From the sequence record PP658200.1: DNA of 64,000 nucleotides; one strand, given 5' to 3'. Made by a program: the position numbers and the translations under genes. The notes beneath the pieces were generated by a model. It saw only the letters and a list, made by a program, of their open reading frames with translations, made no database searches and had not been told where the DNA came from. Positions 1 through 64,000 of this stretch are shown in pieces. Source of the DNA: Escherichia phage HY126. Numbering within the stretch: position 1 is the stretch's first letter; the number at the start of each line of letters is the position of its first letter.

Positions 1-1125
1 TGCAGACGGAGCATCAGAAGTTTTAACCGGAACTTTAGTTGTTGCTTTGCAATTAATAAGGTCGTTAACAGCGTCATCAACTTCTTTAATAGAAGAGATA
101 GCACCTAGTTTATATTTAGTTTCAATTGCATCTCGGAAAGGTTTGTGTTTAAACAACGGTCCCCAGAATTCTACACAATCAGTAGCTTTAGCACGCCATG
201 ATTTTTCTTCACGAATCATTTCGCCTGTTTCTTCGTCAAGGAATTCTCGAGCATACCACCCGGCTTTAGGCTTAACTACAAAACCGATTTCAGTTGCCAT
301 TTCTAACAAGCCACTGAATGGGTCAATACCGCCATCAAAATTAACCGTGATCGGGAAAGTAGATTTCTCTTTAACTGTACGAGATTTTTCTGCTTTCAAC
401 GTGAAGTCATAACCGGTCAATTCTGTACCTTCTTTAACCTGACGTTTAGAGATAAAAAATACCGTGTTGGCAGAATAAAGAATACCTGTACCACCGCCCA
501 TAATCTCTTTAGGATATAGTCCGCCGATTTCCATTGCTGTATGGTTAATTGCAACACACGGAATATCTTTAATAGTCAGATACGGGGTCACAATACGGAA
601 AAGAGATTTAAGTGCCTTAGCACGAGACATATCACCTACGACTTTCTCGTTCAACGCATCTTCGGTTTCTTTCTTAGATGCAGTATTACCGATTGAATCG
701 ATAAAGATAATAACTTTATCACCGCGTTCAATCGCGTCAAGCTGATTAGTCATATCAACTTTAAGTTGTTCGACAGATTGAATCGGAGTATGAACTACAC
801 GGTCTAAATCAACACCCATTGAACGAAAATAAGATTCTGAAGCACCAAATTCTGAATCATAGAACAAACAAATTGCATCTTTATATTTCTTCATATATGC
901 TGCAACCATGGTCAGTCCAAACAACGTTTTAAAGTGTTTAGAAGGAGCAGCAAAAATAGTTAAGCCTGATTGCAACCCAGCATTCAGTGCACCACCTAAT
1001 GCAATATTCAACATCGGAATACGAGTAGGGACTTCATCGCGATTATTAAACAACTTAGACTTAGTCAAGTCTGCAGTCATTTTAGAAGTAGAAGCTTTAA
1101 TCAGACGAGATTTTAAATCAGACAT
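1..1125 (-). CDS. uvsX: UvsX RecA-like recombinase, C-terminus cut by window edge
   Basis: Minus frame open to window edge, ATG at 1125..1123; translation MSDLKSRLIKASTSK...GGTGILYSANTVFF matches T4-family UvsX. Absent from ORF track because it runs off the edge. Confidence 0.95.
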   Translation of the reverse strand, partial: MSDLKSRLIKASTSKMTADLTKSKLFNNRDEVPTRIPMLNIALGGALNAGLQSGLTIFAAPSKHFKTLFGLTMVAAYMKKYKDAICLFYDSEFGASESYFRSMGVDLDRVVHTPIQSVEQLKVDMTNQLDAIERGDKVIIFIDSIGNTASKKETEDALNEKVVGDMSRAKALKSLFRIVTPYLTIKDIPCVAINHTAMEIGGLYPKEIMGGGTGILYSANTVFFISKRQVKEGTELTGYDFTLKAEKSRTVKEKSTFPITVNFDGGIDPFSGLLEMATEIGFVVKPKAGWYAREFLDEETGEMIREEKSWRAKATDCVEFWGPLFKHKPFRDAIETKYKLGAISSIKEVDDAVNDLINCKATTKVPVKTSDAPSA

Positions 1126-1224
1126 TGTATTTTTCCATAGGCATCATTATATTTTACTCATGTTTAAAAGATAAGACGATTATATACTAAGGGTTATACA
1201 GCATTTAAAACTTTAAACAGGCTC

Positions 1225-1773
1225 TTAACGAGCCCATTTGATAATTTCTGTAATCAAATTATTACGTTCGCTTGCATTAAATCCTATAACTTTGTTAGCA
1301 CCATCATGATTAAGTAATTGATACGTTTGGATTTCGTTATGAATTGCAAACTCTTCAAAATATGAAATGACTGTATTAAAACCGAACGAAGACAAAGTAA
1401 TAAGGTCGTCTTCAAAACTTTCAGTCATTTCGTTACGTGTTAAAATAATTGTGAACACATCATGGTTTTGGCAAAGACGAACATAATCCTGTTCATAAAC
1501 GTCAAGAACCGAGTCCGCATCTTGTCGAATACGTCCATAAACCCAGTTACTAATATATCCACGGTCTAACAGATAAATCTTAGTAGGGTCTAAATAATTC
1601 AACATCGTTTCGAAACAGCCAACTTCATTTCGAGACTTAACATCGAAACGTCCATCAACTGTTCGTTTAGGGAAATCAATCTTTACATATCTTTCACTAA
1701 TTTCCATTATGTCATTAATGAAAGTTGTTTTACCAGCATTATCCGGGCCATCTACTAAAATAATTTTAGCCAT
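1225..1773 (-). CDS. Thymidylate/dNMP-kinase-like P-loop kinase
   Basis: ORF track 182 aa; Walker A GPDNAGKTT and downstream LLDRGY (DR motif) as in Tmk-type kinases. Confidence 0.6.
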   Translation of the reverse strand: MAKIILVDGPDNAGKTTFINDIMEISERYVKIDFPKRTVDGRFDVKSRNEVGCFETMLNYLDPTKIYLLDRGYISNWVYGRIRQDADSVLDVYEQDYVRLCQNHDVFTIILTRNEMTESFEDDLITLSSFGFNTVISYFEEFAIHNEIQTYQLLNHDGANKVIGFNASERNNLITEIIKWAR

Positions 1774-1774
1774 T

Positions 1775-2674
1775 TTATTCCTCGATTACGACATCTTCAT
1801 ATTTAGGTATATTATACGGCGAAGAAATTAAAGCATTAAAGTAGATGAACTCGCCAAGACCTGGATGGAATACTTCTTCAGGATTTTCGAAATATTGAAT
1901 CTTCGGACGTCCTTTAAGAATTTGATAGTACTCAGTTTTAGTTGGTTTAAAAATTCGAATCAACGCTTCTTCAGGATACTTATTTCTGTCGAAGCTATTA
2001 TTTGGATCGGTTATATAAAGCGGTTGGCCTAATTGAATTGCACATTCAACCACTTGTTCAAAACGATAGCACGGGTCACTAATTCGAAATGGATGAAAAA
2101 TACCATCTAGATGAATAGGAGCCAAATCACCTACAAGACGCTGCATGATGGAAGGACGTATAACTTTCTGCGTTACGATAATCTTATTACCATCTGCACC
2201 TGCGTTAACCAGCACTTCTTTTTGACGTTCATTCAACACAGTAGTTTGAAGTGAACGATTAACCGACAACATATCAGTTTTTAAGAATTCGTCAATATAA
2301 AAACGTGGTTTATTAGGGTCTGCAGTGATATTGAAATTGAATTCCACATCAAAAGTGCCGGCATATCCGGTGATATCTGTGATTAGAAAATCACAATCAT
2401 AATAAGCAATTAATGAATCAACCACAAATTCATTTTCAGACCAGAAATATTTACGAGTGTTATACGCGTTATCTTTATACCATAATGGAACAAACTTAAA
2501 TTCTGGAAAAAGACGTTCGCATTCTTTAATATCAGATGCATTACGTGGATATGTAATCACATCACCCGGATTAGCACGGTGCAAATGAAGTTGGAAGTTG
2601 CCATCCTTAAGGATAGCATACTGTCCAGTTTCATAAGACCGCATACTCAAGATAGGTACGCGGAAAATAGCCAT
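1775..2674 (-). CDS. Hypothetical protein at the position T4 uses for beta-glucosyltransferase
   Basis: ORF track 299 aa; ATG overlaps gene 42 stop; no recognisable similarity to T4 beta-gt or alpha-gt. Confidence 0.6.
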   Translation of the reverse strand: MAIFRVPILSMRSYETGQYAILKDGNFQLHLHRANPGDVITYPRNASDIKECERLFPEFKFVPLWYKDNAYNTRKYFWSENEFVVDSLIAYYDCDFLITDITGYAGTFDVEFNFNITADPNKPRFYIDEFLKTDMLSVNRSLQTTVLNERQKEVLVNAGADGNKIIVTQKVIRPSIMQRLVGDLAPIHLDGIFHPFRISDPCYRFEQVVECAIQLGQPLYITDPNNSFDRNKYPEEALIRIFKPTKTEYYQILKGRPKIQYFENPEEVFHPGLGEFIYFNALISSPYNIPKYEDVVIEE

Positions 2675-3390
2675 TAGTCAAGGAATCCTTTAACATAATC
2701 AAAATCACGTTCAAACACATGGGCACTTACCATGGTATGAGTATAATCACCAACTTCTACACCACATTCGTTAGCGATATAATGAAGTAATTTTCCTTGG
2801 AGATAAAAATCCAACTGCATAACAACAGCACAGTTCTGAGAACGCATATGACAGTGGGTATAAAGCTTACCATCACGAATATAATAAGTCACTGAGTCAG
2901 TACATGGATATTCAAGCGTTTCGTCTGAATCAAGCAAAGCCTGATCGGAACTTTCTAGAATTTGGAACACAACTCTTCGGGAGTTAGGCTTCTCTTTAAG
3001 TTCTTTTAGAAGAGCTGGTAATTGGGCCGCAATGCGAGGACCATAGAAAGTGTTGAAGTTTGCAGGCAAAGCGTCTGATTTAGGTTTAGAAATAAATTTA
3101 GCGACGTTAGGATATGCCTTAAATGCTTCTTTTGCATCAGTACCACCAGAAATCATAAATTTCCAGAAATCTTCAGCATATTCATAAGAGATGCGATTAA
3201 TACGTGGGTCGGTCATTTTGAATGATGAAGGGGTATCAACAACTACTGTCATAGACCCAATTTCATTACAACGTCCAATACGAGAATCAGTAACGAACTG
3301 TGGATTTTCTAAAATTTCACGATTGACAGCTTTAAATGCGGATTGAAAATCTGCGGCTTTAATATATTTCATTGTGTTATGTTTTCCCAT
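2674..3390 (-). CDS. 42: dCMP hydroxymethylase
   Basis: ORF track 238 aa; thymidylate-synthase-fold signatures (NSRRVVFQILE, CTDSVTYYIRD, SAHVF) as in T4 gp42. Confidence 0.85.
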   Translation of the reverse strand: MGKHNTMKYIKAADFQSAFKAVNREILENPQFVTDSRIGRCNEIGSMTVVVDTPSSFKMTDPRINRISYEYAEDFWKFMISGGTDAKEAFKAYPNVAKFISKPKSDALPANFNTFYGPRIAAQLPALLKELKEKPNSRRVVFQILESSDQALLDSDETLEYPCTDSVTYYIRDGKLYTHCHMRSQNCAVVMQLDFYLQGKLLHYIANECGVEVGDYTHTMVSAHVFERDFDYVKGFLD

Positions 3391-3572
3391 GTTTACCTCA
3401 ATACAGTTATTATATACTCAATTCATAAAGCTTATTTGAATTTCTTAGCGATGTTGATATAACGTAAAGCTTCAGCATCGATACTTCCAAGAACACTATG
3501 AAGAAATGCATCAGCATAGTATTCTAGTTGAACAGGTTTCTTTAATCACTTTAAGCCGCTTTGGTTTCAAAC

Positions 3573-3592
3573 AGGCCCATAAGGGCCTTTTT
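3573..3592. terminator. Stem-loop AGGCCC-ataa-GGGCCT with T5 run on the plus strand
   Basis: Perfect 6-bp stem read directly; lies ~80 nt 3' of the 3670..4830 stop in the 42/sugar-module intergenic gap. Confidence 0.35.
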
Positions 3593-3669
3593 AAGAATTT
3601 GTTCGTTGCTGTTAATTTTCATAGTCAAAATCTCTTCATTAAGTTGGTGGTTAAAAGTTTTTCTAGAAA

Positions 3670-4830
3670 TCATTCTGGGTACCTCAAAGCGTCGTCAGAG
3701 TTAGTTATATCAATAATAGATATAGAGTTTTCTGATAACCCATTTTTAGATAATTGACGTTTATAATATCTTTCACAATATGTACACGTCGTCCCACAGA
3801 TTTCATTAGCACAATCGAAATCTGGATGTCTGAACCACCTTTTTTCTAAAAAGCCATCTAACAAAGAGGTTTCAATATTTACCGTATGTGAAAACTCGGT
3901 CTCATTTTCAAGAGTGAAAATGGTCTCTAAAGGCTTCCACAATTCCAACAAATTACCTTCAAATTTTTCGGAAGCATAAGCTTCAAGAACTTTCAAAATG
4001 TAGTCTGTGCTACCTGTACGTCCTGAAACTTTGAATTGAGTGATACCAATATCATTATAAAGTTTCAAATCTTGAGGACGAACAAAACGAGTTCTCAACC
4101 AGTTAAATGGATCTGTATCACGAGCTTTAATGCAGTGTTGCATTGGATATCCATTTAAGGATTTAGCATCATCAGCGGTAACATCAGTACTATGGAAAAT
4201 ATAGCAAGAGTCACGATAGCTACAATGTGTTGTATACCCTTTACCAGCATTAGAACAGAACTCATTTACAAGAACTTCAAATATTATATTGTTCTTATTG
4301 CAAAACTCTGCTGCACGCTTCAGGAAAGAAACCGAACGGTTCTTATGAATTCCACAGCAGACCTTTTTGATATTATACTGGTCATGCAAGTATTTGATTT
4401 GAGTTACAGCATCGACATGTAGAATTGTTGAAACTTCAATCTCAATGTCTTTATTGACTTCACGAACAATTTCCATAACAACAGGGTTAGCGATAGTAAT
4501 ACGCCATACGCCTATTGACCAAAGATACTGAACATAATCCTGAATAGCTTTCTTCTTCCACTCAACTAGTTCTCTTTTTGAACCAGGATTTATCGTGTTG
4601 AGTGTATAGTTAAAGCAAATACCTAATTCGTTACAACGTTTAACGTAATCTTCTAACATCTTTTTGTCAACGTCAGGAAGCCTAAAATCAGGTCTGGCTG
4701 CTACAAAAGCCATTTCTCTTGTAGAGCCGTATACTTCATTTATCAAGCTATTAGGATAAGTTTTATTGAGCTCTACGATTTTATCAAGAAGAGCTAAATC
4801 AAAATTCGTTCCGATTTTAAAAGTATTCAT
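3670..4830 (-). CDS. Cys-rich protein of unknown function, last gene of sugar-nucleotide module
   Basis: ORF track 386 aa; C-terminal CANEICGTTCTYC cluster; weak resemblance to TIM-barrel/U32-like proteins, not firm. Confidence 0.6.
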   Translation of the reverse strand: MNTFKIGTNFDLALLDKIVELNKTYPNSLINEVYGSTREMAFVAARPDFRLPDVDKKMLEDYVKRCNELGICFNYTLNTINPGSKRELVEWKKKAIQDYVQYLWSIGVWRITIANPVVMEIVREVNKDIEIEVSTILHVDAVTQIKYLHDQYNIKKVCCGIHKNRSVSFLKRAAEFCNKNNIIFEVLVNEFCSNAGKGYTTHCSYRDSCYIFHSTDVTADDAKSLNGYPMQHCIKARDTDPFNWLRTRFVRPQDLKLYNDIGITQFKVSGRTGSTDYILKVLEAYASEKFEGNLLELWKPLETIFTLENETEFSHTVNIETSLLDGFLEKRWFRHPDFDCANEICGTTCTYCERYYKRQLSKNGLSENSISIIDITNSDDALRYPE

Positions 4831-4884
4831 TTTTACATCTCGCGTTAATTGATGCGATGGTTTTTGCAGGTCTTACTTAAATTA

Positions 4885-5271
4885 TTATAGATTCGGTTTA
4901 TATGATTTAAATGTTTCGAATTCGCCTTTATTCATAAGAGCTTTGAATTCGTCAGGACGCATAGCTTTGTCGTCGATAATCCAATCATATACTGGTTTAT
5001 GTGTTAGCAAATTATGGTACTTCAAGCCAATGTTTGCCAAGTTCTGAATCAGACTTGGGAGAATGTCAATTGCTATACGACCAGGACCTACTGACTTCAT
5101 ACCGCGAGCAGTGTAAAGCGTTATTGTATGCCCTGCATCATACAGGGCATTAATGGCAGACACCATTTCGACGTCTGGTTTGAAGTTCACGTAATCACGA
5201 TTGTTATTCCACTCGGTTATACAATCATCGACATCAAAACAAAGATTAAGCATGTTTTCTACACGGTGCAT
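4885..5271 (-). CDS. HAD-superfamily phosphatase (sugar-phosphate phosphatase-like)
   Basis: HAD motifs FDVDDCIT, TARG, DWIIDDK; start moved to second ATG (5271) which overlaps upstream stop by 1 nt (track start 5286). Confidence 0.7.
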   Translation of the reverse strand: MHRVENMLNLCFDVDDCITEWNNNRDYVNFKPDVEMVSAINALYDAGHTITLYTARGMKSVGPGRIAIDILPSLIQNLANIGLKYHNLLTHKPVYDWIIDDKAMRPDEFKALMNKGEFETFKSYKPNL

Positions 5272-6959
5272 TAGATTCGTTCCCATTGATGAGTGATATC
5301 GCCACCGATTGGACGATAGGAAACACCAGTTTCTTTATCAGTTAGTACCCATTTACCAGGATTTTTTGTAATCAGAGTAGCCGTTACAGGTTCTGCTACG
5401 TCATAACTAATAGAGCCGTCCTGAAGTACACGGCCCATGTTACGTAATTGCTTAGTCAGAAGTTCCATACCTTTATAATATGCGGCTACCGCTTTAAGTG
5501 GATTATTCTTGAAATAACCACCTAATGCAATCCAGATAATTGCCACTGCCAAATGATGATACTCGTTAAACGAACTCATCTTTCCATATTTGTAAACTAA
5601 TGGATTGATGTTAATAGACACATTACAAGTTGTTTCATCAATAGTAAACTGTCCCCAAGTCGGATTAGCGTTGAATTCATCATAACCTGAAACAGCGTAA
5701 AGCACTTTAGCTTCATCATACAATTTTGGCCCATAAATCTTGGTTTCACCAAAATATCCACGAGGGTCGATAAACTTGACTTCACAATTATCAGTAATCA
5801 TAGTATTACTGAAGTTCGGGTCGCCATGAATAACAGAGTACTGTCCCTGAGAACGGTTATGATAACGAATAAGGTGTTCTAAAGCTTGTTTCAACATTGG
5901 CTTCAGACGCCCAATCTTAGTGTAGTTCACATGTGTTATTTTACCAAATGAATCAATCAATGGTTGAATACTTTCACAACGATCAATAACTTTAGTATAG
6001 AATTCTTTAGTGAAATCACGACGAACAGTTTCAGGACTTACAAAATAAGTGTCTGTGCTGAATTTCAGTGCATCTAAAATTGCATCAACAATTTGTGGAC
6101 GAGCAAGACTTGATTTGGATTTAATATATTCAAATGCTGGCTTACCTTTAATACGTTCCATAATAAAGTGGCCGCCAGGATGATAACTTACAATCCGTGG
6201 AACTGAATCTGATTTAACTTTCTTATACCAATTGACTTCATCTTTTTGAAGTGCAACGCCCTGTTCTGTTAAAGCAATCTTTGTTACCGTTTCTTCGCCA
6301 ATTTCAACTGCATTAAAACTACGATTAAGTTCACGAACTTCATGAGCTTTTTCAAGTTTAGGCATATCACCAAGGTCGATGATATTCATAAGCTCTGATT
6401 TATTGAATGCGCTGCCGTAAAGGAATTCTACGAAATCACGTCCTTTGCAGTATTCATGAATTTCCTCATCAGTAGAACCCATATAGAATTCCCAGTCTTT
6501 GAACTGATAAATTCCTACAACATTACCACCTGTTGAACCTACATTAGTGATATTTTCACCGTCGAAATTATATCGACATTCGTCACCCTTAACATAGATT
6601 GCGTTAACATTCCAAGACCACGAACCAAAATCAGGAATAATATCACACCAGTTAACAATTACATTATGGCCGTCTAAATCTTTGTGCAATTTAGCAAGAG
6701 CATAAGCAGAACCATACGCTTCATCAACTGTACGAATAGTCACATTGAACCCTTCTTGCTCACAATAAGCTCGAACAGTTTCAGCAAATTTTGAATGAAC
6801 TACTACAATAATTTCATCTGCGCCAAGGTCAGAATAAATTGTATACAAATTGCTCAGAATAGTGTCTTGTTTATAGTTAACAAGCACCTTAGGAATATGA
6901 TGCGTTATTGGATACAAACGAGTTGCCAGTCCAGCACCAAGAATAACAGCTTTTTTCAT
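5271..6959 (-). CDS. Bifunctional sugar-1-phosphate nucleotidyltransferase / sugar kinase
   Basis: ORF track 562 aa; N-term ILGAGLATRLYPIT...PKVLV (NTP-transferase fold); C-term IHGDPNFSN (APH/choline-kinase-like catalytic loop). Confidence 0.75.
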   Translation of the reverse strand: MKKAVILGAGLATRLYPITHHIPKVLVNYKQDTILSNLYTIYSDLGADEIIVVVHSKFAETVRAYCEQEGFNVTIRTVDEAYGSAYALAKLHKDLDGHNVIVNWCDIIPDFGSWSWNVNAIYVKGDECRYNFDGENITNVGSTGGNVVGIYQFKDWEFYMGSTDEEIHEYCKGRDFVEFLYGSAFNKSELMNIIDLGDMPKLEKAHEVRELNRSFNAVEIGEETVTKIALTEQGVALQKDEVNWYKKVKSDSVPRIVSYHPGGHFIMERIKGKPAFEYIKSKSSLARPQIVDAILDALKFSTDTYFVSPETVRRDFTKEFYTKVIDRCESIQPLIDSFGKITHVNYTKIGRLKPMLKQALEHLIRYHNRSQGQYSVIHGDPNFSNTMITDNCEVKFIDPRGYFGETKIYGPKLYDEAKVLYAVSGYDEFNANPTWGQFTIDETTCNVSININPLVYKYGKMSSFNEYHHLAVAIIWIALGGYFKNNPLKAVAAYYKGMELLTKQLRNMGRVLQDGSISYDVAEPVTATLITKNPGKWVLTDKETGVSYRPIGGDITHQWERI

Positions 6960-7000
6960 GTTGTGGTCCTCATTGGTAAGTAGGAGTATTGTACACTATT

Positions 7001-7144
7001 CTAGTTAAAGCATTCATACTTTGCTTGTAGTCCAATCATAATCCATCCGATTATAAGAGTCGGAATCATTACTGGAGCCGTTAAGCTCCAGTAGATAGTC
7101 ATGACAAGCATCAATAGTAAAAGTCCTATTGTTATTGCTTTCAT
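7001..7144 (-). CDS. 47-aa hydrophobic peptide (MKAITIGLLLLMLVMTIYW...)
   Basis: ATG overlaps SIS gene stop (ATGA); stop TAG at 7003..7001 precedes the GAGG SD of 5271..6959; two predicted TM stretches. Below ORF-track size cutoff. Confidence 0.4.
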   Translation of the reverse strand: MKAITIGLLLLMLVMTIYWSLTAPVMIPTLIIGWIMIGLQAKYECFN

Positions 7145-7776
7145 TGTTCGCCTCGTAACATGGCACCTAGTGCACCGCCAGGGTGGAACTTAAGGAAGTC
7201 ATTAGAGGTAAATCCACGTTCAGACGAAAGGTTGATAGCAAACGTATCGATAAGCGCTAACAACAATGTAGTGGACATAGTCGGAGCCAGAGAATTCTCA
7301 TCAACCTCTACTGCGATGCCTGTACAGAACGTATAATCAAAAAGAGCTTCGTATTCTTGTGGAATGTCCGGGTTACAATGCAACAGAATCTGTTTGACGT
7401 TCGGACGAATCATTTTAAGATGCTTAGCCACGCCTATCATTTCTTCAGTTTTACCAGAACGACTAATATGAATCAACACATCATTAGGCGCAATGAATCC
7501 TGCATCACCGTGAGAATAATGCCCAGTGTTCAAGTACATACTCGGGATACCGAGTGAAGCAAATGTCTCAGAAGCTTTAGTTGCAATATTAGCATTCTTA
7601 CCAACACCTGTAATAATTACTCGGCTTTCATAATTACTAAGTCCTGGGCGTCGAAGAGTTTCTAGAATAGCATTATAACGAGCAGGGTTTTGACTAATTA
7701 CTTTGGCCATAGCGGCCAAAGAAGAAGCTTGTTTTATGATTGCGTCAATAGCGATAGTAATAGGAGTAGTTTTCAT
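7141..7776 (-). CDS. SIS-domain sugar-phosphate isomerase, KdsD/GutQ-type (arabinose-5-phosphate isomerase-like)
   Basis: ORF track 211 aa; VIITGVGKNANIATKASETFASLGIPS, HGDAG, ISRSGKTEE, PTMSTT pattern typical of KdsD-type SIS domains; no CBS domains. Confidence 0.75.
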   Translation of the reverse strand: MKTTPITIAIDAIIKQASSLAAMAKVISQNPARYNAILETLRRPGLSNYESRVIITGVGKNANIATKASETFASLGIPSMYLNTGHYSHGDAGFIAPNDVLIHISRSGKTEEMIGVAKHLKMIRPNVKQILLHCNPDIPQEYEALFDYTFCTGIAVEVDENSLAPTMSTTLLLALIDTFAINLSSERGFTSNDFLKFHPGGALGAMLRGEQ

Positions 7777-7816
7777 ATTTCTCTCATTTAATTAGTTTAC
7801 CGTCCATGACATTATA

Positions 7817-10528
7817 TCAAAAATCGAACATATCGAACAGAGATGCTTTCTTCTCATAATCGAGTTTCGCTGCTGATGTGAATCCTTCAAGTGGTTTAAT
7901 AAATGTCTTCTCAAGGAGAACAGTGTAGTCCATCCAGTGAAGTACATCGTCTTTAATTAAATCTGTGATTTCAGTACCAGAAGGCCATGCGATACATTTA
8001 TCACCGAATGGGTTTCCTTCACGTAAAGGCAGAACATATACTTTTTCACCTTCTACAACTTGCGGTGCATCGATATTACCTTTGATAGCACGGTTATACG
8101 TCAGAATTCCACGAATATGGAACGGGCATTTGGGACCAGGGAATCCACCTACATCATATTTAGCAATGTTATTCGCAGAAGATACCGACGCGATGCTAAT
8201 ATAATTCAATTGACGGAATTCTTTTTCAAACTCTTTAAAATATTCTTGTAATGATTCTTCACCTTCTTGAAGCATACGACGAATACATTCTTTAAGAGCT
8301 TTCTGTACTGCTTTAGGAGTCGAAGATTTCTGAGTCTCTAGACCCATGATTTTGAGTTTAGGCTCAGCGTAACGAGTACCTTCCATATCCCACACGTTTA
8401 ATGCATAACGTTTCTTACCAGTCCAGAATCCACCAATACCTTTAGAACCGAGTGGAGGCCCAGCGATAGCTTCTCGGTCCATGAACATTAAGTGTTGTTT
8501 ATTGTTCATGTATTCACACATTTCACGGAAACCTCTATCAATAGCTGGTTCCATACGTTCACGTGCAAACTTATCTAAGAAGTCTACCCAATGGTTGGTA
8601 TCACGGAATTTAGATTCACCAACCTTATCGATAATTTTATCAGCAGATACGTAAATAGAGTCTGTATCACCATAAAGAACGAAAGCTTCACCTTCTGTAC
8701 CACAAACTTCATTCAGATATTCATTAACTTTACGTTCAATCCACTGTAAAGCCATTTGCCCGAATGTTGTGATTGCAGTAGCATTACGCAAATCATAATA
8801 ACGGAACCAAACGTTGCCAAGTGCACCATAAAGCGAGTTGATGAGCAATTTACGGTTAATTTGGGCAGTCATACCTGCAACTTCAGTACGTTGAGCTCTA
8901 AACAACATTTCATTAAGAGATTTAGCAGACAACTTTTTAATCTTTTCTTTAATCTCATCGCTGAAGTCGAAACGATAATCAACATCTAATGGTTCGTCAA
9001 CAGAAAGATTAGGATTATGCAATGCCTCTTTAATTATTTCACCATTACGTTGAGCTGCAAGCATGTAACCTTTATGTTCTTTACGTTGATTAAAGACCTT
9101 AGTGATTTCAGTTGGAACTACACCATCACGGTCTTTATAATACATCATGCCGTTAGGAGAACAACTGTACACATCAGAAGGACGTTCAGCAACAGCGTTA
9201 ATATAATCATGCAATGGAGCTACTTTAAACGTTCCTGCTATTGTTTCTGGGCTAATATTCACTTGGCGAATAATACTTGGATACAGAGATGTGAGGTCGA
9301 AGCTCATCACATATTTGTATCGATTTGGAATAGGTTCCTTAACAAAAGCACCAGGATAAGGTTGAACCGGATGAGAACGACCTTGTGGAATCACCTTGTT
9401 CTGCTCTTTAAGGCTATTAAAAATAATAGCATCCCATGTTTTAATTGGGCTAAACACGGATTGAATCTGTATCTTAGCATAATAACCCATGTCCAAACTC
9501 AAGTTGATGAACTGACGCTTAGCATCAATTTGCAATACACGATACACGTCGATAATGTTATAAGAAATATATCGTTGGTGATTGCTTTCACGAAGCTTAG
9601 AAATAGGGCCGTCATATTTCAGTTTACCAACGTTCAATTCAAATTCTGAAATGTAATCCAGAGAATACGACGGTTGATTGGTAAAAGAGAATTTTTTGTA
9701 AAGGTCAATGTAATCAAGAACAGAGATACCGAACAGTGTAATGATTTCACGAGAACCATACATGTTTTCGATAACTTTAACACGAGTTTTACGATGTGGT
9801 GATAAACGTTTCGCAGTAGATTCGCCAAAAATATTCTTGATTCGGTTATACACATATGGAATATCAAATGACTCAACGTTCCATCCAGTCAAAATGACAG
9901 GAGTTTTCTGTTGCCAGAAGTTGAGATATTCCATCAACAATTCTTTTTCGTTATCGAACGGCATATAAATGATTTTATCGATAATTTCGGATGGAACTTC
10001 ATCACCACCTTGTTCTTGAAGCTTAGCTGCAATTTCGATAGACCATTCTTCCACATTACCATATGGAGAATTCAATAGATCAAATACGTAGAACCTGTCG
10101 TCAATTGAGTCATAATGAGTGATAGCATCAATAGGATGTTTTGCTTGTGACGGCTCAGGGAACCCATCCGGAGATGTTACTTCGATGTCGAAGTTAGCCA
10201 CACGAATTTTTGTATGGTCGTATTTGATTTCATAGTTATAAGTGTCAGACAAATACGCCAATTTGAAATCGTCCATGCCAAGTGCTTCAAGTCCGATATC
10301 TTCCATGCGTTTAATCCATTGTGAGGCATCACGCATATTAGCGAACAACTTACGAGTACACGGCTTACCGTAGATATCGAAATATTTCGTAGCCTGACTT
10401 TCCGGACAATGAGCAAACAGTGATGGTTTATATTCTACTTCACGAGTACGTTCACGGCCGTTAGAATCGATGTAACGTTCAAAAATTGAATCACCAATCT
10501 GTTCAACCGTTAAGTAAAATTCTTTCAT
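7817..10528 (-). CDS. 43: DNA polymerase
   Basis: ORF track 903 aa; family-B polymerase with exonuclease domain; sequence is RB69-type gp43 (MKEFYLTVEQIG..., YGDTDS). Confidence 0.98.
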   Translation of the reverse strand: MKEFYLTVEQIGDSIFERYIDSNGRERTREVEYKPSLFAHCPESQATKYFDIYGKPCTRKLFANMRDASQWIKRMEDIGLEALGMDDFKLAYLSDTYNYEIKYDHTKIRVANFDIEVTSPDGFPEPSQAKHPIDAITHYDSIDDRFYVFDLLNSPYGNVEEWSIEIAAKLQEQGGDEVPSEIIDKIIYMPFDNEKELLMEYLNFWQQKTPVILTGWNVESFDIPYVYNRIKNIFGESTAKRLSPHRKTRVKVIENMYGSREIITLFGISVLDYIDLYKKFSFTNQPSYSLDYISEFELNVGKLKYDGPISKLRESNHQRYISYNIIDVYRVLQIDAKRQFINLSLDMGYYAKIQIQSVFSPIKTWDAIIFNSLKEQNKVIPQGRSHPVQPYPGAFVKEPIPNRYKYVMSFDLTSLYPSIIRQVNISPETIAGTFKVAPLHDYINAVAERPSDVYSCSPNGMMYYKDRDGVVPTEITKVFNQRKEHKGYMLAAQRNGEIIKEALHNPNLSVDEPLDVDYRFDFSDEIKEKIKKLSAKSLNEMLFRAQRTEVAGMTAQINRKLLINSLYGALGNVWFRYYDLRNATAITTFGQMALQWIERKVNEYLNEVCGTEGEAFVLYGDTDSIYVSADKIIDKVGESKFRDTNHWVDFLDKFARERMEPAIDRGFREMCEYMNNKQHLMFMDREAIAGPPLGSKGIGGFWTGKKRYALNVWDMEGTRYAEPKLKIMGLETQKSSTPKAVQKALKECIRRMLQEGEESLQEYFKEFEKEFRQLNYISIASVSSANNIAKYDVGGFPGPKCPFHIRGILTYNRAIKGNIDAPQVVEGEKVYVLPLREGNPFGDKCIAWPSGTEITDLIKDDVLHWMDYTVLLEKTFIKPLEGFTSAAKLDYEKKASLFDMFDF

Positions 10529-10556
10529 TTAATTTCCTTTAGACGAGTTATTGTCT
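10529..10556 (-). promoter_or_regulatory. Gene 43 translational operator (hairpin with loop AAUAACUC plus SD)
   Basis: mRNA-sense AGAC-AAUAACUC-GUCU followed by AAAGGAAAUUAA-AUG; loop sequence identical to the T4 gp43 autoregulatory operator. Confidence 0.6.
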
Positions 10557-10586
10557 TTTGTTTGTTGATGAACTTATTATACTCCA

Positions 10587-10606
10587 AATGGGACCGAAGT
10601 CCCATT
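10587..10606 (-). terminator. Stem-loop AATGGGAC-TTCG-GTCCCATT 3' of regA
   Basis: 8-bp perfect stem with UUCG tetraloop directly after regA stop; followed by TATAAT; weak U tract. Confidence 0.5.
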
Positions 10607-10609
10607 GCT

Positions 10610-10978
10610 TTAATTACCAATTGTATATTTTGCTTTCAAAGTCCAGTCATCTTTCTGTTTAAAAGAGATAACACGGAAGTTATTAGTCAGGCCAAACAGA
10701 TCTTCACGAGCAGAGTCTTCAATAACAATCAATCCCCATTCTTCAAGCAACTGAGCAATCGAATCACGTCGCTGATAGTCTTCACCGTCAATATCAACCT
10801 GACGTCCGTCCATACGCAACATTTCTTTAAAGTGGACGATATAGTATTTACCTTGCTTTTGGAGGATATGACAAGACTGGTAAAGGACTTTATCCTTGTT
10901 ATTAGCGATGCCCATACGGGTCAAAGTCTCTTTGACTTTCAGAAAATCTTCAGGGTTCTTCAATTTAATTTCAATCAT
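10610..10978 (-). CDS. regA: RegA translational repressor
   Basis: Matches T4 RegA (MIEIKLKNPEDFLKVKETLTRMGIANNKDKVLYQSCHILQK); start taken at fourth codon ATG (track start 10987). Confidence 0.9.
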   Translation of the reverse strand: MIEIKLKNPEDFLKVKETLTRMGIANNKDKVLYQSCHILQKQGKYYIVHFKEMLRMDGRQVDIDGEDYQRRDSIAQLLEEWGLIVIEDSAREDLFGLTNNFRVISFKQKDDWTLKAKYTIGN

Positions 10979-10980
10979 TT

Positions 10981-11544
10981 TTACCATTCCAATGCTAATT
11001 TTTTAAATTGTTTTTGTTCTTTCACATTTTTTGTAACTTCTTTGAGAAACTCATCAGTGACCATGGCCTTCAGTTCTTTAAGGACTATTGGCAACTTGTT
11101 ATTTTTTTCAAGGAGCCGCTTATACTCAGTAGCATCATTCATGTTGATTGTGTAATGTTTCATCAACAGTTTGATAACTAGTAACTCTGAAGTGTCTTCG
11201 ACTAGTTTAGCCCATTTAGAGAATCGACGACCACGCGGAATTGCCGCCATCATATAGTTGAAGTGCGCTTCATCACTTAATTCAGAACCGACTAAGTTCA
11301 TCATGTAAACAGCTGGCATACATTCTGGGAACTGGGATAATGAGTTCTCAACCATAAATTTTGAGTAGTCAACCTGAGCAATTGACATAGATTTCTTTTC
11401 ATTAATAGCATTAATGATTTTAAAGAATTCATTCTCAGGTTTTTCTTTAAACATATCAGCACATTTTTGAATCGCATCAGCGTCATTAGACTTCCATGCA
11501 ATTTGGTGCTCGTTAAGCTGGACGTCATCATCGAATAAGTTCAT
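10981..11544 (-). CDS. 62: Clamp-loader small subunit
   Basis: ORF track 187 aa; position and length as T4 gp62. Confidence 0.9.
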
Positions 11545-11545
11545 A

Positions 11546-12508
11546 TTATTTCCAAGTCAGTTCGCAGGTCAGTTGAAGAAGCATATACATAACATGTAAT
11601 TCAATATTACTTGCTAATCCATGAAACTTATTATTTTCGCCTGCAATTTCGTAAAGCGAAATAATACTTTTACCAGGTGCAACTTGGTCATAACATTCTG
11701 AAACTAATTTATCGATGAACCATGAATAATCTGCAGCATATTTTGGAGCTAATGCACGAAGTTGTTTGATATCTTTGTTCTTCATTGCTTCGATAACATC
11801 AGAGACTGTGCCACGGTCATTAGTTACGATAGACAGAATACCTGCGTCAAGAACACCTTTAGACGAGTACTGGTCTAATTGGCCAATTGTACGACGAAAG
11901 TCTGGGAAGTTCTTTTTAACCAGAGCTGCAACAACTTTCATATCAGCGATTTCGATATTTTCGTTCTTACAGATTTCAACCATACGATGAATCATTTTCT
12001 TCATCATCGAGATTTTATCTTCTTCAGTCGGACGACCGAATTCGATAACTCGACAACGGCTACGTAATGGTTCAATAATTCCATCAATATTGTTAGCAGT
12101 GATAATAATAGAGCAGTTACTAGAGAATTCTTCCATAAACGTACGAAGGTGACGTTGTGATTCGGCGAGGCCACTACGGTCAAATTCATCAATAACAATA
12201 ACTTTAGGCTTGCCTTCCATTGAGACTGAACGAGCGAATGCAGTTAACGGACCACGCACAAAATCAATCTTACAATCAGAACCGTTGACGAACATCATTT
12301 CGGCATTGATATCATTACATAATGCTTTTGCTACGGTTGTTTTACCTGTACCAGGAGAAGGAGAGTGCAAAATAATATGAGGAAGTTTTCCTTTAGATAC
12401 TAAAGACTTGAATGTTTCATGGTCATACGCAGGCAGAATACATTCGTCAATGGAAGAAGGACGATATTTCTGTTCTAGAATGTGTTCTTTGGAATTGATA
12501 GTAATCAT
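11546..12508 (-). CDS. 44: Clamp-loader large subunit (AAA+ ATPase)
   Basis: ORF track 320 aa; Walker [11 protein letters not shown], Walker B VIVIDEFD. Confidence 0.95.
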
Positions 12509-12533
12509 GTAATTTTCCTCATTATCATTAAAC

Positions 12534-12577
12534 TGGAGGATTTCTCCTCCATAATCGTACTACATTAAACGTAAAGC
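12534..12577 (-). promoter_or_regulatory. Putative MotA-type middle promoter and stem-loop upstream of gene 44
   Basis: mRNA-sense aGCTTTA box, 12-bp spacer, TACGAT; adjacent hairpin TGGAGGA-gaaa-TCCTCCA, then GAGG SD of gene 44. Confidence 0.35.
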
Positions 12578-12583
12578 TTTGAC

Positions 12584-13270
12584 TTAGAAGTCGTGAGTAG
12601 AATCGGCTTCCATTGCAATAACATAACTTACTTGAGAGCTTTCAAACTTGGCTGCAACTTTATCACCAGCTCCCCACAACATTACTTTATAGTTACCCGG
12701 CTGGATTTTCATATTAGCCATATTGATTACGAAGTTAAAGTTGTTAGAACCATCGTAATCGGTAAGAGTCAAAGAATACTTAGGACGAGTCAAGCCAGAA
12801 TCTTCAACTTTATTATAGCCGTTGATAACAATTTTACCATCTTTATTTGTAATAGCAATTGTATCAATCTGAAGACCACGTGAAACTCGAAGCAATTGTT
12901 GAAGGTCTTCAGCTTTAATTTCAGTAATCACAGAAGCCACTGGGAATTGAATTGGCTTATTAGGAAAAACAATGGTGCTCTTGTCAGCGGCAGGCCAATA
13001 AACCGTGGAACGTGTATCTGCAATTTTAATATTGCCATCGGTGTGCATCGAAATTTCAGCATCATCAGACACTAGACTCAAAATGCTTAAGAAGCTATTC
13101 AAATCATAAAGTGCTACGTCAAAATCAATTTCATCAGAGATATTTGCTTCCGCATAAGTGGTGCCATTAACTGCACGAGTCATAATAAATTTACCTTGAC
13201 TCAGCAGAATGCCGGAGTTAATAGAGGCAAAGTTTTTCAGAATAGCGATAGTATCTTTAGACAGTTTCAT
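12584..13270 (-). CDS. 45: Sliding clamp
   Basis: Matches T4 gp45 from MKLSKDT (228 aa); track ORF begins 5 codons upstream at 13285. Confidence 0.95.
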   Translation of the reverse strand: MKLSKDTIAILKNFASINSGILLSQGKFIMTRAVNGTTYAEANISDEIDFDVALYDLNSFLSILSLVSDDAEISMHTDGNIKIADTRSTVYWPAADKSTIVFPNKPIQFPVASVITEIKAEDLQQLLRVSRGLQIDTIAITNKDGKIVINGYNKVEDSGLTRPKYSLTLTDYDGSNNFNFVINMANMKIQPGNYKVMLWGAGDKVAAKFESSQVSYVIAMEADSTHDF

Positions 13271-13310
13271 TTTATTTCCTTTCAAGACAATTCAAAGTTT
13301 AACAAATTTA

Positions 13311-13727
13311 TTATGCAGCAACCATCTGCTTTTTAATAGCTTCAGGCAGTGATTCAATATATTCTGGAATTTTAGAAGCAACAATTTCACCAGCTGCAAT
13401 TAGTTGTTCGTCGGCATCAACACAGTAGAGATCTTCCAGACGCTCAGAACCATCTTTATCAAGAACGATTTTTCCGCCGGCTTCAATAGAATCTTTATAG
13501 TGCTTACGCATCAGATGAATCCACATATCAGATACATCGTTATCAATAAAACCATAAATCATAAAACGAGTTTCTTGTGGCAAAGATTGGAGTTTTTTAG
13601 CACTTACGTCATCACAATGCAGGACCCATGCTTTACGAACACGATTATGGTTATGTGGGTTAGCGTCAGTACGGATAGAAGTAACTTTCAGATCAGCAGC
13701 AGTGAAACCTTTAGCAGTAGTAAACAT
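13311..13727 (-). CDS. rpbA: RNA polymerase-binding protein RpbA (positional)
   Basis: ORF track 138 aa; between 45 and 46 as in T4. Confidence 0.6.
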   Translation of the reverse strand: MFTTAKGFTAADLKVTSIRTDANPHNHNRVRKAWVLHCDDVSAKKLQSLPQETRFMIYGFIDNDVSDMWIHLMRKHYKDSIEAGGKIVLDKDGSERLEDLYCVDADEQLIAAGEIVASKIPEYIESLPEAIKKQMVAA

Positions 13728-13739
13728 ATTATTTCTCTC

Positions 13740-13940
13740 TTATTCGTAGAAGTCGGTAACTGTCCATGCGGAATTGCGATTAGACATTATTTTATTATAC
13801 TCATCTTTAAAAGCAGATTTGAGCATTTGTTCAGTAACAATATGTTCTTCACCTGAAAACGTATTGGTCAAAACATATTTTTTAATTTCAGGGACAACGA
13901 GAAGATGTTGCCCGGTTGAATACTCCATGTTGTTCTCCAT
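13740..13940 (-). CDS. Hypothetical small protein (45.2-like position)
   Basis: ORF track 66 aa, tightly packed between rpbA and 46. Confidence 0.45.
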   Translation of the reverse strand: MENNMEYSTGQHLLVVPEIKKYVLTNTFSGEEHIVTEQMLKSAFKDEYNKIMSNRNSAWTVTDFYE

Positions 13941-13982
13941 TTAATTTGATGTGGTCATTATAACCACATCATGTTAAAGCGT

Positions 13983-15671
13983 TTATGAAACAGTCATTAC
14001 CGTAAATCGTCCAACTTTGCTCATCTGAAGATGTTGTCCATAAGCTTGTGGGTCATGGTCTCTATGACTAATTATAAACACGTTTGCATCGGTTAGAGAG
14101 TTAAGAATTGTTGAAATAGCTTTAATACCTTCAGAATCAGTAGCGGAATCCATGACTTCGTCCATAATTAATGTATTGATTCTAACACCAGAGACCTTTT
14201 CAGCAATATCTCGCCATGTAAACAACAATGCGATATCGATACGTGCCTTTTCACCTTGACTAAATGAAGCATAACTAAAATCTTCACGACCACGTGATTT
14301 TATAGATTCATTGAATTCTTCGTCAATAGAAAATACGTAATCAGCTTCCATGATTTTAAGATAATGGTTAATCTGCTTGTTGAACAGAGGCACATATTTT
14401 TTAATGATAGCACCTTTAATACCAGAATCTTTTAACATATCTGTGATAATACCACGATGGTATTTTTCAAGAACGATATCAGATTTTGTTTTAATGATTT
14501 TATCAAGTTCTTTTTGAAGCAAAGCTATCTCATCAGCATGGTCGATAAATTCCGCCGAGGCTTGTTCTATTGCAGCTTTAACTTTCTTAGCTTTATCAAT
14601 AGTGGCAATCATTGCTTGTTTCTTGGTACGAATATCAGATGCAAGGTCCTGTTTAGTCTTAACATTAGCTCTATATTCGTCCACTAGGACACTCAGATTA
14701 TCTCTGTGACATGTAAGTTGCTCGAATGAGTGATTACATTCATGAAGCTTATTGGTAATCTTAGAGACAATAGGATCACCCTGGTGCAACTGTGATGCAC
14801 AAGTAGGACATGTACCACCATCATGATACATCTTAATAACTTTGTTATACGAGTCAATTTTAGATTTAATCAAGAATGCTTCTTGTCCTATCTTGTTGAA
14901 TGCCTCAGTAGGGTCTTCATCAAGAACGATATTAAGTAGTCGCTCATTAGCTTCTTCGATTTCTGCTTTTAATGAACGAGCTTCTTTGGCTAGGTCGTCA
15001 TACATATTCTGTAGACGCGCTACATTATCACCAGATAATTTCTTTTGACGTTCGATATTCTCGTTATAAATCTTAATTTGTTGGATAACACCATCTTTCT
15101 TGGCATCGAGAACTTGTCCCTGGGAATTAAGTTCTCGAACTTGAGACTTATTGATTTTATCCATTTCAGCGAGTGTGCCGACTTCTAAAAGGTCTTCGAC
15201 AAGTTTTCTGCGAGCAGGGGTGCTAAGAGCCATGAAAGGGGTATACCCTGCCGTCCCAAGCACAACGATTTGTTTAAAAGACGCGTATGACATTCCGATG
15301 CTGCGTTCAAATTCTTCTTGGAAGTCACGACTGCTGGCAGATTCATCAAGACGAACACCGTCAACGGAGATTTCGAAAATATTGGGCTTTTGGCCACGTT
15401 TAATGAAGTATTTTTTACCATCGAATTCCATCCAAAGCTCAACTAAGAGCTCTTTCTTGTTCGTGCTATTAATGATTTGCCCTTTCTTAACATCACGAAA
15501 TGGTTTACCGAAAAGTCCGAAAGTAATGGCTTCTAACATCGTAGATTTACCACCACCATTTTTACCAGTGATTAATGTCTTTTGGACTTTATCTAATTGG
15601 ATGTCAATAGGATTCCCACCTACCGACATGATGTTTTGATAACGAACACGATTTAATTTAAATGATTTCAT
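13983..15671 (-). CDS. 46: Recombination endonuclease subunit (Rad50/SbcC-like ATPase)
   Basis: ORF track 562 aa; Walker A GKNGGGKST, long coiled coil, C-terminal signature region. Confidence 0.95.
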   Translation of the reverse strand: MKSFKLNRVRYQNIMSVGGNPIDIQLDKVQKTLITGKNGGGKSTMLEAITFGLFGKPFRDVKKGQIINSTNKKELLVELWMEFDGKKYFIKRGQKPNIFEISVDGVRLDESASSRDFQEEFERSIGMSYASFKQIVVLGTAGYTPFMALSTPARRKLVEDLLEVGTLAEMDKINKSQVRELNSQGQVLDAKKDGVIQQIKIYNENIERQKKLSGDNVARLQNMYDDLAKEARSLKAEIEEANERLLNIVLDEDPTEAFNKIGQEAFLIKSKIDSYNKVIKMYHDGGTCPTCASQLHQGDPIVSKITNKLHECNHSFEQLTCHRDNLSVLVDEYRANVKTKQDLASDIRTKKQAMIATIDKAKKVKAAIEQASAEFIDHADEIALLQKELDKIIKTKSDIVLEKYHRGIITDMLKDSGIKGAIIKKYVPLFNKQINHYLKIMEADYVFSIDEEFNESIKSRGREDFSYASFSQGEKARIDIALLFTWRDIAEKVSGVRINTLIMDEVMDSATDSEGIKAISTILNSLTDANVFIISHRDHDPQAYGQHLQMSKVGRFTVMTVS

Positions 15672-15922
15672 ATGTATTCTCTTCGAATGAAGTCCTCTAC
15701 ATATTTTAACATGTCATCTCTATCAGCAAAATATTCATCTAGTTCTGCATACATAACAACACCTGGTGCGTACTCACAGGTAACATACATTGTTCCAAAG
15801 AAACGAGGAGTTGATTCCTCGTAATTCTCAGTCCATTCAACGATACCAATATAACCGTCACCAATACTAAATTCGTGACGATGGATTTCATAGTCAGTCT
15901 TCGTCATTATACGCATCCTCAA
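15668..15922 (-). CDS. Hypothetical protein
   Basis: ORF track 84 aa; start overlaps upstream ORF end. Confidence 0.45.
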   Translation of the reverse strand: MRMRIMTKTDYEIHRHEFSIGDGYIGIVEWTENYEESTPRFFGTMYVTCEYAPGVVMYAELDEYFADRDDMLKYVEDFIRREYI

Positions 15923-16151
15923 TACACGCTTCAGCCATTTTAAGAATAGAGCCAGGAGTATCGTTGTCCATTATATTAAAGCTAAATTCAATAGCCCAGT
16001 CGGTGCAGACATGAACTGCTTTAACTTCATTACCTTCAACGCGTAATGGCTCAATCCAATACTTGATAGTGTTCTCGAATCCATCACCATCTTTAACGTC
16101 TATTTCAGCTTCAAGCCCGAGCCCAGCATTGTTAAATTCATCTAAAGTCAT
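15894..16151 (-). CDS. Hypothetical acidic protein
   Basis: ORF track 85 aa; ATG overlaps gene 47 stop. Confidence 0.45.
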   Translation of the reverse strand: MTLDEFNNAGLGLEAEIDVKDGDGFENTIKYWIEPLRVEGNEVKAVHVCTDWAIEFSFNIMDNDTPGSILKMAEACIEDAYNDED

Positions 16152-17167
16152 TGTGTTGCCTCAATATAAAGTTCGTTAGAATATTTGACCAGCGCTTCTC
16201 TGTCTTCGTCTGAGATATCTGGAATCGCGTCAATATATTCTTTAATGATATCTTGAAGTGATTTAATCTCGATTTCCTGGTCGTCATCAGATTCAACACT
16301 GTTATCAACTTTAGAAACCATACGAAGAGAGTGTACTACTTTTTCAAGTTCAGATTCAAACTTAGTCAACTCTGAATCAATTTCTGATACTATAACACGT
16401 AAGGCTAGATTAGTATAATCAGAATAATTGATTTTGCCTTTAAATGGATAAGTGATTCGTCGATGCCATGTTGTTTCATTAGGAATAAATTCCATACGTT
16501 CAACATCAGTGTCAAATACCCAGAATCCGCGCGGGTCGTTCTCATCGCCTGCAGTAAGTGTCCATGGTGTCCCAATATATTTGACGTTAGCAGCTTCAGA
16601 GATTGTGTGGAAGTGGCCGGACCAGACTTGTTTATAGGTCTTTAAGAAATCAGGTTCAAGCCCATGAGACTTCATTCCTTTATAGAAATAAAAGCCGTTC
16701 AGTTCCCAGTGCCCAACACAATACGCTGCGGAAGAAGTCTTGATGTGCTCTAAGATTTCACCTGTATTTTCTTCACACATCCATGGAACGATATCAATCA
16801 GACATCCGTCAAAATCTACAGTAGTTGGATGCTCGTAAATAGTAAAGTTTTCAAATTGAGTTAACAATTCAGAAACAGTGTTAGGTGTTATTGTATTCTT
16901 AAACGCCATGTCATGGTTTCCTATCGTGACATGAACGTGAATGCCTGCTTTAGAAATCATATCAACAATTTCACGATTGAATTCCATTGTACGATGTGTT
17001 ATTGCTTTACGGACGTCAAACCAATCACCGTACTGAATCCAAGTTTTAATCCCGTGTTTCTTAGAGTATTCAATTGCTTGACGAATACCATCACGTTGAA
17101 TATCTTGAACCCATGGGTCGTCTTGTTTGACTCCGATATGGAAGTCGCCTAAGTGCAAAATTTTCAT
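16148..17167 (-). CDS. 47: Recombination endonuclease subunit (Mre11/SbcD-like phosphoesterase)
   Basis: ORF track 339 aa; MKILHLGDFH, GNHD metallophosphatase motifs. Confidence 0.95.
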   Translation of the reverse strand: MKILHLGDFHIGVKQDDPWVQDIQRDGIRQAIEYSKKHGIKTWIQYGDWFDVRKAITHRTMEFNREIVDMISKAGIHVHVTIGNHDMAFKNTITPNTVSELLTQFENFTIYEHPTTVDFDGCLIDIVPWMCEENTGEILEHIKTSSAAYCVGHWELNGFYFYKGMKSHGLEPDFLKTYKQVWSGHFHTISEAANVKYIGTPWTLTAGDENDPRGFWVFDTDVERMEFIPNETTWHRRITYPFKGKINYSDYTNLALRVIVSEIDSELTKFESELEKVVHSLRMVSKVDNSVESDDDQEIEIKSLQDIIKEYIDAIPDISDEDREALVKYSNELYIEATQ

Positions 17168-17213
17168 ATTATTTCCTCATTAGTTAATTCATTCTATCAT
17201 CCGTTTATAAAGC

Positions 17214-17238
17214 AAAAAAAGGAACTCCGAAGAGTTCC
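17214..17238 (-). terminator. Rho-independent terminator (GGAACUC-UUCG-GAGUUCC + U7)
   Basis: 7-bp stem, UUCG tetraloop and seven U on the minus-strand transcript, directly after the 17238..17411 ORF stop and upstream of gene 47. Confidence 0.7.
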
Positions 17239-17411
17239 TATCCACATAGTACACCGTACAGAGGCTCATTTGAACTTTTAAATCGAATGGGCTTGTATGT
17301 AATAGTTCCTTCGGCTTTAGCTTTATCATAAGACTCTTTAAAACGTCTCATTCTTTCTGCTTTGCCTTTACGGATTTTATCGAAATTTTCAGAGGTCAGG
17401 TCGTTCGTCAT
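17238..17411 (-). CDS. 57-aa basic protein (MTNDLTSENFDKIRKGKAERMRRFKESYDKAKAEG...)
   Basis: Hand-translated; ATG at 17411, TAG at 17240..17238, followed by terminator. Below ORF-track cutoff. Confidence 0.4.
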   Translation of the reverse strand: MTNDLTSENFDKIRKGKAERMRRFKESYDKAKAEGTITYKPIRFKSSNEPLYGVLCG

Positions 17412-17450
17412 GCATAATCACCTCTCAGAAAATACCTAAATCGATTTCTC

Positions 17451-17672
17451 TCATCGTTTCCACCATTTCTTAACTTGAAATGAATCAACCCACACGAGTT
17501 GTTTTGGGTCTGCCTTTACAATAGGCGGACAAATTTCTGTAATAGAACCGTCGTGATATTCCTTTTCGGAAATTTTAACACAAAGAGGACCTCCCAATTT
17601 AAGGGTGAACCCTGCGTTCAGCTTCAGACGTTTAAACTTTGTTTGAACTAGCGCCATTAATGATGTCCTCAA
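17451..17672 (-). CDS. Hypothetical protein
   Basis: ORF track 73 aa in region where T4 carries alpha-gt and small ORFs. Confidence 0.35.
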   Translation of the reverse strand: MRTSLMALVQTKFKRLKLNAGFTLKLGGPLCVKISEKEYHDGSITEICPPIVKADPKQLVWVDSFQVKKWWKR

Positions 17673-17955
17673 TAGCCTGACGAGTAGTAACCCACTGGAT
17701 TTTAATTAACTTGTCATTATATGGTTGTCGTAGAATATCCCGAGATTTCTTAATAGCATATTCGTAAGCTTCGAAGTTGTTTTGAATTGCTGCTTCTTGA
17801 GCATGAGCATAAAGACGGTTTAGCTCAAAACGATTCTTTTTAAGAATCTTTTCGGATTTTTTACGTGCTTCAGCTTCATTTTTCTTTTGGATTTCTTGTA
17901 GCATTTTAGCTACTGCATCTTCTGCTTCTTTATTTTCAATAATCTCGGTAGTCAT
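17632..17955 (-). CDS. Hypothetical Lys/Glu-rich protein
   Basis: ORF track 107 aa. Confidence 0.45.
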   Translation of the reverse strand: MTTEIIENKEAEDAVAKMLQEIQKKNEAEARKKSEKILKKNRFELNRLYAHAQEAAIQNNFEAYEYAIKKSRDILRQPYNDKLIKIQWVTTRQAIEDIINGASSNKV

Positions 17956-17956
17956 A

Positions 17957-18172
17957 TTATCTCATTAAATTAAAATAAAAACGTCCATCCTCTTCAATAC
18001 AGAACTCATACTCAACCGGAGTCCCATTTATCGAAAATGACACGTCATGTGGGTTCAAAGGGTCGATGTCAAAATTAATTTTAAATTCACGACCCAACAG
18101 TTTTACCAAATAAGGGATTGCTTCGTCAAAAGGTTCTTCTAAGTAGTTAGAGATGTCAATTGTCATCCTCAT
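17957..18172 (-). CDS. Hypothetical protein
   Basis: Track ORF 17957..18250 trimmed to internal ATG 18172 that overlaps the gene 55 stop by 17 nt. Confidence 0.4.
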
Positions 18173-18713
18173 ATAAAAAATCCAAACTAGGCGAATCGCT
18201 AACAACTTCCTTCTTTTCAGCCCCAGGAGCTTTATAAGCGGATTCTTCATAATGCGTCATTTTATCGTAGATGTCTTGAATAAACGTTTCATCTACCAAC
18301 GCTACCATATCATCGTCATGACTGTCGTAGACGTTATGAACGAAGTAACTATATTTCTTTGCAACTTCCTTACGCTCTTTTTTGATACGTTGGACAAAAG
18401 CATTAAAACAAGCTCGAGTTATGTATGCATGTGGGTTATTGTACTTAGTTTCGTCGAAATTATGAAGTCCCTTAATAGAGGCTTCAATCCCATCTGCAAT
18501 CATCTCCTGCTTCCAAGACTGGGTATATCCTGAAAAGTTGAAACGTTTGGACAGGCCTTCGGCGATAAGCATAATTGCTAAACCGATGGTATCATTCTGA
18601 CGAATAATTTTGTTTGGGTCTTTATTATTTAAGAGCTCCTTTTTCCACTCGATTATAGCGGCGAGAAGCTCTTTATTATTCACATAGTTATTTTTAGGTT
18701 TTTGTTCAGTCAT
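18156..18713 (-). CDS. 55: Late sigma factor
   Basis: ORF track 185 aa; near-identical to T4 gp55 (NYVNNKELL...[33 protein letters not shown]). Confidence 0.95.
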
Positions 18714-18734
18714 AAGTACCTCTTAGCTCAATTC

Positions 18735-18769
18735 ATAGGTCTATTATATCATAATATTTAGAGACCTAT
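18735..18769 (-). promoter_or_regulatory. Hairpin-embedded -10 element upstream of gene 55
   Basis: Inverted repeat ATAGGTCT/AGACCTAT flanking TATAAT (minus sense), followed by AAGAGG SD and gene 55 ATG. Confidence 0.4.
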
Positions 18770-18785
18770 CTTAAAGCACGAGATA

Positions 18786-19055
18786 CTATCGGAGCAAACA
18801 ATAAGCCTGAAACACTTTTTCCATTAAACGTTTGAACTCATGGATATCGATATAAAGCTCAGTAAGACCGGCATTATAAAGAAAATCTAAAAAGTTCTCA
18901 TGTGTTTCGTTATAGTCGCCTTCGTTTAATTGAGACACATGAGTTTCCCAAAAACCAACACCTTTAACGAATGGAAAATACGTGACTTTCATGTATTCGT
19001 CAACATAAAATTCGCCCAGCTTTTCTTCAGTTATACTGATTCGAGTTAATTTCAT
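18786..19055 (-). CDS. Hypothetical protein
   Basis: ORF track 89 aa. Confidence 0.5.
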   Translation of the reverse strand: MKLTRISITEEKLGEFYVDEYMKVTYFPFVKGVGFWETHVSQLNEGDYNETHENFLDFLYNAGLTELYIDIHEFKRLMEKVFQAYCLLR

Positions 19056-19279
19056 TCTAGTTCCTTTGCTGCTTCAAGAGCAGCATCTAACGAATCAAAT
19101 TGGTCAACGAAATCGATATTCAACGCATCGTCAGCCGTAGCATATAGCCACCATTGTTTGAATTCATATTCTAGGATAAATCCAAGCCCTTCAATCTGAG
19201 AAAGACCTAGACTATTTGTACCAACTTCGTAACCGGCTAGACGCAGGTCATTAATCAAAGTTTCTGTTAATACGCTCAT
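19052..19279 (-). CDS. Hypothetical acidic protein
   Basis: ORF track 75 aa; overlapping start/stop with neighbours. Confidence 0.5.
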   Translation of the reverse strand: MSVLTETLINDLRLAGYEVGTNSLGLSQIEGLGFILEYEFKQWWLYATADDALNIDFVDQFDSLDAALEAAKELE

Positions 19280-19608
19280 TTTACCGCCTTAACAATTTTC
19301 AGGTCAACGAATTTTTTCTTACGTTGATTTTTCATACGACGGATAGTCTTTTCAGAGATTTCATGTTTCTGATAAGCTTTAGATTCAACACCAAATGCAG
19401 CAACGTCAAATTCAGAAAGAATATATTGTACTAGAATTTCACGAATAGAATTACGTCCAATTTTCTGGTCGTGTTTTTGCATGATTTCATAAAGACGGAA
19501 TTCCCATGCGTCAAGAACTTGAGGAGTAACAATATTGCCGGATTCCAGAAGAGCAACAACTTTATCGAAAGCGAAAGAATTAACTACGTTTTTGATTTTA
19601 GTAGACAT
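19276..19608 (-). CDS. Hypothetical protein
   Basis: Track ORF trimmed to ATG 19608 (GAGGAAAATAAT-ATG) downstream of promoter cassette. Confidence 0.5.
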   Translation of the reverse strand: MSTKIKNVVNSFAFDKVVALLESGNIVTPQVLDAWEFRLYEIMQKHDQKIGRNSIREILVQYILSEFDVAAFGVESKAYQKHEISEKTIRRMKNQRKKKFVDLKIVKAVK

Positions 19609-19645
19609 ATTATTTTCCTCGGTTATTTTATTATCCAATGATAGA

Positions 19646-19674
19646 ATTATACTCTGCTCTCAAGAGTTTATATA
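19646..19674 (-). promoter_or_regulatory. Early-type promoter cassette (degenerate -35, TATAAT)
   Basis: Near-identical copy of the 50061..50095 cassette (CTCTTGAGAGCAGAG-TATAAT) but with the -35 degraded to TATAAA. Confidence 0.4.
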
Positions 19675-19914
19675 CTATTTTTTAAGCATGAAAAGTAAGT
19701 AATTTGTATCACGTGGAGTAATATCAACACCCATATCAAAGATGCCTTTATAGATTGGGTATTTGTTTTCGGTTGTATCGAAGCTGAAACTATTTCCATC
19801 ACAACTAACAGTAATAGCATCTGTTAAAATGTCATACTCAATCCTAACAATTGAATCCCCAATTTTAACGTCGAGGTGTTTTTTGAATTTGATAAAATCT
19901 AATTCTTGGGCCAT
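19675..19914 (-). CDS. Hypothetical protein
   Basis: ORF track 79 aa. Confidence 0.5.
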   Translation of the reverse strand: MAQELDFIKFKKHLDVKIGDSIVRIEYDILTDAITVSCDGNSFSFDTTENKYPIYKGIFDMGVDITPRDTNYLLFMLKK

Positions 19915-19936
19915 GATATTTTCCTCATTTTAAGAC

Positions 19937-19975
19937 GATAGGAAGATAATAACATGTCTTCCTATCGTTGTACAT
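19937..19975 (-). promoter_or_regulatory. Promoter/stem-loop cassette
   Basis: Minus sense TGTACA-17-TATTAT with inverted repeat ATAGGAAGA/TCTTCCTAT flanking the -10; GAGG SD and ATG follow. Confidence 0.45.
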
Positions 19976-19977
19976 TA

Positions 19978-20190
19978 TTAACCGAACTTTTTAGCGCCTT
20001 TCCAGCCTTCATACATAGCTGCGCAAGTCAATAGCACAGCGTGTTGGCATTCTTTGTATTTGTAAATCCAGAACCAACGTAAAAAGTCTTCGTCCTCAAC
20101 ACCGTTGAGTTTCATATTGGCAAAGAATTCGGCACGTTCTTCACGAAGTTGCCATGACACAATATTTTCAGGATTCATTTTGTGTTCCAC
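19978..20190 (-). CDS. Hypothetical protein
   Basis: ORF track 70 aa. Confidence 0.5.
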   Translation of the reverse strand: MEHKMNPENIVSWQLREERAEFFANMKLNGVEDEDFLRWFWIYKYKECQHAVLLTCAAMYEGWKGAKKFG

Positions 20191-20309
20191 GCCCCATTTT
20201 CATCGATGAACTTAATCCAGTCATTTACGGACCATTTAGTTGTATCACCCTTTGGATTAACATTTAAAGTATATAATCCCTGCTTAAAAAGCATTCGTTT
20301 GATATTCAT
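20175..20309 (-). CDS. Hypothetical small protein
   Basis: Track ORF 20175..20402 trimmed to ATG 20309 (GAGG SD) to avoid overlap with 20317..20610. Confidence 0.35.
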   Translation of the reverse strand: MNIKRMLFKQGLYTLNVNPKGDTTKWSVNDWIKFIDENGAWNTK

Positions 20310-20316
20310 AATTTCC

Positions 20317-20610
20317 TCAACTGTAACGATAACATTCATTAGCTTTACGTTTGGCTTCAGTATGAGAAGTATTATAATCATAATCTTCTTTACTGTAAAC
20401 ATCTTTTTTCAACTTACGAACTTCTTTGCGGAGTTGTCGATTCATTTCGTTCTTGACTTCAGAATCAACGCCTTTCATACGTTTCCATTTATCTGAGCGG
20501 AATATGTTTTCAACCATGTCTTTGTGGCTAACACCGTCAGGAGCTTTACGTTTACCAAAATAGTCATAATCACGAACTTTCAAATCTTTACGACGATACG
20601 TTTTACCCAT
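20317..20610 (-). CDS. Hypothetical basic protein
   Basis: Track ORF trimmed to ATG 20610 preceded by GAGG. Confidence 0.45.
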   Translation of the reverse strand: MGKTYRRKDLKVRDYDYFGKRKAPDGVSHKDMVENIFRSDKWKRMKGVDSEVKNEMNRQLRKEVRKLKKDVYSKEDYDYNTSHTEAKRKANECYRYS

Positions 20611-20617
20611 AAGTACC

Positions 20618-20866
20618 TCAGAGGTTGATTGATACAATACGTTTGATAAAATTCACTTCACTTACTGAAAGGTCTTTAAGACCGATTGATTCTAAACGCT
20701 GAGTAAGAGTCAACATTGGGATATAGTCCCATTGTGTTTTAGACGTTTGATAAGTACGGACGCCATTAGCAATTTCAACATGCAAATCGGAAATGGTAAC
20801 GAATACTGGACGTTCGTTGTTTACATTAAGAGTTAGAACAACTTTCTTTGAATCTAAACTAATCAT
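20618..20866 (-). CDS. Hypothetical protein
   Basis: ORF track 82 aa. Confidence 0.5.
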   Translation of the reverse strand: MISLDSKKVVLTLNVNNERPVFVTISDLHVEIANGVRTYQTSKTQWDYIPMLTLTQRLESIGLKDLSVSEVNFIKRIVSINL

Positions 20867-21165
20867 GGCTTAATTTCCTTCGCAATTGAACAGAAGATAC
20901 CACGGTCACAAAGCATTTCACCAATTTCTGGATATTTGATTGAACGGTACCAAACATCCAGGCTTGAAACTCTGGTTATCTGTATTGCATTACCATTGAC
21001 AGAATAGTACTGGTCGACCTTAATTTCTTTATCTTCAATTGTCATTTTATTTTCCTCTATAGTAGATGGTTTAATCTTAACACATCTATTGAGGATGTAA
21101 ACTGTTTTATGAAAATATTTTCGATTTGAGAGGGGCACAAGGAGATAGTGAAGTGAAGATTCCAA
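20863..21165 (-). CDS. Hypothetical protein
   Basis: ORF track 100 aa. Confidence 0.5.
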   Translation of the reverse strand: MESSLHYLLVPLSNRKYFHKTVYILNRCVKIKPSTIEENKMTIEDKEIKVDQYYSVNGNAIQITRVSSLDVWYRSIKYPEIGEMLCDRGIFCSIAKEIKP

Positions 21166-21210
21166 TGGATTATATTAGAAATGAGATAAAGAAGACCAGG
21201 CGGCACCTGG

Positions 21211-21534
21211 TCAATCTTCTATGATATCAGAGTCGTATCCTAATGAAATCAAGGACTTTTTAAACTCTGCAATATTCTTTTGTTTCTTATCATTTAAAAA
21301 TATGACAGGATAACGAATATTAAGTGAAGTGAATCCTGCACGTTTAGCAAGAGATACGATTAAAGGACGGTCATATTCAATCTTACCATTATTAGTGAGG
21401 ACTTTATAAAATGTATAAGGAGCATTGAGCTCCTTTAAAAGTTTTGTAACAGTATAACATCCCGGACAACGTCCTACTTCTTCAGGGATGCCATAAATTT
21501 CAATCTTGTTCTTTAAGTTCGAGTTTTGTTCCAC
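21211..21534 (-). CDS. Glutaredoxin-like protein (NrdH-like)
   Basis: IEIYGIPEEVGRCPGCYTVTKLL with CPGC redox motif; N-terminus of track ORF overlaps upstream gene, so start placed at GTG 21534 (uncertain). Confidence 0.5.
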   Translation of the reverse strand: MEQNSNLKNKIEIYGIPEEVGRCPGCYTVTKLLKELNAPYTFYKVLTNNGKIEYDRPLIVSLAKRAGFTSLNIRYPVIFLNDKKQKNIAEFKKSLISLGYDSDIIED

Positions 21535-21817
21535 GAGAAATAATTCCTTGGTAAGCCCAATAAGGAGGATTAACAGAATCCTCGCCAGAGTTTTCTTCAG
21601 GAAAATAAACCTGGATAACAAATCCAGATGCATCAAAGGTAAAATAAACCGTAGGCAGTTCACCTAACAATTCGGCGCGAGCATTAATTTCTTCGAGATC
21701 TCGTTCACGTCCAGCCCAAAAACTAGGATTTAGACTACATTCATAGAAATAATAGTCATTACCGAACATATCAAAACCTTTCCAATTCTCTACCACATAC
21801 CGCTCAAAACTAATCAT
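21500..21817 (-). CDS. Hypothetical protein
   Basis: ORF track 105 aa. Confidence 0.45.
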   Translation of the reverse strand: MISFERYVVENWKGFDMFGNDYYFYECSLNPSFWAGRERDLEEINARAELLGELPTVYFTFDASGFVIQVYFPEENSGEDSVNPPYWAYQGIISRGTKLELKEQD

Positions 21818-21819
21818 AA

Positions 21820-22059
21820 TTAAGCCTTTTTATCAAGAACAGAATTCAGTTTATTAGTAATTTTGTCCAAACGTTCATTGAATTCGCTGGAGGATAAACC
21901 CTTTTCCGGAGAAATTAAACTAATCACGAAAAATACACCAGTAAAAGGAATAAGAAAAATAGCTCCAACTGCCATAAACAAAAAGAACGTTACAGTTGTA
22001 AGAAAATCAGCTAAACCTTTACGAAATTTATACATATTTACCCTTAATTGATTAACCAA
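21820..22059 (-). CDS. Small membrane protein
   Basis: ORF track 79 aa; hydrophobic stretch FLFMAVGAIFLIPFTGVFFVISLI. Confidence 0.5.
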   Translation of the reverse strand: MVNQLRVNMYKFRKGLADFLTTVTFFLFMAVGAIFLIPFTGVFFVISLISPEKGLSSSEFNERLDKITNKLNSVLDKKA

Positions 22060-22149
22060 ACATTGATAAACACTAAACTATATTGCGAATAAAATTCTGG
22101 ACCAAAACGAAAAATCATATCATTTATAGTATCCATAGTGTAATTCAAT

Positions 22150-22620
22150 TTAATCATGTTTCCACACCCCATCGGTATTTGACCAAAGTCGCTGATTATC
22201 TGATCCTCGCCACAGTTTTTTGGTCGGAAGATTTTTCTCATACTTCCCATCAATAATAACATCAACATATTTAAGCATTTCTAGTTGTTTAATATCTTCA
22301 AACTTGTACCCTGTCCACAACCAAATGCTTTTATTGGGATAAAGATTTTTTACTGTTTGAGCAATGCAATGAACAACATCTCTGTTATCAGGATAAAGAG
22401 GGTCTCCTCCAGTTATAGTTAATCCTTCTATATAATCATTATTCAAACATTCAATTAATTGCTCTAGTGTTTCACCAGTGAATGGAACGCCATTTCTAGC
22501 ATTCCACGTTGATTTATTATAACACCCTTCGCATTTATGCAAACAACCTGTAACGAAAAGAACGACCCTGCATCCAGGGCCATTCACAAAATCACAGGGA
22601 TAAAATCTATCATAATTCAT
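22150..22620 (-). CDS. nrdG: Anaerobic ribonucleotide reductase activating protein (radical SAM)
   Basis: ORF track 156 aa; CLHKCEGC cluster. Confidence 0.9.
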   Translation of the reverse strand: MNYDRFYPCDFVNGPGCRVVLFVTGCLHKCEGCYNKSTWNARNGVPFTGETLEQLIECLNNDYIEGLTITGGDPLYPDNRDVVHCIAQTVKNLYPNKSIWLWTGYKFEDIKQLEMLKYVDVIIDGKYEKNLPTKKLWRGSDNQRLWSNTDGVWKHD

Positions 22621-24434
22621 TGGTGTTTAACCCTATGCATGATTTCTTTATTTTTGCCGAGATTAAATCCGCGTTCGTTAGGATTTCCCAAATAACCACA
22701 AGTTCTTCTTATTGTGTTCATCTTTTTAGGGTCAGTTTCTCCACAAATAGAACAAACAAATCCGTTTTCAGTAGGAGTCATTTCATGGGTACTTCCACAT
22801 GTAAAACATTTATCTACTGGCATATTAACACCAAAATAATCTAAATGTTGTGCAGCATAATCCCACACGGCCTCAAGACCTTTTAGGTTATTTTTCATAT
22901 CAGGAAGTTCAACATAAGAAATGTGACCGCCTGTCGCAATGAAATGATATGGGGCTTCGCGAGAAATCTTTTCAAACGGAGTAATATTTTCTTCTACTGA
23001 AACATGGAAACTATTAGTGTACCAGCCTTTATCAGTAACATCTTTTACACTTCCATATTTTTCGGTATCAAGTTTACAGAAGCGATAACAAAGGTTTTCA
23101 GCAGGAGTAGAATACAAACTAAAAGCAAAACCAGTTCTTTCAGTCCACTGCTTAAGACGAGCATTCATTTTAGTCAAAATTTCTTGCCCAATATCACGAC
23201 CGACAAGAATATTCAATTCGTGAATACCAATGTATCCTAAGGACACTGAACTTCTGCCGTTTTTAAATAACTCAATTATATCGTCATCAGGTTTAAGACG
23301 AACCCCGAATGCACCTTCTTGGTAAAGAATAGGAGCAACAGTAGCTTTAACTCCTTTTAAGGAACTAATTCTACACATCAATGCTTCAAAACATAAATCC
23401 ATTCGCTCATTGAATAATTCAGTAAATTTCTGTTCATTGAACTGTGTTCCAATATAAGAATCTAGCGCAATACGAGGAAGATTCAGTGTTACAACACCAA
23501 GATTATTACGTCCATCAAGAATTTCATTACCAGTCGAATCTTTCCATACGCTCAAGAAACTACGGCAGCCCATTGGAGAAACTGGAACTGAAGAACCGGT
23601 GATAGCTTTATTATTCTTAACTGAAATAATATCAGGATACATTCTTTTGCTTGCACATTCTAAAGCAAGCTGCTTAATATCATAATTCGGATCGTCTTTA
23701 TAAAGATTAACACCTTCTTCAACGAACATAACAAGTTTAGGGAAAATAGGAGTTATCCCATCACGACCGAGACCTTTAATACGTTTTTTCAGAATTGCTT
23801 TCTGAATCATTCGTTCAGTCCAGTCAGTTCCCGTGCCAAATGTAATTGTTACAAAAGGCGTTTGCCCGTTTGAACTAAAGAGAGTATTTACTTCATACTC
23901 ATAAGCTTGGAATGCATCGTATACGTCTTTTTCTGTTTTAGATTGAGCATAATTCGGTGCATCGGTGATTTGCCATTTTTCTGCATCCTCGATATGTTTT
24001 GCATAGGTGCGTTTAACATAAGGAGAAAGTACTTTATCTACATTCGCAAAAGTCGTTCCACCATATTGATGAGAAGCAACTTGTGCAGTAATTTGCGCCA
24101 TAATTGCAGTAGCAACACCAATTGATTTAGGTGTTTCGATCTGCGCATTACCAAGCTTAAACCCGTTCTCAAGCATTCCTTTTAAATCTACTAAACAGCA
24201 ATTAGTAAATGGAAGAGCAGGGGAATAATCAATATCATGAAAATGGATAATTCCACTTTCATGCGCTTTCATAATAAAAGACGGGACCATATTTTTGGCA
24301 ATGTGCTTAGACACAATACCAGCCATAAGGTCCCGTTGAGTTGGAAAAACACGAGAATCTTTATTAGCATTCTCGTTCAAAAGATCTTTATTAGTTTTAC
24401 GAATTAATCCTTCAATTTCTTTTTCAATTTTCAT
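22617..24434 (-). CDS. nrdD: Anaerobic ribonucleoside-triphosphate reductase
   Basis: ORF track 605 aa; C-terminal glycyl-radical motif RRTCGYLG; contiguous, no intron. Confidence 0.95.
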   Translation of the reverse strand: MKIEKEIEGLIRKTNKDLLNENANKDSRVFPTQRDLMAGIVSKHIAKNMVPSFIMKAHESGIIHFHDIDYSPALPFTNCCLVDLKGMLENGFKLGNAQIETPKSIGVATAIMAQITAQVASHQYGGTTFANVDKVLSPYVKRTYAKHIEDAEKWQITDAPNYAQSKTEKDVYDAFQAYEYEVNTLFSSNGQTPFVTITFGTGTDWTERMIQKAILKKRIKGLGRDGITPIFPKLVMFVEEGVNLYKDDPNYDIKQLALECASKRMYPDIISVKNNKAITGSSVPVSPMGCRSFLSVWKDSTGNEILDGRNNLGVVTLNLPRIALDSYIGTQFNEQKFTELFNERMDLCFEALMCRISSLKGVKATVAPILYQEGAFGVRLKPDDDIIELFKNGRSSVSLGYIGIHELNILVGRDIGQEILTKMNARLKQWTERTGFAFSLYSTPAENLCYRFCKLDTEKYGSVKDVTDKGWYTNSFHVSVEENITPFEKISREAPYHFIATGGHISYVELPDMKNNLKGLEAVWDYAAQHLDYFGVNMPVDKCFTCGSTHEMTPTENGFVCSICGETDPKKMNTIRRTCGYLGNPNERGFNLGKNKEIMHRVKHQ

Positions 24435-24904
24435 TTTAAACTCTTTCTAAGCTGCTTTTTGAATGAAGCTATTAATTGTGTTTTAGTATCAGATTCATTA
24501 TATTCAAATCCTCTTTGAAGCATCTCGGCCATCATTTCCTCTTTACCTAGTCTTGAGAACTCTTTAGTTTTGTCTGGAACAAAATTAGGATGGATATTAT
24601 TATCAGAATAATCTTGTTTCAAATAAGCAAGAAGAGCTTCAAGCCATTCGAGGTAGTTGACATCACGGCCTTTAAGACCGGAACGGTTGAACTTATGCTT
24701 CATTTGACCTTCTGCTGCGTTGCACAGATTACAGAGTAACCCACGAACTCTACCTGCTTTTGGCCCGTTTAATTCGTGGTCGTGGTCAAGATGGTTACCT
24801 TGAACATCAGGGTCTAATTCACGGTGGCAAATAGGACACTTACCATTCTGTGCATCATAAAATTTTTGTTTTTCTTCTTTGTATAATTTGCCAGATAATA
24901 ACAT
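24431..24904 (-). CDS. 49: Endonuclease VII (Holliday junction resolvase)
   Basis: ORF track 157 aa; near-identical to T4 gp49 (MLLSGKLYKEEKQKFYDAQNGKC...). Confidence 0.95.
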   Translation of the reverse strand: MLLSGKLYKEEKQKFYDAQNGKCPICHRELDPDVQGNHLDHDHELNGPKAGRVRGLLCNLCNAAEGQMKHKFNRSGLKGRDVNYLEWLEALLAYLKQDYSDNNIHPNFVPDKTKEFSRLGKEEMMAEMLQRGFEYNESDTKTQLIASFKKQLRKSLK

Positions 24905-24932
24905 AATAAACCCTTACCATATTAGATAAGGG

Positions 24933-24940
24933 TATTTATA
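24933..24940 (-). promoter_or_regulatory. Late promoter TATAAATA upstream of gene 49
   Basis: Exact TATAAATA on the minus strand about 29 nt upstream of the gene 49 ATG. Confidence 0.55.
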
Positions 24941-24942
24941 AT

Positions 24943-25122
24943 TTAATAAATGTTATAAAAGTCACGATGGAAACGTTTGTATTGGCGAATCATTCTTTTA
25001 GTAGGACGTGTTACCGAAATGATTGAAGTCCTCATGTTCGGATTGTTTGGAGCACCAATTATAACAAATTTCCAAGATTTTTGACCGTTTGTTCTTTCGC
25101 CAAAAAATAATGCAGTTTTCAT
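24943..25122 (-). CDS. 59-aa basic protein, paralog of 25547..25717
   Basis: Hand-translated MKTALFFGERTNGQKSW...VTRPTKRMIRQYKRFHRDFYNIY; shares the RPTKR...R.HR.FY core with the second copy. Below ORF-track cutoff. Confidence 0.45.
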   Translation of the reverse strand: MKTALFFGERTNGQKSWKFVIIGAPNNPNMRTSIISVTRPTKRMIRQYKRFHRDFYNIY

Positions 25123-25131
25123 AATAAGCCC

Positions 25132-25545
25132 TTAACTTAAACGTCTTTCTAAATATTCAATGTATTCCGCTGCGGCTTGCATCAGATTACCTTCATAACC
25201 GTCATTATTTTCTTGGGCGGCTAATTTAGCTAAAGCATAAGAAATACGTTCACCTTCGAATTCGCCAAGTTCACCATCACAAACTACTTGGTCAATTTCT
25301 TCGAGTTCATCTATTGAATGGGATTCCCAGAAGCACCAAAGAGAAGTATCACGGTCATAGATGCAAAGTTTCTCACCTGTGTTCAACATCACTTCGATAA
25401 TGCCATGGTCGCCATAACCATCTTCGGTAGTAGTACCAATTACCTTGATGATCGTATCTTTCTTTAATTCAGGAAACTTATCTTGGAGTTCTTCGTCTTC
25501 TTTAACAATCTTGAACCATTTACCGCGAGTTTCAGAAATATTCAT
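25132..25545 (-). CDS. Hypothetical acidic protein
   Basis: Track ORF trimmed to ATG 25545 (MNISETRGKW...) to abut the upstream small ORF. Confidence 0.5.
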   Translation of the reverse strand: MNISETRGKWFKIVKEDEELQDKFPELKKDTIIKVIGTTTEDGYGDHGIIEVMLNTGEKLCIYDRDTSLWCFWESHSIDELEEIDQVVCDGELGEFEGERISYALAKLAAQENNDGYEGNLMQAAAEYIEYLERRLS

Positions 25546-25546
25546 A

Positions 25547-25717
25547 TCAATATTCTCTATAAAAGTTACGATGGGAACGTTTAGCTTTGCGAAGCTGACG
25601 TTTAGTAGGACGAACTGTAAATGGTTGTCCAGAGAAAAAATTCGGATCGGTTTTAATAAGCAAATACCAATCATGCTTGCCATTTTTTAATAAACGGTAC
25701 AATAATTTAACTTGCAT
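25547..25717 (-). CDS. 56-aa basic protein, paralog of 24943..25122
   Basis: Track ORF trimmed to ATG 25717 (MQVKLLYRLLKNGKHDW...TVRPTKRQLRKAKRSHRNFYREY). Confidence 0.45.
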   Translation of the reverse strand: MQVKLLYRLLKNGKHDWYLLIKTDPNFFSGQPFTVRPTKRQLRKAKRSHRNFYREY

Positions 25718-25845
25718 AATAATCTCTTCCCATTTCCATATCAATTAATTCATTTATTGAAGGTTCATCATAACACGTTTCTTCGTCATTGTAAACTGTT
25801 TCGACGTCTGGCTCGACTGTCTCCCATCGAGCCGAATACCACGGT

Positions 25846-26202
25846 TTAACCCCGGAGTTTATTGAGCTCTTCATAATCAATCCAGGATTCTAGTCCGGAT
25901 GGCAGGTCACATTCAATGTTCCACAGAAGCTCTTCAATGGCTTGCAGGCGATTATATTCTTCAACGGTAATGGTAACCATTGGTGCAACCGGTTCTGCCT
26001 TTTTAACCATCATATCGTTCATCAGGACGTAAAGGTCATCACGAACGACAGTGTCGTTCCAACCCCATGATTTGGCTTCGTAAGCTAATGATGAAGGGAG
26101 CACATTTAAAACTTCAATAATAGTTGGAGCATCAGGACCAAGTTCATTGGCACAAACTTCGTATACATCTTGGAAATCTTTAAGATTTAATGAATATGTC
26201 AT
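25846..26202 (-). CDS. Hypothetical protein
   Basis: ORF track 118 aa. Confidence 0.5.
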   Translation of the reverse strand: MTYSLNLKDFQDVYEVCANELGPDAPTIIEVLNVLPSSLAYEAKSWGWNDTVVRDDLYVLMNDMMVKKAEPVAPMVTITVEEYNRLQAIEELLWNIECDLPSGLESWIDYEELNKLRG

Positions 26203-26462
26203 TTAAAATATTCTCGTAGTTGGTCAAAGCCACCGATCGAAGTTCCATCAGGAGCAAACACTTGAGGCATAGTCAATCCAACTTGTGATTCACGACCAAG
26301 CTTAACCAGAAGCTCAGCAATTTTCTCATCATCGAACACACCTTTTTCTGGCATAACATTAATGAATTCGAATGGTTGTTTCTTAACAGTCAGCAATCGT
26401 TTCGCATTATCGCAATAAATGCATTTATGAATAGTAGAGTCATACCCGTACACTTTAAACAT
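26199..26462 (-). CDS. nrdC: Thioredoxin/glutaredoxin-like protein
   Basis: Near-identical to T4 NrdC from MFKVYGYDS...CIYC; start at sixth codon of track ORF. Confidence 0.9.
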   Translation of the reverse strand: MFKVYGYDSTIHKCIYCDNAKRLLTVKKQPFEFINVMPEKGVFDDEKIAELLVKLGRESQVGLTMPQVFAPDGTSIGGFDQLREYFK

Positions 26463-26868
26463 TATTTTTCCTTTCATCGATTAAATATGCAATGCCAAAT
26501 ACAATACATGTAATAAAACCTGTGATACAGATAGAAACCAACAACACTGTACCAAAGAACCAAATCAAGTTATCTTTAGTAGTTTGTTTGATATCCATCT
26601 CACGAATTTCTATAGCTATCGTATCACCTTTATTCAGAAGCGTATAAAACGATGGCGATACACGCCTGTCAAAAACTCGTCCTTGCTCATCTTTATAGAC
26701 TGCAATAAATTCTAATTTAGAATATTTTCCTGTAGATTGGCCTGAGATTAATTCCACTACCTCCACAGGAATTACTTTAGTTTCCATGTAAGTATTCTGG
26801 CTGTTCCAAATGAATGGAATAATAGCAAAAACTAAAGCTGCGATAAAACAACGAAGGCTATATCTCAT
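26455..26868 (-). CDS. Membrane protein
   Basis: ORF track 137 aa; N- and C-terminal hydrophobic helices. Confidence 0.5.
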   Translation of the reverse strand: MRYSLRCFIAALVFAIIPFIWNSQNTYMETKVIPVEVVELISGQSTGKYSKLEFIAVYKDEQGRVFDRRVSPSFYTLLNKGDTIAIEIREMDIKQTTKDNLIWFFGTVLLVSICITGFITCIVFGIAYLIDERKNNV

Positions 26869-27173
26869 TATAATGTTCTCTCAAATTTGTGGAAGCATTT
26901 ACGGCATTTCAATTTCAAGTTATCAGTGGTCCAGTTAACCAGTTGGACTTGGATAGTTCCACATTCCGGGCACGGATGTTTTGCTGCCGATTTGGCAGCA
27001 TTTTCACGTCGTTCAACCATTTTCATTATTTCGTTCCATGCCGGAGGAACGAACTCTTCTTCACCGTGGATTTTATCTCGCTGAACAAATTCAATCTTTG
27101 AACTATCGTCAATAAACTTAACCAAGCCGTGATTAGTGCTCATATCAATATCCTCTAAAAGACGTAGTTTCAT
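26868..27173 (-). CDS. Zinc-ribbon protein
   Basis: ORF track 101 aa; CPEC...CRKC. Confidence 0.5.
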   Translation of the reverse strand: MKLRLLEDIDMSTNHGLVKFIDDSSKIEFVQRDKIHGEEEFVPPAWNEIMKMVERRENAAKSAAKHPCPECGTIQVQLVNWTTDNLKLKCRKCFHKFERTL

Positions 27174-27847
27174 TATAAAACCTCAATGGCATTTCGTAAA
27201 CCATCAGCTTTTGCATTCAGAGCTTTTAATGATTTAGTTTGTTCTGCAATCTGGGCTTCGACTTCTTTCAGGCGAGATTTGAGATATTCGCGTTCTTCTC
27301 TTAAGTTATCAACTTTTTCTGCTTTAGGCTCTTTAATAGGCTTATACTCGTTAGGGTTCTTCAACTTAATTTGAATGCGAGAACTGTATAACATTGAACC
27401 ATTATCTTCGGTTTCATCATACATTTCTACCACGTCCATGATTCTTAACATCATGCGAAGTTTATAAGACAGCGAACGAATGGTTTTGTTGTGCTTATTA
27501 ATTTCTTCGGCTTTCATGGTACCGAGATTACGTGAGTAGTAATAAGGAACCTGGATATCAATTGATAATGATGCGGTACCATTACCTGTTGGTTTGAACA
27601 CTGCAGTAACCCAATCTTTAGCATGAACTGTATTTGTACGATCATCGCCACCTGTGAATAATTTACGTGAATGTTTAAAAAGCATATTCACTTGGTTATT
27701 GAATTCACAAGCAAATTTATCAGCAAATTTAGTTTCAGGAATGGTAGATAACCAATCAGCCAAATGAGTCTTTTTAACATCATTAACAATAGTGAATTCA
27801 ACCAAATCAGTTTTAGATGTCACAGATTTAATAAAGCTCGGCTTCAT
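27173..27847 (-). CDS. Paralog 1 of tandem family (C-terminal 224 aa from internal ATG); N-terminal region open but start codon is ACG
   Basis: In-frame extension of 95 codons upstream to a TAA at 28135..28133 contains no ATG/GTG/TTG; at the position where paralog 2 has ATG (SD GAGGAA + 6 nt) this copy has ACG at 28117..28115. Confidence 0.5.
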   Translation of the reverse strand: MKPSFIKSVTSKTDLVEFTIVNDVKKTHLADWLSTIPETKFADKFACEFNNQVNMLFKHSRKLFTGGDDRTNTVHAKDWVTAVFKPTGNGTASLSIDIQVPYYYSRNLGTMKAEEINKHNKTIRSLSYKLRMMLRIMDVVEMYDETEDNGSMLYSSRIQIKLKNPNEYKPIKEPKAEKVDNLREEREYLKSRLKEVEAQIAEQTKSLKALNAKADGLRNAIEVL

Positions 27848-28145
27848 AAAGTTTTTAATGTTATCGCGAGCTACAGTAGAAGATAATAAACGAGAACGTT
27901 TGAACCAATGAAGCAGTGTCCCTAATGAATGAGAATACGCATTCTGAGTATCTTTACAGATATGATTTTCTTGGCCTGTGTATGTACCAAAATCGCGAAG
28001 AATACCACTTACTACAACTCGGTGTGGAACATCAAATCCTAATGAACCAGAAGCACGTTGGGCATGAACGTTAGCGATAAGACCTGCAAAATAATCAATG
28101 TAATGTGAACGTGTCGTAATATTTTCCTCTCGTTAAGATAGAAAG

Positions 28146-28175
28146 ATTATACTCCAACCATCCTTGGTTGTAAAC
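28146..28175 (-). promoter_or_regulatory. Promoter/stem-loop cassette (GTTTACA, hairpin CAACCA-agga-TGGTTG, TATAAT)
   Basis: Minus sense GTTTAC-18-TATAAT directly after the stop of 28180..29115; repeated at 29142 and 30202. Confidence 0.5.
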
Positions 28176-28179
28176 TGAT

Positions 28180-29115
28180 TTATGATTTTAATGCATTCAT
28201 TGCGTTAAAAAGTTTAGAGTACTGCAACTGGAGCTTGGTAACTACTTGTTGAGCATCACGAAGCTTAGCTTGTGCTTTGTCAAGTTCAACAGACAGTTGG
28301 TCCACAGTGGCTTTGATTTGATTATAATAGTAATCTTCGGCAGGAAGAAGACCGTTAGAGATTTCCAGTTTAGTCGACGGTGAAGTGTATATAGATGGAG
28401 CAGTAAAATATGCACCTTGAACTTCAGCATTGCCAATTGGGGTTGTAGTAATTGACGCTTCGAACGTTGCATTTTCCTTTTTAAGATTTTGATAGTATTC
28501 AGAGTCTTTGTGCCACCATGGCGCAGGAACCTTTTTACCAATAGATACACGAGCCTGGATAGCGATATGGCCCTTATTCTTGATAGGGTTGATAATATTA
28601 AGCTCACGAGAATAAATTGCTTTAATCTGGTGGATATTATCACCTAAAACTTCCAACGCTTGATGGAATACACGAGCAACGTTATCATTCTTAGGTTTAT
28701 ACGTAAGAGTGAACTCGTTCTCACTGATAACCATGATTTCTAACTTATCGTAAGTATATTTCAAATGTTTCATGTTAATTGCTTGAGGACGAATACGAGA
28801 AGCAATGGCCATCAGATTGTTAAGGTTATTCCTGAACTGCTTAGCGAAATATTGCCCTTCACCGCCAATACAAAAATTACGAAGTTTCTGTTTGGCTAAT
28901 AAACGGCTGAACTCACCATTTTTAATGAACTCTTTAACGGGTGTGTTAGTAACGCATTCAAATTGAGTAAACTTACGAGAATTAATCCCATAATATGAAC
29001 AGATTTCCTCAATCTCTTCAGGAGTCTTTACAGGCATACGGATAGGATTAGGTCCTGGGGTATATGCGTTCGAGGTAAATTCTTTGATAAGTTCTCTACG
29101 TGTAATAGAAGCCAT
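28180..29115 (-). CDS. Paralog 2 of tandem family, coiled-coil C-terminus
   Basis: ORF track 311 aa; MASITRRELIKEF...; homologous blocks with paralogs 1 and 3. Confidence 0.6.
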   Translation of the reverse strand: MASITRRELIKEFTSNAYTPGPNPIRMPVKTPEEIEEICSYYGINSRKFTQFECVTNTPVKEFIKNGEFSRLLAKQKLRNFCIGGEGQYFAKQFRNNLNNLMAIASRIRPQAINMKHLKYTYDKLEIMVISENEFTLTYKPKNDNVARVFHQALEVLGDNIHQIKAIYSRELNIINPIKNKGHIAIQARVSIGKKVPAPWWHKDSEYYQNLKKENATFEASITTTPIGNAEVQGAYFTAPSIYTSPSTKLEISNGLLPAEDYYYNQIKATVDQLSVELDKAQAKLRDAQQVVTKLQLQYSKLFNAMNALKS

Positions 29116-29141
29116 TTTATATTCCTCATGTTGAAAAATTT

Positions 29142-29170
29142 ATTATACTCCAACCATCCTTGGTTGTACA
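29142..29170 (-). promoter_or_regulatory. Promoter/stem-loop cassette
   Basis: Minus sense TGTACA-17-TATAAT with CAACCA/TGGTTG hairpin; near-identical to 28146 copy. Confidence 0.5.
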
Positions 29171-30166
29171 TCATTCCTTAAGAAGTTTTACTACCTGAAT
29201 AAGATTAGCTCGTTCTGTTTTATTTTTACTGTTTAAGCCTGCTAATCGTGAGATTTCATCGTCAGTCTGTTGAATAGTTACATTAAGTTCGTTAATCAAA
29301 GCTTCAAAGTATTTGATTTGCTCAGCATGTTTTGATTCGAATTTCTGAACCGGAATAACGTCTTGGTTTAGTTCATCAATAAGGTCTTTAAGAGCATCTT
29401 CTTGGTTGATATCATATTCAACTTCTTTTATTTCTTCAACGAGCTCGTCTTTATATCTAACGTCTTTTAGTCCTGGTGCTGGTCCTGAAATCTCTTCTTT
29501 AAGAGTACAAACATATCCAATACGGTATCCAATGCTGTCTCGCTTGATATCAACTTCGTCAATAAATCCACAATGTTTAAGACCAGAGCCGATTAGGTCA
29601 AAATATCCTTGACGTCGTCCTTCAAACGTTACACGAACTACTAAGACAGTTTTACCTGCGACCTTTTGAAGCTCACATTTATAAAAGTCTGTTGAACCTG
29701 AATAACGTGGATGAGTTTTAAAGTTCATCTGACGATCTAGGCCCATTTGTAAGCGTGCTGATACGGCCATAAAACGTGTTTGGTTCTCGTTAAGATGTGC
29801 AACAATCCATTTCAAAGGCATTTTACACTGTTCACGGCCGAACAAATCAGTACGTCCTAGATTACGCAGGATGTTGTTAGAGTTAATCATCGACAGAACG
29901 TTAAGTTTATTCAGCGCGCTGAAGATTCCATCAGCCATTGATTTTCCGTAACCTTTACACGCTTTAATAAGCGCTCGCGGTAGATTAGTATAGATTTCAG
30001 ATGGCATATGAAAATCAAATTTACTAGTCAGTAATTGATGAACTTGGATAGCAATTTGCTCATAATTAAGTGCTCTGCGATCATTATGGTCTTTAAACCA
30101 CACTTTAATCTGTGAAGCACATAAACCGTTAATTTCATGTTTTACCGCATCAGATGTAATGCTCAT
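29171..30166 (-). CDS. Paralog 3 of tandem family, coiled-coil C-terminus
   Basis: ORF track 331 aa; MSITSDAVKHEING... Confidence 0.6.
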   Translation of the reverse strand: MSITSDAVKHEINGLCASQIKVWFKDHNDRRALNYEQIAIQVHQLLTSKFDFHMPSEIYTNLPRALIKACKGYGKSMADGIFSALNKLNVLSMINSNNILRNLGRTDLFGREQCKMPLKWIVAHLNENQTRFMAVSARLQMGLDRQMNFKTHPRYSGSTDFYKCELQKVAGKTVLVVRVTFEGRRQGYFDLIGSGLKHCGFIDEVDIKRDSIGYRIGYVCTLKEEISGPAPGLKDVRYKDELVEEIKEVEYDINQEDALKDLIDELNQDVIPVQKFESKHAEQIKYFEALINELNVTIQQTDDEISRLAGLNSKNKTERANLIQVVKLLKE

Positions 30167-30201
30167 AACTATTTCCTCAGATTGAATTGGAACTCAAAAC
30201 C

Positions 30202-30224
30202 ATTATAACCCATCCTTGGGTAAA
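30202..30224 (-). promoter_or_regulatory. Promoter/stem-loop cassette (degenerate)
   Basis: TTACC, hairpin ACCCA-agga-TGGGT, TATAAT on minus strand. Confidence 0.4.
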
Positions 30225-30228
30225 GCGT

Positions 30229-30756
30229 TTATGCGTGAACCGTCTTTAAACGTTCTTCAAATTTCCGAAGAGTACTAATACGTTCTGATTTCTGTTTTGT
30301 ATAGTTTGCAATACGTTCTGAAGTGAGAGCGTATCGTTCATTTACTGTTTCTTTCATGAAGTCAGGGATTTCACGAGAAGCTTTAATTTCATCAAACTTA
30401 TCGAGTACTGCCTGGTCTTCAGCGATTAAATTTTCGTACATCTCGATATCTTTCTTGATAAACTCGATATCTTCCTGGGTTACTTTGGATAAACGAGATG
30501 CTTTATCCTTTTTGTACTGCTCGTTAGTTTCACGAGACCAGAATAATGTACGTTTTTTGTTAGTGTTTTTATAGACTTCCACAATTCCAACTGAATCGAT
30601 GATAGCAATCCAATTCCAGCGAGATTTGAAAATCTGACCTCCGTCCACGGTAATCTCGTTACCATAAGCAACGTCATTAAAGAACTTGCTTTGTGCTTCA
30701 GATTTAAATTTACCGTCGTTATAATTTACCAGGTTGAAAATATCTTTAGCGTTCAT
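30229..30756 (-). CDS. Hypothetical protein
   Basis: ORF track 175 aa; GGAGGT SD. Confidence 0.55.
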   Translation of the reverse strand: MNAKDIFNLVNYNDGKFKSEAQSKFFNDVAYGNEITVDGGQIFKSRWNWIAIIDSVGIVEVYKNTNKKRTLFWSRETNEQYKKDKASRLSKVTQEDIEFIKKDIEMYENLIAEDQAVLDKFDEIKASREIPDFMKETVNERYALTSERIANYTKQKSERISTLRKFEERLKTVHA

Positions 30757-30774
30757 GTTTTACCTCCAGTAGTT

Positions 30775-30812
30775 GATAGGTCTATAATATCATAACCATA
30801 GACCTTGTAAAC
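30775..30812 (-). promoter_or_regulatory. Promoter/stem-loop cassette
   Basis: Minus sense GTTTAC-17-TATTAT; inverted repeat AGGTCTAT/ATAGACCT brackets the -10. Confidence 0.5.
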
Positions 30813-30814
30813 AA

Positions 30815-31102
30815 CTAAAAGAAACTTTTTTCGGTATTTTTTCCACTGAACCAAACAGACTTCGGGATTTTTTGTAATTTTTCAGATTTAAGTTTCTCTT
30901 CCTGTTCTTTCTTATATACAGCCTTGTCGTACTGGAGCATCTCTATGGCATTCTTTTGTAGACGGTCTAAGGTAATTAAGGCTTTAGTTTTTCCTTTCAA
31001 GGAAGAGTCCTGGCGAACCTCCTCGCTATATTGCATTGTAGAACTAACCATACGATGAGCATAGAGTTCTACTGCGGCTTTAATTTTTTGCATAAAATCC
31101 AT
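30815..31102 (-). CDS. Hypothetical protein
   Basis: ORF track 95 aa. Confidence 0.5.
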   Translation of the reverse strand: MDFMQKIKAAVELYAHRMVSSTMQYSEEVRQDSSLKGKTKALITLDRLQKNAIEMLQYDKAVYKKEQEEKLKSEKLQKIPKSVWFSGKNTEKSFF

Positions 31103-31240
31103 AACATATCCTCTTTGATTTGTACATCATTATTTTTAAATATTTCTATGCCCTCAGTAGGTTCCTGGTGTCCTTCTTTGAGGTAAGCCATATGATTATT
31201 CATCTTTATGGCTTTTGTTACCTCAGAACTTCCTATAAGC

Positions 31241-32242
31241 TTATTTCAGTAAAGTTACTTCGGAGATTTCTTCCCAACCATCTTTATCAGTTGAAATAAA
31301 ATCTGCTACATAAAGAGCCGTACGTAACGATACATTGCGAAGACGAGATACGTTAGCCTTCATCCAGGACAATGCTTTATACGTTTCTGCATCCGTCAGA
31401 CCACGTTTCTGCATCATGTCAGTAGATAATATTACATCTTCAACTCGAACCATAATCTCTTCATTAGAGTGTACTCCAAGGTCGAGATACACTGAACGAG
31501 ATACTAAAGCTTGAAGGTGTGGGGCAAGTTTCGAACCGCGTTCTAACTCTTTATCGATATCAACGTTTGTAATGAAAACGATAGTACCTTCAAACTCAAA
31601 TTCTTTATCAATACCCTTATCATCGAGATAAGATGACGCAGTGCTCCAGCAAACTTTGCGTTTATCTCCAGTATCTAATGCTGCTTTAAGAAGGTTCAAG
31701 ATGTCCATATCCGAGAATACGTCAACGTCGTCGATTAAGAGAACGCTGTCTGCATCACGGTTGAGCCAAAGTTGTTCGTAAAGGCCAATACCGGAGATTT
31801 TACCATTAATGCTTTTGTATTTGATGAAACCGTTATCATTAGCATTATTAAGTGCTTTATCCAGAGAATACGTCTTACCAATACCAGCTGCACCTGAAAT
31901 AATGAGTGAACGAATTTTGCCATCGATAATGCCATTCGTCATCATGTTCATTACTTTAAAGCGTTTGTTGATACGAGTTTTCATATCTTCAGTGCTTTCA
32001 ACAACTGCAACTGGTGACGTCTCAACTCCTTCCATTACGATGTCTGATTTGAAGACCCATACTCCACGTTCAGAACCATCAATCATAACGAAAATTTTAC
32101 CATCACCTAAGTGGGAACATTCAGGATTAAGCTTTGCCGGGAACCAGGTCTTTGTGGCAACATAAGAACCAGAGATTTCGTTATTACGATAGATACCTTT
32201 TTTGATTTGAACGTTGAACATTTTATTCTCCAATTTACTCAT
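31241..32242 (-). CDS. AAA+/P-loop ATPase of unknown function
   Basis: ORF track 333 aa; Walker A SGAAGIGKTY, Walker B VLLIDDVD, sensor-like FITN. Confidence 0.6.
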   Translation of the reverse strand: MSKLENKMFNVQIKKGIYRNNEISGSYVATKTWFPAKLNPECSHLGDGKIFVMIDGSERGVWVFKSDIVMEGVETSPVAVVESTEDMKTRINKRFKVMNMMTNGIIDGKIRSLIISGAAGIGKTYSLDKALNNANDNGFIKYKSINGKISGIGLYEQLWLNRDADSVLLIDDVDVFSDMDILNLLKAALDTGDKRKVCWSTASSYLDDKGIDKEFEFEGTIVFITNVDIDKELERGSKLAPHLQALVSRSVYLDLGVHSNEEIMVRVEDVILSTDMMQKRGLTDAETYKALSWMKANVSRLRNVSLRTALYVADFISTDKDGWEEISEVTLLK

Positions 32243-32250
32243 TTCGTTTC

Positions 32251-32288
32251 GATAGGTCTATAATAACATATCCTAAAAGCATGTACAC
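32251..32288 (-). promoter_or_regulatory. Promoter cassette
   Basis: GATAGGTCTATAATAACA...TGTACAC motif (minus sense GTGTACA ... TTATTATAGACCTATC). Confidence 0.45.
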
Positions 32289-32317
32289 CACTTTTTTAAA
32301 TATTTTAACCCCCTAAA

Positions 32318-32333
32318 GGGACCCGAAGGTCCC
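32318..32333 (-). terminator. Stem-loop GGGACC-UUCG-GGUCCC immediately 3' of 32339..32620
   Basis: 6-bp GC-rich stem with UUCG loop 5 nt after the stop; U tract weak (UUUAGGGGG). Confidence 0.4.
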
Positions 32334-32338
32334 CACAT

Positions 32339-32620
32339 TTACTTATCGCACTTAGCAACATAATTAGGCATATCACAGAATACGGAGCGAGTAACTACTC
32401 GGCCCTTTGACCATGCTTCAGTTGCTTGTCCGGCGGTGCTATTAATATAGCTTGATCTAATGTTCTCAATACCCTGAGAATGTGATGCATTTACCGAACC
32501 ATTAGAAGGCCCAGAAGACTGGTTACCACCAGCTCCTGCACTACCGCCAGCAGCACCCGTGGTAGCACCAACAGAGAACGCCATCATTACTGCGAATAAA
32601 CCAATTACTAATTTTTTCAT
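32339..32620 (-). CDS. Small secreted Gly/Ser-rich protein
   Basis: ORF track 93 aa; N-terminal signal peptide MKKLVIGLFAVMMAFSVGA, low-complexity Gly/Ala/Ser region. Confidence 0.55.
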   Translation of the reverse strand: MKKLVIGLFAVMMAFSVGATTGAAGGSAGAGGNQSSGPSNGSVNASHSQGIENIRSSYINSTAGQATEAWSKGRVVTRSVFCDMPNYVAKCDK

Positions 32621-32651
32621 ATTTACCTCAAGTTAATGGTTATTTATCTAC

Positions 32652-33641
32652 TTATTTATAGTAAGAATTATGATTTTCGAGATAGACTTGTTCAAGGAAG
32701 TCATCCCAGAAACTCATATCTACTTTTTGTTGCATACCGTTCTTGGCAGCTTGTTCTGACGCATGTTCAACTTGGTCAACGATATCTTCTAGGAATTCTT
32801 GTACAGTTTTAAACGTATGTTTACCAAGCTTAACATCGAGAATAAATGGAGCATCCTGAAGTGGGTAAACCAGGTCGCCGGTTTTGTAAATTTCCAATAA
32901 TTGAAGTCCACCACGACATGCATGACTCAATGCTTTCCAGTCAATACCTTCGTTAGCTTCTGCCTTACGAGCACGTTCGCCATAGTTCTCTTCCAGTTTA
33001 ACCAGGATGGCATTGAACTCTTTATTGGTTAACGTATCTTGGAATTTACGGTCTAACAGATTATAGAATGTTTGCTTACCTGTTTTCTCGTTTTCGGTTT
33101 CAACCCATGAAGCAAATTCACCTACAGGCAGAACATTCTTCATATGTGATAAACGAATTACTGCACCGTTATCAAAGTATTGTCCCCATTCATTAGAACG
33201 TTTAAGGGCTTGACGAAGAACAGCCAGTCGAGAACCCTTGACACCATATTTAGAAGCTTGCTTACGGACATACCCTAAATAAGATTTCATGTTAGTAGTA
33301 TAGAAACGAGACCTGTTATCTTGAATATACTTCCATACATCAGGCAAATCAGATTTAACTACTAGACTTTGTGGAGTGTGAAGCATATCTAATGCGACGG
33401 TTTCACCGTCTGCAGCTAGTTTAAAGAAATATTTGAGACTATACAACTCATGGTCCACGTCGTCTTTTGTGTTCTTAGAAGCAGTGTTGTTAGTGTTCTT
33501 GCTCATGTGTTCTTTAACGTTACCGGTCAAGATATCACGAGCATGAGGGACATAAATTTCTTTAAAATCGACGTCAGATTCAGGAGTAGACGTTCCATAA
33601 AGGTGGCTACCAAAGTAAGCCTTAACAATCGTTTTCATCAT
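32652..33641 (-). CDS. Nucleotidyltransferase-fold protein (pol-beta superfamily)
   Basis: ORF track 329 aa; YFGSHLYGTSTPESDVDF (GS-x11-DxD) plus downstream VALDML carboxylate strand. Confidence 0.6.
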   Translation of the reverse strand: MMKTIVKAYFGSHLYGTSTPESDVDFKEIYVPHARDILTGNVKEHMSKNTNNTASKNTKDDVDHELYSLKYFFKLAADGETVALDMLHTPQSLVVKSDLPDVWKYIQDNRSRFYTTNMKSYLGYVRKQASKYGVKGSRLAVLRQALKRSNEWGQYFDNGAVIRLSHMKNVLPVGEFASWVETENEKTGKQTFYNLLDRKFQDTLTNKEFNAILVKLEENYGERARKAEANEGIDWKALSHACRGGLQLLEIYKTGDLVYPLQDAPFILDVKLGKHTFKTVQEFLEDIVDQVEHASEQAAKNGMQQKVDMSFWDDFLEQVYLENHNSYYK

Positions 33642-34111
33642 TTAGCCTTATATTCAAGAGTAGGACAGACTTTTTCTTTACGAGCTTTAAGGTATTCACC
33701 TATTAATGATTTCTTACGTTCAATAGGCTCAAGTCCATTTTTAATTCGTTCTTGGTTTTGCGCAATGAGCTCAATTTCTTTATAATATTTTCTGTCGTTA
33801 TATTTGTCTAACAACCAAGACGGACCAATTACCGCCCCGACAGCAATAAGAACCATTACTGATATTGTTAAAATGCCTATACCAATTGAAGCAGGAACTA
33901 ATGTCCATAAACTACTAAAGACAAAGAATTTAGTTAAAATTTCTTGGCCAATGATTGCGGCACCTGCTAAAGTTGCAAATCCAACAATTGAAACAGCTAA
34001 TACCGGAATAAACGTTTTCCAAAAATAAGCACATAGCGTTTTTGGACGATTCCACGTACTATTGAACGCGGCATAAATTTTAAAGTGCCAAGAGTTTTCA
34101 TTGATAATCAT
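33638..34111 (-). CDS. Multi-pass membrane protein
   Basis: ORF track 157 aa; three hydrophobic helices. Confidence 0.55.
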   Translation of the reverse strand: MIINENSWHFKIYAAFNSTWNRPKTLCAYFWKTFIPVLAVSIVGFATLAGAAIIGQEILTKFFVFSSLWTLVPASIGIGILTISVMVLIAVGAVIGPSWLLDKYNDRKYYKEIELIAQNQERIKNGLEPIERKKSLIGEYLKARKEKVCPTLEYKAK

Positions 34112-34120
34112 AATAATTCC

Positions 34121-34651
34121 TTATTTCAAAGTCGGGATAATAGAATCAAGATAAGCTTTAAGAGCAACTGCTTCATCTTTGTCTAATGTAATGATATGTT
34201 GACGAAGGTCATCAATTTGACGAATAACTACGACATCACCATCTTCATAAGAAGGATTAACGCTCAGGACTGTTGTATAGTCAGGGCGGTCCTGATTTGT
34301 AATAAAAGCATTACGACATTTAGCCCATTGAAGTTTGGCCTTTTTGACTGTTTCAGATTCCATGAATTCTTTCACTTTAGTGACGAATGTTTTCCAATTA
34401 TTAATAGAAAAACATTCGTCTTCAGTTTCGATATTAACCCCACTATAAAGTCCGTGATAAAAACGAACTTGAAGGTCTTCATCAATGTTAATTACAGATG
34501 CATGGCCTGGCGGATTGAGTTTCAAAATCTTGTCTAGTTCCATAGGAAGAATAGTAACAGCATCATCTTCTTGCGTCAGAACGTAAGCATAACCGCGTTT
34601 TTCAATACATAAATCACCGAACAACTCTGTTGTTTCAATTACAGTTTTCAT
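34121..34651 (-). CDS. Hypothetical protein
   Basis: Track ORF starts at TTG 34663; first ATG is 34651 (MKTVIETTELF...). Confidence 0.55.
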   Translation of the reverse strand: MKTVIETTELFGDLCIEKRGYAYVLTQEDDAVTILPMELDKILKLNPPGHASVINIDEDLQVRFYHGLYSGVNIETEDECFSINNWKTFVTKVKEFMESETVKKAKLQWAKCRNAFITNQDRPDYTTVLSVNPSYEDGDVVVIRQIDDLRQHIITLDKDEAVALKAYLDSIIPTLK

Positions 34652-34652
34652 A

Positions 34653-34832
34653 TTATTCACCAATTAAAGTTTCAACAAAATTCACCAAAGCATTCTGGCA
34701 AGCGTCAACCTGATTTTCATAAAAGTCTTCGTTATCATTTACCGCATGATAAGCGACATCATTCAAATCTGAATCGGCTTCACGTAAGTCACGGATAAGG
34801 TCCATCAATTTATTAGCTTGTTCACGTGTCAT
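34653..34832 (-). CDS. 59-aa acidic protein (MTREQANKLMDLIRDLREADSDLNDV...)
   Basis: Hand-translated; stop 1 nt before next ATG. Below ORF-track cutoff. Confidence 0.4.
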   Translation of the reverse strand: MTREQANKLMDLIRDLREADSDLNDVAYHAVNDNEDFYENQVDACQNALVNFVETLIGE

Positions 34833-34958
34833 TTTACCATACTCGTTTCAATAAGATTCACTATGCCGTTTACCATGTTATAAGTAAACATCGGATAATT
34901 GTATTGTACTACAACATAAGCGATAAGCAAAAGTTTCATTTTGTTCTCCGTTTGTTTT

Positions 34959-34997
34959 GATAGGACTACTATAACATAGTCCTACCAAGATGTAAAC
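34959..34997 (-). promoter_or_regulatory. Promoter/stem-loop cassette
   Basis: Minus sense GTTTAC-18-TATAGT; inverted repeat TAGGACTA/TAGTCCTA around the -10; -35 abuts the stop of 34997..35233. Confidence 0.5.
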
Positions 34998-35233
34998 TAC
35001 CGATTGTGTTTTAAATGTTGATAAAGTTCTTCAACTTGTTTAGGGTCCAAAACAATTAAGTCATTTTCTTGACGAAGATAAATCCATCCCTTATCCCCAG
35101 GGCCATTTTTACAAAACATCACCGTCGTCATATCGTCATCTTCAGCGCTTTCAGGTAAAAGTTCAAGTACACCGTCTTCAGATTTTCCAGTATAATCGTA
35201 AAGCATAATATCCTCACATAATCTCGTTAACAT
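34997..35233 (-). CDS. Hypothetical acidic protein
   Basis: ORF track 78 aa. Confidence 0.45.
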   Translation of the reverse strand: MLTRLCEDIMLYDYTGKSEDGVLELLPESAEDDDMTTVMFCKNGPGDKGWIYLRQENDLIVLDPKQVEELYQHLKHNR

Positions 35234-35393
35234 ACATTTGCAATTCGGTGTGGGCTTCAGCCATCTTTTTCATAGCTCTGTTAATGTCGATGTCTCTATC
35301 TTCGCAACCATGAGCATTTTCCCAATCAGATACCGCATTAGCGTACTCTTCAATCAAAAACATTAACTTAGAAATTTTTTCTTTACGTGTCAT
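35214..35393 (-). CDS. Hypothetical protein (rI.-1 position)
   Basis: Track ORF trimmed to ATG 35393 (MTRKEKISKLMF...) preceded by GGAG. Confidence 0.45.
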   Translation of the reverse strand: MTRKEKISKLMFLIEEYANAVSDWENAHGCEDRDIDINRAMKKMAEAHTELQMYVNEIM

Positions 35394-35400
35394 AACGTTC

Positions 35401-35448
35401 TCCTCTAGTAAGTAAGGACTACTATAACACAACCTGAGGAGAAGTAAA
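35401..35448 (-). promoter_or_regulatory. Promoter/stem-loop cassette with SD in 3' arm
   Basis: Minus sense GTTTAC-ttct-CCTCAGG...TTATAGT...CTAGAGG then ATG; imperfect repeat. Confidence 0.45.
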
Positions 35449-35459
35449 CTGCTAAATGC

Positions 35460-35488
35460 CAAAAAGCCCCAACCATAAGGAAGGGGCT
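35460..35488 (-). terminator. Rho-independent terminator 3' of rI
   Basis: mRNA-sense AGCCCC-12 nt loop-GGGGCU followed by U6, 7 nt after the rI stop. Confidence 0.65.
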
Positions 35489-35494
35489 AGTAAA

Positions 35495-35797
35495 TTAGAT
35501 AGATGTAGGCTCTAATTTTATTTTCATGAACTCGGCAAATTGTCTGGCGGTTTTTATGCCTTGTTCATGACATTCAAATGCATCATCACAGGGGCTATTT
35601 TTGTAATGCTTTGCCATATACTTATAGAATTTTTCAGAATTCTCGACATTTTGAATTTCAAACAAAGTATATACGTTTTTAATCCCTGATTCCATAAAGT
35701 TATCAAAATATGGGTCGATATGTGCAGTACCAACGATAGGAGTTGTTGCTGCAAAAAACCCCAGCATCGCTATGACAGCTATCGCTCTTAAGGCCAT
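35495..35797 (-). CDS. rI: Lysis-inhibition regulator RI (periplasmic antiholin partner)
   Basis: ORF track 100 aa; signal-anchor plus DPYFDNFMESGIKNVY...CDDAFEC matching T4 RI. Confidence 0.85.
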   Translation of the reverse strand: MALRAIAVIAMLGFFAATTPIVGTAHIDPYFDNFMESGIKNVYTLFEIQNVENSEKFYKYMAKHYKNSPCDDAFECHEQGIKTARQFAEFMKIKLEPTSI

Positions 35798-35809
35798 ATA
35801 GGCCTCCTG

Positions 35810-36022
35810 TTAATTTTGGCCAGTATTTATTTTTCGCCTTTGGACGGCCTTAACATCTGTGAGGTATTTTTCCAGCTTGCGCTTGCGTGTATAATCAGCT
35901 TTAGAACCAGTTTGACGGATATCCTCGTTTAAATGAGAAATAGAATGTCCTAATTCTCTTCGGATTTCATCCAATTGGGTTACAGTAAGATTACGAAGTT
36001 GTCTTTCGTTTAATTGCTGCAT
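35810..36022 (-). CDS. Hypothetical basic protein
   Basis: ORF track 70 aa. Confidence 0.5.
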
Positions 36023-36049
36023 ATATACCTCTTGGTTAGATATTAGTAT

Positions 36050-36631
36050 TTATAACAACCCTGTCAAATCATTCCAATGCTTCCGGCATAATGACACATA
36101 TCTATCAGTATCACCAATTTCAATTTGACTGCCATCTGTAATTGGAAGTCCGTCTTCCGTGACTCTAGCTACCATTGTGGCCTTTTTACCACAATGACAG
36201 ACACCTTTAAGTTCAACAAGCTTATCGGCAATAGCCATTAATGCTTGAGAACCTTCAAATAGATTACCTTTAAAATCTGTTCGTAGTCCATATGCCATTA
36301 CCGGCACATTGTATACGTCAACAATACGACTAAGTTGATACACCTTTTCAGTAGTTAAGAATTGAGCTTCGTCAACAAATACACAATGAATATCCTTTTG
36401 TGCTGCAGCCCATTTATAGAATTCAAAGATATCCATGTCTTTTGTAATTATATTGGCGTCCTGACGAATACCAATACGAGAGACTATTTCACCTTTTGAA
36501 TCGCGAGTATCAATAGCAGGTTTAAGAACTAATACACCCATTCCGCGTTCTTTATAATTATGCGCAGCAGTCAAAAGAGAAGCAGATTTTCCAGCATTCA
36601 TTGCTGCATAAGTAAAAATTAAACTCGCCAT
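36050..36631 (-). CDS. tk: Thymidine kinase
   Basis: ORF track 193 aa; MNAGKS P-loop, VDEAQF, CxxC zinc ribbon. Confidence 0.95.
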   Translation of the reverse strand: MASLIFTYAAMNAGKSASLLTAAHNYKERGMGVLVLKPAIDTRDSKGEIVSRIGIRQDANIITKDMDIFEFYKWAAAQKDIHCVFVDEAQFLTTEKVYQLSRIVDVYNVPVMAYGLRTDFKGNLFEGSQALMAIADKLVELKGVCHCGKKATMVARVTEDGLPITDGSQIEIGDTDRYVSLCRKHWNDLTGLL

Positions 36632-36632
36632 C

Positions 36633-36821
36633 TTAGTCCTTAGTTAAATTTTCTAAATATGTTTCTAAATCATTTTCAGCTTTATCGATAGATTTTACTA
36701 ATTCGTAGTATGTTTCAGCATCTCCATAATCCGAAGCCAATTCAAAAGATAAATCTCGTTCTAAACTAATAATTTCGCTGATTAAAAATCGTATTTCATT
36801 CTTTTGTTCGCGAGTAATCAT
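36633..36821 (-). CDS. Hypothetical acidic protein
   Basis: ORF track 62 aa. Confidence 0.45.
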   Translation of the reverse strand: MITREQKNEIRFLISEIISLERDLSFELASDYGDAETYYELVKSIDKAENDLETYLENLTKD

Positions 36822-37024
36822 AAGGAATTTATATAATCAATAAGTTCTTGTTCTTTATCGTCGAAATCTTTACACAGTTCTTCGTATTCGTCGGTATTAA
36901 AAGGACCGCATTCATCGCAAACTTTTTCCAATTCACTATTTTTATCCATAACTTCGTGAATAAGAGAAAACAGTCTGTCTTTTTGTTCTTTACTTAAACT
37001 CATAACCATGTAACCTTTAAGCAA
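36818..37024 (-). CDS. Hypothetical protein
   Basis: ORF track 68 aa. Confidence 0.45.
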   Translation of the reverse strand: MLKGYMVMSLSKEQKDRLFSLIHEVMDKNSELEKVCDECGPFNTDEYEELCKDFDDKEQELIDYINSL

Positions 37025-37227
37025 TATTCTTCTACATGTTGTTTACGACCTTTCTTATCAATAAAGGTATATTCAACGAATGTTCCAATATAGTCTTTAT
37101 CTACATCATGTGGACTATTAATTGGGCATTTAGTACGGCAAATGCGTTCCCATTGACGAATAATTACTGCCTTATTCTTTGGGTCATACGGATGTGGATA
37201 ATGTATATTCATAATAATGGTTCCCAA
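37000..37227 (-). CDS. Hypothetical protein
   Basis: ORF track 75 aa. Confidence 0.45.
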   Translation of the reverse strand: MGTIIMNIHYPHPYDPKNKAVIIRQWERICRTKCPINSPHDVDKDYIGTFVEYTFIDKKGRKQHVEEYCLKVTWL

Positions 37228-37706
37228 TCAACAATCACAATTTCTAGTTTAGTGGAATACGTATCTAAAATCTCTTCAATGACATCCCAGTTTCCACCAC
37301 CGATACCTGCACCAATTCTTGGCATATAAATTACAGGCTTTGTTATCTTATTCTTTCCGAATTCATTTAATTCTATTATACAATTCATTAAAGCAGAGTA
37401 CTCAAAATTAGGTCCCGGCTCAAACTGTGTATAAAGATTAAAGCAATAAGCTTTATGGGTCTTAAAATATTTTTCATAAACCGAATAAGTCCCGAGTTTA
37501 GACTCGTCTCCGAATTCGGTTTGAAGTTTATCGGCTTCCAGAATTTTTGGATAAGCCTTTGCTAATTGTCCTGCTACACCGGCGCCCATTGTATGAAAAC
37601 AATTACACCCATGAGCAATATTATTACCTTTAGAAAACAGGGCGACAATATCGCCCTTGATATAGTTTTTAATCACTTGCTGCAAGTCCTCTAGTATAAG
37701 AGTCAA
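37209..37706 (-). CDS. Macro-domain-like protein
   Basis: ORF track 165 aa; NIAHGCNCFHTMGAGVAGQL resembles macro-domain glycine-rich ADP-ribose-binding loop. Confidence 0.55.
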   Translation of the reverse strand: MTLILEDLQQVIKNYIKGDIVALFSKGNNIAHGCNCFHTMGAGVAGQLAKAYPKILEADKLQTEFGDESKLGTYSVYEKYFKTHKAYCFNLYTQFEPGPNFEYSALMNCIIELNEFGKNKITKPVIYMPRIGAGIGGGNWDVIEEILDTYSTKLEIVIVDWEPLL

Positions 37707-38016
37707 CTAGACGGTCCACCATAGAATTGCATGCTGCCTTATCTTTAGGTTCCGCCACCGAGCATTCTAATATTTGCCATTTTTTATAGTATCTTTTAAT
37801 TAAGGTAGACGCCTTGAACCTACTAGACGCCCCATCTTTTTCTCCGTCTTTATACGCATATAACAATTTTTGTGAAAAATCTACTTTACACTCTTGACTT
37901 TTACCACAATAATCAGACGCCGTTCTGTTTGTATACTCCGTTACATCAGTATATGTAGTATTAGCAAGAGCGCTAAATGAAACCAAGCCAACTATTAAAG
38001 CCAACATTTTGGTCAT
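37669..38016 (-). CDS. Small secreted protein
   Basis: ORF track 115 aa; signal peptide MTKMLALIVGLVSFSALA, four Cys. Confidence 0.5.
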   Translation of the reverse strand: MTKMLALIVGLVSFSALANTTYTDVTEYTNRTASDYCGKSQECKVDFSQKLLYAYKDGEKDGASSRFKASTLIKRYYKKWQILECSVAEPKDKAACNSMVDRLVDSYTRGLAASD

Positions 38017-38555
38017 TCTTTTATTTCCAGTAGTTTATTTGATTTAAGGTAATTAGCCTTTTCTAGGACTTCAGAAGCATATTTACTTCCAGCACTTGTC
38101 TTCCATCCCGCGTTATATGAGGATATAGCTTTTCTTATATCCCCGTTATGTATATTTAACCAATAAGAAAATTCGATATAAGCCCATCTGGCTGAATTAG
38201 ACCGCTTAGATAGCATTTTCTTAATTTGGGCATCAGTCATATTATAACCAAGCTGGTTAATTCTTGCCCTCATTGTTGGTAGATAATTTTGGAACATTCC
38301 ATACGCATGGTGACCTTTCTTATCTTTAAGATTAATACCGGCAGATGATTCCTGCCATAGTATTGCGGCCATTATGTATCCAAGTCCTTTCTTATGCATA
38401 TTTTCATGCGTTTTAAATTTTCCATCCTTAGAAAACTGTTCCCCAAACTGATAAGCATAATTCAAGTTATCGAGTTGGACATTACTAAAAGTATGCTCGG
38501 AGCTATGTGCTGATAATGAAAGAGCAAATAGACCAGCGAGTAGTGCTTTTCTCAT
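38013..38555 (-). CDS. Periplasmic lytic-transglycosylase-like protein
   Basis: ORF track 180 aa; signal peptide; SLT motifs ILWQESS, GMFQ, SYNAG. Confidence 0.6.
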   Translation of the reverse strand: MRKALLAGLFALSLSAHSSEHTFSNVQLDNLNYAYQFGEQFSKDGKFKTHENMHKKGLGYIMAAILWQESSAGINLKDKKGHHAYGMFQNYLPTMRARINQLGYNMTDAQIKKMLSKRSNSARWAYIEFSYWLNIHNGDIRKAISSYNAGWKTSAGSKYASEVLEKANYLKSNKLLEIKE

Positions 38556-38563
38556 GTTTACCT

Positions 38564-39022
38564 CTAGATTTTAATCACTGCTTTAGAAGCTTTTCCTGGT
38601 AGTCGTTTACTGTTAATAATAGCCATTCTGCATTGAAGAGTCTTCATTTTGAATGCTGGATTTTCGCGACAAACTGTAAGTCCTAACCAAAGATTTCCAT
38701 CAGTTATTTCTAAACGGCCTGGGCGATATTCGACACCTTCGACAAAATCTTCATCAACATCTGGACGTGCTGGCATTGATAAAAATTCTGCAACTTCTTT
38801 AACATGATTTTTTACTTTACGAAATAATTCAAAAACGTAATTCTCATCTATTTCTCTCTGGATGGCACGATCTAAGAGATGTTGAGAATACTTGATATGA
38901 AAGCCTGGTAGTCCAAGAGACTTTGCAGCATCTTTTATACTGGCATTTATTTTGCGGAACTCCGTTTCAAAGATTCGACGGAGTTTATTACGGCGGATAA
39001 AAACGTCTGAATTGATAGTCAT
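38564..39022 (-). CDS. regB: RegB site-specific endoribonuclease
   Basis: ORF track 152 aa; near-identical to T4 RegB (MTINSDVFIRRNKLRR...CRMAIINSKRLPGKASKAVIK). Confidence 0.9.
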   Translation of the reverse strand: MTINSDVFIRRNKLRRIFETEFRKINASIKDAAKSLGLPGFHIKYSQHLLDRAIQREIDENYVFELFRKVKNHVKEVAEFLSMPARPDVDEDFVEGVEYRPGRLEITDGNLWLGLTVCRENPAFKMKTLQCRMAIINSKRLPGKASKAVIKI

Positions 39023-39032
39023 TTTGATTTCT

Positions 39033-39079
39033 CCTCTAGTTGACAGGTCTATAGTAACACAACTAGAGGAGAAGTAAAC
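39033..39079 (-). promoter_or_regulatory. Promoter/stem-loop cassette with SD in 3' arm (upstream of regB)
   Basis: Minus sense GTTTAC-ttct-CCTCTAGTTG...TTACTATAGA...CAACTAGAGG then 10 nt, ATG; 10-bp inverted repeat. Confidence 0.5.
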
Positions 39080-39420
39080 TACTCTTTGAAAGGAATTAAC
39101 TTTTTAACTGCTTTAGATACTTCGTCACGAACCTGGTGGAAGTTCTTGAGCTGTTCAAGGCGTTGTTCGTAATACGCAATCTCATCTTCTTCAAGACAAT
39201 CGTCAGCGTCTTCTTTCAGATATGCCTTGTACTCATTAAAGAGGGCCCATAGGCGATTCTCAAAGTCATCAAGGCTTTGAATTTTCTTGTGCTTCGGAAC
39301 AAGGCCAAAAGGATTGCTTTCAGTTATGCGTCGAGATGCTTCATAATGAGTTCCAAAGCCTGATAGGATTTGAGCCATTAGTATTTTTCCTCTGGTTGAA
39401 ATACCGCACGACAAGCCCAC
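39079..39420 (-). CDS. Hypothetical protein
   Basis: ORF track 113 aa. Confidence 0.45.
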
Positions 39421-39623
39421 ATACTAGCTTCCTTTAGGCGTTCTTTAGCACAGTTCAATTGGGACAAAGCCGTCAGAGCTTCAGGAGTATTTGCTGATAA
39501 TGCTTCTTCTGCCAGGGCGTCTAGAATAAGTCCTAAACGAACTTCGGCATCTTTAATAGCGTTCACTTTACCGATTTTATCATCGGTATGCGGCTTGTAG
39601 CCTTTGATGTCTTCAATCGACAT
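39378..39623 (-). CDS. Hypothetical 81-aa protein at the T4 vs.4 position
   Basis: Track ORF trimmed to ATG 39623 (GAGG SD); [31 protein letters not shown]... Confidence 0.4.
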
Positions 39624-39837
39624 AAGGAATTTCCTCATCTGTGGCAAGGTCATATTCGACCAATTGGATAGGCTCATTAATACCATATCCACGTACAGTG
39701 ATATCAGTTGCCGGATAGTTTCCAGTAATATCACCCGTTCTAAATGCTTCAATGAATGATTGCTCGCCTGAGCAACTAAACCAGGCGGCAAAACATTTTA
39801 AAACATCTTCAGACCCTTCTATAATCAATTTAGCCAT
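39613..39837 (-). CDS. Hypothetical protein
   Basis: ORF track 74 aa. Confidence 0.45.
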   Translation of the reverse strand: MAKLIIEGSEDVLKCFAAWFSCSGEQSFIEAFRTGDITGNYPATDITVRGYGINEPIQLVEYDLATDEEIPYVD

Positions 39838-40199
39838 TATAGACTCTCAGTAAAGGTACGAGCGATAACGTCACGCTGCTGTTCCGGAGTCAGAGAGTTA
39901 AAGCGAACTGCATAACCGGATACACGGATGGTCAACTGCGGATATTTTTCTGGATGCTTAACTGCATCTTCCAGAGTTTCACGACGCAGAACATTAACGT
40001 TCAGGTGTTGACCACCTTCAATTTTAACTTTAGGTTGATGTTCAATTTCAATTTCACGGGCATTCAAACCGTAGAAAATTTCCGGGTCTACAATAGCGTC
40101 TTCTTTAAAAGTCTTAGAGACAATAATCCGGGCTTGAGTACCGTCTTCAAAATAAATAGTGCCTTTGTGTGTGCCTTCAAGAATTTGATATGCTTTCAT
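39837..40199 (-). CDS. Autonomous glycyl-radical cofactor (GrcA/YfiD-like)
   Basis: ORF track 120 aa; C-terminal [27 protein letters not shown] matches the PFL/GrcA glycyl-radical motif. Confidence 0.85.
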
Positions 40200-40205
40200 A
40201 TAACC

Positions 40206-40514
40206 TCAATTAGAAAATAAATTTATCCAAGTTTTTTCTTTAATCAAAAATGGGACGGAATTAAACGCCATTAAACTTTGAGTGATTAATCCCTTAAATG
40301 GCCCATCAATAAATTCCATTTTGAAATGTGGAATACTAGTCATCAGTCGTGCATTAGGAGCAGTACAAAGAACCTGCTGCCCTGCGAACGGACCTTTAGT
40401 TAAACGATATCGTTTAGGTTTAAAATGGTAAATCTCGTAATTTTCTACAAGCGCCCTTTTATTGCATACTGGACTGTTATAACAATATTCAAAAACTTCA
40501 ATAGTGGTCATCAT
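40206..40514 (-). CDS. Hypothetical protein
   Basis: ORF track 102 aa. Confidence 0.5.
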   Translation of the reverse strand: MMTTIEVFEYCYNSPVCNKRALVENYEIYHFKPKRYRLTKGPFAGQQVLCTAPNARLMTSIPHFKMEFIDGPFKGLITQSLMAFNSVPFLIKEKTWINLFSN

Positions 40515-41086
40515 TGCATTCCAATCACAAAAAATTGAGGACGAGCATTACCGCCGATGCAATATTTGCTTTTACAGCAGTACTGTACTGTTTTAATATG
40601 GACATTGTAAATCTTATCCATATCAGGAGCTTTAATAGGCTCGTCAATTATATACAGAATACGAGAAAGCGTTAATCCACGGAATTTAGAACCTTCATTG
40701 CCAATAAAACTACGAACAGAATCAGTAAATAAACGGAATCGAATATCGTCGCTAGAATAACGAGAAAATTCTTTTTCAATGTTGCCAGCAGAAATTTTAG
40801 CATAAGCTGAAGTATTAGAAAGAACAATAACCGTTCCACCATCATACAGCCAATTAGCAGCAAAGTTAGTCACAGCAATTGATTTACCTGATTGTCGGCC
40901 GCCGTCTAAACGAAGTGTACAGTACTGCTTGAGTACGTCTTCAAATGGTGGGACATATCCGTTCTTACAAATTTCTTCTACTCTAGCATCAGAATGGTGT
41001 GTAAAAGCATTCATCAGGGATAGATAAGGTCCAGTTAAAAATGTTCTCATATTATTTCTCTTAAGGTTTGGGCCATTCCGTGGCAC
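40511..41086 (-). CDS. P-loop NTPase of unknown function
   Basis: ORF track 191 aa; Walker A GGRQSGKS, Walker B ILYIIDEP. Confidence 0.5.
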   Translation of the reverse strand: MPRNGPNLKRNNMRTFLTGPYLSLMNAFTHHSDARVEEICKNGYVPPFEDVLKQYCTLRLDGGRQSGKSIAVTNFAANWLYDGGTVIVLSNTSAYAKISAGNIEKEFSRYSSDDIRFRLFTDSVRSFIGNEGSKFRGLTLSRILYIIDEPIKAPDMDKIYNVHIKTVQYCCKSKYCIGGNARPQFFVIGMQ

Positions 41087-41222
41087 ATGTTAGGTCCTTC
41101 GACTCGCTATGTAAACCCATTACCGCATTGCGCTCGACCTTATTACAGGTTGGAAAAGGTACATCACTCAGAGGACTCGACGTTCATGAGGAGAGGTTGC
41201 GTTTCCCTTTATTAGGCAAGAA

Positions 41223-41552
41223 TTATACTCTAGGCTTTTGAGCTTGTTTGGTATTGGATTCCCATGCAGCTTTGGTAATTTTGTTAGCGGCATAACCAAA
41301 GGCATTAGATAGAACACCTTTAGAGTTGAATACATCCAATCCAATAAGTACACCGGCTGCGTTAAATTTAGGAGCAAAGTATGCATTAGTTTTAGAAAGA
41401 GCTTTTTTCAATTCAGGGTCTTGAACCAAACCATCAAAAACGCCTTTACTATTTACTTTATATGTTACTTTGGGATTTTTACCTTCTTCGATAGCAGCTT
41501 TCTGTTCCGCAGATAATGTAACTTCAGTGATAAACTCTTGATACGTTTTCAT
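41223..41552 (-). CDS. Internal-protein-like, capsid targeting sequence MKTYQEFITE
   Basis: ORF track 109 aa; N-terminal 10 aa match T4 IP targeting/protease-cleavage leader. Confidence 0.65.
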   Translation of the reverse strand: MKTYQEFITEVTLSAEQKAAIEEGKNPKVTYKVNSKGVFDGLVQDPELKKALSKTNAYFAPKFNAAGVLIGLDVFNSKGVLSNAFGYAANKITKAAWESNTKQAQKPRV

Positions 41553-41577
41553 TTTGTTCCTATTGTTTTAATTTATG

Positions 41578-41892
41578 TTATTCTTTAGGGAAGTTTTTAG
41601 AGTATGCATCATAAAGTTTATTACCGATGCGACGGAAGACTTTAGCTGCAAAACGGTTTTCAGGGTTTTTAATCATGATTTGCATCATGTAAGTTCCTGC
41701 ATCCGAAAGAGCTTCTTCATAGTACCCATTAATTTCTTTAAGAGTCCTACGTTTACCACCAGGACCATCAACAGTAATTTTCCATTTACCTGTAGAAGTG
41801 CGGCTAGGTGGCTCAACTTGTTCAATCCAAATATAACCACCTTCAACGCGTTGGTTGGCGGATTCTGCAATAAATTCTTTATACGTTTTCAT
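41578..41892 (-). CDS. Internal-protein-like, capsid targeting sequence MKTYKEFIAE
   Basis: ORF track 104 aa. Confidence 0.65.
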   Translation of the reverse strand: MKTYKEFIAESANQRVEGGYIWIEQVEPPSRTSTGKWKITVDGPGGKRRTLKEINGYYEEALSDAGTYMMQIMIKNPENRFAAKVFRRIGNKLYDAYSKNFPKE

Positions 41893-41913
41893 TTTTGTTT
41901 CCTTGGTTGTTTT

Positions 41914-41952
41914 GATAGAGTAATTATACCATATTAATACTTAAGCGTAAAC
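41914..41952 (-). promoter_or_regulatory. Early-type promoter (GTTTAC-18-TATAAT)
   Basis: Minus sense GTTTAC and TATAAT upstream of 41578..41892; -35 abuts the stop of 41956..42216. Confidence 0.45.
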
Positions 41953-41955
41953 AAT

Positions 41956-42216
41956 TTAAGCTTTACCGCCAGAAATAATTCCGAAGTTGTTAAAATCGTA
42001 TCCAATATCGTCAACATCTACTTTAGGGCTTGCTACAACATAAGCAATTTCACTACGTTTTGCATAGGTGTTGATTTCTTTACCATCGCCACCTAAGAAA
42101 AAATACCCATTACGTTTTAATGAGCCAAAGTCTTCCGCATCACCAATGAAAGCTTTAACTTTAAATTTAGGACCTTTGGCATCTGCTTCAGCGATAAATT
42201 CTTGATACATTTTCAT
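41956..42216 (-). CDS. Internal-protein-like, capsid targeting sequence MKMYQEFIAE
   Basis: ORF track 86 aa. Confidence 0.65.
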   Translation of the reverse strand: MKMYQEFIAEADAKGPKFKVKAFIGDAEDFGSLKRNGYFFLGGDGKEINTYAKRSEIAYVVASPKVDVDDIGYDFNNFGIISGGKA

Positions 42217-42222
42217 TTTTCC

Positions 42223-42636
42223 TTAGTAAATTGATTTACCATAGTATTTGTACCAAGTAGGGCGTTGAGCAATTTTTTCATCTAAGCGAGCTTGACTTAT
42301 CGCAATGGACGCTTCGGACGGGACATAATTATTACGAAATTCGGCAGGGATGTCGGAAATATCCTGGACAGTCGTGTCCTTGATTTTGAAACCACGTTTC
42401 AAGCATTCGGCGATTAGCTCGATTTGACGTAAACGTAAAAATTCGAGTTTGTCGTAAAAGAATGTTACGTGACCTGTGCCTAAGATAAATGTTGGAGAGA
42501 TTTTAAAATCCTTTACACGTTTACCGTTTTGAACATGTTTACGGACTGCACCAAATACGCGTGGTAATTCACGATACTCAGCCATAAGATGTTGGTCAGT
42601 CAGTTCAGAAACAAGTGTTAAATTGATACGAGTCAT
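42223..42636 (-). CDS. denV: Endonuclease V (pyrimidine-dimer DNA glycosylase)
   Basis: Near-identical to T4 DenV from [12 protein letters not shown]; start at fifth codon of track ORF. Confidence 0.9.
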
Positions 42637-42641
42637 AATTT

Positions 42642-42693
42642 CCTCCAAGTAGTTGATGAATGTATAGTATCAAAACCCTTGGAGGAAGTAAAC
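42642..42693 (-). promoter_or_regulatory. Promoter/stem-loop cassette with SD in 3' arm (upstream of denV)
   Basis: Minus sense GTTTAC-tt-CCTCCAAG...TACTATAC...CTTGGAGG-aaatt-ATG. Confidence 0.5.
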
Positions 42694-42694
42694 A

Positions 42695-42976
42695 CTATTT
42701 TTCTGAAGCGCCTGAAATATATTTTTCAAGACGTTGTTTCATCAGCGAGCCGTTCTTAGCGATTTCTTCCGGTTTATCGCACATACGTAACAAGGCTTCA
42801 AGCTTAGCGATATCGCTGGTACGTTCAAATTTGCGAGTATCTATCTTACTAGCAAGTTCAGAAATACGTGCTAGTAGACTTTCGGCTTCAACCAAAGCTG
42901 CACCTAGCTTAGTTGCAAATGTGTCAGTAGCTTCGTTAAGAATAGATTCTGATAAAAATTCACTATAGGTTTTCAT
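42695..42976 (-). CDS. Internal-protein-like, capsid targeting sequence [10 protein letters not shown]
   Basis: Track ORF trimmed to ATG 42976, overlapping gene e stop (ATGA). Confidence 0.65.
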
Positions 42977-43461
42977 ATATACGCTTTCCAAGTTCCTGTT
43001 TTAAATGTTGAGATTACACGTTTCGCGCGATTAGGTGTCTGACGATACCATTTAGATTGGGCTAGATTTACTGCCGCTTCATCCCAACGTTTCTGTTGAA
43101 GCATACGAAGAGAATTAGTAAAACCAGCGACGCCTGCTACACCCATTTGGAAGACCATATTGACCAATGCACAACGACGAACCGCATCTAAAGAATCATA
43201 TACAGGTTTAAGTTTAGCATTACCTAAGATTCCGCGAACGGCTTTATCAACGTCTTCATTAAATAGCTTTTCAGCCTCATCAAGGGTAATTGTACCGTTG
43301 CATTTACGACCGATCATTCTGTCAAGTTCAGCTTTAGCTACGGCTAAAGACGGGTTCTTTGTTACTAAATGGCCTATGCCAATCGTCCAAAAGCCTTCAG
43401 TGTCTTTGTATAAAGTCAGTCTAAGACCTTCGTCATTACGAAGCATTTCAAATATATTCAT
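42973..43461 (-). CDS. e: Endolysin (T4 lysozyme)
   Basis: Near-identical to T4 lysozyme from MNIFEMLR...[22 protein letters not shown]; track start is an upstream GTG. Confidence 0.95.
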
Positions 43462-43463
43462 AA

Positions 43464-43487
43464 TACCTCCCACGTTTATAGGAGGTA
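43464..43487 (-). promoter_or_regulatory. Gene e translational-control hairpin (SD sequestered; late-promoter-like TATAAACG in loop)
   Basis: Minus sense TACCTCC-TATAAACGTG-GGAGGTA-tt-ATG; same architecture as the T4 gene e SD hairpin. Confidence 0.55.
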
Positions 43488-43495
43488 TTTATTAC

Positions 43496-43954
43496 TTATA
43501 GGAGTGTAGTGAGCACCTTATATAATGATTTGCCCATTACATATTCCCATTGAGAAGGTTTAATTAAAGCGAATGCATCAAATTCAGGAATCTGTCGTCC
43601 GTCTGGGAATGTATGATATGAATTACAAACACTGTTTCTGAATTGCTCGTGCTCTACAGGGATGGTATATAGGAACAGATGAATATTCTTATTGTCTGAG
43701 TAATGATGTTCGCCTAGGTCTTTCAGGAAGGCAGGGTCATATTGTGTAAACCCAGTTTCTTCTTCGCATTCACGAATAGCGGCTTCAATAGGAGATTCAC
43801 CAGGCTCGACACGTCCTTTAGGAATATCCCAGCGATGAGCTAATGCACCTTTAGGACGAGAACCAGTTACACGCCCCATGAATAATTCTTTATCTTCGGT
43901 AAGGAAAATAATACCAGCTGATAATTCTTTCACTTTATTTTTCTTACTCATCAT
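43496..43954 (-). CDS. nudE: Nudix hydrolase
   Basis: ORF track 152 aa; Nudix box GRVEPGESPIEAAIRECEEETG. Confidence 0.85.
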   Translation of the reverse strand: MMSKKNKVKELSAGIIFLTEDKELFMGRVTGSRPKGALAHRWDIPKGRVEPGESPIEAAIRECEEETGFTQYDPAFLKDLGEHHYSDNKNIHLFLYTIPVEHEQFRNSVCNSYHTFPDGRQIPEFDAFALIKPSQWEYVMGKSLYKVLTTLL

Positions 43955-44195
43955 CTCGGTCCCATGATTTGGCCATTAATTCGGACATAAATTCTTCAAT
44001 GCGCGTTTCTTTAGATGGACTTTCACTATTAGAGACCGCAAGTTTGTAATCTGCAATAGGACAGAACATATCAAGGTCCATATTAAGGTCGTCTTTGATT
44101 TTTTCTTCTGACACATCTTTATCGTATGTGTACAGATAACTATCACATGATTCTGATTTAATGTAAATTGCTATACTCATCTCAAATTCCTGCAT
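43944..44195 (-). CDS. Hypothetical acidic protein
   Basis: ORF track 83 aa. Confidence 0.45.
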   Translation of the reverse strand: MQEFEMSIAIYIKSESCDSYLYTYDKDVSEEKIKDDLNMDLDMFCPIADYKLAVSNSESPSKETRIEEFMSELMAKSWDRDDE

Positions 44196-44668
44196 TCGGT
44201 AATAAAACGTTCAACTTCATTATTCTTGGCTTTTATCTTGTCTTTATGTTCTTGTAAACTACTTTTAATAAGATTAATAATGATGCCTACAGTACCTCCA
44301 CCAATTATACCGCCAATTATACTTACGATAGTAGATGCTAATAAGATAGCAATAATATCAACAAAACCGAAAGAACTCACCTTAGTACTAAAAAACCACA
44401 CTGATGGTACAAATATAATCCATCCTGTTATCCATTGACACTTATTGAAAAACTTTTCAAGCTCAGCTTGAGTTGTTCGTATTACTTCATCGATAGGTTG
44501 ATAACCATTAATATGTCTGTTCACGATAATACCTGCTGGCTGGTCGATTTTAAATTCTTGGCAAATACGTTTCACTAAGTAGGATGGACATCCTGTCCAA
44601 TCCACTGAATAGTACGAAATACCTTCATTGCCGTCGTCAATATTAGACCAATATGTTTTGTTAATCAT
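44177..44668 (-). CDS. Membrane protein, C-terminal ERFITECR motif family
   Basis: ORF track 163 aa; hydrophobic helices then Lys-rich tail ending NEVERFITECRNLR. Confidence 0.55.
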   Translation of the reverse strand: MINKTYWSNIDDGNEGISYYSVDWTGCPSYLVKRICQEFKIDQPAGIIVNRHINGYQPIDEVIRTTQAELEKFFNKCQWITGWIIFVPSVWFFSTKVSSFGFVDIIAILLASTIVSIIGGIIGGGTVGIIINLIKSSLQEHKDKIKAKNNEVERFITECRNLR

Positions 44669-45381
44669 TACCAGCCTTCCATAGGGAATTCCAGATAAAC
44701 TTGAGCGTTGACACGAATTTCGTTGGTAATCTTTTTAACTCGGTCTGTATTACGAGATACACGTCCGAACCAACGCCATCCATTACTAATTGCACGAGAA
44801 CCAGTGTGCCATGTTTGCCAATCAAACTGAAGAAGAGTACGGTCTGGAGCTTCCCATTTCTCTAGTTCGCCTTTTTCGATTTTTTCGAGGACTTCTTTGT
44901 GCCACTGGCGATAGATAAGTTCGCCATCAGGAATCTGACTGAACTCTGCAGTTCCTGTTGCAAAATGAGTAGGACACACATCAGCGTTAACAAGACCAAG
45001 AATATGTTCAGAATGGTAACGAGGGTTGTCATAATCAGGTTGTCCTGCAGTAATAAAGTGTTGACCAACCGGAATATCCGGGCGTGGTACATCATCATGG
45101 TGATAACCTGGGATAGCAGGGTACCAACCAGGCATCAGCATGTGGACTCGTGAATCAAATACAACCTGGTCGGTGTTCCAATCATCAGGCAAGTTCATGA
45201 TGAAGCTGCGAGTAATAGGACCACCGTTATTATAAGCAAATTCTAAACTACAGTTGAAGAACATAGGCTCGTTTTTAATCTGGTCATTTTTAATCGCATG
45301 AGCAAAACCACCTACTGCACGAGCTTGACTATTAAACACTTTAGAACTATTCATATTATTTTCCTCGACATTCTTTAACAA
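44668..45381 (-). CDS. Hypothetical protein
   Basis: ORF track 237 aa; Trp/His/Pro-rich, no recognised motif. Confidence 0.55.
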   Translation of the reverse strand: MLKNVEENNMNSSKVFNSQARAVGGFAHAIKNDQIKNEPMFFNCSLEFAYNNGGPITRSFIMNLPDDWNTDQVVFDSRVHMLMPGWYPAIPGYHHDDVPRPDIPVGQHFITAGQPDYDNPRYHSEHILGLVNADVCPTHFATGTAEFSQIPDGELIYRQWHKEVLEKIEKGELEKWEAPDRTLLQFDWQTWHTGSRAISNGWRWFGRVSRNTDRVKKITNEIRVNAQVYLEFPMEGW

Positions 45382-45661
45382 AATTTTCTAAATCTGTTGA
45401 TTCAATAGCTTTTTTACGAGCTTCAGCGTGTTCTTCTTCAGTTAATCTACGTTTAAACTTGACCCAAACATTATGGTCGAAACCTGTTGTCGCGTATAAT
45501 AACAGAGCACCAACGAATAACAAAAACGGTGATAAAAATACACAACCAGGAACACCGTCCATGCCATAGGCCTTTTGTAATACTGCAACAGAAAGCACAG
45601 CATAAAAAGGTGATGTAAGTATCGTTAAAAGGCCAATTCGGTTGGTTTCGGATAATTTCAT
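45356..45661 (-). CDS. Membrane protein, C-terminal ENFVKECR motif family
   Basis: Track ORF trimmed to ATG 45661 (GGAG SD; MKLSETNRIG...); two TM helices; ends ENFVKECRGK. Confidence 0.55.
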   Translation of the reverse strand: MKLSETNRIGLLTILTSPFYAVLSVAVLQKAYGMDGVPGCVFLSPFLLFVGALLLYATTGFDHNVWVKFKRRLTEEEHAEARKKAIESTDLENFVKECRGK

Positions 45662-45680
45662 AATATTCTCCTCATGTTTA

Positions 45681-45718
45681 ATAGGACTACTATAACATAG
45701 TCCTATCAGTTTGTACAC
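45681..45718 (-). promoter_or_regulatory. Promoter/stem-loop cassette
   Basis: Minus sense GTGTACA...TGTTATAGTAGTCCTAT with inverted repeat ATAGGACTA/TAGTCCTAT. Confidence 0.5.
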
Positions 45719-45919
45719 TTATTTTGACATTTCTTCGATGTCACGACGATACCCATCACGAACTTCACGAAGAGCTTCAAGGCCACACATAGGCTCGATA
45801 CCAGTAATGTGAACTTGATTAATCTGATACTCTACATCTTCTAACTGAGCGAAAACATAACGACGTTCTGCTGCACAACCAGGTTTAGCTTTACCGAAAC
45901 GTTTATTCAAAGTAGTCAT
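45719..45919 (-). CDS. Hypothetical protein
   Basis: Track ORF (GTG start 45937) trimmed to ATG 45919 with GGAG SD. Confidence 0.45.
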   Translation of the reverse strand: MTTLNKRFGKAKPGCAAERRYVFAQLEDVEYQINQVHITGIEPMCGLEALREVRDGYRRDIEEMSK

Positions 45920-45948
45920 TTTTATATCTCCATTCACTCATTTGTTTT

Positions 45949-45987
45949 GATAGGTCTATAGTATCAACAACTACAGACCTTGTAAAC
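45949..45987 (-). promoter_or_regulatory. Promoter/stem-loop cassette
   Basis: Minus sense GTTTACA-AGGTCT...TACTATAGACCTATC; -35 abuts the stop of 46000..46956. Confidence 0.5.
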
Positions 45988-45999
45988 AGTTTTGCGAAA

Positions 46000-46956
46000 T
46001 TATTTGAAAGGTTTTACCATATGGAAATTTTGTTTGAAACGTTTGACGTAATCGTCATGTCCTAAGCTTTGGTACATACTTACTACTTTGCTGTAGTTTT
46101 CCCAGGCATACTCACGGAACCAACCAGAGGTGATGCTTGTACAGACTTTTTCCAATGCCATCATGAAACTGACTTCAGGATTAATTTTAAAGTCATTAGG
46201 AATTTGAGAACGTTCTAATGCTAGTACACATGATTCTTCGTATACACCGGCCAATTTGACCATTTCTGGTAATGATTCAAACTTCTCGCGTGAGGTCATG
46301 ACTTCAGAACCATCTTTCATATAAAATGTATACGCTGGACGGTCTGTTAGTGCAATGGCTTCATGAATAGTATCATGGTCATACGTATAGATGTCATCTT
46401 TAAAGAACGCACTTTTAGAAGTGTCAAGAACTGGGTGAGCATAGTTCAAGGTTTCTTTCTGGCGTTTCAGCATAATTTCAGTAAGTTCATCGTTCAGTGT
46501 AACACCTTTACCACGAAGATACTGAATATGGTTCATAGTCTTTAAAAAGAATGGATTATTTTTCTTGAAACGATGAGACATCTTAATTGCAAGACATAAC
46601 TCAGGAGTTGCCCAATAAAACCCGTTCAAACGGTCTTTAGACAAATTTTTCTTGGCGTATTTTAAAAGGTCATAAGAAGACGTGAAATCTTCAGGAGTGA
46701 GTTCACCGACTAATTCACGGACATTAGTGATTGCCGGAACAATATATGCTTCAAAATGAGTTTCGCGTCCATTATGGAAGCATTTGAAAACTTGGACATC
46801 AGGGTTATCTTGTTGAACATATACACCCATCATTTGATTTTTGAATGCATTCCAAGAACCTTGGTCTGCAATAAAGTCCCAGTCACTATTTTTGATAGCG
46901 TTAGAATCAATAAGACCATGATAGTGAAGTGCACGAGAACCAATAACTAACATCAT
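46000..46956 (-). CDS. Hypothetical 318-aa protein
   Basis: ORF track; N-terminal IGSRALHYHG...SDWDF is only loosely nucleotidyltransferase-like (spacing atypical). Confidence 0.6.
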   Translation of the reverse strand: MMLVIGSRALHYHGLIDSNAIKNSDWDFIADQGSWNAFKNQMMGVYVQQDNPDVQVFKCFHNGRETHFEAYIVPAITNVRELVGELTPEDFTSSYDLLKYAKKNLSKDRLNGFYWATPELCLAIKMSHRFKKNNPFFLKTMNHIQYLRGKGVTLNDELTEIMLKRQKETLNYAHPVLDTSKSAFFKDDIYTYDHDTIHEAIALTDRPAYTFYMKDGSEVMTSREKFESLPEMVKLAGVYEESCVLALERSQIPNDFKINPEVSFMMALEKVCTSITSGWFREYAWENYSKVVSMYQSLGHDDYVKRFKQNFHMVKPFK

Positions 46957-46984
46957 AATATTTTCCTCGGATTAATTCATTAAC

Positions 46985-47224
46985 TTAAATTTCACGACAT
47001 GCGATATCATATTCATCCCAGAGGTCATCGTGTGAAGCCTCTACCAATGGAACGATTGTACCATTTATGTCTTCATTATAAGGGCAAATTGTACAGTGTG
47101 CGTCTTCGAATCGGATACCTTTGTGTTCAGATTTTTTATAACGCATATCGAATATCTTTGCAAATTTTTCACGAGTAATGGTTTTACCAACCACTTTGGT
47201 TCCGATACTTTCGTAATAAATCAT
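46985..47224 (-). CDS. Hypothetical protein
   Basis: Track ORF trimmed to ATG 47224 with GGAG SD; CTICPY...IACREI. Confidence 0.45.
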   Translation of the reverse strand: MIYYESIGTKVVGKTITREKFAKIFDMRYKKSEHKGIRFEDAHCTICPYNEDINGTIVPLVEASHDDLWDEYDIACREI

Positions 47225-47243
47225 TGTGGACTCCATTTAATTT

Positions 47244-47282
47244 GATAGGACTACTATAACATAGCCCTATCTTGTTGTAAAC
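47244..47282 (-). promoter_or_regulatory. Promoter/stem-loop cassette
   Basis: Minus sense GTTTACA...TGTTATAGTAGTCCTATC. Confidence 0.5.
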
Positions 47283-47286
47283 TGTT

Positions 47287-47484
47287 TTAGCAAGAATAAC
47301 TAGACGATACCCAGCCTTGAACAGTGATACTATTGTGGGATAATGAGATCGCGTCCTGGAGATTCAGACCTGCGTTATCTTCAATCCATAACGTAACTTC
47401 TTCGCGTTCTTCTGTTGCAATTTGGAACAGGTTTTCCAGAGCAGCTACTGCCGTACGTACAGCACAATCTAATTCACGAGACAT
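47287..47484 (-). CDS. Small acidic protein, member 1 of C-terminal W-x-SS-x-x-C triad
   Basis: ORF track 65 aa; ends QGWVSSSYSC. Confidence 0.5.
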   Translation of the reverse strand: MSRELDCAVRTAVAALENLFQIATEEREEVTLWIEDNAGLNLQDAISLSHNSITVQGWVSSSYSC

Positions 47485-47493
47485 ATGGTTTCC

Positions 47494-47766
47494 TTAGCAA
47501 GTGTGAGAAGATGCGATCCAACCACCAGTTTCGAGGCTTAGGTTGTAGTCGTATTGGTAAACGTCGGCCCATTCAGCATAGCCGTTTTTTGTACAACGTT
47601 CAAGGTCGGCTTTAAGCTGTCCGGGTGAATGATATGTTCCACCCATACCATAAGCTGGATACAAGTCGAATGTTGTGTTTTGTTTATCAGCAATTTCTTT
47701 GGCAGCCTCAATAGCTGCATAGATTTTTGCTACAGCTTCAGCCAGTTCGGTTTGTTCTTTAGACAT
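47494..47766 (-). CDS. Small acidic protein, member 2 of triad
   Basis: ORF track 90 aa; ends TGGWIASSHTC. Confidence 0.5.
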   Translation of the reverse strand: MSKEQTELAEAVAKIYAAIEAAKEIADKQNTTFDLYPAYGMGGTYHSPGQLKADLERCTKNGYAEWADVYQYDYNLSLETGGWIASSHTC

Positions 47767-47775
47767 AGTGATTCC

Positions 47776-48081
47776 TTAGCACAACGCAGAAGACGAAACC
47801 CAAGCACCTTCAGTAATAACGTAACCATTACCTTCACGCTTAACATCGCCACCATTATTTTCAATTTCATTTTTCATCCACTGGGATACGATTTCACCCT
47901 TAGGATAATAAGTACGACCGCTACCATAATCACCTACAGAAAATGATACGGCATATTGGTCTGCGATCTTTGTTGCTTCTTCTTCGATACGTTCAGCTTG
48001 ATTCAGAAGTTTATAAATTGCATCTGAAGCGGATTTGGCATCATTAAACTCTGGTACTTTAATTTCAATAATCTTACTCAT
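47776..48081 (-). CDS. Small acidic protein, member 3 of triad
   Basis: ORF track 101 aa; ends EGAWVSSSALC. Confidence 0.5.
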   Translation of the reverse strand: MSKIIEIKVPEFNDAKSASDAIYKLLNQAERIEEEATKIADQYAVSFSVGDYGSGRTYYPKGEIVSQWMKNEIENNGGDVKREGNGYVITEGAWVSSSALC

Positions 48082-48437
48082 TTTCTACATTCCTTAATAA
48101 AGTTTTCGATTGTTTCATTTTCACGTCTAGCTAGGAGTTCATTATAACTAATCATTTGAGAAGCGTAAACCTTTTTATTTTTCTTGTTGTGGTTTATAAA
48201 ATCGTAGTAAAAATAGACTACAGTACAAAATGATGCGATGGATGCAAAGGCTTGGGTATACCGTAAGTCCTGCCATTGGTCTGTGAATCCACCAGTGTTC
48301 CCTATAAATCCTAACACAACGCCGTCAATAAGAAATCCAACTAATCCAAAGGCAAATCCCATGCCAATACTCATAATAAAAATTAGAATGTTCTCACCAA
48401 GAGAAGGCCATACGGTTAAGAGTTGAGGCTTTTGCAT
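48078..48437 (-). CDS. Membrane protein, C-terminal ENFIKECR motif family
   Basis: ORF track 119 aa; two TM helices; ends ENETIENFIKECRK. Confidence 0.55.
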   Translation of the reverse strand: MQKPQLLTVWPSLGENILIFIMSIGMGFAFGLVGFLIDGVVLGFIGNTGGFTDQWQDLRYTQAFASIASFCTVVYFYYDFINHNKKNKKVYASQMISYNELLARRENETIENFIKECRK

Positions 48438-48811
48438 CTTATTTCCTTAACGAATTCCATAGCTTCTTCATATTCATACTTTTTAACAGCTTCATCATAC
48501 TGAGCTTGGGCTTTTGCGCACTGAACTTTCCATTCTCTTAATCGGGCTCTGTGATGACGGCCTTGGTGCCAATATCCTACCCAATTAATAGGCATTAATA
48601 AAAACGGTACAATAAGTGGTGCGACGAACATTAATGAAAATGCTGCATCAGACGATATAACTTCACTAGAATCTAAAACAGCTCCTATAATCATAAAGAT
48701 TAAAAATGCTAAAGCCAAAATAGGGCCAAATAGTACTTCGTTTGGGATTAATTTACGTTTGTATTCGTATGCCCAGGGCTTAATTGGCATGTACAGGGTT
48801 GGCTTTGACAT
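48416..48811 (-). CDS. Membrane protein, C-terminal MEFVKEIRCK motif family
   Basis: Track ORF (TTG start 48841) trimmed to first ATG 48811; start uncertain. Confidence 0.5.
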   Translation of the reverse strand: MSKPTLYMPIKPWAYEYKRKLIPNEVLFGPILALAFLIFMIIGAVLDSSEVISSDAAFSLMFVAPLIVPFLLMPINWVGYWHQGRHHRARLREWKVQCAKAQAQYDEAVKKYEYEEAMEFVKEIRCKSLNS

Positions 48812-49382
48812 ATTCTCTACATTCCATAATAAATTGCTCAAGGATTAAATTGTTAGTGAAATTAGGACTAACAACCATAGTTTCATAAAGCGCATCAATA
48901 GCACTTAAAGCATCAACTCTTTTAAGCAAAAGCTTGCCTTCATACATAGTTTCAGAATCGACGATTAACGTAAAGTAATATTTTTTATTATCGACTAGAA
49001 CTTCTGTATCGATATAAAACATATTAGACCTCAGAAGCTTATCTCTAAAACCATAATAATCTTCTGAATGTTCACTGATATATTCCCATTCAGTGTTTAA
49101 ACAACAAACAGACCACGTAGGAGCGACGAAATCAGTGAATCTAATATCATGGTCTGCAACTAGTTTAGCAATAGCTCCGATATCATGAATCATAATACCT
49201 GGGGCTAATAAAGATTTTCTGCTATGGCTAGCCGTTTTCTCGGTGGTCTCATAAGAAGCTGACCAGTACCATTTACGTCCGGTTGCAACATATCGTAATG
49301 AATCAACTAAAGACGTAGGTGGATTTACCTTATCTCGGAACTCTTCGAACATTGAGTCAATATCATTATTTTGGTTTCGCAT
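48780..49382 (-). CDS. Hypothetical protein with LEQFIMECRE motif near C-terminus
   Basis: Track ORF trimmed to ATG 49382 (MRNQNNDIDSMFEEF...). Confidence 0.5.
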   Translation of the reverse strand: MRNQNNDIDSMFEEFRDKVNPPTSLVDSLRYVATGRKWYWSASYETTEKTASHSRKSLLAPGIMIHDIGAIAKLVADHDIRFTDFVAPTWSVCCLNTEWEYISEHSEDYYGFRDKLLRSNMFYIDTEVLVDNKKYYFTLIVDSETMYEGKLLLKRVDALSAIDALYETMVVSPNFTNNLILEQFIMECREYVKANPVHAN

Positions 49383-49431
49383 GTTAACTCCTTTATTATC
49401 CAAAAGGAGGACCGGAGTCCTCCGTATTATT

Positions 49432-50025
49432 TTATTTCAAAGAGTTAATATATTCTTGTACATCAGCAGAAGTGGTTTCGACACCGGCTGGAGTACCATT
49501 GAACGTTTCAACACGAGTCAGAGTGTCTTCGATATCAACCTTAGTCAGCGCAGCGATTTCAATTACATCATCGGCCGTAGAGATACCAAGGGCATTGGCT
49601 GCTCGAGTTTCACGAATGTATTCGAGTTTGATTGCCAGATTCTGACGAGCATCATCAAGTTCAACCACCTTACGAGCAATTTCAATTCGCATAGCGGCAT
49701 ACCCGTCAGCTTTTGTATTAAGTTGTTCGGCAGTTCGACGATACAGAAGACCAAGCTTAGCATGCATGGTAACATCTTGTCCTTCAGCCAGGAGCTTACG
49801 AATTTCACGTTCCTTAGAAGCGGCTTGCTTATTCTTTTCAATAACAAGTTCGCGAATACGTTTTTCTTCATTAATAGATTTAACAGAAGCCGTTTTTAGT
49901 TCTTTGATTTGGGTAATCAACTTATCTGCAGCTGCGTTATACTGTTCTTCGACAGTCAGATTTTTAGCCATAGCAGTACCCAGTTTAGTGCGGATGAATT
50001 CAACAAGTTTCTTCAGTGTGTTCAT
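49432..50025 (-). CDS. Coiled-coil protein (PspA-like resemblance only)
   Basis: Track ORF (TTG start) trimmed to ATG 50025; ~200 aa predicted all-helical. Confidence 0.55.
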
Positions 50026-50060
50026 ATTATTACCTTTCAATTGGTGGTTTATTATCCAAT

Positions 50061-50095
50061 GAGAGCATTATACTCTGCTCTCAAGAGTTTGTAAA
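50061..50095 (-). promoter_or_regulatory. Early-type promoter TTTACA-17-TATAAT with GAGAGC/GCTCTC repeat
   Basis: Read directly; canonical spacing; inverted repeat brackets the -10; duplicated at 19646..19674. Confidence 0.45.
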
Positions 50096-50323
50096 TTATT
50101 TTTTAATCAAATTGACATAAAACTTGGCGTCTTCGGGGTGCATGCCTTCACAGTATTCTTCAACCATGAACTTCTTAACAGCTTCATAAGGACCGCTCAG
50201 ATTAAGCTCAGTTGTCCAGAACTTGGAATCTTGGACTGAATCGATACGAACTTCAGGGTGTCGGTTGCGAATAACTTCTTCGGTGTATTCATAATCAACG
50301 ACATCAATACTAACTTTAGCCAT
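50096..50323 (-). CDS. Hypothetical protein
   Basis: ORF track 75 aa. Confidence 0.5.
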   Translation of the reverse strand: MAKVSIDVVDYEYTEEVIRNRHPEVRIDSVQDSKFWTTELNLSGPYEAVKKFMVEEYCEGMHPEDAKFYVNLIKK

Positions 50324-50342
50324 TTTGTTTTCCTCTTGATTT

Positions 50343-50380
50343 GATAGGACTACTATAACATAAACTTACTTAGATGTAAA
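50343..50380 (-). promoter_or_regulatory. Promoter cassette TTTACA-17-TATAGT + AGTCCTATC
   Basis: Minus sense; -35 overlaps the stop codon of 50370..50534. Confidence 0.5.
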
Positions 50381-50534
50381 TTATTTCAACGTCACCTTTA
50401 GCTGCTTTATAACCTTCAGCCCAAGATACAACAGAGTTTTTATCTGAGGATTCAAATTCAGGCATTGGGCTTTCGCCAATGTTCACACAGTATGTTTCTT
50501 CATTTTCGTCAAACCAAATAATTAAAGTAGTCAT
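50370..50534 (-). CDS. Hypothetical 54-aa protein
   Basis: Track ORF trimmed to ATG 50534 (MTTLIIWFDENEETY...). Confidence 0.4.
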   Translation of the reverse strand: MTTLIIWFDENEETYCVNIGESPMPEFESSDKNSVVSWAEGYKAAKGDVEIIYI

Positions 50535-50555
50535 TTTGTTTACTCCTCTGTAGTT

Positions 50556-50593
50556 GATAAGTCTATAGTAACACCGTCCTTGGCGTTTGTACA
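50556..50593 (-). promoter_or_regulatory. Promoter cassette TGTACA...TTACTATAGACTTATC
   Basis: Minus sense; -35 abuts stop of 50594..51097. Confidence 0.5.
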
Positions 50594-51097
50594 TCATTTA
50601 TTTTTAATTTTGCAAATTTTTTCTGCTTCAGCAATTGCAGCGTCAATGATGCTTTGTGCAATTTTATTACTAGTTGACCTGGCAATCACACTAAGAACAA
50701 TTTCTTTTTCTTCACCACCCCAACCCCAAGTCCTTTGTTCGTGGGTACCTTTAACTACAGCTGAAACTTCAACAGAACGTCCACCATCAGAAGTTTTAAC
50801 ATCTACAACCCAATCACCATCTTTCTCTTCTACCCTTGATTTATCCCAAGAAATACTAATATATGATTCGCTGTCAATAGAAGTCGCCGGGTTTTTCTCT
50901 ACCGTAAGACCTTCACTTTCCAGCCATTCAATAGTATTTGCGCATAAATCAGAAGAACACCTCATCGGAAACCTGCAAGATTTTTCACCTTTAGCTGCAG
51001 TGTTATACATCTTTTCTAAAATACGCTTTTGCACGTTTTTAAAAATAGTTTCAGCAGATTCTTCAGATTTTTTATTCAGTTCGGTATAAAGACTCAT
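50594..51097 (-). CDS. Hypothetical protein
   Basis: ORF track 167 aa. Confidence 0.55.
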   Translation of the reverse strand: MSLYTELNKKSEESAETIFKNVQKRILEKMYNTAAKGEKSCRFPMRCSSDLCANTIEWLESEGLTVEKNPATSIDSESYISISWDKSRVEEKDGDWVVDVKTSDGGRSVEVSAVVKGTHEQRTWGWGGEEKEIVLSVIARSTSNKIAQSIIDAAIAEAEKICKIKNK

Positions 51098-51116
51098 AAC
51101 ATTTTCCTCATGTTTT

Positions 51117-51154
51117 TATAGGTCTATAGTAACACATCTAGGGAAGAAGTAAAC
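51117..51154 (-). promoter_or_regulatory. Promoter cassette GTTTAC...TTACTATAGACCTATA
   Basis: Minus sense, upstream of 50594..51097. Confidence 0.5.
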
Positions 51155-51186
51155 AACTTTTTCAGTAAGTTATAGACCCCCTAATG

Positions 51187-51202
51187 GGGACCGAAGTCCC
51201 CA
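51187..51202 (-). terminator. Stem-loop GGGGAC-UUCG-GUCCCC immediately 3' of 51207..51833
   Basis: 6-bp GC stem with UUCG loop 5 nt after stop; no U tract, so may be a stability element rather than a terminator. Confidence 0.35.
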
Positions 51203-51206
51203 TTCT

Positions 51207-51833
51207 TTACTTACGAGTTTTTGCATACTGAGCAGCGTCAGCAGCCAAACGACCTGCCTGACGAAGTTTTTCTTTAATCGCATCGTGAAGTGGTTGAGTA
51301 TACTTCAAACCTTCGATAGTCAAATAAAGACGATAAAGGTCTGGGGTATCAAGGTTGTTGATATGTTGGCCATTACGAAGACTGTTGAATTCACGAACGA
51401 GTGAAGATGTATCGGATTCAATATCACGAACAAGCGAAGATAGTTGTTTATATTTTTTTTCCAGGCTAGAAGTATCAAACTTAAGAGCAGGAGCTTTAGG
51501 AGTTGCTTTTACTTCCGGCTTAGGCTCAGGTTTTGCTATTGCTTTAGGGGTCGCAGGTTTAGGAACGGTAGGAGCAGGTTTTACTTTAGGCGAACCCGAT
51601 TTAGCAGAAACACCGCCACTAACAATATCTTTGAATGCTTTAGAAGCTCTGTAATATTCTTTTTGGCTGGAAGTGTCGATACCATACATGGCTTGAACGT
51701 TTTTGAAAAACTCTGTACTAGTTTTTGTACCAGAAATAGCATCGTAAGCAGCTTGCCATTTCTCTTTTGTCATACGTACACCGGCTTCGGTGATTACTTC
51801 CGTTTCGGCTAAAAATTCATTAAAAGTATACAT
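51207..51833 (-). CDS. Internal-protein-like (leader MYTFNEFLAE) with Lys/Pro/Ala-rich central region
   Basis: ORF track 208 aa; CTS-like leader; SPKVKPAPTVPKPATPKAIAKPEPKPEVKATPKAP low-complexity segment. Confidence 0.6.
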   Translation of the reverse strand: MYTFNEFLAETEVITEAGVRMTKEKWQAAYDAISGTKTSTEFFKNVQAMYGIDTSSQKEYYRASKAFKDIVSGGVSAKSGSPKVKPAPTVPKPATPKAIAKPEPKPEVKATPKAPALKFDTSSLEKKYKQLSSLVRDIESDTSSLVREFNSLRNGQHINNLDTPDLYRLYLTIEGLKYTQPLHDAIKEKLRQAGRLAADAAQYAKTRK

Positions 51834-51868
51834 TGATGGTCCTTAGAAAGTAGGTTTATTGTTTACTA

Positions 51869-51876
51869 TATTTATA
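51869..51876 (-). promoter_or_regulatory. Late promoter TATAAATA
   Basis: Exact TATAAATA on minus strand ~36 nt upstream of the 51833 ATG. Confidence 0.5.
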
Positions 51877-51877
51877 C

Positions 51878-51906
51878 AAAAAAGCCCCAACCTTTCGGAA
51901 GGGGCT
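51878..51906 (-). terminator. Rho-independent terminator (AGCCCC-loop-GGGGCU + U6)
   Basis: GC stem and six U on the minus-strand transcript, 3' of the ORF-free 51950..52200 region. Confidence 0.7.
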
Positions 51907-51949
51907 ATATACCTTGTCGGGGTTTCCACCTACTAAGGCAAGTGTTTGT

Positions 51950-52195
51950 ACGAAACGCCGGGATTCGAACCCGGTTATTAAGCAGTTGACGCTACTCAAT
52001 ATTTTTAAAAGGCCATATCTCGACCATATCCGAACGTTCCGTCAAAAACGCTACTCGGCTTACGGCAAAGATATTTCCTCGAATCGATAATTCTTTGCGC
52101 CGTTTCTGCTGTGATGTAAGGGGATATTAACAAATCATAAAGATTTATTAAGACCAGTCCTTACTCAGGGAACATCAGTCCGACGACTTGCCGGT
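51950..52195 (-). ncRNA. Candidate stable RNA with tRNA-like 3' end (T4 rnaC/rnaD-like position)
   Basis: ~250 nt without credible ORF; minus-strand 3' end CCGGGTTCGAATCCCGG-CGTTTCG mimics tRNA T-arm/acceptor but no full cloverleaf; several internal stems. Confidence 0.3.
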
Positions 52196-52209
52196 AGCGA
52201 CCCGGCTTC

Positions 52210-52554
52210 TTATTTTGACATATCATCAATTTGTTCTCTACGTCTACGCCATAGATTAATTACTTCATCAACACATTCAGCATTTGGTATATGACGACAA
52301 TAGTATAGTGATTCGCGTTTCTGGAACCGATGTTGTAATGGAATTTCGTTTAAAAGGTCTTTACGGTCAAAGTATTCAAAACTAGTTAACCCGGAACGGT
52401 TTTTAAGAAACTTCCAATGTCCGAATTCATTTTGAAAATAGACATAATCAGCATGCTGATACAGCGAATTAATTAACCTATCGGAAATAACTGTTTCACG
52501 TTCGTTAAAATAAAACGTTAAGTCATGAACTACCAGATAAATATTGCCTTTCAT
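52210..52554 (-). CDS. Hypothetical protein
   Basis: Track ORF trimmed to ATG 52554 with GAGG SD (MKGNIYLVVHDLTF...). Confidence 0.45.
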   Translation of the reverse strand: MKGNIYLVVHDLTFYFNERETVISDRLINSLYQHADYVYFQNEFGHWKFLKNRSGLTSFEYFDRKDLLNEIPLQHRFQKRESLYYCRHIPNAECVDEVINLWRRRREQIDDMSK

Positions 52555-52633
52555 ATTTTCCTCACTTAAAGTTGGTGCCTCTAGAAAGATTTGAACTCTC
52601 ACCATTAACCTTAGAACGATTATATGCTATCCA

Positions 52634-53299
52634 TTACACTATAGAGGCAATTAAATTATTTACAATATCTTCTTTATAAACTTCAGCATAATGAAGTTCA
52701 TATATTTCCCATCCTAATGATTTTATAATATCATGGCGTTCTTTATAATAAGGGGCCAAAATCTTTTTCTTAGGATTGGAGTAATGTTGGTTTCCATTAA
52801 CTTCAATAATAATCTTTTTATCTATTAAAGCAATATCCGTGCAATACGCTCGGTTTTTAACCGGTTGGTATTCTTCAATAAATGAAATTCCGTTTTCTAT
52901 TAATTTAGATTTCAAAAATTCACAAGGCACAGATTTAAATTTTGTATTTTTCTTCCAAGGATGTTTATCAGGGTTTTCATTCAACCATTTTTTCCGAGCA
53001 TTAGATATTTTTATTCTAGATTCCTCAGAGTGTTCTCTACCTAATGAAGCGGCTGACAATTTTTGTCTAGTCTCTTCCGAAATTACTACAGGGACACCAG
53101 TCTTTTTAGATACAACATACTGGTTTAAATTACCTGAAGCTATACGTGCTTTATTCATTGCTGCAATGGCTGATTTAGAACTTTCTTTATACAATTCCAA
53201 TTTAGGGTTGGATTTACACCATCTAGTGTGGTTAGCCATCCATCCTTTAGGTTTATTAGAAATATCAAATTCCATATTACAATGTTTACAAATGCTCAT
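52634..53299 (-). CDS. Freestanding homing-endonuclease-like protein (Zn finger + NUMOD-like repeats + DUF559/Vsr-like nuclease)
   Basis: CKHC...HTRWC; ISEETRQKLSAASLGREHSEESRIKISNARK; IIEVNGNQHY...ELHYAEV; start at ATG 53299 (track start is TTG 53305). Confidence 0.6.
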   Translation of the reverse strand: MSICKHCNMEFDISNKPKGWMANHTRWCKSNPKLELYKESSKSAIAAMNKARIASGNLNQYVVSKKTGVPVVISEETRQKLSAASLGREHSEESRIKISNARKKWLNENPDKHPWKKNTKFKSVPCEFLKSKLIENGISFIEEYQPVKNRAYCTDIALIDKKIIIEVNGNQHYSNPKKKILAPYYKERHDIIKSLGWEIYELHYAEVYKEDIVNNLIASIV

Positions 53300-53309
53300 T
53301 ACCAATTAT

Positions 53310-53328
53310 CTCCTATAAAATATAGGAG
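53310..53328 (-). promoter_or_regulatory. SD-sequestering hairpin upstream of the endonuclease-like gene
   Basis: CTCCTATA-ttt-TATAGGAG; 3' arm contains AGGAG 10 nt before the 53299 ATG. Confidence 0.4.
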
Positions 53329-53373
53329 TATTTATTATTTGGATAGAGCACTTAATTTACTTCGTTTAAATTA

Positions 53374-53445
53374 CTGGCGCACTTGGACTCGAACCAAGAT
53401 AAAGGAGTTAACAGCTCCCCGTAATAACCTTTATACGATGCACCA
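53374..53445 (-). tRNA. tRNA-Asn (anticodon GUU), CCA not encoded
   Basis: Hand-folded: acceptor TGGTGCA/TGCGCCA, D-arm with GG, anticodon stem GGGAG/CTCCT loop CTGTTAA, T-arm CTTGG-TTCGAGT-CCAAG. Confidence 0.8.
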
Positions 53446-53451
53446 TTTGTT

Positions 53452-53526
53452 TGGTGACCCTGGCTGGTTTCGATCCAGCTACCTATCAGTTATGAGCTGA
53501 CAGCTCTCCCATTGAGCTACAGGGCC
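53452..53526 (-). tRNA. tRNA with CAU anticodon (Met, or Ile if lysidine-modified), CCA encoded
   Basis: Hand-folded: acceptor GGCCCTG/CAGGGTC, D-arm GCTC-AATGGGA-GAGC, anticodon loop CTCATAA, T-arm GCTGG-ATCGAAA-CCAGC, 3' ACCA. Confidence 0.8.
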
Positions 53527-53605
53527 TAAATAACTTTCTATTATGAAAGGCACTTTAGAGCACCTTTGGTAATAGAGGGTATGAATTAATAATAACACAT
53601 AATTC

Positions 53606-54121
53606 TTAAAGCAAATCAATCATTTTAACAGTCGGCAAAACAATTTCTTCTTCAATATAAGCGAATTCAACACGTTCAACTACACGCAAGAAATCATAGT
53701 CGTAGTATTCAGAAGCATAGCCAAGAATATCAATAAGGCCTTGGGATATCTCATCGCCTTTCACAAAGAACAGGTCGAATACACGCGATTCGTCTTCTTC
53801 AGATTTATTACCAAGGTCGACTTCAATATCAAAGACCTTTTTAATGAATTCTGGATAAAGCTGGTCTGAGAACAGTCCTTCAACCAAGTATTCATAGATT
53901 AAAAGCGAGCAATCACTGAATGGTGTATTACCACAGTAACGTTCAGCTTTAGTGCTAGAATGACGACTCTTAAATTTCTTCAAGAGATATTTAAACTGTT
54001 GGAGCTCATGCTCTTCTACACCAAATAATGTTTTGGTTTTATAGTTGTCGCCGTCATTTTCCCAAGTAGTGACATCAATTACGTAACCTTTAGGAATTGT
54101 ACTGCCTAAACAAATATTCAT
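53606..54121 (-). CDS. Hypothetical acidic protein
   Basis: ORF track 171 aa. Confidence 0.55.
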   Translation of the reverse strand: MNICLGSTIPKGYVIDVTTWENDGDNYKTKTLFGVEEHELQQFKYLLKKFKSRHSSTKAERYCGNTPFSDCSLLIYEYLVEGLFSDQLYPEFIKKVFDIEVDLGNKSEEDESRVFDLFFVKGDEISQGLIDILGYASEYYDYDFLRVVERVEFAYIEEEIVLPTVKMIDLL

Positions 54122-54125
54122 TTAC

Positions 54126-54416
54126 TCACCGTACCATATTAATGTAATTATATTCAATGCAACATAATTTCAAAGGATTCTTGAAAATATCATATTCAAG
54201 AGGACCTTTTTCTGTTTCAATAAAGAAATCAAAGTTCACACTATTAAATTTGCGGTCTTCCCAAAGTAATTTAACCTGTGAAGATGAACGGTCGACGTAA
54301 ACCTTTTCAACTTCAAAGTGGGTCAAAATACCATAGTAATCGACTAGTGCTTTAGCTGCAGCTCGGTCGCTTTCATATCCATTCTCAACGGATTTTACCT
54401 TAGCATAAAGAATCAT
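54126..54416 (-). CDS. Hypothetical protein
   Basis: ORF track 96 aa. Confidence 0.5.
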   Translation of the reverse strand: MILYAKVKSVENGYESDRAAAKALVDYYGILTHFEVEKVYVDRSSSQVKLLWEDRKFNSVNFDFFIETEKGPLEYDIFKNPLKLCCIEYNYINMVR

Positions 54417-54775
54417 GAATGTTCCACCATTTCAAAGGTATGAGCATCAACAATATGATACCAGTCAAAATTTTCTTCTGCGTTTTTACAAATTTCGCGA
54501 AGAGCCTCAACAGTTTTTCCTGTAGCAACAAGGTCGTCAATACCGCCAAGAGGATAACAGTCGTAACCGGCAAACAGAAGGAAATTAATAGTTTCTGTAG
54601 GGGCCGGATGCAGTGTACCATTGTCATCGACTACTTCAAAGAACATATAACCAGGCGATTTAGATTTAATCCAAGCCCATGCTTGAGCTGCTGAATCAAA
54701 TGGTCTGCGTATCAAACGACAATCAGGGTCTTTAGAAGGATTTGCTTCAAAATCCGCATATACGTGATATTTCAT
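54413..54775 (-). CDS. Hypothetical protein
   Basis: Track ORF trimmed to ATG 54775 (MKYHVYADFE...). Confidence 0.5.
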   Translation of the reverse strand: MKYHVYADFEANPSKDPDCRLIRRPFDSAAQAWAWIKSKSPGYMFFEVVDDNGTLHPAPTETINFLLFAGYDCYPLGGIDDLVATGKTVEALREICKNAEENFDWYHIVDAHTFEMVEHS

Positions 54776-54776
54776 T

Positions 54777-54962
54777 TTACTCACCTTTTGCAATTTTATC
54801 CATAACGATAGCGATTAAGCCGATTAGAAATGCTACTACCAATGAGATAGAATTTTCTGTTGTTGTCAGTAGTCCACAAATGAATCCTACAAACATCGAA
54901 AAACTAAAAGCCATTGAAGCAATTACTACAGCAACATTACGAATCAGTTCAGCGCGTTTCAT
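54777..54962 (-). CDS. Small membrane protein
   Basis: Track ORF trimmed to ATG 54962 with GGAG SD; two TM helices. Confidence 0.45.
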   Translation of the reverse strand: MKRAELIRNVAVVIASMAFSFSMFVGFICGLLTTTENSISLVVAFLIGLIAIVMDKIAKGE

Positions 54963-54991
54963 TTTATTTCTCCATTTACTCATTTTGTTTT

Positions 54992-55030
54992 GATAGGACT
55001 ACTATAACATAGTCCTATCAGCGTGTAAAC
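54992..55030 (-). promoter_or_regulatory. Promoter/stem-loop cassette
   Basis: Minus sense GTTTACA...TGTTATAGTAGTCCTATC; -35 abuts stop of 55034..55321. Confidence 0.5.
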
Positions 55031-55033
55031 TAC

Positions 55034-55321
55034 TTACAGAAGAGTTTTTGCAATAATTTTAAGCTGAGCTACAGAAATGTGCTTAGCTTTAAACAGTGCA
55101 GTCTCTTCAGCCGGAGAGATAACAATAGTAGCGCCATCTTTCTTAGCGGACCACCCGTCTCCTAAGTAAACAGTACCTTTTACTTCTTCGCCGTCAGCTA
55201 GACTAATCATTGGTTTACCCTCACGGCCTTTGTTTGCTTTAATAACTTCGGAAGTAAGGGTTGCTTCAGTCAGAGTAGAAACGTTAGCAACAGGTGATAT
55301 AAATTCTTTATAGGTTTTCAT
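55034..55321 (-). CDS. Internal protein I-like (MKTYKEFISP leader), positional ipI
   Basis: ORF track 95 aa; CTS leader; lies just upstream of 57B as ipI does in T4. Confidence 0.7.
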   Translation of the reverse strand: MKTYKEFISPVANVSTLTEATLTSEVIKANKGREGKPMISLADGEEVKGTVYLGDGWSAKKDGATIVISPAEETALFKAKHISVAQLKIIAKTLL

Positions 55322-55346
55322 TTTATTTCCTTGAGGTTGTTTATTT

Positions 55347-55385
55347 GATAGGATGATAGTAACACACCATCATCCTTATGTAAAC
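55347..55385 (-). promoter_or_regulatory. Promoter/stem-loop cassette
   Basis: Minus sense GTTTACA-taAGGATGATG...TTACTATCATCCTATC; 8-bp inverted repeat. Confidence 0.5.
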
Positions 55386-55398
55386 TGTTTTGTGAAAA

Positions 55399-56084
<686 letters not shown>

Positions 56085-56088
56085 TTTA

Positions 56089-56823
56089 TTACCTTAAGAT
56101 TGTTTCAATTTTAGAATAAAGCTCTTCTAAAGAGCCGTCGTTTGTAATAACTAAATCGCCTTCTTCAATAGGCAACCCAGCTTCTGTAATATGTTTATCG
56201 GTGGATTCCGTACCAGAGCGAACCACATGAATAACTGTAGCACCCATCGCTCTAGCGGTTTCCATTTCATGGACTTGACGTGTATCGGTTACGACATAGT
56301 AATCGAAATCACTTCCAATATAATCCATATAGTTTAATGCAAAAAGTTTAACCCAATACATACGGTCAAATAAATTAACGACAACATCCGTACCGAGGGC
56401 TTGCATAAGACGGCGGATTGACCATGTGTCGTTGATATTATTTATAGCTTCACGCAGGGCTTCATATGGTTTAATATCTAGATACGAATATCCACCTTCT
56501 AACGATGATAATACTTTAACATTATTAATTGGTAAATATTGACTTTGCAAATAAATTAGCGCTTCTTCCAATAATTCAATAACATCCAACTTATTGAGAT
56601 TTAATGGTGTTTCACGGTCGTATCCAATGCCTTCAAAGTATTCGTATTTCAACTCTGTGAATACATCAGGGTTTTCAGCATGCCTACGTCCCCAGGCTAT
56701 TGCTAGAGCGTCTTTAATCGGATATGCCAATTGGTATTTTACGGATTTAAAGTTTGAATTGATGTAATCAGCAGTAGTGTCTTTACCACTACGTTTGATG
56801 CCACTTAAAAAGATTAGCTCCAT
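56089..56823 (-). CDS. 1: dNMP kinase
   Basis: ORF track 244 aa; near-identical to T4 gp1 (SGIKRSGKDTTAD...RRLMQALGTD...MYWVKLFAL). Confidence 0.95.
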   Translation of the reverse strand: MELIFLSGIKRSGKDTTADYINSNFKSVKYQLAYPIKDALAIAWGRRHAENPDVFTELKYEYFEGIGYDRETPLNLNKLDVIELLEEALIYLQSQYLPINNVKVLSSLEGGYSYLDIKPYEALREAINNINDTWSIRRLMQALGTDVVVNLFDRMYWVKLFALNYMDYIGSDFDYYVVTDTRQVHEMETARAMGATVIHVVRSGTESTDKHITEAGLPIEEGDLVITNDGSLEELYSKIETILR

Positions 56824-56876
56824 AGGTTTTCCTCATATAATTTATGAGTGATTATAACATACGGAGCTAGAAGCGA

Positions 56877-57467
56877 TTAACGCAAGGAAGGGTGTCTAGA
56901 AATGGATTTAGATTCGACAGCTTGGCGTGGTTGTTGAGATACAATGACTTCGCCATCCTTTTCTATCGTCATATACGCGTAGTGAATAGTTGCTACGCAC
57001 GTAACGGCAGGGTCAGAGTCTTCGGTGTAACTAAATTCAATTTCACTCAAATCGGAAATCCATGGTTTATAGAAATTTGCCGTCAAAACTACTTCGGTCT
57101 TATTGTTGTTTAAAATGTGCAAAGTAACAAACTCAGGACCATCAGAGTGGGCCGTATTATGGCCGGTTATATAGTTATTAGTGCTGAGCATCCATTTATA
57201 CATGTTCATCCAGGACGTCATGTCTTCATCAACTATAAATCGTACAATAAAAGGGTCATATTCAAATGTGGTGCCTGCACGCATTGCACGTCCTAGCCCC
57301 ATTGTGCCTGTCACAGTTTCAACAACAGGAATTCTCACACCTGGCAATGGAGCCGTTTGGGCATTGAGCACAAAACCTGAAGTTCGTGTACTATCTGGGA
57401 TATCCACAACAAAGTTTGTTATATTTGTTTGGTTAAAAATCTGTCTCGCTGGACGAGTCATAAGCAC
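56877..57467 (-). CDS. 3: Tail completion / sheath stabiliser protein (positional)
   Basis: ORF track 196 aa; between genes 1 and 2 as in T4. Confidence 0.75.
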   Translation of the reverse strand: MLMTRPARQIFNQTNITNFVVDIPDSTRTSGFVLNAQTAPLPGVRIPVVETVTGTMGLGRAMRAGTTFEYDPFIVRFIVDEDMTSWMNMYKWMLSTNNYITGHNTAHSDGPEFVTLHILNNNKTEVVLTANFYKPWISDLSEIEFSYTEDSDPAVTCVATIHYAYMTIEKDGEVIVSQQPRQAVESKSISRHPSLR

Positions 57468-57563
57468 CTCAAAAACGCTTTAATAAAAATGCAGTATAAT
57501 GGTTTTAGGTCTCTTCCATTAATCCGGTTCAACAGAATATCAGAAGAACGGAAGAGAATAGAA

Positions 57564-58385
57564 TTAAGATTTCCAAACAGTATTCGCAGAGAAACGTTTT
57601 CCTTTTGACATAAACTGCTGAGTAGGTAACATGATTATGTTAGCCCAGTCTTTAGGAGCTATTTCTGTTATTGTTCCTCTAATGTGGCCTGGCAGGTATG
57701 CTTTAATCATTTTGTCAGCACCTTGAAATCCTTTCACCTTGCTCCAGTCTATCTTCAACTTTGTGTTATTAGTAATAGTAGTTGTGCTAGCATATTGCTT
57801 CAGCAATTCTTCAAGAAACTGTTGACGTGCTTTAGGTGGGATATAGTGCAAGTTTAACCCATACATCAAATTATGTTTACCTAATCCTAAATAAATAATC
57901 AAAGGATATCGGTCCCAGTATGGCAGAGTATCTTTATGTTTAGCATCATAAACGTAAGTATAAATTTTGCCTGGCGTAGGCTTGACTACTTTATGACCTT
58001 TTACACTTTTCTTAATTGTTTCAACAAACCACTTAGATGATTTGTTGTTTACTGCTGCGCCTTCATTTCTAATCTTTTCTCGTATTGAACTGTGAAACGA
58101 GTTTATCATCAGAAGTTGACGTTCTTGCTTATTGAGTTTATTTTTAGGTTTAGATTCAAGCGTTTCAATTTTCTGTGCAGTCTTAATAGATGATGCATAT
58201 CTAGACATTGCAAATGTAAACGACGAGTATTTTATTCCTTTTGATTCTGCAAATGCTTTTGCAGTGATTCCTTTCTCTTTAGCTTTCTTGTATTCTAATC
58301 CTATCTCAATCCATTTTCTTTCATTCATAGACTGAGCAATCTTAGGGGCTTGTACGCCTTCAGATATAATTTGGAATATGCTCAT
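57564..58385 (-). CDS. 2: DNA end-protector protein
   Basis: ORF track 273 aa; position and size as T4 gp2. Confidence 0.85.
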
Positions 58386-58387
58386 AA

Positions 58388-58837
58388 TTACCCCTTGTAT
58401 CCGAGTTTTCTAAGACCATCTTCGGTTAGAACTCGAAATTTTATATTTCTCTTTTCAGCAACAGCTGAGGCGGCTTTCCATTTGTCACAGTTCACAGACC
58501 AGGTATATATTTCATTCATATAACGTTTCTTTGCTGCAGTTGTAAGATTTGCAGGCTTAATAGGTGGTTGAGTTTCTTTCTTTGGTTTTATTTCTACAAA
58601 GAACTCTTGACCTGATGCATCTTTCATCCATATGTCCATATAGTATCGACGTTTCTTACCTTCAGCATTACAAAAATATGGAATTACTGCTGTTTCACTA
58701 CCCCATGCAATAATTTCTGGATTTTTATCTAACCATTCGAAAAAGAATTTTTCCCAGTTTGAACGATACGTTATTTTGGTATGGTCTCCACGGTATTTTT
58801 TTAAATTTTTTGGGACCCATTTACCAGAGTAGGCCAT
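58388..58837 (-). CDS. 4: Head completion protein
   Basis: Near-identical to T4 gp4 from [11 protein letters not shown]; start at ATG 58837 with AGGAGG SD (track ORF begins upstream). Confidence 0.9.
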
Positions 58838-58848
58838 GTTGTCCTCCT

Positions 58849-58856
58849 TATAAATA
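58849..58856 (+). promoter_or_regulatory. Late promoter TATAAATA for gene 53
   Basis: Exact TATAAATA on plus strand ~43 nt upstream of the gene 53 start. Confidence 0.55.
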
Positions 58857-58863
58857 GTATTAT

Positions 58864-58871
58864 TATTTATA
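58864..58871 (-). promoter_or_regulatory. Late promoter TATAAATA for gene 4
   Basis: Exact TATAAATA on minus strand ~27 nt upstream of the gene 4 ATG; divergent from the plus-strand copy. Confidence 0.55.
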
Positions 58872-58898
58872 CCAATTTCATATTGGAAGGAGACTATC

Positions 58899-59474
58899 TT
58901 GTTATTTACATTCTTCGACCCAATAGGATATAGTGCTAAAACAGTTAATAAGAATGCACCTACTATTCCTATGACAGACATATTTCGTAACTATAAAGAG
59001 TACTTTAAACGTGTTGCTGCCAATTATAGATTACGTTCTTATTATATTAAAGGTTCTCCGCGTCCTGAAGAACTAGCAAACATAATTTATGGCAACCCTC
59101 AATTATACTGGGTCCTTTTGATGTGTAATGACAACTATGATCCGTATTATGGTTGGATTACATCTCAGGAAGCAGCATATCAAGCTTCTATTCAGAAATA
59201 TGCTAATGCTGGCGGCGACCAAGTTCTTTACCATATTAATGAAAATCGTGAGAAATTTTACAATTTGGTTTCATATCCGGACGAGCCTTTAGTGTGGTAC
59301 GATAAAGGTGATGAAGCTCGTAAGTATCCGCAATATAAAGGACCTTTAGCTGCAGTAGATACTTATGAAGCGGCAGTATTAGATAATGAAAAACTTCGTA
59401 AAATAAAAATTGTTGCAAAAGAAGATATAAACTCGTTTATCACAGATTTGATTCGTGAGATGGAGATTGCATAA
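58899..59474 (+). CDS. 53: Baseplate wedge protein
   Basis: ORF track 191 aa; near-identical to T4 gp53 (MLFTFFDPIGYSAKTVNKNAPTIPMTDIF); apparent TTG start. Confidence 0.9.
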   Translation: MLFTFFDPIGYSAKTVNKNAPTIPMTDIFRNYKEYFKRVAANYRLRSYYIKGSPRPEELANIIYGNPQLYWVLLMCNDNYDPYYGWITSQEAAYQASIQKYANAGGDQVLYHINENREKFYNLVSYPDEPLVWYDKGDEARKYPQYKGPLAAVDTYEAAVLDNEKLRKIKIVAKEDINSFITDLIREMEIA

Positions 59475-61207
59475 TGGAAATGATTAGCAGTAGCCTTAAT
59501 TGGTTCGTTGGTGTTGTCGAGGACAGAATGGACCCATTAAAACAAGGGCGAGTTCGAGTTCGAGTCGTTGGTCTTCATCCGGCACAGAGAGCACAAGGTG
59601 ACGTACAAGGTATTCCTACAGAAAAACTTCCGTGGATGACTGTTATTCAACCTATTACGTCTGCGTCAATGTCAGGTATTGGTGGTTCTGTTACAGGTCC
59701 TGTTGAAGGAACTCGAGTATATGGTCATTTCTTAGACAAATGGAAAACAAACGGTATTGTACTCGGTACATACGGTGGAATTGTACGCGAAAAGCCTAAT
59801 AGACTCGAAGGTTTTTCCGACCCTACAGGTCAATATCCACGACGTTTAGGTAATGATACGAACGTATTAAACCAAGGCGGCGAAGCTGGTTATTATTCGA
59901 ACTCTAACGTAATTCAAGATAACAACTTGGATTATGGTATAAACCCAGATGATACAGATTTAGCAAATATTCCAGAAGATGATGACCCTAATTTTACAAT
60001 AACAGAAATGTTACGTCGTGACGAAGGTCTTCGTGATAAAGTGTATTGGGACCATCTCGGATATCCTACAGTAGGTATTGGACACCTTATCGTAATGGAA
60101 AAGACCCGAGATATGTCTCGAATTAATAAATTGTTATCTGATCAAGTAGGGCGTGAAGTAACAGGAAATCCCGGGACTATTACATTAGAAGAAGCAACAG
60201 CGTTATTTGAGAAGGACCTTGCTAAGATGCAGAAAGACATTCGTTCTAATTCTAAAGTAGGTCCTGTTTATGCTAAAATGAACAGATCACGCCAAATGGC
60301 ATTAGAAAACATGTGCTTCCAAATGGGCGTTGGTGGTGTAGCAAAATTCAATACTATGCTTAAAGCAATGGCCACAGGCGATTGGAAAACTGCATACAAA
60401 TCTGGACGCGATTCATTATGGTTCCAACAGACTAAAGGACGCGCTTCACGTGTAACAACAATTATTTTAACCGGTAACATGGAATCATACGGTGTTCCTG
60501 TTAAAACACCGCCTTCACCAGGAGTTGGTGCCGATTTAGTTACTAGAAATACCGATCCAGAAGACCCGGCTGGTCCTCCTGTTCCATTAGATTCGCGCAT
60601 CCTTTTTAAAGAACCGGAATCAAGTTATCGTGGCGAGTACCCATATGTTCATGCTATGGAAACAGAAAGTGGTCATATCCAAGAATTTGACGATACTCCA
60701 GGTAATGAACGTTATCGCTTAGTTCATCCAACAGGGTCATATGAGGAAGTTTCTCCGTCTGGGCGTCGTACTCGTAAAACTGTAGAAGACCTTTTTGACA
60801 TCACTAATGGCGACGGGAACTTCTTGATTTCTGGCGATAAGCTTGTTAACGTTGGCGCTAATGAAATATATTATAACATGGCAGACCGCCTCCATCAAAT
60901 AGACGGCAATGACACAATCTTTATTCGTGGTAACCAAGCTAAAACTGTTGAAGGCGATGGAACTCTTTACGTTAAGGGCAATATCAAAATAGTTGTTGAC
61001 GGAAATGCAGATATTCTTGTTAAAGGTGATGCTAAAACTCAGGTCGAAGGGAATCATGATTACACCGTCAACGGAAACGTTAAATGGACTGTTAATGGTA
61101 ATGTTGATATGACTGTTGCCGGGGATTGGGCAGAAACAATGTCTACAATGAGCTCAGTAGCTTCAGGACAATACACTGTTGACGGATCTCGTATTGATAT
61201 TGGGTAA
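59474..61207 (+). CDS. 5: Baseplate hub subunit and tail lysozyme
   Basis: ORF track 577 aa; MEMISSSLNWFVGVVEDRMDP, central lysozyme domain, C-terminal VxGxxxxxV beta-helix repeats. Confidence 0.95.
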   Translation: MEMISSSLNWFVGVVEDRMDPLKQGRVRVRVVGLHPAQRAQGDVQGIPTEKLPWMTVIQPITSASMSGIGGSVTGPVEGTRVYGHFLDKWKTNGIVLGTYGGIVREKPNRLEGFSDPTGQYPRRLGNDTNVLNQGGEAGYYSNSNVIQDNNLDYGINPDDTDLANIPEDDDPNFTITEMLRRDEGLRDKVYWDHLGYPTVGIGHLIVMEKTRDMSRINKLLSDQVGREVTGNPGTITLEEATALFEKDLAKMQKDIRSNSKVGPVYAKMNRSRQMALENMCFQMGVGGVAKFNTMLKAMATGDWKTAYKSGRDSLWFQQTKGRASRVTTIILTGNMESYGVPVKTPPSPGVGADLVTRNTDPEDPAGPPVPLDSRILFKEPESSYRGEYPYVHAMETESGHIQEFDDTPGNERYRLVHPTGSYEEVSPSGRRTRKTVEDLFDITNGDGNFLISGDKLVNVGANEIYYNMADRLHQIDGNDTIFIRGNQAKTVEGDGTLYVKGNIKIVVDGNADILVKGDAKTQVEGNHDYTVNGNVKWTVNGNVDMTVAGDWAETMSTMSSVASGQYTVDGSRIDIG

Positions 61208-61210
61208 TAT

Positions 61211-61726
61211 ATGGCACAAATACTTCCTTTAAATACCGACTTAGGAGAAGACATGGAAGGGGCGTCTATTGACGTCCTTTTTACTCCACAGTTAGAAACA
61301 ACCGAAACTTTAGTGTCAATAAATATAACAGATTATGAACCGACACAAGGCATTACGGTAGATGGTAATCGTTTATATGGAACATATGAAAGTGTGTTTA
61401 GCTTTTCTTCAGACGCATTGAAATACCGATTAAATGATGATTTTGAAACCGCATCTTCATGGGATGATTTACCAAAAGATGAGTCTACACAGTTATATTT
61501 GTGGAGAGCTCCTCAGAATCTTCGTAAAGTGTTTAGTTATACGGTTGAAATGATTTATAACTACCAAGAAGAAAGTTCATCAGGCGGTTCTAGAAGTGGC
61601 TCTGGTACAGAACCTCCACCGGCTCCAGTACAAAAAACTCTTACTAAGGTTTATACAAAAACTATAGTAGGAAATTGGAGCAAATGGGCTCATCAATTAC
61701 GAAACTATGTTTATGTGAGGCCGTGA
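61211..61726 (+). CDS. 5.1: Baseplate-associated protein (positional 5.1)
   Basis: ORF track 171 aa. Confidence 0.55.
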
Positions 61727-61728
61727 AA

Positions 61729-62022
61729 ATGTCTGGCTTAAGTTACGACAAGTGCGTTACAGCAGGTCATGAAGCATGGCCTCCTACTGTAATAAATGCT
61801 TCCCAATCTAAAGTGTTCACCGGCGGTATTCCTGTTCTTGTGGCAGGAGACCAAATAACACCTCATACAGAAATTAAAAAACCATACGAGACTCATGGAG
61901 GTGTTACTGAACCTCGTACATCTAAAGTATACGTCACCGGTAAAAAGGCCGTTCAAATGGCTGACCCAATTTCATGCGGGGATACTGTTTCTCAGGCCTC
62001 GTCAAAAGTCTTTATAAAATAG
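61729..62022 (+). CDS. 5.4: PAAR-repeat spike-tip protein
   Basis: Internal ATG of track ORF; [19 protein letters not shown]...PISCGDTV 97 aa, matching T4 gp5.4. Confidence 0.8.
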
Positions 62023-62030
62023 GAATTAAA

Positions 62031-64000
62031 ATGGCAAACACTCCTGTAAATTATCAATTAACACGAACAGCGAATGCTATTCCCGAGATTTTTATCGGGG
62101 GCACATTTGCCGAAATAAAACAAAACATTATCGAATGGCTCCATGGACAGAATGAATTTCTTGATTATGATTTTGAAGGTTCACGCTTAAACGTATTGTG
62201 CGACCTTTTAGCATATAACACTCTTTACATCCAACAGTTCAGTAATAGTGCAGTGTATGAAAGTTTTATGCGTACTGCAAACTTGCGTAGTTCTGTTGTA
62301 CAAGCGGCTCAAGATAATGGATATCTGCCTTCATCTAAATCAGCAGCACAAACAGAAATTATGCTCACATGTACGGATGCATTAAATAGAAACTATATCA
62401 CCATTCCACGTGGCACTCGTTTCTTAGCATACGCTAAAGATACTTCTGTTAACCCATATAACTTTGTTTCTACTGAAGATGTCATTGTAGTTAAAGACAA
62501 AAATAACCAATATTTTCCACGTCTTCGATTAGCTCAAGGACGTATTGTTCGCACTGAATTAACATTTGATAAATTAAAACCTATCATTATTCGTGATAAG
62601 AATATTGACCGTAATTTGGTTAAGTTGTATGTTGACGGAGCAGAATGGATTAACTGGACTCGTAAGTCGATGGTTCACGCTGGTTCTACGTCAACAATCT
62701 ATTATATGCGTGAAACAGTTGATGGGAACACCGAATTTTATTTTGGTGAAGGCGAAATCTCTATTAACACGTCAGAAGGTGCGTTAACGTCTAACTATAT
62801 TGGTGGCCTTAAACCTGTTCAGGGTTCTAAAATCGTAATTGAGTATATTTCTACTAATGGCGCAGATGCTAACGGTGCCGTAGGATTTTCTTATGCTGAT
62901 ACATTAGCTAATATCACGGTAATCGATATTAACGAGAACCCTAGCAATAACCCGGACTTTGTTGGGGCTGACGGCGGTGGTGACCCTGAAGATATTGAAC
63001 GTATCCGCGAATTAGGCACAATTAAACGCGAAACTCAACAACGTTGTGTAACCGCTTCCGACTATGACACATTCGTTTCTGAGCGGTTTGGTTCTATTAT
63101 TCAAGCGGTTCAAACATTCACAGATTCATCTAAACCAGGGTATGCATATATTGCTGCTAAGCCTAAATCTGGATTGTATTTGACTTCTGTTCAACGTGAT
63201 GATATCAAAAACTATTTAAATGATTATAACTTAGGGACTATTACACCTGTTGTTATTTCACCTGATTATTTGTTTATCAAAATGAATATCAAAGTTACAT
63301 ACGCGTTGAATAAACTCCAAGAATCAGAACAATATCTTGAAGGGCAAATTATTAATAAAATTGACCGATATTATATTGAAGATGTAGAAATTTTTAACTC
63401 ATCGTTTGCAAAATCTAAAATGCTAACTTATGTCGATGATGCAGATATTTCTATTATTGGTTCTTCAGCTACTATTCAAATGGTTCGCGAAGTACAAAAC
63501 TTCTATAAAACGCCTGAGGCCGGTATTAAATACAATAATCAGATTAAAGATAGATCGATGGAATCTAATATATTCTCGTTTGATTCACACAGACCTAATC
63601 CAGAAAATGCAAACGAAACCATTAAATACGGTGTTCGCATAGTATCTTCTGACCGTAATGACCGTGGCATAGGTCAAGTTATTATTGGTCCATTTGCAGA
63701 CGGTGATGTTGTTGAAAACGAAAATATACAACCTTATACAGGTAATGATTTTAATAAACTTACTGTTACTGACGGACGAAACAAATACTATTCAATTGGT
63801 GAAGTGAATTATCCTGCCGATTCGATTTATTGGAACATTGCTAAAATTGACCTCACTTCAGACCGTTTTGAAGTTCAAACAATTGAACTTTATTCCGACC
63901 CTGCAGATGATATTATTTTTACAAAGGATGGTTCTTTAATCGTATTCGAAAATGACTTACGTCCTCAGTACTTAACTATAGATTTGGAGCCTATTTCACA
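62031..64000 (+). CDS. 6: Baseplate wedge protein, C-terminus cut by window edge
   Basis: ATG at 62031, frame open to window end; MANTPVNYQLTRTANAIPEIF matches T4 gp6. Absent from track because it has no stop. Confidence 0.9.
   Translation, partial: MANTPVNYQLTRTANAIPEIFIGGTFAEIKQNIIEWLHGQNEFLDYDFEGSRLNVLCDLLAYNTLYIQQFSNSAVYESFMRTANLRSSVVQAAQDNGYLPSSKSAAQTEIMLTCTDALNRNYITIPRGTRFLAYAKDTSVNPYNFVSTEDVIVVKDKNNQYFPRLRLAQGRIVRTELTFDKLKPIIIRDKNIDRNLVKLYVDGAEWINWTRKSMVHAGSTSTIYYMRETVDGNTEFYFGEGEISINTSEGALTSNYIGGLKPVQGSKIVIEYISTNGADANGAVGFSYADTLANITVIDINENPSNNPDFVGADGGGDPEDIERIRELGTIKRETQQRCVTASDYDTFVSERFGSIIQAVQTFTDSSKPGYAYIAAKPKSGLYLTSVQRDDIKNYLNDYNLGTITPVVISPDYLFIKMNIKVTYALNKLQESEQYLEGQIINKIDRYYIEDVEIFNSSFAKSKMLTYVDDADISIIGSSATIQMVREVQNFYKTPEAGIKYNNQIKDRSMESNIFSFDSHRPNPENANETIKYGVRIVSSDRNDRGIGQVIIGPFADGDVVENENIQPYTGNDFNKLTVTDGRNKYYSIGEVNYPADSIYWNIAKIDLTSDRFEVQTIELYSDPADDIIFTKDGSLIVFENDLRPQYLTIDLEPIS

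Follow-up and report, generated by a model that had tools for sequence, protein, structure and literature searches.

The presence around denV of several short open reading frames with a common N-terminus raises the question as to whether they encode internal proteins (Ips) of the T-even kind, packed into the phage head and delivered into the host with the DNA. We addressed this question in a 64,000-nucleotide stretch of the genome of Escherichia phage HY126 (PP658200.1), referred to here as the window, which is that of a Mosigvirus (RB69-like) and is 98.8% identical to deposited complete genomes. The first-pass annotation had placed four leader-bearing ORFs around denV and two more at a distance, and ORF checking, a BLOSUM scan and shuffled sequences bear out all six, on the minus strand, at the positions given in Table 1. 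As proposed the cluster flanks denV, which sits between C and D.

Table 1. Leader genes A-F, neighbouring genes and expression signals in the window. A slash within a motif marks the predicted cut.
Feature	Position	Strand	Description
gene A	41223-41552	minus	109 aa ORF; leader MKTYQEFITE
gene B	41578-41892	minus	104 aa ORF; leader MKTYKEFIAE
gene C	41956-42216	minus	86 aa ORF; leader MKMYQEFIAE
gene D	42695-42976	minus	93 aa ORF; leader and second motif LNE15/A
gene E	51207-51833	minus	208 aa ORF; leader MYTFNEFLAE
gene F (ipI)	55034-55321	minus	95 aa ORF; flanked by 57B and trna.4 like T4 ipI
denV	42223-42636		between C and D
lysozyme gene e	42973-43461		immediately upstream of D
T4-early-type promoter-like site	41923-41952	minus	upstream of B; GTTTAC, 18-nt spacer, TATAAT, TG before -10; consensus match only
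T4-early-type promoter-like site	55356-55385	minus	upstream of F/ipI; GTTTAC, 18-nt spacer, TACTAT; consensus match only
T4 late-promoter motif TATAAATA	51869-51876	minus	43 nt upstream of the E ATG
terminator-like GC hairpin and T-run	51878-51906	minus	between the rnaC homolog and the E late promoter; read from sequence

Across the whole window the T4-type capsid-targeting leader opens exactly six minus-strand ORFs. In a BLOSUM scan of all 10-residue windows, taken over the six frames, the leaders of A-F scored 50-53, the runner-up scoring 30 and lying away from any start codon, and the pattern M[KY][TM][YF].EF[IL] was found six times in the window against none in 100 shuffles. Neither the rest of the window nor shuffled sequence holds a leader match comparable to those of A-F. 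All six genes start with ATG and five of them follow an AGGA/AAGGA-type Shine-Dalgarno sequence, the exception being D.

In each of the six proteins the leader begins at Met1 with M-(K/Y)-(T/M)-(Y/F)-x-E-F, position 4 being aromatic and position 7 Phe, and the processing residues are present either as Ile/Leu at 8 with Glu at 10 or as a downstream (L/I)xE. The (L/I)-x-Glu motif of A-E reads ITE10, IAE10, IAE10, LSE10 and LAE10 respectively. Mutagenesis of T4 IPIII has shown that residues 4 and 7 are needed for targeting and residues 8 and 10 for processing (PMC9026906). The leader of A-F is the T4 capsid targeting sequence, as had been suggested at the outset, with these mutagenesis-defined residues kept and with F, D and B assigned to the IPI, Ip5 and Ip10 families. 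The initial wording MKTY(Q/K/S)EF(I/L)(T/A/S)E for the four clustered genes needs correction in that C starts with MKMY and not MKTY; E and F do bear the leader, although E opens with MYTF and F has Pro instead of Glu at position 10. For D, E and F a leader of 10 residues is too simple a description, the predicted propeptide of F having 19 residues (LTE19/A) as in T4 IPI.

Downstream of the leader the mature parts can be regarded as mutually unrelated, in agreement with the first-pass annotation: mutual BLASTP of the mature parts of A-F gave a best E-value of 0.12, and HHalign on leader-trimmed family alignments gave a probability of at most 0.7% for every pair. Predicted mature sizes of 8-22 kDa match those of the T4 IPs. 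Like these, the mature forms of A, B, E and F are basic (pI 9.0-9.7, net charge +2 to +12), whereas those of C and D, at pI 6.3-6.4, are close to neutral. Whole-sequence grouping gives a different picture. A and B both match phrog_3966 (1e-32 and 1e-34) and could be taken for paralogs; we rejected this since their mature parts align by BLASTP only at E = 0.12 and their HHalign probability of 92.5% with the leader, confined to columns 1-12, falls to 0.2% without it. A relationship of C to Ip7, suggested by a match to phrog_2667 at 5e-20 that is carried by the leader alone, was rejected likewise: with the leader present HHalign aligned columns 1-15 only, at a probability of 94.6%, and trimming of the leader lowered this to 0.5%. 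As judged from the trimmed alignments it is the leader that brings these proteins together in PHROGs, such groupings being artefacts, and whole-sequence family clustering such as PHROGs mis-groups Ips via the shared leader.

We assign F as a true IPI and the syntenic ortholog of ipI. It has the same length as T4 IPI and is 87% identical to it with 12 substitutions, it matches the Pfam family IPI_T4 (PF11634) at 1.1e-49 with 166.7 bits (cutoff 25) over residues 20-95, and the solved structure of mature IPI* (PDB 2JUB_A) matches it at 2e-41 over 76/76 residues. Its predicted mature IPI* form has 76 aa, and the IPI of RB69 has been reported to protect RB69 from GmrSD (PMC6024577).

D (RB69ORF127c) is a member of the Ip5 family; its start codon shares bases with the stop of e, the lysozyme gene (ATGA). 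It matches phrog_3499 at 2e-46, the PHROG that RB32 Ip5 matches at 1e-49, and it is 48% identical to T2/RB32 Ip5 over 84 residues, the leader-trimmed sequences co-clustering; the RB32 annotation already ties Ip5 to RB69ORF127c. The second cleavage motif of D is conserved across its family. In Tequatrovirus slur14 the gene is found at 97.5% nucleotide identity with flanking genes at 80-81%, and D appears to have been exchanged recently between genera. B, with a predicted mature product of 94 aa and pI 9.6, can be placed in the Ip10 family on account of its full-length identity of 72-73% to Ip10 of VR25 and of Shigella phage SP18, with which leader-trimmed clustering agrees. In some Tequatroviruses B is found at 96% identity, the order there being e-denV-B-Ip4. 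The cluster containing B is labelled 'Escherichia coli' with a 489-kb contig; the five carrier places listed, out of 24 contigs read, do not include that contig and are all T-even phage genomes of about 167 kb.

C (RB69ORF125c; predicted mature product 76 aa, pI 6.4) is annotated as 'internal head protein' in RefSeq for APCEc01 and VR25. A (RB69ORF123c; predicted mature product 99 aa, 10.6 kDa, pI 9.7) is annotated as 'hypothetical' in every record examined and found no match in Pfam, NCBIfam or PADLOC. Homologues of A occur in 90 phage records, 76 of them at 95% identity or more and Mosigvirus among those listed or examined, while 13 fall below 60% identity, the listed ones being of the Dhakavirus type at about 35-37%. 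In the PADLOC search the leader proteins gave no match to known defence-system proteins.

A-D and F sit in the classical Ip hotspots e-denV-vs.8 and 57B-trna.4, the order being e-ipIII-ipII-denV in T4 and e-D-denV-C-B-A in the window. The set had been described as expanded, which is correct relative to T4 but not to RB69, where the fetched loci hold seven leader genes (six recovered by the leader scan together with ORF127c, which has a degenerate leader), nor to WG01 and VR25, with four leader genes each in the e-denV locus alone, again within the fetched loci. The RB69 orthologs carry lesions: that of A is without Glu10, that of D has the degenerate leader, and that of B (ORF124c) is C-terminally truncated. 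This indicates that individual members are dispensable and that some copies may be non-functional.

E lies outside both classical hotspots, at the rnaC/e.8 junction. The ORF-free stretch upstream of it has no Rfam family, but direct BLAST identified homologs of T4 rnaC and rnaD, and the synteny of tRNA cluster, E and then e.8 is kept in JS98 and KaAlpha. E is annotated as 'hypothetical' in every record examined. Its relatives, of which 1.84e9 proteins yielded no more than 13 representative clusters, begin with MKTYNEFLNE, that is with the canonical MKTY, and have an invariant second motif ITE16/A. The locus appears to be an additional Ip locus, the third and so far undescribed, which is shared by at least four genera. 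Structure prediction, proposed earlier as a check, gave no functional clue. In the model of E a disordered Pro/Ala/Lys linker joins two helical domains, both predicted with confidence (pLDDT about 85), and there is no significant fold match in the PDB, the best being generic helical hairpins (WXG100/EsxA-like) at E > 1. The idea that B shares the IPI* fold was set aside, as its AlphaFold model, built on an alignment of 4 sequences, reached a pLDDT of only 49. An NCBIfam TonB match of E (E = 0.003) was rejected as it covers the Pro/Lys-rich linker only.

The copy of TATAAATA upstream of E is the only perfect late-promoter motif near any of the six leader genes, and no perfect copy was found in the A-D cluster. 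Over the window as a whole the motif is not enriched, 7 copies being observed where 8 are expected. Following the T4 precedent we assume that A-C are expressed late.

Taken together, we consider it likely, with a probability of roughly 80%, that A-F encode T-even internal proteins which are packed, cleaved and injected and which counteract restriction. The sequence features, family assignments, synteny and cassette exchange come from the present analysis; for A-E we infer packaging, cleavage, injection and anti-restriction activity by analogy with T4 work. The N-terminal targeting sequence would bind the assembling scaffold core (gp22 and its partners) and so bring the proteins into the prohead, where the prohead protease gp21 would cut after (L/I)-x-Glu. 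The predicted cuts follow residue 10 in A-C and residue 19 in F; in D and E they probably follow residues 15 and 16 respectively, with a further cut after 10 possible in these two. RB69, the closest reference phage, encodes genes 67, 68, 21 and 22, which lie outside the 64-kb window here. The small mature proteins would remain in the DNA-filled head, pass into the cell along with the genome upon ejection and act before phage gene expression as stoichiometric and highly specific inhibitors of host nucleases directed against DNA with hypermodified cytosine, probably type IV restriction enzymes of the GmrSD or McrBC type. The Ip genes occupy recombination-prone hotspots in which cargo cassettes are swapped between phages, the conserved leader DNA offering one homology block available for the exchange.

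The published view of an Ip arsenal is said to begin with Repoila 1994 and the Black laboratory. Diverse leader-tagged, injected anti-restriction proteins are by now a published model (PMC3012670; PMC12373910; preprint 10.1101/2025.11.20.689424), with which the arsenal of virion-delivered effectors envisaged in the first-pass annotation agrees. The variable injected anti-restriction arsenal is thus already well described, and what we report is real but ordinary, of a known kind. The statement that at least one T4 leader protein is an anti-restriction factor is also sound, Ip1, Ip2 and Ip3 of T4 each inhibiting a distinct GmrSD (Silas 2025, PMC12373910). In the same study ip4-10 gave no reproducible inhibition of 15 GmrSD groups (Silas et al., PMC12373910), so that a model based on GmrSD alone is not proven for Ip5 and Ip10 proteins. 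Another leader protein, Bas37_0260, blocks McrBC (HIDEN-SEQ preprint, 10.1101/2025.11.20.689424). In virions of T4-like Klebsiella phages, internal proteins encoded beside an e-type lysozyme have been detected by mass spectrometry.

The old view of the T4 IPs is that of basic DNA-associated proteins, and we regard it as improbable that the packaged proteins mainly serve the virion, through DNA charge neutralisation, organisation of the condensate or assembly of the scaffold/core, rather than inhibit defences. Such a role would suit the basic character and net charge of A, B, E and F, and IPIII mutants do give aberrant heads. According to the T4 literature each head contains about 1000 IP molecules, there are lysine-phosphate contacts, and IPIII- mutants form polyheads (PMC9026906; PMC3012670). 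Conservation in several genera, a preceding late promoter and the size of IPIII also make a structural role more fitting for E than a strain-specific one. However, all three T4 IPs have specific anti-restriction targets, C and D are not basic, and the extreme diversity of the cargo, its presence/absence variation and its inter-genus exchange are signatures of an arms race and not of structural need. Virion and anti-defence roles of Ips are in any case compatible and not exclusive.

We give hardly any credence to a second alternative, that the shared N-terminus is a DNA-level module (ribosome-binding site and first codons) spread by recombination and that some of the genes, for example C, E and those with early promoters, encode ordinary accessory proteins which stay in the cytoplasm and are never packaged. 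The leader-coding DNA does form a 4-copy dispersed repeat of 78-84% identity, B and F have early-type promoters while the A-D cluster is without a perfect late promoter, and the variant leaders diverge at positions 2-5. Against this, the leader codons vary synonymously (ACG/ACC/ACT, ATC/ATT/ATA/TTA, GAA/GAG) with the peptide conserved, so selection acts on the leader protein, and the variants retain the aromatic residue at 4, Phe-7, Ile/Leu-8 and Glu-10, positions that are important in T4. T4 IPI has the variant leader MKTFKEFTST and yet is packaged, and the relatives of E carry the canonical leader. Public viral contigs gave 176 distinct proteins with the leader; it stands at Met1 in all of them, and an (L/I/V/F)xE ends at residue 10 in 157/176, a regularity most of which the search pattern enforced.

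Within the preferred reading of A-F as injected internal proteins, a broader proposal can be made, which we put forward tentatively and as rather less than an even chance. E and its distant allele RB69ORF149c would define the third Ip locus, encoding a late-expressed, IPIII-sized, two-domain injected protein shared by four or more Tevenvirinae genera; together with A, which is restricted to Mosigvirus and Dhakavirus, E would neutralise defences beyond the known GmrSD/McrBC, for example nucleases recognising arabinosyl-hmC DNA; and the leader would mark an effector pool far beyond the approximately ten named Ips. In the leader scan at least 73 cargo families were recovered, including enzymes such as S-adenosylmethionine lyase.

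As Ips act before phage gene expression they help to determine which wild E. coli a T-even phage infects, and this role in host range is relevant to the choice of therapeutic phages. For annotation, 'candidate internal protein' should replace 'hypothetical' as the label of A and E, and the predicted maturation sites give testable N-termini; the established picture is unchanged.

Compared with known systems, F is closest to T4 IPI (PF11634; PDB 2JUB), which inhibits the GmrSD of E. coli CT596, and shares with it the locus 57B-ipI-trna.4, the length and the 19-residue propeptide ending in (I/L)TE/A. The F leader is nearer to the IPII/IPIII type (MKTYKEFI against MKTFKEFT in T4 IPI), and the DNA of the phage studied here presumably contains arabinosyl-hmC and not glucosyl-hmC, a property of the genus (PMC6024577, PMC8594841). 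With T4 IPII and IPIII, which are Ip2 and Ip3 and inhibit GmrSD-ECOR21/BrxU and GmrSD-ECOR17, the window genes have in common the leader, the cleavage motif and the e/denV hotspot, E being at a different locus. A and B are of a similar class to IPII* (about 10-11 kDa, pI 9.6-9.7), and E (21.9 kDa, pI 9.7) to IPIII*. BLASTP of A-E against T4 IPII and IPIII gave matches essentially to the N-terminal leader only, the longest covering the first 26 residues (E with IPIII) and a single downstream match having E = 0.5. Profile comparison found no similarity to these two proteins beyond the leader, and they fall in PHROGs 7857 and 5341, unlike A-E.

The Ip5 (T2, T6, RB32), Ip10 (SP18, VR25), Ip7, Ip9 and Ip4 proteins of other T-even phages, known from Repoila et al. 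1994 and subsequent genome annotations, are leader-tagged cassettes in the same hotspots as the window genes. Ip5 of T2/RB32 occupies the ipI locus, where it replaces ipI, whereas D adjoins e and coexists with ipI; as to Ip10, the PHROG link of A vanishes on trimming of the leader. Bas37_0260 shares the leader logic and the kind of locus (the ipI locus), and illustrates that Ip cargo can hit type IV enzymes beyond GmrSD. DarA, DarB and Hdf of phage P1 and the ejection proteins of T7, N4 and phiKZ-like phages are a different family from the Ips, much larger, with other packaging signals and no sequence relationship, but they resemble the Ips in the way they work, being carried within the head and entering the cell together with the DNA so as to forestall host nucleases.

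All six leader-bearing ORFs of the window (genes A to F) start with ATG and are headed by a T4-type N-terminal capsid targeting sequence, as the first-pass annotation had proposed. In a six-frame scan with a 10-residue window the six leaders scored 50-53 and the next best 30, and a regular expression for the leader gave six matches in the window and none in 100 shuffles. The consensus offered for the leader was too narrow, with C beginning MKMY, E beginning MYTF and F being without Glu at position 10. According to mutagenesis summarised in PMC9026906 targeting rests mainly on leader residues 4 and 7 and processing on 8 and 10; in all six proteins position 4 is aromatic, position 7 is Phe and position 8 is Ile or Leu, and A-E retain Glu at position 10. 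At the DNA level the leader recurs as a dispersed 32-nt repeat whose four copies are 78-84% identical, and the leader codons vary synonymously between copies, which argues that constraint acts on the peptide. Five of the six genes have an AGGA/AAGGA-type ribosome-binding site; the exception is D, with an ATG that overlaps the stop of lysozyme gene e (ATGA), suggesting that D is translationally coupled to e.

Features in the window and in the loci compared with it
Feature	Coordinates	Strand	Leader or remark
A	41223-41552	minus	MKTYQEFITE
B	41578-41892	minus	MKTYKEFIAE
C	41956-42216	minus	MKMYQEFIAE
D	42695-42976	minus	10 residues
E	51207-51833	minus	MYTFNEFLAE
F	55034-55321	minus	MKTYKEFISP
Stable RNA homologs	51949-52087; 52096-52213	minus	unannotated; tRNA-like in T4
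tRNA genes	52573-53526	minus	Arg-TCT, Asn-GTT, Met-CAT
ORF among tRNA genes	52634-53305		223 aa
Small ORFs	44177-44668; 45356-45718; 48078-48437; 48416-48841; 48780-49403	minus	end F(I/V)xE(C/I)R
Tandem ORFs	47287-47484; 47494-47766; 47776-48081	minus	65, 90, 101 aa
Candidate vs.4 counterpart	39378-39791		
vs.4-position gene, Tequatrovirus loci L133-L137	6393-6676		Acb2_Tad1_hairpin
RB69 genes differing from the window (locus L007)	2670-2996; 5789-6229; 14576-14857; 15660-15932; 16001-16330		

Family-conserved motifs allow the predicted cleavage sites to be refined, and the segment removed probably measures 15 residues in D, 16 in E and 19 in F instead of 10, possibly by two cuts. The D/Ip5 family has a conserved cut motif at residue 15 (LNE↓A; ITE↓S in Ip5) and several of its members are without Glu10, while in the E family, where relatives carry a canonical MKTYNEFLNE leader, Glu16 is invariant within (L/I)(S/T/N)E↓A. 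The propeptide of F is taken as 19 residues, ending LTE↓A, because residues 20-95 align end to end with the solved mature IPI* chain 2JUB.

The description of the proteins as unrelated downstream of the leader was borne out, BLASTP between the mature parts of A-F giving a best E of 0.12. A and B both match phrog_3966 and C matches the Ip7 family phrog_2667. We compared profiles with HHalign on small per-family alignments drawn from eight phage loci and 120 IMG/VR loci, and obtained probabilities of 90-95% with the leader included, but with only columns 1-12 or 1-15 aligned. After trimming of the first 11 residues every pair fell to at most 0.5-0.7%, and this collapse marks both PHROG groupings as shared-leader artefacts; kinship of A with B and of C with Ip7 (each at most 0.5% when trimmed) was accordingly rejected. 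Remote-homology clustering thus merges unrelated internal proteins through a common 10-12-residue leader, and masking leaders before clustering is advisable.

Four of the genes can be assigned by similarity to known internal proteins. F is identified as ipI: it shares its locus with T4 IPI, to which it is 87% identical, and its residues 20-95 match Pfam IPI_T4 at 1e-49. D falls within Ip5 by its PHROG and by 48% identity to Ip5 of T2 and RB32, and the RB32 GenBank annotation already records similarity of Ip5 to RB69ORF127c, the D ortholog; B groups with proteins named Ip10 in VR25 and SP18 (72-73% identity). C corresponds to RB69ORF125c and, rather than being an Ip7 relative, is by its matches the already-annotated "internal head protein" of RefSeq APCEc01 and VR25. 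A (RB69ORF123c, "hypothetical" among the records listed) occurs at high identity in Mosigvirus with relatives about 35-37% identical in Dhakavirus-type phages, and E is likewise "hypothetical" among the matches listed of 143 matching records, leaving both as leader-defined internal-protein candidates outside the named families. BLASTP of A-E against T4 IPII and IPIII found no resemblance past the leader. A basic pI of 9.0-9.7 is predicted for mature A, B, E and F, and C and D come out near neutral; A and B would be about 10-11 kDa, like T4 IPII*, and E 21.9 kDa, like T4 IPIII* (20.4 kDa). The structure model of E has two confident helical domains (residues ~20-72 and ~122-206), and the disordered Pro/Ala/Lys linker that joins them differs in length from homolog to homolog; no solved structure matched it significantly, and the model of B was too uncertain for use.

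By its sequence the window, at 37% G+C over 64 kb, is part of a T-even genome of the genus Mosigvirus. Around the leader genes, a region of 2.6 kb matches Escherichia phages JN02 and GADS24 at 98.8% identity and APCEc01 at 98.0%; single genes are 95-98.5% identical to those of RB69. Every gene treated here is on the minus strand, and transcription runs in the order gene 1, 57A, 57B, F (ipI), trna.4/3/2, tRNAs, rnaD, rnaC, E, e.6...e.2, nudE, e, D, denV, C, B, A, vs.8, vs.7, vs.6. There are three tRNA genes against eight in T4, and an ORF stands among them, in the place that segB, a homing endonuclease gene, takes in T4. Identity to T4 is 98.6% over 139 nt for the rnaC homolog, against 75-86% for neighbouring genes, and 85.7% for the rnaD homolog; neither RNA matched an Rfam family or was called by ARAGORN. 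Five nearby small ORFs, several apparently encoding membrane proteins, share a C-terminal motif (...FITECRNLR, ...FVKECRGK, ...FIKECRK, ...FVKEIRCKS, ...FIMECREYV) that may be a recurrent gene-end module, and three tandem ORFs all ending W(V/I)(S/A)SS(Y/H/A)(S/T/L)C look like paralogs.

E lies outside the two classical Ip loci, directly after the rnaD and rnaC homologs, and is a candidate occupant of a third. It is preceded by its own terminator-like hairpin and is the only one of the six with a perfect late-promoter motif nearby. Homologs hold the same position in Dhakavirus JS98 and Karamvirus KaAlpha, and RB69 carries there a diverged, apparently frameshifted allele, ORF149c, distantly related to E. 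Matches in further genera exist among the 143 records, positional conservation being known for JS98, KaAlpha and RB69, and the family is small (13 representative clusters in 1.84 billion proteins).

Between e and vs.8 each phage examined has a different permutation of leader genes: e-ipIII-ipII-denV in T4, e-D-denV-C-B-A in the window and APCEc01, e-Ip5-denV-Ip10-(C-like)-Ip7 in VR25, e-(132 aa)-(IPIII-like)-denV-(A-like)-(85 aa) in WG01, e-D-denV-Ip4 in Tequatrovirus slur14, e-denV-B-Ip4 in Tequatrovirus teqhal and e-(B-like), with denV absent, in KaAlpha. RB69, although of the same genus, differs from the window in an extra Ip7-like gene (ORF156c) beside ipI, Glu10 to Ala in its A ortholog, a truncated C-terminus in B and a degenerate leader, MKTYMNFYQN, in D. 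D is 97.5% identical in nucleotides to the slur14 copy, closer than to that of RB69 (94.7%), whereas the flanking e and denV are only 81% and 80% identical, which points to recent exchange of D between genera; B in teqhal is 88.7% identical against 75-77% for its flanks. In the Tequatrovirus loci compared, the vs.4-position gene downstream of vs.6 matches Pfam Acb2_Tad1_hairpin (anti-CBASS sponge), and if the candidate counterpart in the window is such a gene the Ip hotspot adjoins another known anti-defence gene.

The leader was back-translated and IMG/VR scanned for exact matches to the resulting pattern, which carries ~40 bits, so that chance matches are negligible; this gave at least 120 loci (L010-L129, many on metagenomic contigs; for example ORFs at 2127 in L104, 2372 in L043, 754 in L071 and 2261 in L109). 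With the reference loci counted in, at least 176 distinct ORFs (49-610 aa) carry the leader. They make up at least 73 cargo families (BLASTP E < 1e-4), the window's six falling in six different families, which suggests a catalogue far exceeding the ~ten named Ips. Recognisable cargoes include S-adenosylmethionine lyase family (2.9e-15), cytidylyltransferase-like and P-loop AAA_33 domains, so enzymes may be delivered by this route too. That so many families carry the leader, in phages other than the window's, supports the idea of an arsenal.

In T4 the leader steers IPs, and foreign proteins fused to it, into the prohead core, gp21 cleaves it off, hundreds of IP copies stay in the head and they enter the cell along with the DNA (PMC9026906, PMC3012670). 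By homology and anatomy the six genes would work likewise, A-E being predicted to be packaged and cleaved as in T4; RB69 encodes the required gp21/gp22 machinery. As indirect support from proteomics, two internal virion proteins encoded beside an e-type lysozyme were detected in virions of T4-like Klebsiella phages. The sole strong promoter-like site of the A-D cluster is early-type and upstream of B, with another upstream of F; late expression of A-D is presumed. Against these precedents the finding is real and correctly interpreted, and it is not novel in kind, since F, D and B belong by similarity to IPI, Ip5 and Ip10 and C was already annotated. What the analysis adds is modest: sharper predictions of the cleavage sites, evidence for recent exchange of D between genera, the third locus at E and the leader-driven PHROG mis-clustering. 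That E and A are injected inhibitors of defences not yet known we regard as a tentative and rather unlikely extension. In tests on 15 GmrSD groups, ip4-10 inhibited none reproducibly (PMC12373910). The first-pass annotation's reading of virion-delivered, leader-tagged effectors agrees with the T4 literature, in which Ip loci are anti-defence hotspots (Silas 2025, PMC12373910), IPI blocks GmrSD of CT596, Ip2 and Ip3 do the same to two further GmrSD enzymes, which are highly diverged, and do not cross-protect (PMC12373910), phage Bas37 has at its ipI locus another leader-bearing protein, which blocks McrBC (10.1101/2025.11.20.689424), and RB69, with arabinosyl-hmC DNA, is reportedly shielded from GmrSD by its own IPI (PMC6024577).

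What the first reader, a model, noticed from the sequence alone, without database searches (positions are those of the whole stretch)
44177..49382. Five proteins sharing a C-terminal E-x-F-[IV]-x-E-C-R tail, four of them small membrane proteins
ORFs 44177..44668, 45356..45661, 48078..48437, 48416..48811 and 48780..49382 end with ERFITECR, ENFVKECR, ENFIKECR, EFVKEIRC and EQFIMECRE respectively. Codon usage differs between copies (TGC/TGT, CGA/AGA/AGG), so the conservation is at the protein level, not a shared DNA element. The first four have transmembrane helices followed by a basic then acidic cytoplasmic tail carrying the motif. A shared short C-terminal peptide on otherwise divergent membrane proteins suggests a common docking or sorting signal. 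I do not recognise it as a described motif.
Basis: seen in the sequence. Interest (0 to 1): 0.6.

Follow-up and report, generated by a model that had tools for sequence, protein, structure and literature searches.

The report
Shared C-terminal tail in T4-like phages
Several otherwise unrelated early proteins of T4-like phages, most of them small inner-membrane proteins, end in the same short peptide (Phe-Ile/Val-x-x-Cys-Arg). Their genes always lie just after a phage gene that turns out to be a relative of the bacterial membrane-repair protein PspA, so the peptide is probably a common docking tag for that protein.

Summary
The window is an RB69-like (Mosigvirus) T4-type phage, and the five ORFs are e.2, an RB69ORF133c homologue, e.3, e.4 and e.5. 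The strict pattern E-x-F-[IV]-x-E-C-[RK] occurs four times in the six-frame translation (0.004 expected), only at these C-termini. e.4 carries a Cys-less variant.

The motif is selected at the protein level. Orthologues from more than ten T4-like genera keep it, despite synonymous codon changes and shifting positions of the next gene's ribosome-binding site. Its core is [FW]-[IVL]-x-x-C-[RK]; the most distant phages have an Ala version. Beyond the motif the families share almost nothing detectable. Genome-wide, only this cluster has it.

The new context is e.6, the conserved gene directly upstream, which is a divergent PspA/IM30 (ESCRT-III superfamily) homologue. Tail-bearing genes follow it in every Cys-motif lineage, even where the pair sits elsewhere in the genome.

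My best explanation is that the tail is an amphipathic docking helix. It would couple one soluble protein (e.5) and several two-helix membrane proteins to the phage PspA-like protein, as PspB/PspC or LiaI do for PspA and LiaH. This rests on gene neighbourhood only; no binding was tested. I found no published description.

The parts
49432..50025 (-). e.6: conserved 197-aa helical protein, a divergent PspA/IM30 (ESCRT-III superfamily) homologue. It is the candidate hub for the tails.
   Evidence: Named e.6 by synteny and annotation. It is 53-88% identical across 7 genera. A broad family profile hits Vipp1/PspA structures (E=5.5e-5 to 3e-3, aligned from residue 1 to about 146). hhalign against E. 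coli PspA gives P=7e-5. Family members P0229 and P0227 pass the Pfam PF04012 cut-off and match the e.6 profile at 1e-22 to 1e-25. The window protein itself gives no Pfam hit.
49406..49423 (-). Terminator-like hairpin between e.6 and e.5.
   Evidence: GGAGGACTCCGGTCCTCC followed by TTTT. A terminator is also annotated at the equivalent place in phage SA35RD.
50067..50095 (-). Early-promoter-like site upstream of e.6 (TTTACA-17-TATAAT).
   Evidence: 11 of 12 consensus matches. This is a consensus match only.
48780..49382 (-). e.5: soluble 200-aa protein. Its tail is LEQFIMECREYVKANPVHAN, with the motif at 48816-48839.
   Evidence: No hydrophobic segment. PHROG 2607. The tail is the only strongly conserved block across 13 e.5-position proteins that are 9-22% identical apart from the T4 orthologue (47%).
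48416..48811 (-). e.4: two-helix membrane protein with the Cys-less tail variant MEFVKEIRCKSLNS (48434-48457). Its last codons contain the ribosome-binding site and ATG of e.3.
   Evidence: PHROG 2604. Orthologues have E-[ISVM]-R.
48078..48437 (-). e.3: small membrane protein (one clear long hydrophobic segment, a second below threshold) with tail IENFIKECRK (motif 48084-48107).
   Evidence: PHROG 2330. Orthologues read KEFVIDCRKIK (T4) and ETFIKECKS (SP18, WG01).
45356..45661 (-). RB69ORF133c homologue: two-helix membrane protein with tail LENFVKECRGK (motif 45365-45388).
   Evidence: PHROG 9798, with weak cross-hits to the e.2 and e.3 PHROGs confined to the C-terminal part.
44177..44668 (-). 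e.2: cytoplasmic N-domain, two membrane helices, and tail VERFITECRNLR (motif 44189-44212).
   Evidence: PHROG 2203. Five of the 13 invariant columns in a 31-sequence alignment lie in the motif.

Best explanation
The shared tail is a short cytoplasmic amphipathic helix with hydrophobic positions -3, 0, +1 and +4 (L/I/V, F, I/V, C) followed by Arg/Lys. I propose it works as a common docking peptide.

Its most likely partner is e.6, the phage's own PspA/IM30-like protein, encoded directly upstream. On this model the two-helix membrane proteins (e.2, 133c, e.3, e.4) act as inner-membrane anchors or sensors. They recruit the PspA-like protein to the membrane, as PspB/PspC and LiaI do for PspA and LiaH. 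The soluble e.5 carries the same tail and would occupy the same site in the cytosol, which would allow partner switching between a soluble and a membrane-bound state. [quoted passage not shown]

Shown: the motif is real, specific to this cluster and under protein-level selection; e.6 is a PspA/IM30 homologue; tail-bearing genes follow e.6 across deep divergence. Inferred: the helical docking role, e.6 as the partner, partner switching, and the physiological role.
For: Motif reality and specificity:
- 4 strict hits against 0.0037 expected.
- Only these five ORFs score genome-wide.

Protein-level selection:
- The motif is conserved in e.2, e.3 and e.5 of Mosig-, Tequatro-, Dhaka- and Gaprivervirus, with synonymous changes and shifting ribosome-binding-site positions.
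- It is also present in Kanagawa-, Marfa-, Moon-, Biquarta-, Ceceduo- and Pseudotevenvirus.
- It is the best-conserved block of e.2 and e.5.

The families are otherwise unrelated:
- hhalign similarity is confined to 11-17 motif columns in most family pairs. Only e.3/e.4 keep a weak signal once the motif is removed.
- The e.4 lineage keeps F, I/V and R but not Cys. That fits an interface residue better than a catalytic or metal-binding one.

e.6 is PspA-like.

Linkage to e.6:
- The protein immediately after e.6 carries the tail or its Ala version in most lineages examined (not in L025 or L026). This includes avDM5 and EC-F2, where the pair lies between nrdD and nrdG rather than between the tRNA genes and e.
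- In 15 loci, 28 of 198 ORFs downstream of e.6 have the Cys-type tail, against 1 of 160 upstream. The loci are not phylogenetically independent.
- In distant T4-like contigs whose e.6 homologue passes the Pfam PspA threshold, the next 2-4 proteins, soluble and membrane-bound, end in [ILV]-[IVL]-x-x-A-[RK].
- e.6 evolves slowly (53-88% identity), whereas e.5 falls to 16-22% outside the tail beyond its closest relative.

Precedent: small inner-membrane proteins recruit PspA homologues to the membrane (PMC3467454, PMC7619361).

The low-confidence AlphaFold models place the tails in helices.
Against: - No interaction was tested, and the tools offer no complex prediction.
- The structure models are poor (pLDDT 52-54), so the helix and its exposure are not established.
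- A terminator-like hairpin lies between e.6 and e.5, so they need not be strictly co-transcribed.
- The tail-bearing proteins show no similarity to PspB, PspC or LiaI.
- The window's own e.6 does not reach any Pfam threshold. The PspA assignment rests on a family profile and on transitive matches (against 89, 91, 103).
- In one distant contig (L026) the two genes after the e.6 homologue have no recognisable tail. In L025 the first downstream gene has none.
- In the e.5 family the motif could simply be a structural helix of the fold, and a host protein could be the real partner.
Confidence: 0.4

Rival explanations
1. The tails bind one another or e.5, forming a short heteromeric helical bundle. 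This would assemble e.5 with the membrane proteins into one complex without involving e.6. Alternatively, they all bind a conserved host protein.
For: The same motif sits on co-encoded proteins. The a-d-e-a hydrophobic spacing with flanking charges resembles a short coiled-coil layer, as read directly from the sequences. Several bearers occur per genome in enterobacterial phages.
Against: In the 14.6-kb avDM5 locus only the e.5-position protein carries the tail, so hetero-assembly among bearers cannot be the universal function. Six to ten residues are too short for a stable bundle on their own. I could not scan a host proteome for a mimicked tail.
Confidence: 0.25
2. The motif is an inherited remnant. 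The two-helix proteins are tandem paralogues, and e.5's 3' end was copied with them. The tail would be conserved as an ordinary structural helix or a membrane-surface amphipathic helix, not as a docking site.
For: The genes are adjacent and overlapping. There are weak cross-family PHROG hits, and e.3/e.4 keep a residual similarity once the motif is removed. The Kanagawavirus 106-aa protein matches the e.2 PHROG.
Against: Common descent does not explain why only these 6-10 residues stay fixed while everything else diverges beyond recognition, in soluble and membrane proteins alike. The tails contain acidic residues and have near-zero net charge, unlike typical cationic membrane-targeting helices.
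Confidence: 0.2
3. The conserved peptide is a by-product of an RNA or DNA signal at gene junctions. It could be the ribosome-binding site and start of the overlapping downstream gene, or a short recombination linker used for gene shuffling.
For: In the window every motif lies 0-10 nt upstream of, or across, the next start. AAG-GAA (K-E) and AGG/CGA-GGA (R) supply the AAGGA, AGGA or GAGGA ribosome-binding site. The Arg codons are purine-rich. The e.3 and e.5 copies share 17 of 18 nt.
Against: The ribosome-binding site moves while the peptide stays (T4 versus Mosigvirus e.3). SP18/WG01 e.5 has the motif about 25 nt upstream of the next start, with no such site in it. In Merlin the annotated ribosome-binding site lies downstream of the motif. 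avDM5 has a 67-nt gap after the gene. Synonymous differences occur within orthologous families. Only the Cys of e.4 is explained this way.
Confidence: 0.05
4. The conserved Cys-Arg is chemically active, through metal binding, redox chemistry or a thioester. Alternatively, the I-x-E is a cleavage site for the T4 prohead protease gp21, like the N-terminal capsid-targeting sequence MKTYQEFIAE of internal proteins.
For: Cys is invariant in e.2, e.3 and e.5. F-I-x-E resembles the targeting sequences seen in the window, such as MKMYQEFIAE at 41956-42216. The specificity of gp21 is from my own knowledge.
Against: The e.4 lineage and the distant phages replace Cys with I, S, V, M or A. Outside the E. 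coli phages the Glu at +3 becomes Q, G, H, Y, L, S or M. The internal-protein targeting sequence scores only 3.2 bits with the motif HMM. A single Cys per chain is a poor metal site.
Confidence: 0.05

Closest known systems
PspB/PspC with PspA (Proteobacteria) and LiaI with LiaH (Bacillus): small inner-membrane partners that recruit a PspA/IM30 protein
   Same: A PspA-family gene is followed by small inner-membrane proteins with cytoplasmic helical segments, and the proposed role is recruitment of the PspA-like protein to the membrane (PMC3467454, PMC7619361). From my own knowledge, Yersinia PspC is reported to have both termini in the cytoplasm and to bind PspA through its C-terminal domain. 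The hairpin proteins here are predicted to have the same topology.
   Different: There is no sequence similarity to PspB, PspC or LiaI. Here up to five partners, including a soluble one, share one short C-terminal motif, which I know of in no Psp system. The system is phage-encoded, has no PspF-like regulator, and no interaction has been shown.
C-terminal sliding-clamp-binding tails of T4 gp43, gp33 and gp55 (own knowledge)
   Same: Several unrelated proteins of the same phage end in one short hydrophobic peptide that docks to a common hub protein.
   Different: The peptide is different, the hub is different (the gp45 clamp) and the process is different (replication and late transcription). 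The resemblance is conceptual only.
Cargo-loading or encapsulation peptides of encapsulins and bacterial microcompartments (own knowledge)
   Same: A short terminal helix or peptide is shared by otherwise unrelated proteins encoded next to the gene of the assembly they bind.
   Different: Those peptides target cargo into protein shells. Here most bearers are membrane proteins, and the neighbouring gene is a membrane-remodelling PspA homologue.
T4 internal-protein capsid-targeting sequence (MKTYQEFIAE)
   Same: Both contain an F-[IL]-x-E core in the same phage.
   Different: The targeting sequence is N-terminal, is cleaved after the Glu, and has no Cys-Arg. The tail's Glu is not conserved outside the E. 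coli phages.

Membership tests
PspB (PF06667) / PspC (PF04024) / LiaI-type PspA partners | Sequence match to the family model | tested here: not met
   Pfam scan of all five proteins at E up to 1 gives no PspB, PspC or Lia hit. NCBIfam gives none either.
PspB (PF06667) / PspC (PF04024) / LiaI-type PspA partners | Small inner-membrane protein encoded next to a PspA-family gene | tested here: met
   e.2, 133c, e.3 and e.4 have hydrophobic segments. They lie within 6 kb downstream of e.6, which is PspA-like.
PspB (PF06667) / PspC (PF04024) / LiaI-type PspA partners | Physical binding to, and membrane recruitment of, the PspA protein | not testable with these tools
   Needs pull-down, two-hybrid, microscopy or complex prediction.
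PspA/IM30 (PF04012, ESCRT-III superfamily), for e.6 | Score above the Pfam gathering cut-off (33.9 bits) | tested here: inconclusive
   The window e.6 has no hit at E<0.1. Seven of 35 family members hit the model, and P0229 (39.0 bits) and P0227 (35.1 bits) pass the cut-off. Both match the e.6 profile over their full length at E=3.5e-22 and 2.1e-25.
PspA/IM30 (PF04012, ESCRT-III superfamily), for e.6 | Collinear similarity to solved PspA/Vipp1 chains, from the N-terminal amphipathic helix through the helical hairpin | tested here: met
   Profile A9 against PDB sequences: the top eight hits are all Vipp1/PspA (E=5.5e-5 to 6.5e-4, residues 1-146 against 1-147), and E. coli PspA 4WHE scores E=0.003. 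hhalign against E. coli PspA gives P=7e-5 over residues 1-62.
PspA/IM30 (PF04012, ESCRT-III superfamily), for e.6 | ESCRT-III fold and membrane-bound polymer formation | not tested
Overlapping translation-initiation signal (RNA-level constraint) | The conserved bases coincide with the ribosome-binding site or start of the next gene in all orthologues | tested here: not met
   The ribosome-binding-site position shifts, or the site is absent from the motif, in T4 e.3, SP18/WG01 e.5, Merlin e.5 and avDM5.
T4 capsid-targeting sequence / gp21 cleavage site | N-terminal position and an invariant [LI]-x-E cleavage site | tested here: not met
   The motif is C-terminal. The Glu at +3 is replaced in Kanagawa-, Marfa-, Moon- and Aeromonas-phage orthologues. 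The targeting sequence scores 3.2 bits with the motif HMM.

The most novel reading that the evidence does not exclude
T4 and its relatives carry a self-contained, phage-encoded Psp-like membrane-maintenance module. A PspA/ESCRT-III-family protein (e.6) would be switched between a soluble holder (e.5) and a changeable set of small inner-membrane anchors. All of them would engage it through one shared C-terminal peptide, [FW]-[IVL]-x-x-[CA]-[RK]. This would be a docking code not known from any cellular Psp, Vipp1 or ESCRT-III system.
Probability: 0.3. Interest if true: 0.8.

Novelty: new variant of a known kind. Interest (0 to 1): 0.65.

Why it matters
T4 is the reference lytic phage, yet the e.2-e.6 genes have had no function assigned since they were sequenced. 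If the reading is right, a block of 'dark' early genes becomes a testable system, and three things follow.

- It would assign a role to five or six T4-type ORFans at once.
- It would show that lytic phages bring their own PspA/ESCRT-III-type membrane-stabilising machinery. That is relevant to keeping the proton-motive force during injection, superinfection and lysis inhibition after host transcription is shut off.
- It would give the PspA/Vipp1 field a compact set of natural adaptor peptides. A 6-10-residue tag that recruits a PspA homologue would be a handle for studying how these polymers are targeted to membranes.

Even without e.6, a short linear motif held under strong selection on unrelated proteins is a clear target for peptide pull-downs.

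Tried and rejected
- RNA-level origin (ribosome-binding site and start overlap). Rejected after codon-level comparison across genera (and later loci). Only the Cys of e.4 is explained this way.
- Detectable paralogy of the whole proteins. hhalign finds similarity only in the motif columns for most family pairs, with a weak residual signal for e.3/e.4.
- Other copies elsewhere in the genome. None in RB69 plus the window.
- Sequence searches of e.5 and e.6 against PDB with shallow profiles found nothing or a non-significant Vipp1 hit. hhalign of the shallow e.6 profile against E. coli PspA was negative. The link appeared only with the broad family profile.
- The IMG/VR scan for e.5 gave only six close loci.
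- A search of the large protein collection with the bare 12-residue motif was impossible, because the E-value ceiling is 10. So I could not test whether a host protein carries the tail.
- GenBank product names have no support in Pfam, NCBIfam or PHROGs. The names are 'sulfurtransferase' for e.3/e.4, 'site-specific RNA endonuclease' for e.5 and 'host specificity protein' for e.6.
- Literature. No paper held the e.x gene names together with T4, the motif strings, or a phage PspA homologue in T4-like phages.
- Resemblance to the capsid-targeting sequence or a gp21 site, and Cys chemistry. Rejected on conservation grounds.

Full report
**What the window is.** The region is more than 95% identical to RB69-like phages of the genus Mosigvirus. 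In a well-annotated relative, the five ORFs correspond to e.2 (44177-44668), RB69ORF133c (45356-45661), e.3 (48078-48437), e.4 (48416-48811) and e.5 (48780-49382). All lie on the minus strand. e.6 (49432-50025) is directly upstream, and nudE and the lysozyme gene e are downstream.

**Checking the observation.**
- The strict pattern E.F[IV].EC[RK] occurs four times in the six-frame translation of the 64 kb, each time at one of these C-termini. About 0.0037 occurrences are expected from composition.
- An HMM of the motif was run over an approximately whole genome, made of the window plus the RB69 segments outside it. It scores only these five ORFs (12.8-18.6 bits; the next score is 5.7).
- Hydropathy gives hydrophobic segments in e.2, 133c, e.3 and e.4 and none in e.5. 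The stretch after the last clear membrane helix is K/R-rich, which places the tails in the cytoplasm by the positive-inside rule.
- The five proteins fall into five different PHROGs and match no family in the local Pfam-A or NCBIfam libraries. The protein collection's precomputed annotation lists newer Pfam accessions for e.4, e.2 and e.5 homologues (PF26873, PF26896, PF26876), whose names I could not retrieve.

**Protein level or nucleic-acid level?** In the window each motif lies on or just before the ribosome-binding site and start codon of the next gene. For example, the e.4 tail AAG GAA ATA AGA TGC contains AAGGA and the ATG of e.3. This explains the displaced Cys of e.4: e.4 orthologues have I, S, V or M at the motif's Cys position, and SP18 e.4 has no Cys.

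For the other four proteins the overlap does not explain the peptide:
- T4 e.3 places its ribosome-binding site in the R-K codons, whereas Mosigvirus e.3 places it in the K-E codons.
- In SP18 and WG01 e.5, the motif (GCT GAA TGT CGT/CGC) is about 25 nt upstream of the next start and holds no ribosome-binding site.
- In Merlin the annotated ribosome-binding site lies downstream of the motif.
- In Aeromonas phage avDM5, 67 nt of spacer follow the gene.
- Codons differ synonymously within orthologous families.

The conservation is therefore on the peptide.

**How far it is conserved.** T4 itself has EKFVKECREY (e.5), KEFVIDCRKIK (e.3), MKFVKESRC (e.4) and NNFITECRKLK (e.2). The e.2 tail sits in a second frame, because the old T4 record has e.2 interrupted after codon 102. 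Dhakavirus and Gaprivervirus keep the motif.

More distant genera show that the core is [FW]-[IVL]-x-x-C-[RK] and that the Glu is dispensable:
- Kanagawavirus: DFVDQCR, SFIQMCR and KFVKGCR twice.
- Marfavirus: EFIKHCR, SFIKYCR and NW[IV]KGCRK twice.
- Moonvirus: DFINLCR, KFIENCK, LFIMQCR and NFINSCR.
- Aeromonas phages: LFVDYCRR and SF[IV][ND]YC.
- Pseudotevenvirus: KFIHSCK.

In e.2, five of 13 invariant columns lie in the motif. In e.5, six of 17 do. Thirteen e.5-position proteins, 9-22% identical apart from the T4 orthologue (47%), align convincingly only at an L-x-Y-S...N-D strand and at F-I-x-x-C-R.

Between families, profile-profile similarity is limited to the 11-17 motif columns in most pairs. 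e.3/e.4 keep a weak residual signal once the motif is removed, and 133c/e.2 align more widely only when the motif is included. The motif occurs on at least three architectures: e.5-type soluble proteins, two-helix membrane proteins, and small soluble proteins of about 95 aa.

**The neighbour.** e.6 is far better conserved than the tail bearers (53-88% identity across seven genera) and is found in 1,101 phage records, including Klebsiella, Serratia, Yersinia, Citrobacter, Edwardsiella and Aeromonas phages.

The window protein alone matches nothing, and a shallow profile was negative against E. coli PspA. A full HMMER scan of 1.84 billion representative proteins returned a compact family of 48 clusters. 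Several lines then link that family to PspA:
- Seven of 35 members hit Pfam PspA_IM30, and two exceed the curated cut-off (39.0 and 35.1 bits against 33.9).
- Those two match the e.6 profile over their full length at E of about 1e-22 to 1e-25.
- The broad family profile's top PDB hits are Vipp1/PspA chains (E=5.5e-5 to 6.5e-4, with E. coli PspA at 0.003), aligned collinearly from residue 1 to about 146.
- hhalign against E. coli PspA gives P=7e-5 from residue 1.

I conclude that e.6 is a divergent PspA/IM30 (ESCRT-III superfamily) homologue with a phage-specific, highly conserved C-terminal 50 residues. I found no paper that states this for T4-like phages.

**Linkage of tails to e.6.**
- The protein immediately after e.6 carries the tail in every Cys-motif lineage. 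This holds in avDM5 and EC-F2, where the pair lies between nrdD and nrdG rather than between the tRNA genes and e.
- In 15 loci, 28 of 198 ORFs within 7 kb downstream of e.6 have a Cys-type tail, against 1 of 160 upstream (Fisher p=6e-7). The loci are related, so this is descriptive only.
- In distant T4-like contigs whose e.6 homologue is a bona fide Pfam PspA_IM30 match, the next two to four proteins end in an Ala version: SILANARER, AIVHRARLE, TIIARAKSS, SIIKHARSR. Serratia phage WSPA has IIHQARTR.
- Counter-examples exist. One short contig (L026) shows no tail after e.6, and in L025 the first downstream gene has none.

**Mechanism.** Hydrophobic residues at -3, 0, +1 and +4 followed by a basic residue describe one face of a helix, and the low-confidence models put the tails in helices. 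The e.4 lineage keeps F, I/V and R without Cys, which argues for an interface rather than chemistry.

PspA homologues are known to be recruited to the membrane by small inner-membrane partners, namely PspB/PspC and LiaI (PMC3467454, PMC7619361). The most economical reading is that the tail docks these proteins to the phage PspA-like protein. The membrane proteins would be anchors, and e.5 would be a soluble competitor for the same site.

What is shown is the motif, its selection, the identity of e.6 and the synteny. [quoted passage not shown] I put 0.4 on this explanation. The rivals are binding to each other or to a host protein (0.25), an inherited structural or membrane-surface helix (0.2), an RNA or DNA signal (0.05), and Cys chemistry or protease cleavage (0.05).

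**Comparison and novelty.** The arrangement works like a Psp or Lia system: a PspA homologue plus small membrane partners. The partners fail the sequence test for PspB, PspC and LiaI, and a shared C-terminal tag on multiple partners, including a soluble one, is not a feature of known Psp systems. I therefore rate it a new variant of a known kind. The motif itself is undescribed in the libraries and papers I could search.

Noticed in passing
window 47287-47484, 47494-47766, 47776-48081 (minus strand): Three small acidic paralogues end in W-[VI]-[SA]-S-S-x-x-C-stop (GWVSSSYSC, GGWIASSHTC, GAWVSSSALC; PHROGs 4882 and 899). Three to five copies sit at the same place in Dhaka-, Gapriver-, Kanagawa-, Marfa-, Moon- and Muldoonvirus, and none in T4. 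This is a second family in the same cluster with a conserved C-terminal Cys. Its function is unknown.
   Followed up: partly
L002 (T4 record L13089) 2927-3235 and 3223-3414: T4 e.2 (msp7) stops after 102 aa. The rest of the gene, including the tail NNFITECRKLK, is intact in another frame, and relatives such as BW-1 have an uninterrupted 162-aa e.2. Comparing the translations suggests loss of one A in an A-run. This is either a lab-strain mutation or an old sequencing error.
   Followed up: partly
L003 (phage LF82-41) 5991-6090: This Mosigvirus has lost e.3 except its last 30 codons, which are 100% identical to the window. So e.3 is dispensable in nature.
   Followed up: no
L005 (phage BW-1) and other GenBank records: The product names 'sulfurtransferase' (e.3, e.4), 'site-specific RNA endonuclease' (e.5) and 'host specificity protein' (e.6) recur across phage records. 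No Pfam, NCBIfam or PHROG match supports them, so they look like propagated annotation errors.
   Followed up: partly
window 44668-45354 (minus strand): A well-conserved 228-aa protein (RB69ORF132c-like, PHROG 1843, with the stretch HHDDVPRPDIP-GQHF-TAGQPDYDNPRY) sits between 133c and e.2. It travels with the cluster: it is present in Kanagawa-, Marfa-, Moon- and Muldoonvirus, and lies directly upstream of e.6 in Aeromonas phage Aszh-1. It has no Pfam family.
   Followed up: no
window 41956-42216 and 42695-42976 (minus strand): Internal-protein-like ORFs start with the T4 capsid-targeting sequence pattern ([20 protein letters not shown]). It superficially resembles the tail motif (F-I/L-x-E) but scores only about 3 bits with the motif HMM.
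   Followed up: yes
L022 (Serratia phage WSPA) 5652-6745 and L024 (EC-F2) 6624-7571: e.5-position proteins of distant phages carry a longer conserved C-terminal extension after the motif position (VL-x-x-KY-[DN]-P-x-[LI]-x-[FY]-T-[KR]-[IL]). WSPA has two tandem paralogues with it.
   Followed up: no
window 46000-46956 (minus strand): A 318-aa protein with Pfam DUF7277 and DUF7275 (E=1e-27 and 1.6e-78) lies in the middle of the cluster and is conserved in all enterobacterial T4-like genera examined. Its function is unknown.
   Followed up: no

What the first reader, a model, noticed from the sequence alone, without database searches (positions are those of the whole stretch)
47287..48081. Tandem triad of small acidic proteins ending in G-x-W-[VI]-[SA]-SS-x-x-Cys
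Three consecutive ORFs (65, 90, 101 aa) all start MS(R/K)E/I and all terminate ...GWVSSSYSC, ...GGWIASSHTC, ...GAWVSSSALC with Cys as the last residue. N-terminal parts diverge. A strictly C-terminal Cys preceded by a Trp-Ser-rich patch could be a modification or metal-binding site, or a recognition tag. The triad sits directly upstream of the C-terminal-motif membrane protein cluster.
Basis: seen in the sequence. Interest (0 to 1): 0.55.

Follow-up and report, generated by a model that had tools for sequence, protein, structure and literature searches.

The report
Cysteine-tailed phage proteins with partner enzyme
Three neighbouring small acidic phage genes belong to a large, uncharacterised, virus-only protein family that ends in a fixed Trp-Ser-Ser-Cys tail and almost always sits just upstream of one conserved enzyme-like gene, which points to an undescribed two-part phage system.

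Summary
Three minus-strand ORFs of 65, 90 and 101 aa (RB69 ORF136c, 137c and 138c/139c equivalents in a Mosigvirus) all end in W-[VI]-[SA]-S-S-x-x-Cys. They are paralogs.

The 90- and 101-aa proteins belong to a family with 569 representatives at 50% identity. In that family Trp, two Ser and the Cys are 96-99% conserved, and the Cys is the last residue in 129 of 138 representatives. No Pfam family, solved fold or paper covers it.

The main new result is linkage. Arrays of 1-6 such genes lie just upstream, on the same strand, of a 318-aa DUF7277-DUF7275 protein (window 46000-46956). This held in 32/33 loci found with the small proteins and 72/80 found with the enzyme, across several unrelated phage lineages. 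No third gene is conserved. T4 lacks both.

The enzyme has an invariant GS...DxD...E signature, and its predicted strand/helix order fits a Pol-beta-type nucleotidyltransferase. That assignment is inferred: profile searches did not support it and no fold search was run.

My best reading is that the tail is the handle this enzyme docks on or modifies. The chemistry is unknown. A structural or metal-binding role, or an antitoxin-like role, is not excluded.

The parts
47776..48081 (-). 101-aa paralog, a full-length family member (equivalent to RB69 ORF138c+139c, which are frameshift-split in the RB69 record). It has a long N-terminal helix ending ...KIADQY, the hairpin FSVGDYGSGRTYYP, a variable loop, and the tail GAWVSSSALC.
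   Evidence: phrog_899; AF2 pLDDT 92
47494..47766 (-). 90-aa paralog (RB69 ORF137c equivalent) of the 'PAYGMGGTYH' hairpin subtype, with tail GGWIASSHTC.
47287..47484 (-). 65-aa minimal paralog (RB69 ORF136c equivalent, phrog_4882). It keeps the N-terminal helix and the last strands plus the tail QGWVSSSYSC, but lacks the YG hairpin. Orthologs in other genera share QI[AC].EERE and the tail.
47779..47802 (-). Tail codons W-V-S-S-S-A-L-C of the 101-aa gene.
   Evidence: family conservation
47497..47520 (-). Tail codons W-I-A-S-S-H-T-C of the 90-aa gene.
47290..47313 (-). Tail codons W-V-S-S-S-Y-S-C of the 65-aa gene.
46000..46956 (-). 318-aa DUF7277 (N-terminal) plus DUF7275 (C-terminal) protein (RB69 ORF134c), the conserved partner gene downstream of the array. 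Invariant G6-S7, D25-x-D27, E69 and many invariant residues in the all-alpha C-domain, including KVCTSITSGWFRE. The nucleotidyltransferase-like assignment is inferred.
46985..47236 (-). 83-aa ORF (RB69 ORF135c) lying between the array and the enzyme gene. It was found in only 11 of the 33 loci compared, so it is not a conserved part of the module.
47253..47281 (-). Promoter-like site (TTTACA-17-TATAGT) just after the 65-aa gene and ahead of ORF135c and the enzyme gene. A closely related phage record annotates a terminator at the corresponding place. This is a consensus match only.
48141..48169 (-). Promoter-like site (TTTACG-17-TATAAT) inside e.3, upstream of the triad. A related record annotates a T4 middle-promoter-like site in e.3. 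This is a consensus match only.
48078..48437 (-). e.3 homolog (membrane protein ending FIKECRK). Its stop overlaps the ATG of the 101-aa gene (ATGA). It is a neighbour by synteny and not part of the module.

Best explanation
The three ORFs are tandem paralogs of a large, phage-restricted family of small acidic alpha/beta proteins.

Shown:
- The conserved core is a long helix ending A-x-x-I-A-D, a Y-G-x-G-x-T-Y hairpin, and a last strand plus turn W-x-[SAP]-S-S-(x0-2)-C at or near the C-terminus.
- The N-terminus and the acidic, aromatic loop of 6-55 residues diversify freely.
- Arrays of 1-6 such genes form a two-component module with one downstream gene, which encodes a DUF7277-DUF7275 protein.

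Inferred:
- The enzyme has a Pol-beta-type nucleotidyltransferase N-domain, based on the invariant GS...DxD...E signature and the predicted strand/helix order, followed by a highly conserved all-alpha domain.
- The invariant tail is the shared element through which this one enzyme docks on each paralog, and most likely modifies it covalently on the Ser hydroxyl or Cys thiol (for example by nucleotidylylation).
- The variable bodies give each paralog a different host target.
- Placement among early/middle-type T4-like accessory genes suggests a host-takeover or counter-defence role.
For: Family and motif:
- 569 representatives at E<=1e-3; in nearly all, the profile end coincides with the protein end.
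- Cys is last in 129/138. Column conservation is W 99%, S 99%/96%, C 97%, Y-G-x-G 96-98%, A 97%.
- Both Ser codon families are used at the invariant Ser positions.
- The AF2 model is confident (pLDDT 92) and places W in the last beta-strand, followed by a short helical turn.

Linkage:
- 32/33 loci found with the small protein carry the 318-aa gene within 5 kb. These include Otagovirus, Phapecoctavirus, a jumbo-sized (371-kb) contig and metagenomic contigs.
- 72/80 loci found with the enzyme carry tail-motif or HMM-positive ORFs. Two of the eight 'negative' loci carry variant tails, and one has no upstream DNA.
- The strict tail occurs 171 times in 2341 upstream same-strand segments, 0 times in 2563 downstream and 0 times in 6607 opposite-strand segments.
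- Myxococcus phage Mx1 and Acinetobacter phage KARL-1 show the same order.
- In 62 diverse loci the enzyme is present in 62 and the small family in 52, with a separate cluster holding the two-motif subfamily in 14. The next gene family is present in only 15.
- T4 lacks both genes across its whole genome.
- Both are essentially virus-only: 6 hits among GTDB species genomes, all on MAG contigs.

Enzyme:
- Invariant G6 S7, D25 x D27 and E69, plus about 50 invariant residues in the C-domain.
- AF2 pLDDT 87 with b1-GS-a-b2(DWD)-a-b-b-b(E69), then an all-alpha domain.
Against: - No modification, binding or activity has been observed. The link is synteny only.
- The nucleotidyltransferase assignment is not backed by any profile hit. 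Pfam returns only the two DUFs plus one lone E=0.25 hit to DUF6036. PDB profile searches find nothing. hhalign against T4 NrdC.11 (RlaP) is null. No fold search could be run on the enzyme model.
- In the window, a promoter-like site and an unrelated ORF separate the array from the enzyme gene.
- One lineage (L080/81/83/102) and L062 have the enzyme without a detectable array.
- Short 250-aa enzyme variants in KVP40 and actinophages sit beside a different small acidic protein.
- The tail is predicted to be part of the fold rather than a free peptide.
Confidence: 0.45

Rival explanations
1. The tail is an intrinsic structural, metal-binding or redox element that the neighbouring enzyme does not act on. 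The proteins would be stand-alone acidic inhibitors or mimics of host factors. The Cys would bridge a metal or form a disulfide in homo- or hetero-oligomers of the paralogs. Synteny with the enzyme would reflect a shared pathway or shared regulation only.
For: - The Trp lies in the last beta-strand of a confident model, so part of the motif is probably core packing.
- The proteins are strongly acidic with acidic/aromatic variable loops. Median net charge is -8.
- The two-motif subfamily places two W..SSC units in one small chain, which would suit a Cys-Cys or metal site.
- Coiled-coil-like weak hits to the long helix hint at oligomers.
Against: - 83/138 members have a single Cys, and there is no conserved His or second ligand.
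- A purely structural role does not explain near-invariance of Ser-Ser-Cys across roughly 25% identity.
- It also does not explain the strict upstream, same-strand association with one enzyme in unrelated phage lineages.
Confidence: 0.28
2. The small proteins are antitoxin-like regulators of a toxic nucleotidyltransferase-like host-shutoff enzyme. They are small, acidic and encoded upstream, as in AbiEi/AbiEii, MenA/MenT or MNT-HEPN pairs. The tail would plug or be consumed by the active site.
For: - The gene order of small acidic ORFs followed by the enzyme on one strand is the canonical antitoxin-toxin order.
- The bilobed layout, with an NTase-like N-lobe and a helical C-lobe, resembles the AbiEii/MenT architecture. 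That comparison rests on my own knowledge.
Against: - Up to six divergent paralogs per single enzyme is atypical for an antitoxin.
- Individual paralogs are lost by frameshift in otherwise intact phages: RB69 ORF138c/139c and P0046.
- Intervening genes and a promoter-like site separate the array from the enzyme gene in the window.
- PADLOC models gave no meaningful hit: one lone weak hit in one of 18 members to an unnamed candidate model.
- No DNA-binding domain is present.
Confidence: 0.15
3. This is a RiPP-like maturation. A Ser of the tail is activated and eliminated to dehydroalanine, and the terminal Cys adds to it to give a C-terminal thioether (lanthionine- or AviCys-type) ring.
For: - The triad tails fit S(-4)-x-x-C(-1), the spacing of AviCys/lanthionine rings (own knowledge of epidermin-type peptides; sequences).
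- Several 'precursors' with one enzyme resembles precursor arrays.
- An aminoglycoside-nucleotidyltransferase-like enzyme would parallel the APH-like kinases of class V lanthipeptide and thioamitide pathways (own knowledge).
Against: - The Ser-to-Cys spacing is not fixed: W..SSC, W.SSS..C, WISSSICW and WFPS...C all occur.
- An internal copy of the motif exists, so a free C-terminal Cys is not required.
- No decarboxylase, cyclase or any third conserved gene is present.
- The substrates are folded 65-175-aa proteins, not leader-core peptides.
Confidence: 0.07
4. The ORFs are chance or non-coding ORFs, or the motif is a by-product of a conserved DNA or RNA signal at the gene junctions.
For: The stop codon and Shine-Dalgarno sequence overlap the end of two of the genes (TGC-TAA-GGA).
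Against: - Hundreds of homologs keep the motif with synonymous codon turnover, including TCN/AGY Ser switches.
- The AF2 fold is confident.
- The motif is present in phages whose downstream sequence is different.
Confidence: 0.01

Closest known systems
GlnD-PII and GlnE-glutamine synthetase (Pol-beta-fold nucleotidyltransferases that nucleotidylylate a hydroxyl side chain of a protein); also the DrrA/SidM type
   Same: An enzyme bearing a GS...DxD...acidic signature is paired with small protein partners that display an invariant hydroxyl-rich loop or tail. This is the model for 'tail = nucleotidylylation site'.
   Different: - No sequence or profile similarity was detected.
- The partners here are a diversifying multi-paralog family, not one trimeric regulator.
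- The candidate acceptor would be Ser or Cys next to a Trp, not Tyr.
- The system is virus-only.
- The modification has not been shown.
MNT-HEPN (MntA-HepT) and AbiEi/AbiEii, MenA/MenT nucleotidyltransferase toxin-antitoxin pairs
   Same: A two-gene cassette with a minimal NTase-type signature, in which small acidic ORFs precede the larger enzyme.
   Different: - No hit to the PADLOC or Pfam models of these families.
- There are 1-6 upstream paralogs rather than one.
- No HEPN Rx4-6H motif is conserved: it is present in the window protein but lost in distant members.
- The cassette sits in lytic phage genomes, not bacterial ones.
DsrC/TusE and other 'C-terminal cysteine arm' carriers; ThiS/MoaD C-terminal carriers
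   Same: A small protein whose function would be concentrated in a conserved Cys at the extreme C-terminus and served by a dedicated enzyme.
   Different: - No P-T-G-C-V or Gly-Gly terminus.
- The partner is not an E1-like, rhodanese or DsrMK-type protein.
- An internal motif copy exists.
RiPP precursor arrays with one modifying enzyme (e.g. prochlorosins); AviCys/lanthionine S-x-x-C termini
   Same: Many diversified 'substrates' share one short invariant motif next to a single enzyme gene, and the motif contains Ser and Cys.
   Different: - The proteins are folded, not leader-core peptides.
- The conserved part is the modified end and the variable part is the body.
- The Ser-Cys spacing is variable.
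- No cyclase or decarboxylase is present.
Small acidic phage inhibitor or mimic proteins of T-even accessory regions (Arn, Ocr-type, internal proteins)
   Same: Small, acidic, early-region, dispensable and rapidly diversifying paralogs in a hyperplastic region near e, the tRNA genes and the ip genes.
   Different: - No structural similarity to any of them.
- No capsid-targeting sequence.
- They are defined by an invariant tail and a partner enzyme, which those proteins lack.

Membership tests
Pol-beta-type nucleotidyltransferase superfamily (for the 318-aa partner) | hG[GS] motif directly after strand 1, followed by a helix | tested here: met
   'LVIGSRAL': G6 and S7 are invariant in 15 and 18 diverse sequences. 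AF2 gives E2-5 then H7-12.
Pol-beta-type nucleotidyltransferase superfamily (for the 318-aa partner) | [DE]h[DE]h on strand 2, and a third carboxylate on a neighbouring strand | tested here: met
   D25-W-D27-F-I lies at E26-31, and E69 lies in strand E64-73. All three are invariant.
Pol-beta-type nucleotidyltransferase superfamily (for the 318-aa partner) | Detectable profile or fold similarity to established NTase families | tested here: not met
   - Pfam returns only DUF7277 and DUF7275, plus one lone E=0.25 hit to DUF6036 in one of 15 members.
- PDB profile searches on the full protein and the N-domain find nothing.
- hhalign against T4 NrdC.11/RlaP is null.
Lanthipeptide / AviCys-type RiPP | Fixed Ser/Thr-to-Cys spacing and a free C-terminal Cys (needed for AviCys) | tested here: not met
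   The spacing varies from 0 to 3 residues, and an internal motif copy exists.
Lanthipeptide / AviCys-type RiPP | Co-encoded dehydratase/lyase, cyclase or HFCD decarboxylase | tested here: not met
   No third conserved gene was found in 62 diverse loci.
DsrC/TusE or ThiS/MoaD sulfur carriers | Characteristic fold and terminus (penultimate Cys in a P-T-G-C-V arm, or a C-terminal Gly-Gly) | tested here: not met
   [not shown]
Cys/His metal-binding modules (zinc ribbon, rubredoxin-like) | Three or four conserved Cys/His ligands per chain | tested here: not met
   83/138 members have one Cys, and no conserved His is present. An inter-subunit site is not testable here.
Type II/IV antitoxins of NTase toxins | A single cognate small gene immediately upstream and co-transcribed; neutralises toxicity | tested here: inconclusive
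   The order and strand fit. However, there are 1-6 paralogs, and the window has intervening genes and a promoter-like site. Toxicity cannot be tested with these tools.
T4 internal proteins (IPI-III, Alt) | N-terminal capsid-targeting sequence (about 10 residues ending L/I-x-E, MKTYQEFIAE-like) | tested here: not met
   The N-termini MSKIIEIKVPEF, MSKEQTELAE and MSRELDCAVR share no common CTS, and the N-termini are the most variable part of the family. The CTS consensus is from my own knowledge.
PHROG 899 / PHROG 4882 (phage orthologous groups, function unknown) | Significant match to the group profile | tested here: met
   The 90- and 101-aa proteins match phrog_899 at 1.9e-18 and 1.8e-22. 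The 65-aa protein matches phrog_4882 at 7.7e-37.

The most novel reading that the evidence does not exclude
This would be a phage-specific protein-modification system. One nucleotidyltransferase-like enzyme (DUF7277-DUF7275) would install a covalent group on the W-x-S-S-S-x-x-C tag of a rapidly diversifying set of small acidic effector proteins. The group could be an O-/S-nucleotidyl group, possibly followed by elimination and thioether formation. The enzyme would thereby arm or regulate a whole battery of host-targeting factors. This would be a previously undescribed post-translational modification and enzyme-substrate family, spread across several unrelated lineages of phages with large genomes.
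Probability: 0.25. Interest if true: 0.85.

Novelty: categorically new. Interest (0 to 1): 0.66.

Why it matters
If the link is functional, this defines a widespread two-component system. The enzyme is found in 735 phage records and about 2,400 protein clusters. The small proteins have 569 representative clusters. Nothing is known about the system.

It would assign roles to two Pfam DUFs and two PHROGs. It could reveal a new protein modification or a new short docking tag. It would also explain why arrays of small acidic genes keep expanding in the accessory regions of T4-like, rV5-like, Otagovirus-type and jumbo-sized phages.

The system is directly testable with a handful of co-expression and mass-spectrometry experiments. 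The natural contrast between T4 (lacks both genes) and RB69-like phages (have both) provides a ready genetic system.

Tried and rejected

2. T4 counterpart. T4 e.2, which sits at the syntenic place, is unrelated. A six-frame HMM and motif scan of the entire T4 genome found no member and no enzyme homolog. Only a weak hairpin-only similarity to tk.1 appeared.

3. tRNA or RNA-repair linkage. This was suggested by the nearby tRNA cluster, and by pnk or RNA ligase near the locus in two phages. Only 6 of 51 diverse loci have a tRNA gene within 5 kb, so it was rejected as a general feature.

4. Link to the e.3/e.4 'F[IV]KECR' membrane proteins. T4 has those genes without this family, and they are not conserved outside T4-like loci.

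5. Lacto-N-biose phosphorylase similarity ('NDYGKGRGVY...AAWSSSNPEC', E=0.1). It was not recovered by the fold searches and was treated as unproven.

6. HEPN Rx4-6H motif in the enzyme C-terminus. It is present in the window protein but not conserved in distant members.

7. NTase confirmation by profiles. The Pfam clan, PADLOC, NCBIfam, PDB searches and hhalign against RlaP were all null.

8. Literature. Gene names, DUF names, motif strings and topic terms returned nothing relevant.

9. The afdb50 fold library was unavailable.

Full report
**What is in the window.**
The window is a Mosigvirus (RB69-like T4 relative); the stretch around the finding is 98-99% identical to phages S143_2, HX01 and many others. 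On the minus strand there are three consecutive ORFs:
- 47776-48081: 101 aa
- 47494-47766: 90 aa
- 47287-47484: 65 aa

They start MSK/MSK/MSR and end GAWVSSSALC, GGWIASSHTC and QGWVSSSYSC, with Cys as the last codon before TAA. They correspond to RB69 ORF138c+139c (frameshift-split in the RB69 record), ORF137c and ORF136c. They are acidic, with pI 4.2-4.7.

The two inter-gene junctions repeat the unit TGC-TAA-GGAA(A/T)C..T-ATG-TCT. The first gene overlaps the e.3 stop (ATGA). On the coding strand the triad therefore lies downstream of the e.3/e.4 membrane-protein genes, not upstream. Only these three of 587 long stop-to-stop segments in the window carry the tail.

**They are paralogs of a large family.**
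The 90- and 101-aa proteins align over most of their length (E=4e-6), and both match phrog_899. The 65-aa protein matches only in the tail (E=6e-4 and 7e-3) and belongs to phrog_4882.

An exhaustive profile search found 569 representatives at 50% identity with E<=1e-3. These are mostly proteins of 70-120 aa in which the profile end coincides with the protein end. Of 138 new representatives:
- 129 end in Cys.
- 6 have Cys plus one extra residue.
- Median net charge is -8.
- 83 have only this one Cys.

Across 187 aligned members the conserved columns are:
- A (97%) and D (83%) at the end of the long helix
- F (84%)
- Y-G-x-G (96-98%) and Y (93%) in the hairpin
- W (99%), S (99%), S (96%) and C (97%) in the tail

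The loop between hairpin and tail varies from 6 to 55 residues and is acidic and aromatic. Both Ser codon families and both Cys codons are used at the invariant positions in 149 distinct tails, so selection acts on the protein.

**Fold.**
AlphaFold2 with a 25-sequence alignment gives a confident model (pLDDT 92). It has a long helix at residues 15-43, a hairpin at 47-59, a short helix and three strands. W94 lies in the last strand, and residues 97-100 form a helical turn. The Trp is therefore probably part of the core, and the Ser-Ser-x-x-Cys end is a structured terminal turn rather than a floppy peptide.

**The key finding: a conserved partner gene.**
In 31 IMG/VR loci plus three annotated phages found with the small-protein profile, members occur as tandem arrays of 2-4 paralogs in many lineages. 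All-against-all clustering showed that the 318-aa protein of the window (46000-46956; RB69 ORF134c; Pfam DUF7277 + DUF7275) is present within 5 kb in 32 of 33 loci. It is always downstream on the same strand. These loci include Pseudomonas Otagovirus phiPsa381, Phapecoctavirus tuntematon, a jumbo-sized (371-kb) contig and unclassified contigs at only 38-57% identity.

The reverse test used 80 loci found with the enzyme:
- 72 carry 1-6 ORFs that hit the family HMM or end in the tail motif.
- Of the eight 'negatives', two have variant tails and one has no upstream DNA. That leaves L062 and one lineage (L080/81/83/102) as true negatives.
- The strict tail occurs 171 times among 2341 upstream same-strand segments. 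It occurs 0 times among 2563 downstream segments and 0 times among 6607 opposite-strand segments.

Myxococcus phage Mx1 and Acinetobacter phage KARL-1 show the same arrangement. In 62 diverse loci the enzyme is present in 62 and the small family in 52, with a separate cluster holding the two-motif subfamily in 14. The next gene family is present in only 15. This is a two-component module.

T4 lacks both genes throughout its genome, and its e.2 gene at the syntenic position is unrelated. Among 185,579 species genomes only six MAG contigs carry the enzyme, and five of them have a tail-motif ORF upstream. The system is essentially confined to viruses.

**What the partner looks like.**
The family is large: 2448 clusters at 90% identity and 735 phage records. 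Nearly all are annotated 'hypothetical'. G6-S7, D25-x-D27 and E69 are invariant, as are about 50 residues of the C-terminal domain. These include K125, H128-R129, H174-P175, D193-H194-D195, H198, E240-E241, E248-R249 and the segment KVCTSITSGWFRE, which contains an invariant Cys.

The AF2 model (pLDDT 87) gives strand 2-5, GS, helix 7-12, strand 26-31 (carrying DWD), a helix, then three strands with E69 in the last one. An all-alpha domain covers residues 93-309. This is the signature and strand/helix order of a Pol-beta-type nucleotidyltransferase.

That assignment rests on motif and predicted secondary structure only. Pfam, PADLOC, NCBIfam, PDB profile searches and hhalign against T4 NrdC.11 (RlaP) gave no support.

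**Limits on the chemistry.**
The spacing between the Ser pair and the Cys is not fixed: W..SSC, W.SSS..C, WISSSICW and WFPS...C all occur. One subfamily, present in 25 loci, carries two copies of the motif. One is internal (DW[LMQ][NS]SSC directly before the YG turn) and one is terminal.

The free alpha-carboxylate of a terminal Cys therefore cannot be essential for every member. This weakens ThiS-like C-terminal adenylation and AviCys-type decarboxylation, and it favours side-chain chemistry or a structural or metal role. No third conserved gene (cyclase, decarboxylase or E1-like) is present.

**Interpretation.**
- Shown: a family with an almost invariant tail, tandem amplification, and a strict association with one conserved enzyme-like gene across unrelated phage lineages.
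- Inferred: the tail is the common handle through which the single enzyme recognises each paralog and most likely modifies it covalently. The variable bodies address different host targets. The genes lie among early/middle-type accessory genes, based on promoter-like sites and annotations in related phages. This fits host takeover or counter-defence.
- I put this at about 0.45.

Rivals:
- The tail is a structural, metal-binding or redox element of stand-alone acidic inhibitors (0.28).
- The proteins are antitoxin-like regulators of a toxic enzyme (0.15).
- The system performs RiPP-like thioether ring formation (0.07).
- The ORFs are an artefact (0.01).

Individual paralogs are dispensable. RB69's 101-aa gene and another phage's 90-aa gene are frameshifted.

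**Leads that failed.**
- tRNA proximity holds in only 6 of 51 diverse loci.
- The e.3/e.4 membrane-protein cluster is independent of the family.
- The weak match to lacto-N-biose phosphorylase covers both halves of the motif (E=0.1). The fold searches did not corroborate it.
- No paper in the searchable library mentions these genes, DUFs or motifs.

**Verdict.**
It is one instance of a widespread, virus-restricted and uncharacterised two-gene-type module. Function and chemistry remain unproven.

Noticed in passing
window 48078-48437, 48416-48841, 45356-45718, about 44180-44668 (all minus strand): A family of small membrane proteins (e.2/e.3/e.4-like) ends in a shared cytoplasmic motif: F[IV]KECR(K/GK), FVKEIRCK or FITECRNLR. 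T4 e.3 ends EFVIDCRKIK. Locus L062 has five such ORFs in a row. This family is independent of the Cys-tailed family.
   Followed up: partly
L129 2860-3156 (KVP40.0036); L127 4100-4462 and 4459-4920 (Gordonia phage Yvonnetastic gp17/18); L128 4094-4393 (Streptomyces phage Wakanda gp196): Short (about 250-aa) variants of the DUF7277-DUF7275 protein keep only the first about 30 residues of the N-domain. They sit next to a different small acidic protein family ('RYFK..GWY.S..GG..DG...EV.P.EK.I.VY'), with no Cys tail. The enzyme may always work with a small acidic partner, but the partner family differs.
   Followed up: partly
L044 4096-4326, L005 3692-3949 and 23 other loci: A subfamily has two motif copies in about 75 aa: an internal DW[LMQ][NS]SSC-YGE and a terminal G.[IV]W..SSC. 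It is absent from the window, where the unrelated ORF135c (46985-47236) occupies the place between the array and the enzyme gene.
   Followed up: partly
L132 2235-2541 (RB69 ORF138c/ORF139c): In the RB69 reference record the 101-aa gene is split by a frameshift into 33-aa and 71-aa ORFs. A 75-aa truncated version of the 90-aa gene exists in phage mar005P1 (P0046). Either individual paralogs are dispensable or these are sequencing errors.
   Followed up: partly
PDB 2zus/3wfz residues 647-704 against family profile A3: A weak match (E=0.1) to lacto-N-biose phosphorylase covers both the hairpin and the tail ('NDYGKGRGVY ... AAWSSSNPEC') with similar spacing. This is possibly chance. The fold searches did not recover it.
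   Followed up: no
window 36636-36836 (minus strand; tk.1 homolog) and T4 tk.1: A weak, hairpin-only similarity of Tk.1 to the family profile ('LSFELASDYGDAETYY', E=0.004-0.02). It has no tail motif.
   Followed up: no
L001 6515-6910 (phage F27 e.4 homolog); H104 and P0235 (enzyme homologs): Likely misannotations in public records. The e.4 membrane protein is labelled 'sulfurtransferase'. The DUF7277-DUF7275 protein is labelled 'prohead assembly scaffold protein' in vB_EcoM_005 and vB_KpnM-VAC36. One Acinetobacter phage record calls it 'putative nucleotidyltransferase'.
   Followed up: no
L003 2796-3254 (phiPsa381 gp083) and several IMG/VR loci (tail VDWDSSSMYC): A longer (about 150-aa) member of the tail family is annotated 'chromosome partition protein smc' in phiPsa381. 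Other long members (up to 175 aa) have coiled-coil-like N-terminal extensions.
   Followed up: no
enzyme residues 270-282 (window about 46111-46149, minus strand): The invariant enzyme segment K-V-C-T-S-I-T-S-G-W-F-R-E, read backwards (W-G-S-T-I-S-T-C), resembles the substrate tail W-x-S-S-S-x-x-C in composition and length. AF2 predicts it to be helical, so this is probably coincidence. The invariant Cys272 is still a candidate partner for the tail Cys.
   Followed up: no
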